A stretch of 20,000 nucleotides of DNA, taken from contig JADGIG010000002.1 in the NCBI GenBank assembly GCA_018985235.1, positions 60,034-80,033 on the forward strand. The letters are read 5' to 3'. A program made the translations under genes and the position numbers. Below the pieces are notes generated by a model. The model was not told the origin of the DNA and did not search any database. It was given only the letters and a program-made list of their open reading frames with translations. How positions within the stretch are numbered: the stretch's first letter is position 1; each line of letters opens with the position of its first letter. Of this stretch, positions 1 to 20,000 are shown in pieces. This DNA is from Sanchytrium tribonematis (taxonomy: Eukaryota).

Positions 1-9
1 TTAGAACAG

Positions 10-582
10 ATGTCTGTCCCTGAGTTCGTTCAAGTGAAAACTGGTGATAATGAACTGGTGTATAAAAGGCTGAGTATTCTCCCTCAAAGAATGTCAACAT
101 TGAAGGAATGTTGGCCAGTATTTTATGATTCCGTGTCATCTTTTATGATGGTGCGCTTTAACCCCAAAACTAAGATTATTGAACTCAAATGCGGCGATGA
201 ATTGCTACTAAGCAAAGTTGCGGATGTAATTAAGGCGTTTAATTGTGGGTTTTCTATGGAAGACTCATTACTTATGATGCGAATGGATGATATGAATCTT
301 TTTAGTTTTCACGTTAGAGATGTCAAGTCATTGAGTGGGGAACACTTTAGTCGGTGTGTTGGTAGGATCTGTGGTTATCAGGGAAAAACCAAGTATGCAA
401 TAGAAAATATGACGAAAACTAGGATAGTCGTTGCAAACGGTCGTATTCATATTTTAGGCCAGCATAACAATTTACAGGTTGCAAAACGTGCTATATGTGA
501 TCTTATTCTAGGGAGAACCGCGGGTAGAGTATACAATTCTGTCAGAGTGATTTCCAATGCAATTAAGAGTAAAGGCTTATAG
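10..582 (+). CDS. PNO1: Pre-rRNA processing KH-domain protein PNO1/Dim2 (40S biogenesis)
   Basis: Motifs PQRMSTLKECW, VRFNPKTKIIEL, HFSRCVGRICGYQGKTKYAIEN.TKTRIVV and AICDLILG match recalled PNO1/Dim2 sequences. An upstream exon outside the window cannot be excluded. Confidence 0.92.
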   Translation: MSVPEFVQVKTGDNELVYKRLSILPQRMSTLKECWPVFYDSVSSFMMVRFNPKTKIIELKCGDELLLSKVADVIKAFNCGFSMEDSLLMMRMDDMNLFSFHVRDVKSLSGEHFSRCVGRICGYQGKTKYAIENMTKTRIVVANGRIHILGQHNNLQVAKRAICDLILGRTAGRVYNSVRVISNAIKSKGL

Positions 583-589
583 AATAAAT

Positions 590-2131
590 ATGAAAAATAA
601 TTTTAGGTCACTAATGAGTGATAAATTTTCTCATTTGGAAAGGTTCGAGAGAGAGTCACTGGTATATTTAAATTCAGTTAAAGAACAGAAAGACTTCAAT
701 CTCATTCACTTGCCACACATCTTGAGCATTTACAGGAGCCACAAAAATAATGACAAAATTTCGATTCAATTTCAAGTTACTTGTCTCCAAATCTTAGAAA
801 AGTTTACAAAAGTCGCGATTGACGACTTGGCAAGAGAAAATTTAATCACTGAATATGAGAAAAGTTTGAGCAGTAGCAATATCTATGTTCAAAAAGCTGC
901 TTTGATTTGCATTAATAGAATGGTTCAATTTCCAGTTATTGCAGGACTTCTTTCTTCCGAATCTGTTGAATTAATAGCAAAGTTGTCCAGCATTGAAAGT
1001 TTCATTGAAATTTCATTTTCTATTTTTTCTTTAATCGTTACTAATTCAGAAGATAAATTTGAGTTGATCTTTGAAAATATTCAGAACCTTAACGAGCGAT
1101 TATCGGATATAAAATCACAGCGATCTGTAATAGCATTTATAGGTACTTCCGCAAAATCAGTTCCAAAAGCTGCGAAACTATATGTAGAAATGCAACTAAT
1201 ACCATTGTTATGGAAAGAAGCCTACAATCACAGATATCCTAGGCAAATAGTACAGGCTATTACTTGCATTGCAAGCCATAATCTAGAATTGGCTTTACAA
1301 ACCTTGACGGATAATTTTCAGGATGTGTTGAGGGAATTATTAATTAAAGAAGATCTTGAGTCTAGAAATATTGCAATGCTTTATTGTATGACTTGTTGCC
1401 GTCATGGTGGTACTGTCTGTGAAAAATTTATTAATTTCATCGAGCCGTTTGTAGTGCCATATTTAAAAGAAATGCCATCAGACTTAATTTTGAGTTGCAT
1501 CATAACTGTAGGTTGCATAGCTGCAACTAGTATGGAATTCTCTGCAAATGTTAAGCAATACGATTTGCTTGATGAATTGCTAGATTTGATGTTAAGGCCA
1601 AATTTCGACCTTAAAACAAATATAGTATGGTGCCTTACTCATATGGGTAAACACAGCACAGAAGATTGTGACAAAATTGCAGAGAAGGGATTCGTAAATA
1701 TAGTCTTTAAAGTGATGATAAGCTCGTCAGATACCGAATTGATAGCCAAGTGCGACCGATTTCTTAAAGTATTAATACCCATATGCTCGAATGACTTAGC
1801 GTTGGTCGGTTTCTTGTCTGCAGATACGAAACCTTCTATTTTGCTTATTGTTTTAGAAAGATTAGTCATTCTCTTAAAAAATCCAGATCAAAAAAAAAAG
1901 TTTATGAAAGGTGGATACCTACATAAAACACAAGAATTACGAGTCATTTATACTACTCAAGCTGCGAGCCTGCCTATTTTGGATGCAATTATGAGTATAA
2001 ACAATCTTTATCCTGGTGAAATTGTCCAATTTTGTTCGCCAGAGTACGGATTAGAATTAATCGAAACTCTTGACGAATACGTAGTTCCAAATACTTTAGA
2101 GTCCTTGAAAACTGGTGAGATAAAATATTAA
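590..2131 (+). CDS. SPAG6: Divergent armadillo-repeat axonemal central-pair protein SPAG6/PF16-like (513 aa from ATG 590)
   Basis: ARM-like helical repeats. WCLTHMGKHSTEDCDKIA resembles SPAG6 WALGQIGRHTPEHARAVA. The C-terminal KFMKGGYLHKTQEL...SINNLYPGEIVQFCSPEY resembles SPAG6 LFVTSGGLKKVQEI...SINSCYPEEIVRYYSPGY. ATG 590 is preferred over 557, which lies inside PNO1. Confidence 0.75.
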   Translation: MKNNFRSLMSDKFSHLERFERESLVYLNSVKEQKDFNLIHLPHILSIYRSHKNNDKISIQFQVTCLQILEKFTKVAIDDLARENLITEYEKSLSSSNIYVQKAALICINRMVQFPVIAGLLSSESVELIAKLSSIESFIEISFSIFSLIVTNSEDKFELIFENIQNLNERLSDIKSQRSVIAFIGTSAKSVPKAAKLYVEMQLIPLLWKEAYNHRYPRQIVQAITCIASHNLELALQTLTDNFQDVLRELLIKEDLESRNIAMLYCMTCCRHGGTVCEKFINFIEPFVVPYLKEMPSDLILSCIITVGCIAATSMEFSANVKQYDLLDELLDLMLRPNFDLKTNIVWCLTHMGKHSTEDCDKIAEKGFVNIVFKVMISSSDTELIAKCDRFLKVLIPICSNDLALVGFLSADTKPSILLIVLERLVILLKNPDQKKKFMKGGYLHKTQELRVIYTTQAASLPILDAIMSINNLYPGEIVQFCSPEYGLELIETLDEYVVPNTLESLKTGEIKY

Positions 2132-2148
2132 TAAATAAAGGAGTTTTT

Positions 2149-2949
2149 ATGATTCACTTTGAACACAATCAACACAACCTTACTAATTATTCTACCAATA
2201 GGTATGAAAGTGCCACGCTAAACGGTGATTTGATTTCGGATGACCTTTCATGTATTAGAGGACATGGCACATATCTCTCGGGATCTACTATAAAGTCTAA
2301 TTTGATGGGCCAAGTTGAGTCTGTTAATCGATTAGTGATCGTTCATCCATTAAACTCAAAATACAAAGGGAACACCGGTGATGTAGTTATTGGCAGGGTT
2401 GTTGAGATAGTACCAAAAAAGTGGCTATTGGACATTCAAAGTGATAATTTTGGACAACTTATGCTCACTTCTATTGGTTTACCTGATGGTGTTCAAAGGC
2501 GGAAAACAGAGGAAGATGAATTGCAAATGCGGAAGTATTTTACTGAATATGATGTCGTTATTGCTGAGGTACAGCAAATTAATTTCGATGGTACTATCAA
2601 TTTGCAAACTAGAAATGATAAATACGGTAAAGCCGATAACGGAGTTTTAGTCAAAGTACGACCTAGTCTTGTCAAAACTTGCCCCAGTCATTTTTTGGAG
2701 ATAGGATCAGAAACTAGAATTATTTTAGGAAAAAATGGTTATATTTGGATACAGGGAAATAATTTTCCGATTCAAGCGATGCTATTTAATATATTGGAGG
2801 CAATGAATATTGAGAACATATCCATTTCTGATCAATCGCTCCAGAGTGCAATTTCAATATGTAAAGTAAAAGCGGATCCTCTAAAATTTACTAAATCAAA
2901 AACAGGAAGAAAAGAACTTGCAGAGCAGCTTATCATATCAAATCAATAA
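2149..2949 (+). CDS. RRP4: Exosome cap subunit RRP4/EXOSC2
   Basis: Motifs IRGHGTY, VNRLVIVHPLNSKY.G.TGDVVIGRV, LPDGVQRRKTEEDELQMRKYF and ILGKNGYIWI. Confidence 0.93.
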   Translation: MIHFEHNQHNLTNYSTNRYESATLNGDLISDDLSCIRGHGTYLSGSTIKSNLMGQVESVNRLVIVHPLNSKYKGNTGDVVIGRVVEIVPKKWLLDIQSDNFGQLMLTSIGLPDGVQRRKTEEDELQMRKYFTEYDVVIAEVQQINFDGTINLQTRNDKYGKADNGVLVKVRPSLVKTCPSHFLEIGSETRIILGKNGYIWIQGNNFPIQAMLFNILEAMNIENISISDQSLQSAISICKVKADPLKFTKSKTGRKELAEQLIISNQ

Positions 2950-4264
2950 ACTCCTGCCTTATAGCCCTGAAATCTCTATGCAATAACTCTTTCAGCTTAC
3001 TCGAATCATCAATTCCTTCAATTATTTTCTTCGTGACATAAACTGGGGGAAGCTGATCTTGCTTGATTGACGGAGCATGTTCAATGAATTTTAATTGCTG
3101 CATTACATAAGTTTTGATAAGTTCTAATTCGCTTTCAGTATTTTCGTTTTTATAAAACCCATTCAATTTAGGAGTAATAACATGGTCAGGACCAAAAAAC
3201 CCTCTATAAGCACAATCGTCAGGTATAGACTGTGGCAATCTCGCATTGCATACGGTTGCGGTTTCATAAGCCCAACAACGTGCCACATTGCGGATGGTAT
3301 AACCACCACCACCTAACAAAATCATAGGAATGTTGAAAGACTTTATAAATTCAACGCATGCAGCATGCCCCTGGATGCTTAAATTGAATGGACCAAGTCT
3401 ATCAAGTCCAAGACTATCAGCACCTGCTTGAAGAACGACAGCACCTGGTTGAAATTGATTGATACAGGCTCTCATAACAGATTTAAACAGCCTGAGATAT
3501 TGCGAGTCAGTAATGCCTTGCTTCAGTGGCACATTTATGCTAAAATTCTTGCCTTCATTGAATCCGATTTCCTGCAAACTGCCTGTGCCGGGGAAAAAGT
3601 CAAATCCATCTGGCTGAACACCATATCGATGAAAACTAACAGTCATAACTCTGTCAGATGTATAAAATGCCTCCTGAACTCCATCGCCGTGATGAACATC
3701 AATATCGATATACAATACTCGTGGGTGAGATTTTAATAATTCTTGTATGGCTAAAACAATATCGTTTACGTAACAAAAGCCGGATGCGCTGGACCTATGT
3801 GAATGATGTAATCCGCCGCTCCAATTTACAGCAATGTCGCATTCTTTATTATTTATCAATTTTGCACTTAAAATCGAAGCACCAGAATATTCCTGGCAAT
3901 ACTCGTATACAGATTCAAATAATGGACAATCATTTGTGAGAGGAAGGTAATGATGATCTGGGTCCTCAGTCTTCTTTTGTAAAAATGAAATGTATTCTGG
4001 TGAATGAAAATTTGTTAGTTCCGCATAGCTAGCGATTGGGGCCTTGTAAACTGTCATTTCCTGATATAGGTGATAATTCATAACTAAATCATGAGTTAAA
4101 GCCAAGCGACTCGGTTTCATTGGGTGGTTTTCAGCATAATAATGAGTTCCGATTGTGTCACTGTACATGTAAGCAATATTTTTGTTTGAACCTAAATACT
4201 CAGTATGATTTTTATTTGAACGTACGGGCTCTAATTCTAATAATTGTTCTAGAGTAACTGACAT
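2933..4264 (-). CDS. Class I histone deacetylase, Hos2/HDAC3-like
   Basis: Motifs HPMKPSR, NWSGGLHH, ASGFCYVNDIV, RVLYIDIDVHHGDGVQEAFY, FFPGTG and GGGGYTIRNVARCWAYET. Catalytic residues appear intact. The subfamily call is by recall. Confidence 0.9.
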   Translation of the reverse strand: MSVTLEQLLELEPVRSNKNHTEYLGSNKNIAYMYSDTIGTHYYAENHPMKPSRLALTHDLVMNYHLYQEMTVYKAPIASYAELTNFHSPEYISFLQKKTEDPDHHYLPLTNDCPLFESVYEYCQEYSGASILSAKLINNKECDIAVNWSGGLHHSHRSSASGFCYVNDIVLAIQELLKSHPRVLYIDIDVHHGDGVQEAFYTSDRVMTVSFHRYGVQPDGFDFFPGTGSLQEIGFNEGKNFSINVPLKQGITDSQYLRLFKSVMRACINQFQPGAVVLQAGADSLGLDRLGPFNLSIQGHAACVEFIKSFNIPMILLGGGGYTIRNVARCWAYETATVCNARLPQSIPDDCAYRGFFGPDHVITPKLNGFYKNENTESELELIKTYVMQQLKFIEHAPSIKQDQLPPVYVTKKIIEGIDDSSKLKELLHRDFRAIRQEFIDLI

Positions 4265-4300
4265 TTGAACCCAAAAAATGTTTTATCTCCTTTTTACCTA

Positions 4301-7109
4301 TTATTTATTAGTATCTTTTTTAGCCAATTTAGCTGCAGTCACGCCTTGCTGGACGAAATATTTAGCCAGAAAAGTTGATTCCTCCATTTTTAGATTGCCA
4401 CAGGATTCAAAAAGTTTGGTGGCATTCTTTTGATGTTTGTATGCAAGTTTATAATCTTTCATTCTGTAATAATGGTTTGCCATTAAACTTTCAAAGTTAC
4501 CTAGAGATTCTGGATCTATGTATTCAGACTTAAATCGATCGAAGACTTCTGTGAATTTTTCTGGCTCGAGTAACTCTATTGCAGAGAGTAGAACATCCAA
4601 ATTGAAGAATACCTTGTATGTTGGAATGCTATAAAAATCACGTATTCTATGAATATGAGCGGCAATAATGGGGATTAATTGGGGGCTTGAATAAGTACTT
4701 AAACTAGCAACCGCTTCCTAAATTAAAATTAAATACATGGCAATCAAGTGCCTCTTGAGAAAATGGCCCGTTCACCATTTCAGTACAATAACTAACTTGT
4801 AGAATTTCACTAAATAGGTCCTTAACAGCAGTATCTTTAGAGCTATCAACGTTAAGATTTTGAATCTCTCGTAAAGTTTGCTCACATCGAATTTGGAGTG
4901 TCTCGCTGGAGTTCTCGCCGTATACAAAATGCATGGCACTTAACAAATCTTCTGACTTTAAAAGCTTTAATGATCCAACAGTATGGTTAGATGATTTTGT
5001 CAATGGTAGAAAACAAACAAAATCTTTCAATTCGAATTTAAACTCATTCTCTTCCATTTTTTGCAGTGCGAATTTTGACAATCGAATCCCAATAACTTCG
5101 CAAATACGTTTGACAAGCAAAATGTTTTGGCCAGTGCTACATTCAACCAAGTATTTTCGCCATTTTAGATCTTTAATGTCTAGAGTTGGTAACTCATTTA
5201 GTATGTCAATAATTATCTTTTTAGATTCTACAATAGAACGCCCAGAAGACTTCATAACGAAAAAAGATTTTACGCTTCTTGCAGCTATTTCAGTCTCCAA
5301 TAAAAGTATGAGTGCTACGACTCTGTCATAATTCATGTATGCAAGTGGAAGTTCCGGGATTTTGTATTTGAGTTTAGATTTTAGTAATTTATCTGAATTA
5401 TCAACAACAGATTTGTACAGAGAAACTATGTCAGCATTCAAATTGTTGGAGATTTTCAAATTGAGAAGAATATCTCTCAGTAAACCTATATATCTTACGT
5501 TAATTCCAAAACTATGCATAAAATCAACTAGTCTCGTACCTGATACGATCGGATCTGGTTTTAAAAGCAATTCCAATAGTAATGTAGGAATTACAATACT
5601 CTCAAGGTATTTAGAAATAATATCACAATTGTCTGAAAGATTATATTCCAAGTTTTTCGAGTAGCATTCTCGGAACGACTGTACAAGCTCATTTCGGAAA
5701 TACATGATATTGTGTGCAGGCACAGTATGAGCATTTGCATATCTTTGCGCAGAAAATGCATCCTCGGGCGTTAAGCGAATAATGTCAGATAAGTAAAATT
5801 TTGAATCAGAACATTTAGCAATTCTAGATTGTTTTAGAAAGACGGACTGAAAATTATCAGAATGTTGAATAAGATTAAATCCTAATTTCTTGGATAAATC
5901 AGAAGTCTCCAATTCATTCGAGTTGATAAATGAGTCGCATTCTTGATCTTTTTGAGAATTTCCATATACAACTTCAGATTCCAGCATCGCCTTAAAAGAA
6001 TTTCCAGCAATAGCTTGAACAAGGTAATGTTTGCCACCGTATTTTACGAGACATGCCATAGTCGTGCTAATTGAATCTATTCCCAAGCTTTCAAAAATGG
6101 AAATGGCTTCAATCTCCTTGTTTGCTAGTGAATTGACAGCAAGTATATTGTGGTAAGTATTATCATTATATTGTTCATACCAATCACCCACAGGTCCAAA
6201 AAAAAGATTATTCCATACATAAATGTACTTATCAGAGCTATCTTCCGGATTAATAGGAAGGATTCCACCTTGAATAATGGATAATACTCCAGAAACTGCC
6301 AAATCTTTAAATTTTTTTTGCAACATAGTGATGTTTTTATCAGCCTCAATACATTGTATCTCACTTGCGTCGTCTGATAAACCTGAAGTTCTAGAAAGTT
6401 GCATTTCCACATTAATGCTACCGAGACGAACGTCTTTTGCGAGACTTTCAAAATTAATTCCGGGATTTACAATATCTACACAATTGTACTTTTGAAATTC
6501 AATAAATGTATGTTCGATAAAATGAGAATCATCAAAACTAGCATCATAATGAGAAACGTCAAAATTTACACGCAGCAAATCTACCAGATTGCTGTACTTT
6601 GTATCTTTAAAGTAGAATCCATCTATCATCGAATAAATCTTGTTTCCCTTGAAAGTAAAAATAAAGAGAAGACCATCCGAAACATCTTTGAAGGATTTTT
6701 CATAGGATTCAATCTTAATTAATGCATCTTCAGAAGAATGTATCAGTTCGGAGGTACGCACTAAAGGAATGATATCCCCATGGGTCAACACCTCATTGAA
6801 GATACCCCCTCGTGGTTGCAAAACTTTTGACAATCTATTAATGTGAAGTTTCGCAGTAAATTCAGTATATTCCTTAATTTTGATTGTAAATCTGTACGGA
6901 AGCTGTAAGTCTTGCACTTTCGTATCCGGGTTTAAAACGCTATTATTATGCAGTAAATCAAATCCATTAGTTGTGTATTTCAGTAATAAATTACCGATAT
7001 AGTCATACAAAGTTTTAATAGTACAGCCATCTTTTCCATTAAGGGTAAATTTTTCATCGCCATCGCCAGTGAATTCAATTGGAAATGTGATTTGCGACTC
7101 CGATGTCAT
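4301..7109 (-). CDS. CLU1: Clustered mitochondria protein Clu1/CLUH (TIF31)-like, spliced join(7109..4737,4717..4301), 929 aa
   Basis: ILPINPEDSSDKYIYVWNNLFF and MHSFGINVRYIG resemble CLU-family motifs, and the C-terminus is TPR-like. Removing the 19-nt intron 4718..4736 fuses ORF 4704..7109 in frame with ORF 4301..4600, with no intervening stop. Confidence 0.8.
4718..4736 (-). other. 19-nt spliceosomal intron in CLU1 (phase 0)
   Basis: Sequence GTATTTAATTTTAATTTAG. The spliced reading is ...LDCH|EAVASLSTYSS...FFNLDVLL. Confidence 0.85.
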
Positions 7110-7150
7110 CTCCTAAAATTGGAAAATGAATCATTGTAGGCCAATATAAT

Positions 7151-8588
7151 ATGGAAATAAATGTGAATGTCATTGTAAGAGTGAGACCAGTTGAGAACGA
7201 GCAATGCATAGCTATAAATGAAAATACCATTACAGTGGATACTGCTAATAGTGAATCCTTTACATTTGACAAGGTTTTTGTGAATTCCACTCAATCAAAC
7301 TTATTTGAAGAAAGTGTACTAAAATCGTTTTTAGACAAAGCTATCGATGGTTATGCAGTCACTGTCTTTGCTTATGGGCAAACATCTTCTGGAAAATCAT
7401 TTACAATATCTGGAAATGAAGTCCCAGATGGAATAATTCCTAGAGCCTTAAATTATATCTTTACGGAATGCAGTAATAGAAAGAAAATTATTCGCGCTTC
7501 CTATTTGGAAATTTACAACGAGCAAGTACACGATTTACTAAATATGAATGGAAAAAATTTGCAAGTGAGGTGGAACAAGACAAGCGGTTTTTATGTCGAA
7601 AATTTATTTATAGTGCAGTGTGATCTGTATGATGATGCTCTTGCTGTTATGGAAGAAGGACTGAGAAATAGGAGAATTGCGGCTCATGCACTGAACGATA
7701 ACTCTTCTAGGAGCCACTCAATCATGAATATATATATTGAAACAGAAGAAGAAAGCAGTGATGGAATGGTGGTATCGAAACTCGGTAAAGTGAGCTTTGT
7801 GGACCTGGCCGGGAGTGAACGAGTAAAAGATACAAAAACTAAGGGAATTAATTTCTCAGAGACTTCCAATATAAATAGATCATTATTAACATTAAGCCAG
7901 TGTATATCAGCCCTAAGCGATCCAAAAAAGGTGCTTACTCACATTCCTTTTAGAGAGAGTCAATTAACAAAGCTTCTTATGGATTCATTAGGAGGAAATG
8001 GATTCACTTTAATGATTGCTTGCTTAAATCCAGCAAAAATGCATTTATATGAAACCTTGCAAACTTTGAGATATGCCAGCCGTGCTAAAATAATAAAAAA
8101 TAAGCCAAGAATTATAATAGATCCTCGAGAGGAAGTAATTTGTACTAATCTAGCTCATTTTAAAACTTAAGAAAGAAAATCACGATTTAAAAGCTTTATT
8201 GAGTGCTACAGAGAATGAAAATTTCCAAAATTTAGATCTCTCAAAAACTCATAAAACTATTTCATTGAGTTTTGATAAATTAATACGGGAGCTGGCGCAA
8301 TTGAAATACGAAAAGGAAGAGCTTGAGCGGGCAAAAGAGGTTTTGGGGTTTAGTAACCAGGTATTGATGCAGGAAAATGAGAAACTGAGACACTTCAAGG
8401 CTGCAAGTCTTTCTAAAAATTCTAAAAATGAAATACAAATTCATTCCGGTGAAACTAAATCAAAATCACTTGAAAGAAAGAATTCATCAACAAAACTTGA
8501 TGTTGTAAAACTAAATCAAGACTTGAGACACGAATTGGACTCGCTCGAACTTGAGATCCAAAAAATGAATAAAATTTCTATTTCCTAA
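7151..8588 (+). CDS. KIF12: Kinesin, KIF12/kinesin-16-like, spliced join(7151..8134,8154..8588), 472 aa
   Basis: P-loop GQTSSGKS, plus SSRSH, VDLAGSER and HIPFRESQLT. VRWNKTSGFYVE resembles recalled KIF12 VRWNKTRGFYVE. The coiled-coil tail joins in frame after intron removal. Confidence 0.85.
8135..8153 (+). other. 19-nt spliceosomal intron in kinesin (phase 0)
   Basis: Sequence GTAATTTGTACTAATCTAG with a TACTAAT branch site. The spliced reading DPREE|LILKLKKENHDLKALL is a typical neck coiled coil and is in frame with ORF 8199..8588. Confidence 0.92.
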
Positions 8589-8621
8589 TAAATTCTTGTC
8601 AAAATCTCAAACTCACATTGA

Positions 8622-9128
8622 ATGAAAAACAAAACGCAGGCCAAGCCCATTATCAACAGGGTCAATGCATTAATTGGACCAAATAATGAATGTCCAATAT
8701 GTGCCAAATGTTTTTGTGACCAGTCAACTGCATTGAGACATTTAAAGCATGTTCATGCACCACCTATAAAATGTGATTATTGCCTTAAAAGCATTAAAGT
8801 TGGAGGAAGGCCAGATGTGTTAAGAAACCATTTGCTAAGATGCCCTCAATTTGTAAAGAAATTTCCAAACGATTCTTATGAACAAGCAAAAACTCAAGCG
8901 AAATCGATTTATGGTAGAATTAAAAAAAATAGAGACAAGGCCTTTCAACCGCAATCATTAGCGCATAGCGACTCTGGATATCTAGAGCTACCGGCTGAAT
9001 TTATCGTTATCGAGGGAACATACCAATATTCCGCCGAATTGGATTTATCGCTTGATTCCGATTCGTTCCCTACTCAATTGTTTCCTCCAGCGTGTGAATC
9101 TCAAGCTGACTATGATGTTTATCAATAA
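8622..9128 (+). CDS. Small zinc-finger protein (C2H2 plus C2HC-type finger) with acidic tail; probable transcription factor
   Basis: Fingers CPICAKCFCDQSTALRHLKHVH and CDYC...LRNHLLRC, followed by an acidic/aromatic C-terminus. Confidence 0.75.
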   Translation: MKNKTQAKPIINRVNALIGPNNECPICAKCFCDQSTALRHLKHVHAPPIKCDYCLKSIKVGGRPDVLRNHLLRCPQFVKKFPNDSYEQAKTQAKSIYGRIKKNRDKAFQPQSLAHSDSGYLELPAEFIVIEGTYQYSAELDLSLDSDSFPTQLFPPACESQADYDVYQ

Positions 9129-9200
9129 TAAATTCCTTTAATTTCGACTTACCATTCTTCAAAAGTTTTGACTAATAAATTGTTTAGAAGTTTCAGATGG

Positions 9201-10832
9201 ATGAAACCGCTCGAATTGAATGCTCTCAGACGAAGCGTCTATCAAATATCAAACAAAACCACAACTTCAGCAATATCTAGAATTTTGGAAGCCTTGACCA
9301 GATCTAAATATGACCTTGTTGATCGAACTCAATTAGCCGAAATCACGGCAACGAAAAGGCCAAATACATCCACTATAAATTGCTTTTTACATCTATCTGC
9401 AAAATCTGGTAATTTTTCACGACCGTTTAGACTTTACGAAGAGACTAAAAATCTGATCTCCTTAGAAACTTTAAGAGAGTTTGCAATTTTTGCTCAAAAA
9501 GTAAATGACCCAATTTATGTGTCAGAAGTAATAGAAACGTCAAAAAAGTTAGTGGTGGATCCTCTCAAAGTTAAAAATAATATAGGAGCCGCATTCAAAT
9601 ATATCATTGCTGGAAAATCTATTCTTATATGTCTGTTCTTTAATTTGCATTTTTTACCAACGCTAATTCTTCTTGCCGCAAACACAGCTATGCTATATTT
9701 TATTCGACCAGCTCAACGCGAAACTCTCAAAGCGATTACCAATTTAGAAACGAAATATTTTTTTCACCCATTCAATACATGGACAACCGATATGATTACA
9801 AACTATATCATTACTTTGAGAGCAGCTGAGCAAGTTCGAAATGACAGAATAGAAGACTTTGAATCGAAGTCTAGGATATCAACTTTAATTAACTCTAAAA
9901 CGATTCACGATAAATTCAAGTCGAAACAGTTTGAGAGTGTCATTGATTCTTATATTGGAAATGAAAAAACAACTCCATCAGCAGTTGCGAGTGTCATGAA
10001 TTCGTATTTTGAGACGGGCAAGCCTTTAGAAGCATTAAAGTTATACGAAGAAAACAGAGCTAATATTTTTAATACTCATATAAATAGAAAGAGATTTGTT
10101 CTTAACAACTTAATTAAATCTCTCGGATTCAGTGGATTTCCTCAGTATGCTGAATTTGTATTACTAAGTGAATTTCACAGATTGAATGTAAAGCCAACAT
10201 CGAGATCCTTGATAAAAGTTGTACAATCTCTTCAAAATTGTGACGATTCATATTCTAGATTCTGGCACAATTTGAAAAATTCAACTTCTGTTGATTCGAT
10301 TTATATTTCCGAAATATTTGGAATTTCTTACCACGATATTATGAACATTATCAAGAATCGCTGTGATCTTATAGAAACATTACCTGGGAGTTATAAGTCT
10401 GAAATTGTGGATCCACTTCGAGTCGCTTTTGCGTATTTTAGACAATTAGAAAAGTTTGATGCTATATCAGTCGGAGTTTTCATGACGTCGTGCATTATGA
10501 GCAAGCAGCACTACGCCACTGTGAGATTATTTAGTATGTTCCACCAAATTACAGAGATTGATTCATCCGAACTATACTTTTTGGATCCTTTCAGTGGAAA
10601 TCGCATTAATTTAGACATGTCGATATTTGAACCTCCCCAATTTAGCTTTTTTGATGAAATGCTACTTTTTGGAAAGTCTTCGATAATCAACCGCACCAGA
10701 TTTTATCCTCCTTCAGAAAGAATGATGAAAGTTGCCAGAAATGCACTAAGTGCATTGGGTTTGGCTTCTGACGATATAAATACACAATTTAGAATTAGAA
10801 GCGCCAACCTTATATCATTAGATCTACACTGA
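9201..10832 (+). CDS. Hypothetical protein with PPR-like helical repeats and a hydrophobic segment; possibly mitochondrial (543 aa from first ATG)
   Basis: PPR-like motifs PNTSTINCFLHLSAKSGNFSRPFRLYEE, VMNSYFETGKPLEALKLYEE and LNNLIKSLGFSG...NVKPTSRS. The N-terminus is basic and rich in S/T. The track start at 9168 is TTG; the first ATG is at 9201. Confidence 0.6.
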   Translation: MKPLELNALRRSVYQISNKTTTSAISRILEALTRSKYDLVDRTQLAEITATKRPNTSTINCFLHLSAKSGNFSRPFRLYEETKNLISLETLREFAIFAQKVNDPIYVSEVIETSKKLVVDPLKVKNNIGAAFKYIIAGKSILICLFFNLHFLPTLILLAANTAMLYFIRPAQRETLKAITNLETKYFFHPFNTWTTDMITNYIITLRAAEQVRNDRIEDFESKSRISTLINSKTIHDKFKSKQFESVIDSYIGNEKTTPSAVASVMNSYFETGKPLEALKLYEENRANIFNTHINRKRFVLNNLIKSLGFSGFPQYAEFVLLSEFHRLNVKPTSRSLIKVVQSLQNCDDSYSRFWHNLKNSTSVDSIYISEIFGISYHDIMNIIKNRCDLIETLPGSYKSEIVDPLRVAFAYFRQLEKFDAISVGVFMTSCIMSKQHYATVRLFSMFHQITEIDSSELYFLDPFSGNRINLDMSIFEPPQFSFFDEMLLFGKSSIINRTRFYPPSERMMKVARNALSALGLASDDINTQFRIRSANLISLDLH

Positions 10833-10861
10833 ATTTATTCTCATCACACGAATTTGGTAAA

Positions 10862-10890
10862 ATCTTATCGGCGACAAGATATCTTATCGG
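10862..10890. promoter_or_regulatory. Candidate GATA-site cluster (ATCTTATCGG twice, plus AAGATATCTT palindrome)
   Basis: 10-bp direct repeat at 10862..10871 and 10881..10890, each containing GATAAG on the minus strand. Palindrome at 10876..10885. The cluster lies about 60 bp upstream of ATG 10953. Confidence 0.35.
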
Positions 10891-10952
10891 GGTAATTAGT
10901 TCTGCGATCTAAGAGCAATAAATGGAGACTCACCTTCAATAATTCGCTTTCT

Positions 10953-12545
10953 ATGTCTTTTCAAGACTACTCTATATTTAAACGACTCTATTCCAGTGAA
11001 GATCACGTTGTTTATTTAGTAAAGAAAGAAAGTAAATTTTTGATTAGGAAGGATGTTTGCTCTGGGGCTACTAAAATTCCCAGTCATCCCCACATTCAAA
11101 ATTATATCCACAAACATGGAAACAAATACTACTTCGATCTACCACCTTCTAATGGCTTTAATTCATTGCAACGCAAACCTCAGATGATGATCAAAGTTTT
11201 GGTCGAATTATTTGGCGTCTTATATAGCATGGAACAAAAAAACACAAAGCATGGTCGGGTCACTTTAGAAAACATTAGAGTTAAGAATGGCAGCCTTTAT
11301 TTAATTAATTGCGCACTTGCAAGTTGTCCAAAGGAAAATGTCAAATCAGACATATCTCAATTCGGAGACTTATTGCAGCTTATATTCTTCGATCACTGTG
11401 GAAAAGATACCACATGTAGACCAAAGAGATTAAAAAAGTTTATAAAGAAGTGCCACATGAAAGAAGCCTTATTCGAAAATTTGAAACGAGAATTTCATTG
11501 CGTGTTTTCTTCGCAAACTTCTTTAAAACGCTGTCAATCCTTATTAAGAAGGTCAAATTTAGCTGGTTTGCCGCCAATTCAAGACGAAGCGATCTCTATA
11601 GCGAAAGACTTTCGACGTGCAAGTATGGGCGACATACATAGCATGACTAAGATCGGGGAATGCTACGCCACGGATAAAAGACAAAGCGGATGTTCTATAT
11701 ATTGGCTAAAAATGGCTGCTTGGAATGGTTGTTCTAAAGCATGTTTGGAGTTATGCAAAATATATATTAAAGGTCCAAAATCGTTGCAAAACTTTATCGC
11801 AGCGGAAGCGTTACTAAAAACACATCTTAACTCATACGAATCGCTTGAATTGTACGCCGAATTACAGATTGTTCGTCAGGATGGCAATATGGACCTGGCT
11901 CAGATGCTATTAAAAAGAAGTCTGGCAAAAGCAAGACCATCTGCTTACGTTCTAATGGGAAGAATATATCAATTGAAAAATATTCCAGAGAAGTCTACAT
12001 TGTTCTTTCAAAAAGCCGCTAACCTCGGTAACTGCGCTGGTCGATATTATTATAGTATCGATTTGGTGGAAGGCATTTTAATGAATAAAGACCTGGATAA
12101 GGCCAAAAATTTGTTACATAAAAATGACGAATTTCATCATCCCGAAAGTTTGCTGCTTTTAGGAAACGTACACGAAATGGAAGGAGAGTTTGCATCAGCT
12201 TATCTTTCTTATAAAAAAGGTGCGGCTCTCCAAGATTGCTCGTGCGCCATTGAGCTTGCCAAACTTCAAAGTGCTGGTAAAGGATGCGAAGAAAACAAGT
12301 CATTAGCTATTAAAACCCTAAGAAGCATTTCTTCAGAATGCCCTTATGCATATTTCAAATTGTATTTAATATATGAAAGTGTGAATGATATATTGAACGC
12401 GGATGAAGCATTGAAATTTGGAGCCTTGAAAGGTTGTGAGGAGTGCATTGAGAAAATGCATACCGGAAACTTAAATCGATTAGATTCGACTCCAACAAAA
12501 TGGAGAAGGTTGATGTCCATTTTGCCAAAAGTATTTTATAAGTAA
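10953..12545 (+). CDS. N-terminal degenerate protein-kinase (pseudokinase) domain fused to Sel1-like repeats
   Basis: Kinase-like order of motifs (DYSIFKRL, VVYLVK, HPHI, HGRVTLENI, LYLINCALA, KSDISQFG), but no HRD aspartate or DFG. Sel1-like repeats include YWLKMAAWNG, FFQKAANLGN and LQSAGKGCEENKSLA. Confidence 0.7.
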   Translation: MSFQDYSIFKRLYSSEDHVVYLVKKESKFLIRKDVCSGATKIPSHPHIQNYIHKHGNKYYFDLPPSNGFNSLQRKPQMMIKVLVELFGVLYSMEQKNTKHGRVTLENIRVKNGSLYLINCALASCPKENVKSDISQFGDLLQLIFFDHCGKDTTCRPKRLKKFIKKCHMKEALFENLKREFHCVFSSQTSLKRCQSLLRRSNLAGLPPIQDEAISIAKDFRRASMGDIHSMTKIGECYATDKRQSGCSIYWLKMAAWNGCSKACLELCKIYIKGPKSLQNFIAAEALLKTHLNSYESLELYAELQIVRQDGNMDLAQMLLKRSLAKARPSAYVLMGRIYQLKNIPEKSTLFFQKAANLGNCAGRYYYSIDLVEGILMNKDLDKAKNLLHKNDEFHHPESLLLLGNVHEMEGEFASAYLSYKKGAALQDCSCAIELAKLQSAGKGCEENKSLAIKTLRSISSECPYAYFKLYLIYESVNDILNADEALKFGALKGCEECIEKMHTGNLNRLDSTPTKWRRLMSILPKVFYK

Positions 12546-12546
12546 A

Positions 12547-12678
12547 TTAATTGTGGGATATCTCCTAAAGAAAAAGTATAAAATATAAAAAAGTAGAGTC
12601 AAACCTGAGATCGAATACATATTCATCAGCATCAGTACGTTAATCAATCTCTTTTGAATTTAATTTGGGATATCTCCT
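12547..12678. repeat. Imperfect ~20-bp direct repeat TTAATT(G)TGGGATATCTCCT bracketing the intergenic region
   Basis: Copies at 12547..12566 and 12660..12678. The exact 13-mer TGGGATATCTCCT is at 12554..12566 and 12666..12678. Confidence 0.8.
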
Positions 12679-12687
12679 TGATGCAAA

Positions 12688-13518
12688 ATGACAAACAAAT
12701 ACGTTTCTATTCGTCCACCACGAGAAGTGGGCTATCTTCCTATGGAGACATTTGTCATTGGAATAAGTGTGAAAAGAAATGTACAATCAGTTATCAATGC
12801 ATTGTCAAACTCAGAAGCAACACGTCAAAAATTTAGGCATTTAAAAGTTATTCGTCCTTTAAAGCTAAATGAAGAATTCTATGGTTTCGTGTGTGATGTT
12901 GAAGACTATTTTGCTATTCTTCTAGGGCAAGCGGTCCGCCTCGACAAAATTAAACTTACAGTTAATGAATTCATCATTCAATTTCTGCTCGTAAAATTGC
13001 CATCGTTACCACCATTATCTAGTATACAATATGACCGTGTTAAAAATCTGTGGCCAATACATTTTAAATGTAATTTGGACAAGTCGTACAAATTGTCAGA
13101 CTCCTCTTACATTACACAGCAAACTGAGCGAATCGTCAAATCCGGATTTACTTGCGCCATTATTAATCCGACATTATCTATTGAAATTGCTACTAACCAT
13201 ATTGCACCATTTGATTCTTCTCAAATTTTTGATCATCCAGTTATGACTCTTCTAGACTTATTAGCAATTGATGAATTGCGTTGTAATAACGATAAACGCT
13301 ATCTCGCAACAGACTGTGATTGTTTTATTAAATTCGAACCATGTGTCATGTGCGGAATGGCTCTTCTTCATTCCAGAATCAAAAGAATTTTTATTTTAAG
13401 AGGTAGCAGTACCTTGAGTGATTGTGGCCATGACAAAGCTTTTTCTCAATTTTACTTGCACTGCCAAAGTGATTTAAATCATAGATTTCTAGTTTATAAT
13501 GCTGATTGCTCACCCTAA
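12688..13518 (+). CDS. TAD3: tRNA-specific adenosine-34 deaminase non-catalytic subunit TAD3/ADAT3
   Basis: Motifs HLKVIR, WPIHF, pseudo-active site HPVM, YLATDCD...EPCVMCGMALLHSRIKRIF and LNHRFLVY. Confidence 0.9.
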   Translation: MTNKYVSIRPPREVGYLPMETFVIGISVKRNVQSVINALSNSEATRQKFRHLKVIRPLKLNEEFYGFVCDVEDYFAILLGQAVRLDKIKLTVNEFIIQFLLVKLPSLPPLSSIQYDRVKNLWPIHFKCNLDKSYKLSDSSYITQQTERIVKSGFTCAIINPTLSIEIATNHIAPFDSSQIFDHPVMTLLDLLAIDELRCNNDKRYLATDCDCFIKFEPCVMCGMALLHSRIKRIFILRGSSTLSDCGHDKAFSQFYLHCQSDLNHRFLVYNADCSP

Positions 13519-13562
13519 TCTACGGTTTGATTAAGAAATAAATAAGATTATTTTTCAAACTT

Positions 13563-13985
13563 ATGCTTCACAATTCCATCTCAATTAAAAACATATCTTC
13601 CCTAGGTAGGTGGTCCACTTCATCTGGAAAGAAAAAGACGCTGAATATGTTGCTAAATGCCAACGATGAATATTATCAATCTTGCTCGCCGAGTGCACCT
13701 CATACCATCTACGTAGATTTCGAAGCTGAAAAGTATGTCGATAGCGTAAAAATTAAACTTGATCTGGCCGACGAGACGTATTTACCGGATGAAATAGAAA
13801 TACTGGGTGGATCTCATTTGTCAATGGTCACAATTACGACGAAAAAACTTCCATCACCAGTTTTCGAAGCTTGGGTTATCTTTGATATAAATTATGACTT
13901 GTGCGCATTAGCTATACGTATCAATAGCGTCAAAAGTGGGGGGCAAGACGTCCGGCTGTCTCAGATTCAAATACTTGGATATTGA
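13563..13985 (+). CDS. APC10: APC/C subunit APC10/Doc1-like (DOC domain), divergent
   Basis: WSTSS.K, YYQS...PHTIYVDF, DETYLPDEIEI.GG and GGQDVRLSQIQILG follow the APC10 motif order. Confidence 0.75.
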   Translation: MLHNSISIKNISSLGRWSTSSGKKKTLNMLLNANDEYYQSCSPSAPHTIYVDFEAEKYVDSVKIKLDLADETYLPDEIEILGGSHLSMVTITTKKLPSPVFEAWVIFDINYDLCALAIRINSVKSGGQDVRLSQIQILGY

Positions 13986-14021
13986 ATTATTGCCACGATA
14001 AAATTAAAACTTTTTTGTAAC

Positions 14022-14450
14022 ATGATCTTGAGCATCTGGATTGTGAATAAAGCTGGCAGTTTAATCTATTCTAAAGACTATAATCCAAACAAACAGTCAA
14101 ATATACGCACTTTAACATCAAATGACGCTATTGTCTTGGCTTCAACATTGCATTCTTTGACAGCGATATCGAGCAGAGTCAGTCCAATCTTAGGCAGAGG
14201 AGTTCCTAGCCGGGGTTTGCGACAAATATTTACCACCTTGTTTACGATATATATACATACCACAATTACGGGCATAAAATTCATAGTATTGACAACACCG
14301 TCAAATAGTTCCATGGAATCGTTTTTTCTCAAATTGCATGAAGCCTATAGCGACTTTGTCGTTAAAAATGCATTTTACACACTTGAACATCCTATTAAAA
14401 ACCCTTTGTTTGACCAACAGTTAGACAACTTGCAAAAATTGGCAAACTGA
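14022..14450 (+). CDS. TRS23: TRAPP complex subunit TRS23/TRAPPC4 (sybindin family), short form
   Basis: Motifs IVNKAGSLIY, LTSND.IVLASTLHSL.AIS, TGIKFIV and YSDFVVKNAFYTLEHPIK..LFD. Confidence 0.9.
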   Translation: MILSIWIVNKAGSLIYSKDYNPNKQSNIRTLTSNDAIVLASTLHSLTAISSRVSPILGRGVPSRGLRQIFTTLFTIYIHTTITGIKFIVLTTPSNSSMESFFLKLHEAYSDFVVKNAFYTLEHPIKNPLFDQQLDNLQKLAN

Positions 14451-14475
14451 TAGATTCGTTTATTCGAAAATAAAT

Positions 14476-15463
14476 TTATTTTCGAGCAGCGTCGTAATTA
14501 TTTACAAACCACTCAATGCTGCTTCTTAAGGCAACATGAAAGTCCGTAAATTCAAACTCTGGGTATAATGTTTTCAATTTGTGATTGCTACTTGGTTTGC
14601 GATATTGTCCATCAGATTTAGATGTATCCCAAATAATGTCTTGTTTGTAACCCATGATAGATGCGATGCTTTCCGCCACCTCTTTTATAGGTATCTCTTC
14701 ATTCTCTGAAGGTGATAAGATGATTGGCTCTGTACTGTTGTACTCAAACATGACCCAAATAATAAGTTTAGCTAGATCCAAGCTATAAATAAATTGTCTT
14801 AATGGTGAACCAGATCCCGAAACAGTAAAACTTGTCCCTGTTTCTAAATAAAAGTAAGTTACGCTTGGCTATATAGCACTTATGGATCAAAGCTGGGATA
14901 ACATGCGCATTATCCAAGTTGTAGTTGTCGTGAGCACCAAAGATATTTGTAGGAATGACACTCGTAAAATTTAAGCCATACTGGTCCTTATACATTTGAT
15001 TGTATACATCAATCATTCGTTTCGCATATGCATATCCAAAATTACTGGGATGTGGAGGACCCAAATGTATTTTTTCTTCAGTTAAAGGATAATCTACTTT
15101 ATCAGGAAATATGCAAGTGCTTAAGCAACTTACTACCCTGCACTCATATTGAGCTGCGGTAGATAAGATATTGTCATTCATCAAATTGTTTTCATGTAAA
15201 AAGTCAGCCTTATATCTCATGTTTGCGAAGAGACCTCCGACTTTCGCAGCAAGATGCAGTACGTGTGTTGGTTTGTGTTCCTCGAAGTAATTCTGAACCT
15301 CTTGCAAATTAAGTAAATTGCAATCATTCGATGACGCAAAAATCCAGTCTCCTTTTATGTTGTCTTGCTTGACGACGCTTTGAACTGCTCTTCCCACAAG
15401 ACCTGTCGCTCCAGTTACTAGAATTTTTGGTTGTGAAGTCAAGTCGAACCTCTCAGCAAGCAT
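14476..15463 (-). CDS. GFUS: GDP-L-fucose synthase (GDP-4-keto-6-deoxymannose epimerase/reductase, FX/TSTA3 type), spliced join(15463..14863,14843..14476), 322 aa
   Basis: Motifs KILVTGATGLVG, HLAAKVGGLFAN, SCLSTCIFPDK and NFGYAYAKR. After splicing, GSGSPLRQFIYSLDLAKL and DGQYRKP follow. The start is ATG 15463 (MLAERF). Confidence 0.93.
14844..14862 (-). other. 19-nt spliceosomal intron in GDP-fucose synthase (phase 1)
   Basis: Sequence GTAACTTACTTTTATTTAG. The spliced reading is HKCYIAK-Q-TGTSFTVSGSGSPLRQFIYS. Confidence 0.92.
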
Positions 15464-15568
15464 CAAAATTTGAAACCTCCTGAAAATAAACGACAAAGCG
15501 TGATGTGTCAGATAAAGACGACGTCTAAGACGGATTGTAATAAATAGCAAACTTGGGCGAAGCTATTG

Positions 15569-16625
15569 ATGTTGAGTGAATCTAGCAAAGTGGCACTAAT
15601 TACTGGCATTAACGGTCAAGATGGAAGTTATCTCGCGGAATTGTTATTAGAAAAGGGCTACATGGTACATGGTATAATTAGAAAAGCCAGCATATTAAAT
15701 ACAGAACGTATAGATCATTTGTATGAGCATCCCAATTTAAAATTGCATTACGGAGATTTAACAGATGCCACGTCACTTTTGACCCTGTTAGCATCTATAA
15801 CACCAAATGAAGTATACAACTTGGGGGCTCAGAGTCATGTTAAGGTATCTTTTGAATTGCCAGCCTACACCGCCCAAGTAGATGGAATTGGAACACTCCA
15901 TATGCTAGAATGCATTTTGAAACTTGGCTTCCCATGTAAATTTTACCAAGCAAGTACTAGTGAGCTTTACGGAAAGGTTCAAGAAATACCTCAGAGTGAA
16001 ACAACTCCATTTTATCCACGGTCACCGTATTTTTGTCTAATTTAGATATGGTGTAGCGAAACTTTACGCTTATTGGATAACGGTGAATTATAGAGAACAG
16101 GGCTTGTTCGCATGTAATGGAATACTTTTTAATCACGAGTCCCCAAGGCGTGGAAGAACATTTGTAACACGTAAAATAACAAGGGCAGTCGCTGAAATCG
16201 TCAGCGGGCTTACTGATAAAATCGTTCTCGGAAATTTAGATGCTCGTAGAGACTGGGGCCACGCTAAAGACTATGTCGAAGGAATGTGGAGAATTTTACA
16301 GCAAGACGTTCCAGAGGACTACGTTCTTTCAACGGGAGAAGATCATTCTGTCCGTGAATTTGTGGAACTTGCTTTTTCATATGTCGGGATCGAAATCAAT
16401 TGGGAAGGCGAAGGGGTTGACGAAATTGGAAAAGACCGTAAAACAGGAAAGCTTTTGGTAGAAGTCAGCCCGAAATACTTTAGACCAACAGAAGTGGAGC
16501 AATTACTTGGCAATTGCTCTAAGGCTAAGAAAAATCTGGGCTGGACTCCCAGCTGCACATTTAAAGAATTAGTTGAAGAAATGGTGGAATCTGACTTGGC
16601 AGAAGTTAAAAAAGGATATAAATAA
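15569..16625 (+). CDS. GMD: GDP-mannose 4,6-dehydratase, spliced join(15569..16026,16046..16625), 345 aa
   Basis: Motifs [27 protein letters not shown] and [10 protein letters not shown]. Splicing restores the catalytic YxxxK in FYPRSPYGVAKLY. Further motifs are [22 protein letters not shown] and YFRPTEV. Confidence 0.95.
16027..16045 (+). other. 19-nt spliceosomal intron in GMD (phase 2)
   Basis: Sequence GTATTTTTGTCTAATTTAG. Removal yields the conserved [21 protein letters not shown]. Confidence 0.95.
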
Positions 16626-16634
16626 AGGCATGCT

Positions 16635-17513
16635 TTACTCTTCATCTGAAATTTTCTTAATCATTTGAAATGCCGCATTCAATTCTTCATCTAGACCAAA
16701 CATGGTCACAACTAGACTCTCATCCTTCAAGTACTCTTTCTCGAATTTCACCCCACTGTCGTAACCAATCTGTTTCAAATTAGAATCACGGTCTCCCAAT
16801 ACCTTACTTTGCATGCTCTTAGGTATTGTGATTTTTCTTCTGCTAGAAGCATTCTTGGATTTTGAAATTTTATCTTTGTCTGATAAGGTGGTTTTTGTTA
16901 CAGCACGATTCTCACTTATTTCATCCACATTCTTATTCTTACGTTTATCTTCCGATTTTTCACCCCTAGGAGATGTTCTATATAAAACGCCTTTATGGTC
17001 TACTAGCTTGCTAGGATCATAATAAATATTATTCACTGGAGAGTCTTTAATCCAGTCTAATATTTTGGTCAAAGCATAATGGATGTCATCTCCAATAATC
17101 AAAACCATTCTGTCTGTAGATTGTGGAAGAAGATCGTCAAAGCATGTAACTTTGATTCCATTTTCTCTTAATTCTTTCACGTTAGAGCCTTTTTTACCAA
17201 TAATTGTTCCTATCAAGAAATGTGATAGTAAAATTCTCAACAACATTTGGTTTTTTCTTATTTTCTCAGCAATAAAGGCACAACTTTTTGATAAATCTTC
17301 AGCTGGCCCGTTCAAAGAACAAATACGGTCATAGCAGCCCTCAATGTGTTCACTGATAGCAATTCTCACATCAAAATCAGCCCTAATTTTTTCAATCGTG
17401 CTGCCTTTAGATCCAATGATTATGCCTGCTTCCTTGTTATTGAGAAGCAATCGGATAGTGATATTTTTAGAAGTCATGTATTCAGTAGGAGATCTCAAAA
17501 AAGATTTGCACAT
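16635..17513 (-). CDS. Triple KH-domain RNA-binding protein (hnRNP K/PCBP/Hek2-like)
   Basis: KH1 IRLLL...GIIIGSKGSTI, KH2 LRILL...GTIIGKKGSNV and a degenerate KH3 KVLGDRDSNLKQI. An alternative start is ATG 17477 (MTSKN). Confidence 0.8.
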   Translation of the reverse strand: MCKSFLRSPTEYMTSKNITIRLLLNNKEAGIIIGSKGSTIEKIRADFDVRIAISEHIEGCYDRICSLNGPAEDLSKSCAFIAEKIRKNQMLLRILLSHFLIGTIIGKKGSNVKELRENGIKVTCFDDLLPQSTDRMVLIIGDDIHYALTKILDWIKDSPVNNIYYDPSKLVDHKGVLYRTSPRGEKSEDKRKNKNVDEISENRAVTKTTLSDKDKISKSKNASSRRKITIPKSMQSKVLGDRDSNLKQIGYDSGVKFEKEYLKDESLVVTMFGLDEELNAAFQMIKKISDEE

Positions 17514-17516
17514 TTA

Positions 17517-19425
17517 TTAAAGGCAGCTCCTAATAATTACATTGGTGATTGATTGGACGGTTTCCTTCGAAGTGTATATTCCGAATGAAATTCCTAGTTT
17601 ATAGCGTTCGTGGCAATTTAAATCCGGGGTCAAGATAACAAAATCATTGTCTTCGGCAGCTAAATAAAAAATCTCCTCAAATTTTTTAAATTTCAGCGCA
17701 ATATTTTGTAAATTTAATATCCGTGCAAGTTGCTTCATCAAATGCTCATAGAAGTTGATCAGGTTAAATTCTTTCCTGAACGTGTCCATGATGGCTCCTG
17801 GATTCACAGCAATCCAATATATTTGAGACATTGAAAACTTCGAGATACCCATTCCTTGACAATATTGCAGAAAATTATTGTTTGAAAATAATTTGTATAC
17901 ATAGCCCATACCTGTGGATTTCTTCTCTCGAACTAAAACTGCGCTTTTATCAAACTCCAAATTTTTGTGAAAATATAACTTCAAACTTTTTTCACCATCT
18001 AATTTATCACGGACCTGATCTAAATAGTTTTTGGAATGCTCTTCAACGAAAGTCTTGGATATCAAAAGAGGTATTTTTTGTTCACATCTAATTGTTACAG
18101 TCACTCCAACTGCGGGAGTGAAGCAGGGTAAACCCAGCTCCCTTCCGATGGTCTTCTTTAGACCTTCCATATTGCTTTTGGAACCATGAACGAGAACTAT
18201 GTTGGTGGCTCCACTTTGTTGGATCAATTCAAGGATACCTCTTGAATCTGAATGGGCACTATATGAAAGGTTTTCAACTCCCATTTTCACGTCAATTTCT
18301 TGCCCACGGTGTCTAACTTTTCGTTCCCCATTAAGTAAATACCAGCCAATTGTACCATTAACACAATAGCCTGGAAGAATGAGTAGATTTTTATAATCGT
18401 GAGCCCATCTTTCAAATAATCTAGCAGAAAATCCACTTGCTAGCCTAAGTTAGTCTTTATTACATTCCCGGAGTTGCAAAAACAACACAAGGTTCATTTG
18501 AATCCACATATTTGACGTCAAATTTCTTAACGTGATGAAAATCAAATGGGTTGCGAAATTGCTCTGAATCAAGGTTAACATTAGTCCAATTTAAAAAAAG
18601 CTTGTAATACTCATTGGCTTTCTCCATAATTTCTCCGCTGAAAAATATGGGGACATTTAGCCCGTGCTGTTGCCAGTACGACTCTAACATAACACATAGC
18701 TCTTGGGCTCTTCCAACTGCAAACGTAGGAATCAAAACCTTCCCTCCCTGTTGGACGCAAGTGTGAACTTTTTTTAGAAAGGATTGCTCTCGAGTTGCTC
18801 TGGGAGGTCGAGTATAGCAGCCATAGGTGGATTCAGTGATCAATACGTCTGGTTTAAGTCTTTCGATAGATGCCTGGCCCAAATGTCTATCTGCAGTCAT
18901 ATTAAAATCCCCAGTGTACACAACTCGTAATAAATCTACCTCAATATATGTGATAATTGCACCCAAGACGTGTCCTGCGTAATAACTTCTAATTTTAATG
19001 GAATCTGAAATTACAATATCTTGATTCAAATCAATCACTTGGACCTTACTCAGGCACTTCTCAATCATTGCCTCTGTATAATTGAATTTGCTTGTTTTCT
19101 CATTAAAAAACTTTCTGCAATCATTAAGTAGAATTCTACAAATGGCTTTTGTAGGTGCACTCATAAAAACGGGACCGCTGTATCCTAAAATTTCTGTGAA
19201 ATACGGCAAAGCACCACAATGATCAAGATGAAAATGGCTGATAATGACGCAATCCACACAGTTGTACATTTGATTGCCCAATAATTTAAAATCAGGAAAT
19301 TTTCTATGATCGTTATGTCCTGCATGTATACCACAATCAAGCAAAATTCTTTTGTTATTGATAGTTACGAGAATAGACGAACGTCCAACATCCATACCTG
19401 CGCCTAGAGGCAAAATCTTAATCAT
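17517..19425 (-). CDS. INTS11: Integrator subunit 11 / CPSF3L beta-CASP endonuclease, spliced join(19425..18464,18444..17517), 629 aa
   Basis: PLGAGMDVGRS and LLDCGIH...RKFPDF are INTS11-like rather than CPSF73-like. Further motifs are SHFHLDH, AGHVLG, YTGDFN and ESTYG. After splicing, FATPGML..G...LPGYCVNGTIG and SAHSD follow. Confidence 0.88.
18445..18463 (-). other. 19-nt spliceosomal intron in INTS11 (phase 2)
   Basis: Sequence GTAATAAAGACTAACTTAG with a GACTAAC branch site. The spliced reading is FATPGM-LASGFSARLFERWAHD. Confidence 0.93.
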
Positions 19426-19559
19426 TTGGAATTCAAGGAGTAAACCTCTTCGAATAGCTTCTTAATCAAACAAATGACATCTAATTTTTGCTGCTAAATG
19501 ATAATTATGCGAACCGTTTGTAAATATTTTTAATTCCAATTTTTATTATAAACAAGGGG

Positions 19560-20000
19560 ATGAGCTATATCTCAACTTTAACTAATTTATTTCTTTCTCT
19601 TACACAAACTAATTACCTAACCTTCAATGAGCTTTGTATTATATATAAGCAAAGCGGATTGAATGACATGATGATAAATAATGTAGTGGAAGAAATTGTT
19701 AGAACTACCAGTGGGATTTCAACAACTGACAAATTTAATTGCGATCAATTTATATATGGAATGCTGCTAATTTATAGAAACTTTCAAATGGATGTGGAAA
19801 CCGATTTATCGATTTTGAGGAAAAAACTAAAGGACTCAACTTTAGCCGATCTGGAATCTCTTCAAAAGCAATCAATGAAAGTAAACTCTCCAACTGTTCA
19901 TCAAAAACCAGTTTCAAAAGTGGAATTTAGTGCGTCAGACATCTACACATCGTCACACAGAAGAAAACCAATTAGTAAGACTTCTGGCACGACAATGAAG
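19560..20000 (+). CDS. Partial CDS running off the window end; N-terminal EH-domain-like region
   Basis: Open frame of 147 codons from ATG 19560: MSYISTLTNLFLSLTQTNYLTFNELCIIYKQSGLNDMMINNVVEEIV...DKFNCDQFIYGMLLIYR. The SGL...QF...M.LI pattern resembles EH domains. The ORF track misses it because there is no stop in the window. Confidence 0.6.
   Translation, partial: MSYISTLTNLFLSLTQTNYLTFNELCIIYKQSGLNDMMINNVVEEIVRTTSGISTTDKFNCDQFIYGMLLIYRNFQMDVETDLSILRKKLKDSTLADLESLQKQSMKVNSPTVHQKPVSKVEFSASDIYTSSHRRKPISKTSGTTMK

What the first reader, a model, noticed from the sequence alone, without database searches (positions are those of the whole stretch)
4718..18463. All five detectable introns are exactly 19 nt: a fixed-length, ultra-short spliceosomal intron system
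Seen in sequence: five split genes are each restored by removing a 19-nt GT-AG segment. They are CLU1 4718-4736 GTATTTAATTTTAATTTAG, kinesin 8135-8153 GTAATTTGTACTAATCTAG, GFUS 14844-14862 GTAACTTACTTTTATTTAG, GMD 16027-16045 GTATTTTTGTCTAATTTAG and INTS11 18445-18463 GTAATAAAGACTAACTTAG. They occur on both strands and in all three phases, and in GMD, GFUS and INTS11 they restore conserved motifs. Established knowledge: introns this short are known from few lineages, such as heterotrich ciliates (~15-16 nt), chlorarachniophyte nucleomorphs (~18-21 nt) and microsporidia (low 20s); typical fungal introns are much longer. Inference: invariant length points to a ruler-like, probably reduced spliceosome in an apparently opisthokont nuclear genome. 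Caveat: stop-free introns of 3n length (18 or 21 nt) would not break ORFs and would be missed here.
Basis: partly seen in the sequence, partly recalled or inferred. Interest (0 to 1): 0.92.

Follow-up and report, generated by a model that had tools for sequence, protein, structure and literature searches.

The report
Ultra-short introns in a sanchytrid fungus
Five genes of this algae-parasitic fungus are each interrupted by a 19-base segment that is likely an intron, and relatives appear to carry 19-21-base ones at three of the same sites, which would be shorter than any fungal introns in the papers I found, though no RNA data yet show the splicing.

Summary
All five 19-nt GT-AG segments are where stated. 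In four genes the 19-nt cut ranks first among all frame-restoring cuts against uninterrupted homologs; CLU1's exact junction is unproven, but two relatives break at the same codon. The organism is a sanchytrid fungus (INTS11 clade with Amoeboradix gromovi, 100/100). Every intron reads GTA..T.A(-6)..TAG with no G at +5, the layout of Stentor's 15-16-nt introns. Relatives share the kinesin, GFUS and CLU1 introns. Their read-through peptides point to 19, 19, probably 19, 20, 21 and 20 or 23 nt, so the range is narrow but not fixed at 19 across the group. The likely fixed distance is branch point to acceptor. A. gromovi keeps U1, U2AF and SF1 proteins, so a strongly reduced spliceosome is not supported; Slu7 and Prp18 were not found in its annotation table. 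No RNA run or whole genome was available. My searches found no paper on sanchytrid introns; the genome paper called ORFs without an intron model. The scan holds no earlier sanchytrid note, only notes on short introns in other organisms. Verdict: real, a new member of a known kind.

The parts
4718..4736 (-). 19-nt intron, phase 0, in CLU1 (gene 7109->4301); predicted branch A at 4723
   Evidence: relatives P0369 and P0370 break at the same codon; exact acceptor not ranked by homology
8135..8153 (+). 19-nt intron, phase 0, in a KIF12-like kinesin (gene 7151-8588); predicted branch A at 8148 in TACTAAT
   Evidence: 1st of 25 cuts; homologs read DPREE-LILKL or DPREE-LIVKL across the junction; shared with P0245 and P0246/P0364
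14844..14862 (-). 19-nt intron, phase 1, in GDP-L-fucose synthase (gene 15463->14476); predicted branch A at 14849
   Evidence: 1st of 44 cuts; shared with P0124, P0125, P0126/P0243
16027..16045 (+). 19-nt intron, phase 2, in GDP-mannose 4,6-dehydratase (gene 15569-16625), splitting the YPRSPYG motif; predicted branch A at 16040
   Evidence: 1st of 22 cuts; the two exons meet on solved GMD chains; relative P0366 is uninterrupted
18445..18463 (-). 19-nt intron, phase 2, in INTS11 (gene 19425->17517), splitting TPGML; predicted branch A at 18450 in CTAAC
   Evidence: 1st of 10 cuts; P0002, P0003 (A. gromovi) and P0004 are uninterrupted here
4301..7109 (-). CLU1 host gene, two exons
   Evidence: Pfam CLU and eIF3_p135
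7151..8588 (+). kinesin host gene, two exons
   Evidence: Pfam Kinesin; KIF12-named homologs
14476..15463 (-). GFUS host gene, two exons
15569..16625 (+). GMD host gene, two exons
17517..19425 (-). INTS11 host gene, two exons

Best explanation
The five 19-base segments are likely ordinary U2-type spliceosomal introns of a sanchytrid fungus that have shrunk close to the smallest spliceable size, with the acceptor predicted to be set by a fixed five-base step from the branch adenosine. Shown: each reads GTA(A/T) at the start, T at -8, A at -6 and YTAG at the end, is 87% A+T inside, has no G at +5 and no room for a pyrimidine tract. Inferred: the spliceosome defines the intron across its length, U2 pairs with the TACTAAC-like stretch, A14 forms a 14-nt lariat with a 5-nt tail, and the next AG is used, probably without needing Slu7/Prp18. 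Inferred: length is uniform because deletion bias pushes introns down to a floor, and the slack (19-21 nt among relatives) lies between donor and branch point. Inferred: unspliced copies carry early stops and would be cleared by nonsense-mediated decay.
For: Junction ranking 4 of 4. A(-6), T(-8) and no G(+5) in 5 of 5. Three of the five breaks recur at the same codon in relatives whose orthologous proteins are only 32-78% identical. Of 7 relative tails examined, 6 are long enough to read and all 6 allow T(-8), A(-6), YAG at 19-21 nt; about 4% of 4,000 random tails per phase do. In P0126 and P0245 a 19-nt cut allows the homolog residues after the junction (K-N-G-T; M-I-L-x-L-R). P0125 and P0246 end in L-T-stop, the reading of CTA-ACN-TAG, at 20 and 21 nt; 1 of 4,000 random tails per phase does. 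No G at +5 is possible in 7 of 7 relative tails. A. gromovi has Prp8, Brr2, Snu114, SF3B1, U2AF, SF1, U1-70K and Upf1. Stentor has the same -6 branch A and 5-nt tail at both 15 and 16 nt and no Slu7 or Prp18 hit (PMC9505925 passages). Slu7 is described as unnecessary at branch-to-acceptor distances of 9 nt or fewer (PMC10158995 passage).
Against: No spliced transcript has been seen. The branch point is assigned from sequence only; GFUS has a weak one (TTTTAT). Lengths in relatives come from back-translated peptides, not DNA: P0124 also allows 13 or 23 nt, P0370 allows 20 or 23, P0369 stops at codon 3 and says nothing, and for P0125 and P0246 a longer intron with an internal stop is not excluded. 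The spliceosome inventory is from a relative's automatic annotation of ORFs called without introns, so missing Slu7/Prp18 may be split or divergent genes. Only 20 kb of this genome could be examined. The CLU1 acceptor is not fixed by homology.
Confidence: 0.8

Rival explanations
1. A true whole-intron ruler: in this species every intron is exactly 19 nt because the spliceosome measures donor-to-acceptor distance.
For: 5 of 5 are 19 nt. The strict motif gave no hit at 14-18, 20 or 21 nt. No hidden in-frame intron showed in the aligned parts of HDAC, RRP4, PNO1, SPAG6 or INTS11. Mikrocytos has 217 of 224 introns at one length (PMC10245619). Both readable introns of one relative (P0126, P0245) also fit 19 nt.
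Against: Another relative cannot have 19 nt at either shared site, and its two best fits differ (20 and 21 nt). 5 of 5 allows a true share as low as 55%. The tightly bounded systems I read about have two or more lengths (15/16, 16/17, 18-21).
Confidence: 0.12
2. The introns are real but poorly spliced, as in microsporidia, so that most transcripts retain them and are degraded or truncated; retention could be regulatory.
For: Short E. cuniculi introns splice at under 20% (PMC6349667 passage); Mikrocytos 16- and 17-nt introns at 63% and 37%. Donors here lack G at +5.
Against: The introns sit mid-gene (44-85% along the coding sequence) in conserved enzymes with intact second exons, unlike the start-proximal microsporidian introns. 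This reading can coexist with the best explanation.
Confidence: 0.25
3. Not introns: assembly or amplification errors, or pseudogene frameshifts.
For: Only one DNA run holds the stretch and it may be the window's source.
Against: Five insertions of one length with shared signals; the same breaks in three or more other organisms; precise absence in relatives at GMD and INTS11; no indel in the contigs of X1.
Confidence: 0.02
4. Removal by a non-spliceosomal route (tRNA-type or Ire1-type endonuclease, DNA-level excision, ribosomal bypass).
For: No direct observation of the splicing route.
Against: GT..AG ends with a branch-like A at a fixed place in all five; no Rfam match in the window; a relative encodes the spliceosome core.
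Confidence: 0.02

Closest known systems
Heterotrich ciliate introns (Stentor coeruleus, 15-16 nt; PMC9505925, passages read)
   Same: GUA start, AU-rich, branch A six bases from the end with a 5-nt tail, length variation before the branch point, U2AF and SF1 kept, no Slu7 or Prp18 hit.
   Different: 19-21 nt rather than 15-16 (14-nt against 10-11-nt lariat); a clearer CTAAY branch motif in three of five; a fungus; no RNA support here.
Mikrocytid introns (Mikrocytos mackini, 16-17 nt; PMC10245619, section 7 read)
   Same: Parasite with a reduced gene set; narrow length range; similar sequences among introns.
   Different: Longer; found in metabolic enzyme genes (none in Mikrocytos); the relative's spliceosome keeps far more than the 17-19 proteins found there, including U1 proteins.
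Chlorarachniophyte nucleomorph introns (18-21 nt; passages in PMC10245619 and PMC2483917)
   Same: Nearly the same length range, 19 nt typical.
   Different: A main nucleus, not a remnant endosymbiont nucleus; about 0.26 introns per kb in this window against more than 800 introns in about 300 genes.
Microsporidian introns (E. cuniculi 23-52 nt, CTAAYTT next to the AG; PMC2784321, PMC2483917, passages)
   Same: Holomycotan parasite; a CTAAYTT-type branch motif at the 3' end.
   Different: Shorter and narrower; donor lacks the GTAAGT consensus; mid-gene positions in non-ribosomal genes; separate lineage (sanchytrids are sister to Blastocladiomycota, PMC8371127 section 6).
Myxobolid and dicyemid introns (lowest median 22 nt; PMC13644364, main text read)
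   Same: Opisthokont parasites, donor reduced to GTa, U2AF kept.
   Different: Broader lengths; there the putative branch A moves away from the AG as introns lengthen, here it appears fixed at -6.

Membership tests
U2-type spliceosomal intron | GT..AG ends whose removal restores the homologous protein exactly | tested here: met
   4 of 4 rankable genes; CLU1 frame restored but junction unranked
U2-type spliceosomal intron | Branch-point adenosine in a YTRAY-like motif near the 3' end | tested here: met
   A at -6 and T at -8 in 5 of 5; sequence only, no lariat
U2-type spliceosomal intron | Removal from the transcript | not testable with these tools
   no RNA holder listed
U2-type spliceosomal intron | A major spliceosome in the organism | tested here: inconclusive
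   no genome held for the window; core proteins listed for the relative A. gromovi; snRNAs not examined
Ultra-short, narrow-range intron systems (heterotrichs, mikrocytids, chlorarachniophyte nucleomorphs) | Introns of about 21 nt or less | tested here: met
   5 of 5 in the window; 19-21 nt possible in 6 of 6 readable relative tails
Ultra-short, narrow-range intron systems (heterotrichs, mikrocytids, chlorarachniophyte nucleomorphs) | Narrow range across the whole genome, no long tail | not testable with these tools
   only 20 kb available
   19 nt excluded at the shared donor for P0125 and P0246; untested within this species beyond five introns
Strongly reduced spliceosome (microsporidia, mikrocytids, Cyanidioschyzon) | Loss of U1 proteins, U2AF/SF1 and most non-core factors | tested here: not met
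   in the relative A. gromovi only: U1-70K, U1A/U2B'', Prp40, U2AF65/35, SF1 present; no hit for Slu7, Prp18, U1C, Smu1, Yju2; KEGG and KOG numbers used as search terms were recalled
Sanchytriomycota | Clade with a named sanchytrid in a protein tree | tested here: met
   INTS11 clade with A. gromovi 100/100 among 21 rows; 82% identity against 58% or less for other named taxa; kinesin best named hits are Blastocladiomycota, although the quick kinesin tree did not group them

The most novel reading that the evidence does not exclude
Sanchytrid fungi have independently arrived at the Stentor solution: all their introns are 19-21 nt with a species-specific mode, the acceptor is set purely by a five-base step from the branch A, the donor has lost G+5, and Slu7/Prp18 are gone while U1, U2AF and SF1 remain. 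These would be the shortest introns in Fungi, still being gained or lost (the GMD and INTS11 introns are absent from all relatives seen), and unannotated in the phylum's published proteomes.
Probability: 0.4. Interest if true: 0.75.

Novelty: new member of a known kind. Interest (0 to 1): 0.62.

Why it matters
It would add a fungal lineage to the few with introns near the size floor, below the 23 nt listed for E. cuniculi and the 22-nt medians called the shortest in animals. A fungus with a 14-nt lariat and a largely complete spliceosome gives a third independent test, beside heterotrichs and mikrocytids, of what sets the minimum intron and of whether a short branch-to-acceptor step lets Slu7 and Prp18 go. 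Closely related species with 19, 20 and 21 nt at the same site show where the slack lies. There is also a practical point: 5 of 17 genes in this window are split, the five first-exon fragments are held as truncated proteins in a public collection, and the sanchytrid genome paper called ORFs with TransDecoder, so gene counts and gene-loss claims for this phylum may need re-checking.

Tried and rejected
No whole genome is held for the window, so no genome-wide histogram. No RNA holder listed. The one metagenome scan found 13 INTS11 loci, none closer than 55%, so no DNA of a sanchytrid relative; 10 of these 13 show the TPG motif and none is interrupted there, which says little about ancestry because they may be transcripts or intron-poor. 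Hidden in-frame introns: the 21-nt candidate in HDAC (3445-3465) aligns without a gap to HDAC1; HDAC's six-residue insertion has no 18-nt GT..AG; two 20-nt motif hits (8353-8372, 13778-13797) lie inside open frames and were set aside; a 21-nt GTG..TAATTTAG candidate (10594-10614) in an ORF without homologs at hand stays untested. A profile test of CLU1 exon 2 timed out and was replaced by a single-sequence test with weak results. Rfam gave no match in the window. The careful kinesin tree did not finish; the quick tree groups the window with P0245 and P0246 (100) but leaves their wider place open. Literature: searches for sanchytrid or Amoeboradix with intron, spliceosome or gene model found no paper describing their introns; in PMC8371127 and PMC10459994 the word intron occurs only in the reference list. 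Subscription journals are not searched; supplement file 2 of PMC8371127 was unreadable and the second species' sheet of file 4 is cut after its first rows.
Full report
Observation. The five segments lie at the stated coordinates, are 19 nt long and run GT..AG; removing each restores one reading frame. To avoid arguing in a circle I listed every GT/GC..AG excision of 10-150 nt that restores the frame and scored the products against uninterrupted homologs. The 19-nt cut came first of 25 (kinesin), 44 (GFUS), 22 (GMD) and 10 (INTS11). It restores DPREE-LILKL in the kinesin, as in Paraphelidium and nearly so in Catenaria and Blastocladiella, YPRSPYG in GMD and TPGML in INTS11. CLU1 is the weakest case: its second exon is too divergent to fix the acceptor, but two relatives end at the same codon with the same V-F read-through. 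Contigs of the one DNA run show no indel at any site, though that run may be the source.

Organism. The window is about 96% coding, with 17 genes and 35.6% G+C. INTS11 is 82% identical to the Amoeboradix gromovi protein and 78-83% to two unnamed proteins, against 58% or less for other named taxa; the four form a clade at 100/100. So this is a sanchytrid, a small phylum of algal parasites with 10-11 Mb genomes, sister to Blastocladiomycota (PMC8371127, section 6). I did not determine the species.

Anatomy. All five start GTA(A/T), have T at -8, A at -6 and end YTAG; none has G at +5; the inner 15 bases are 13% G+C. The kinesin intron holds TACTAAT and the INTS11 intron CTAAC, close to the fungal branch consensus (PMC2483917 passages). 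This predicts a branch at base 14, a 14-nt lariat and a 5-nt tail with no pyrimidine tract. Density is 5 introns in about 19 kb of coding span, about 0.26 per kb, against 1.30 for Allomyces and 0.01 for microsporidia (PMC8476143 passage).

Relatives. No DNA of a relative could be fetched, but ORFs called straight from DNA run into an intron and record it as a peptide tail. Three GFUS, two kinesin and two CLU1 relatives break at the window's codon (P0243 and P0364 are near-copies of P0126 and P0246 and are counted once). Back-translation of the 7 tails gives: P0126 19 nt, after which the homolog residues K-N-G-T are allowed; P0245 19 nt, allowing M-I-L-x-L-R; P0124 19 nt (13 or 23 also possible); P0125 20 nt; P0246 21 nt; P0370 20 nt (23 if the donor is a codon earlier); P0369 uninformative. 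P0125 and P0246 both end L-T-stop, the reading of CTA-ACN-TAG, and cannot be 19 nt at the shared donor; a longer intron with an inner stop is not excluded. Six of six readable tails allow the -8/-6/YAG pattern at 19-21 nt, where about 4% of random tails do. Equal contig lengths suggest that P0002, P0125 and P0364 come from one organism and P0004, P0126/P0243, P0245 and P0366 from another; this grouping is inferred. The INTS11 intron is absent from 3 of 3 relatives and the GMD intron from the 1 relative seen, so introns are still being lost or gained.

Hidden lengths. The strict motif has no hit at 14-18, 20 or 21 nt; the relaxed one has none at 18, two at 20 inside open frames, and one at 21 that aligns as coding sequence. 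Alignments of HDAC, SPAG6, RRP4, PNO1 and INTS11 show one insertion of six residues, in HDAC, without an 18-nt GT..AG. One 21-nt candidate in an unassigned ORF stays open. Five of five bounds the 19-nt share only at 55% or more.

Machinery. No genome is held for the window. The A. gromovi sheet of the genome paper's annotation table lists Prp8, Brr2, Snu114, SF3B1, a second SF3b subunit, U2AF65, U2AF35, SF1/BBP, U1-70K, U1A/U2B'', Prp40, Prp17, Prp22, Cwc22, Cwc25, Isy1 and Upf1. Slu7, Prp18, U1C, Smu1 and Yju2 gave no hit (search numbers recalled). These absences are weak, since the table rests on ORFs called without introns. They are still suggestive: Slu7 is described as unnecessary when branch and acceptor lie 9 nt or less apart (PMC10158995 passage), and Stentor, with the same -6 branch, has no Slu7 or Prp18 hit (PMC9505925 passages).

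Mechanism. Most likely these are U2-type introns defined across the intron, with the acceptor set by the fixed step from the branch A and total length squeezed between deletion bias and a minimum donor-to-branch span, the model proposed for mikrocytids (PMC10245619 section 7). Sequence features and shared positions are shown; splicing, branch position, efficiency and decay of unspliced RNA are inferred.

Comparison and novelty. Narrow ultra-short systems are known from heterotrich ciliates (15-16 nt), mikrocytids (16-17) and chlorarachniophyte nucleomorphs (18-21); microsporidia are listed from 23 nt and myxozoans at a 22-nt median. The kind is therefore known. I found no description of sanchytrid introns (searches; fungal intron-size searches); subscription journals were not covered. 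Papers seen: PMC8371127 outline, sections 6 and 18, passages and searches of its supplements (file 2 unreadable, second sheet of file 4 cut); PMC13644364 main text; PMC10245619 section 7 and passages; passages only of PMC2483917, PMC6349667, PMC10158995, PMC9505925, PMC11069148, PMC8476143, PMC2784321 and PMC10459994. The scan's own notes hold nothing on this genome, on look-alike DNA or on sanchytrids.

Verdict. Observation confirmed; interpretation partly supported. A real, apparently unreported ultra-short intron system in a fungal phylum, narrow rather than fixed in length across the group, with a spliceosome that looks largely complete in the one relative checked. Interest 0.62.

Noticed in passing
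window 614-2131 +: SPAG6/PF16 ortholog (E 5e-20 to Chlamydomonas PF16), a central-pair flagellar protein (role recalled), in a group described as having a non-motile pseudocilium; Pfam gave no family.
   Followed up: partly
window 14476-16625: GFUS and GMD, the two GDP-fucose pathway enzymes, lie head to head 105 bases apart; equal contig lengths suggest they stay near INTS11 in at least one relative.
   Followed up: partly
window 12545-12678: A 22-nt direct repeat brackets a 142-base intergenic stretch, and other contigs of run X1 join here with loose ends, pointing to a small element repeated in the genome; no Rfam match.
   Followed up: partly
window 10594-10614 +: A 21-nt in-frame GTG..TAATTTAG stretch in an unassigned 544-aa ORF; could be a hidden 3n intron or chance.
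   Followed up: no
window 10820-10884 and 11138-11249: Second alleles with 10 or more differences each at about half depth in run X1: heterozygosity or mixed strains.
   Followed up: no
window 2933-2949 and 16626-17516: Extreme compaction: RRP4 and HDAC overlap by 17 bases at their 3' ends; GMD, the KH-domain gene and INTS11 are 9 and 3 bases apart.
   Followed up: no
window 3563-3637 -: HDAC carries a six-residue insertion relative to human HDAC1 after SFHRYG; it is not an 18-nt intron.
   Followed up: yes
PMC8371127 supplement file 4, A. gromovi sheet: SF1/BBP and Snu114 each appear as two ORFs on one contig, as expected if unannotated introns split them.
   Followed up: no
window 8135-8146 and P0245: The kinesin intron's read-through begins V-I-C-T in both organisms, whose motor domains are 76% identical, so the intron sequence itself appears conserved.
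   Followed up: partly
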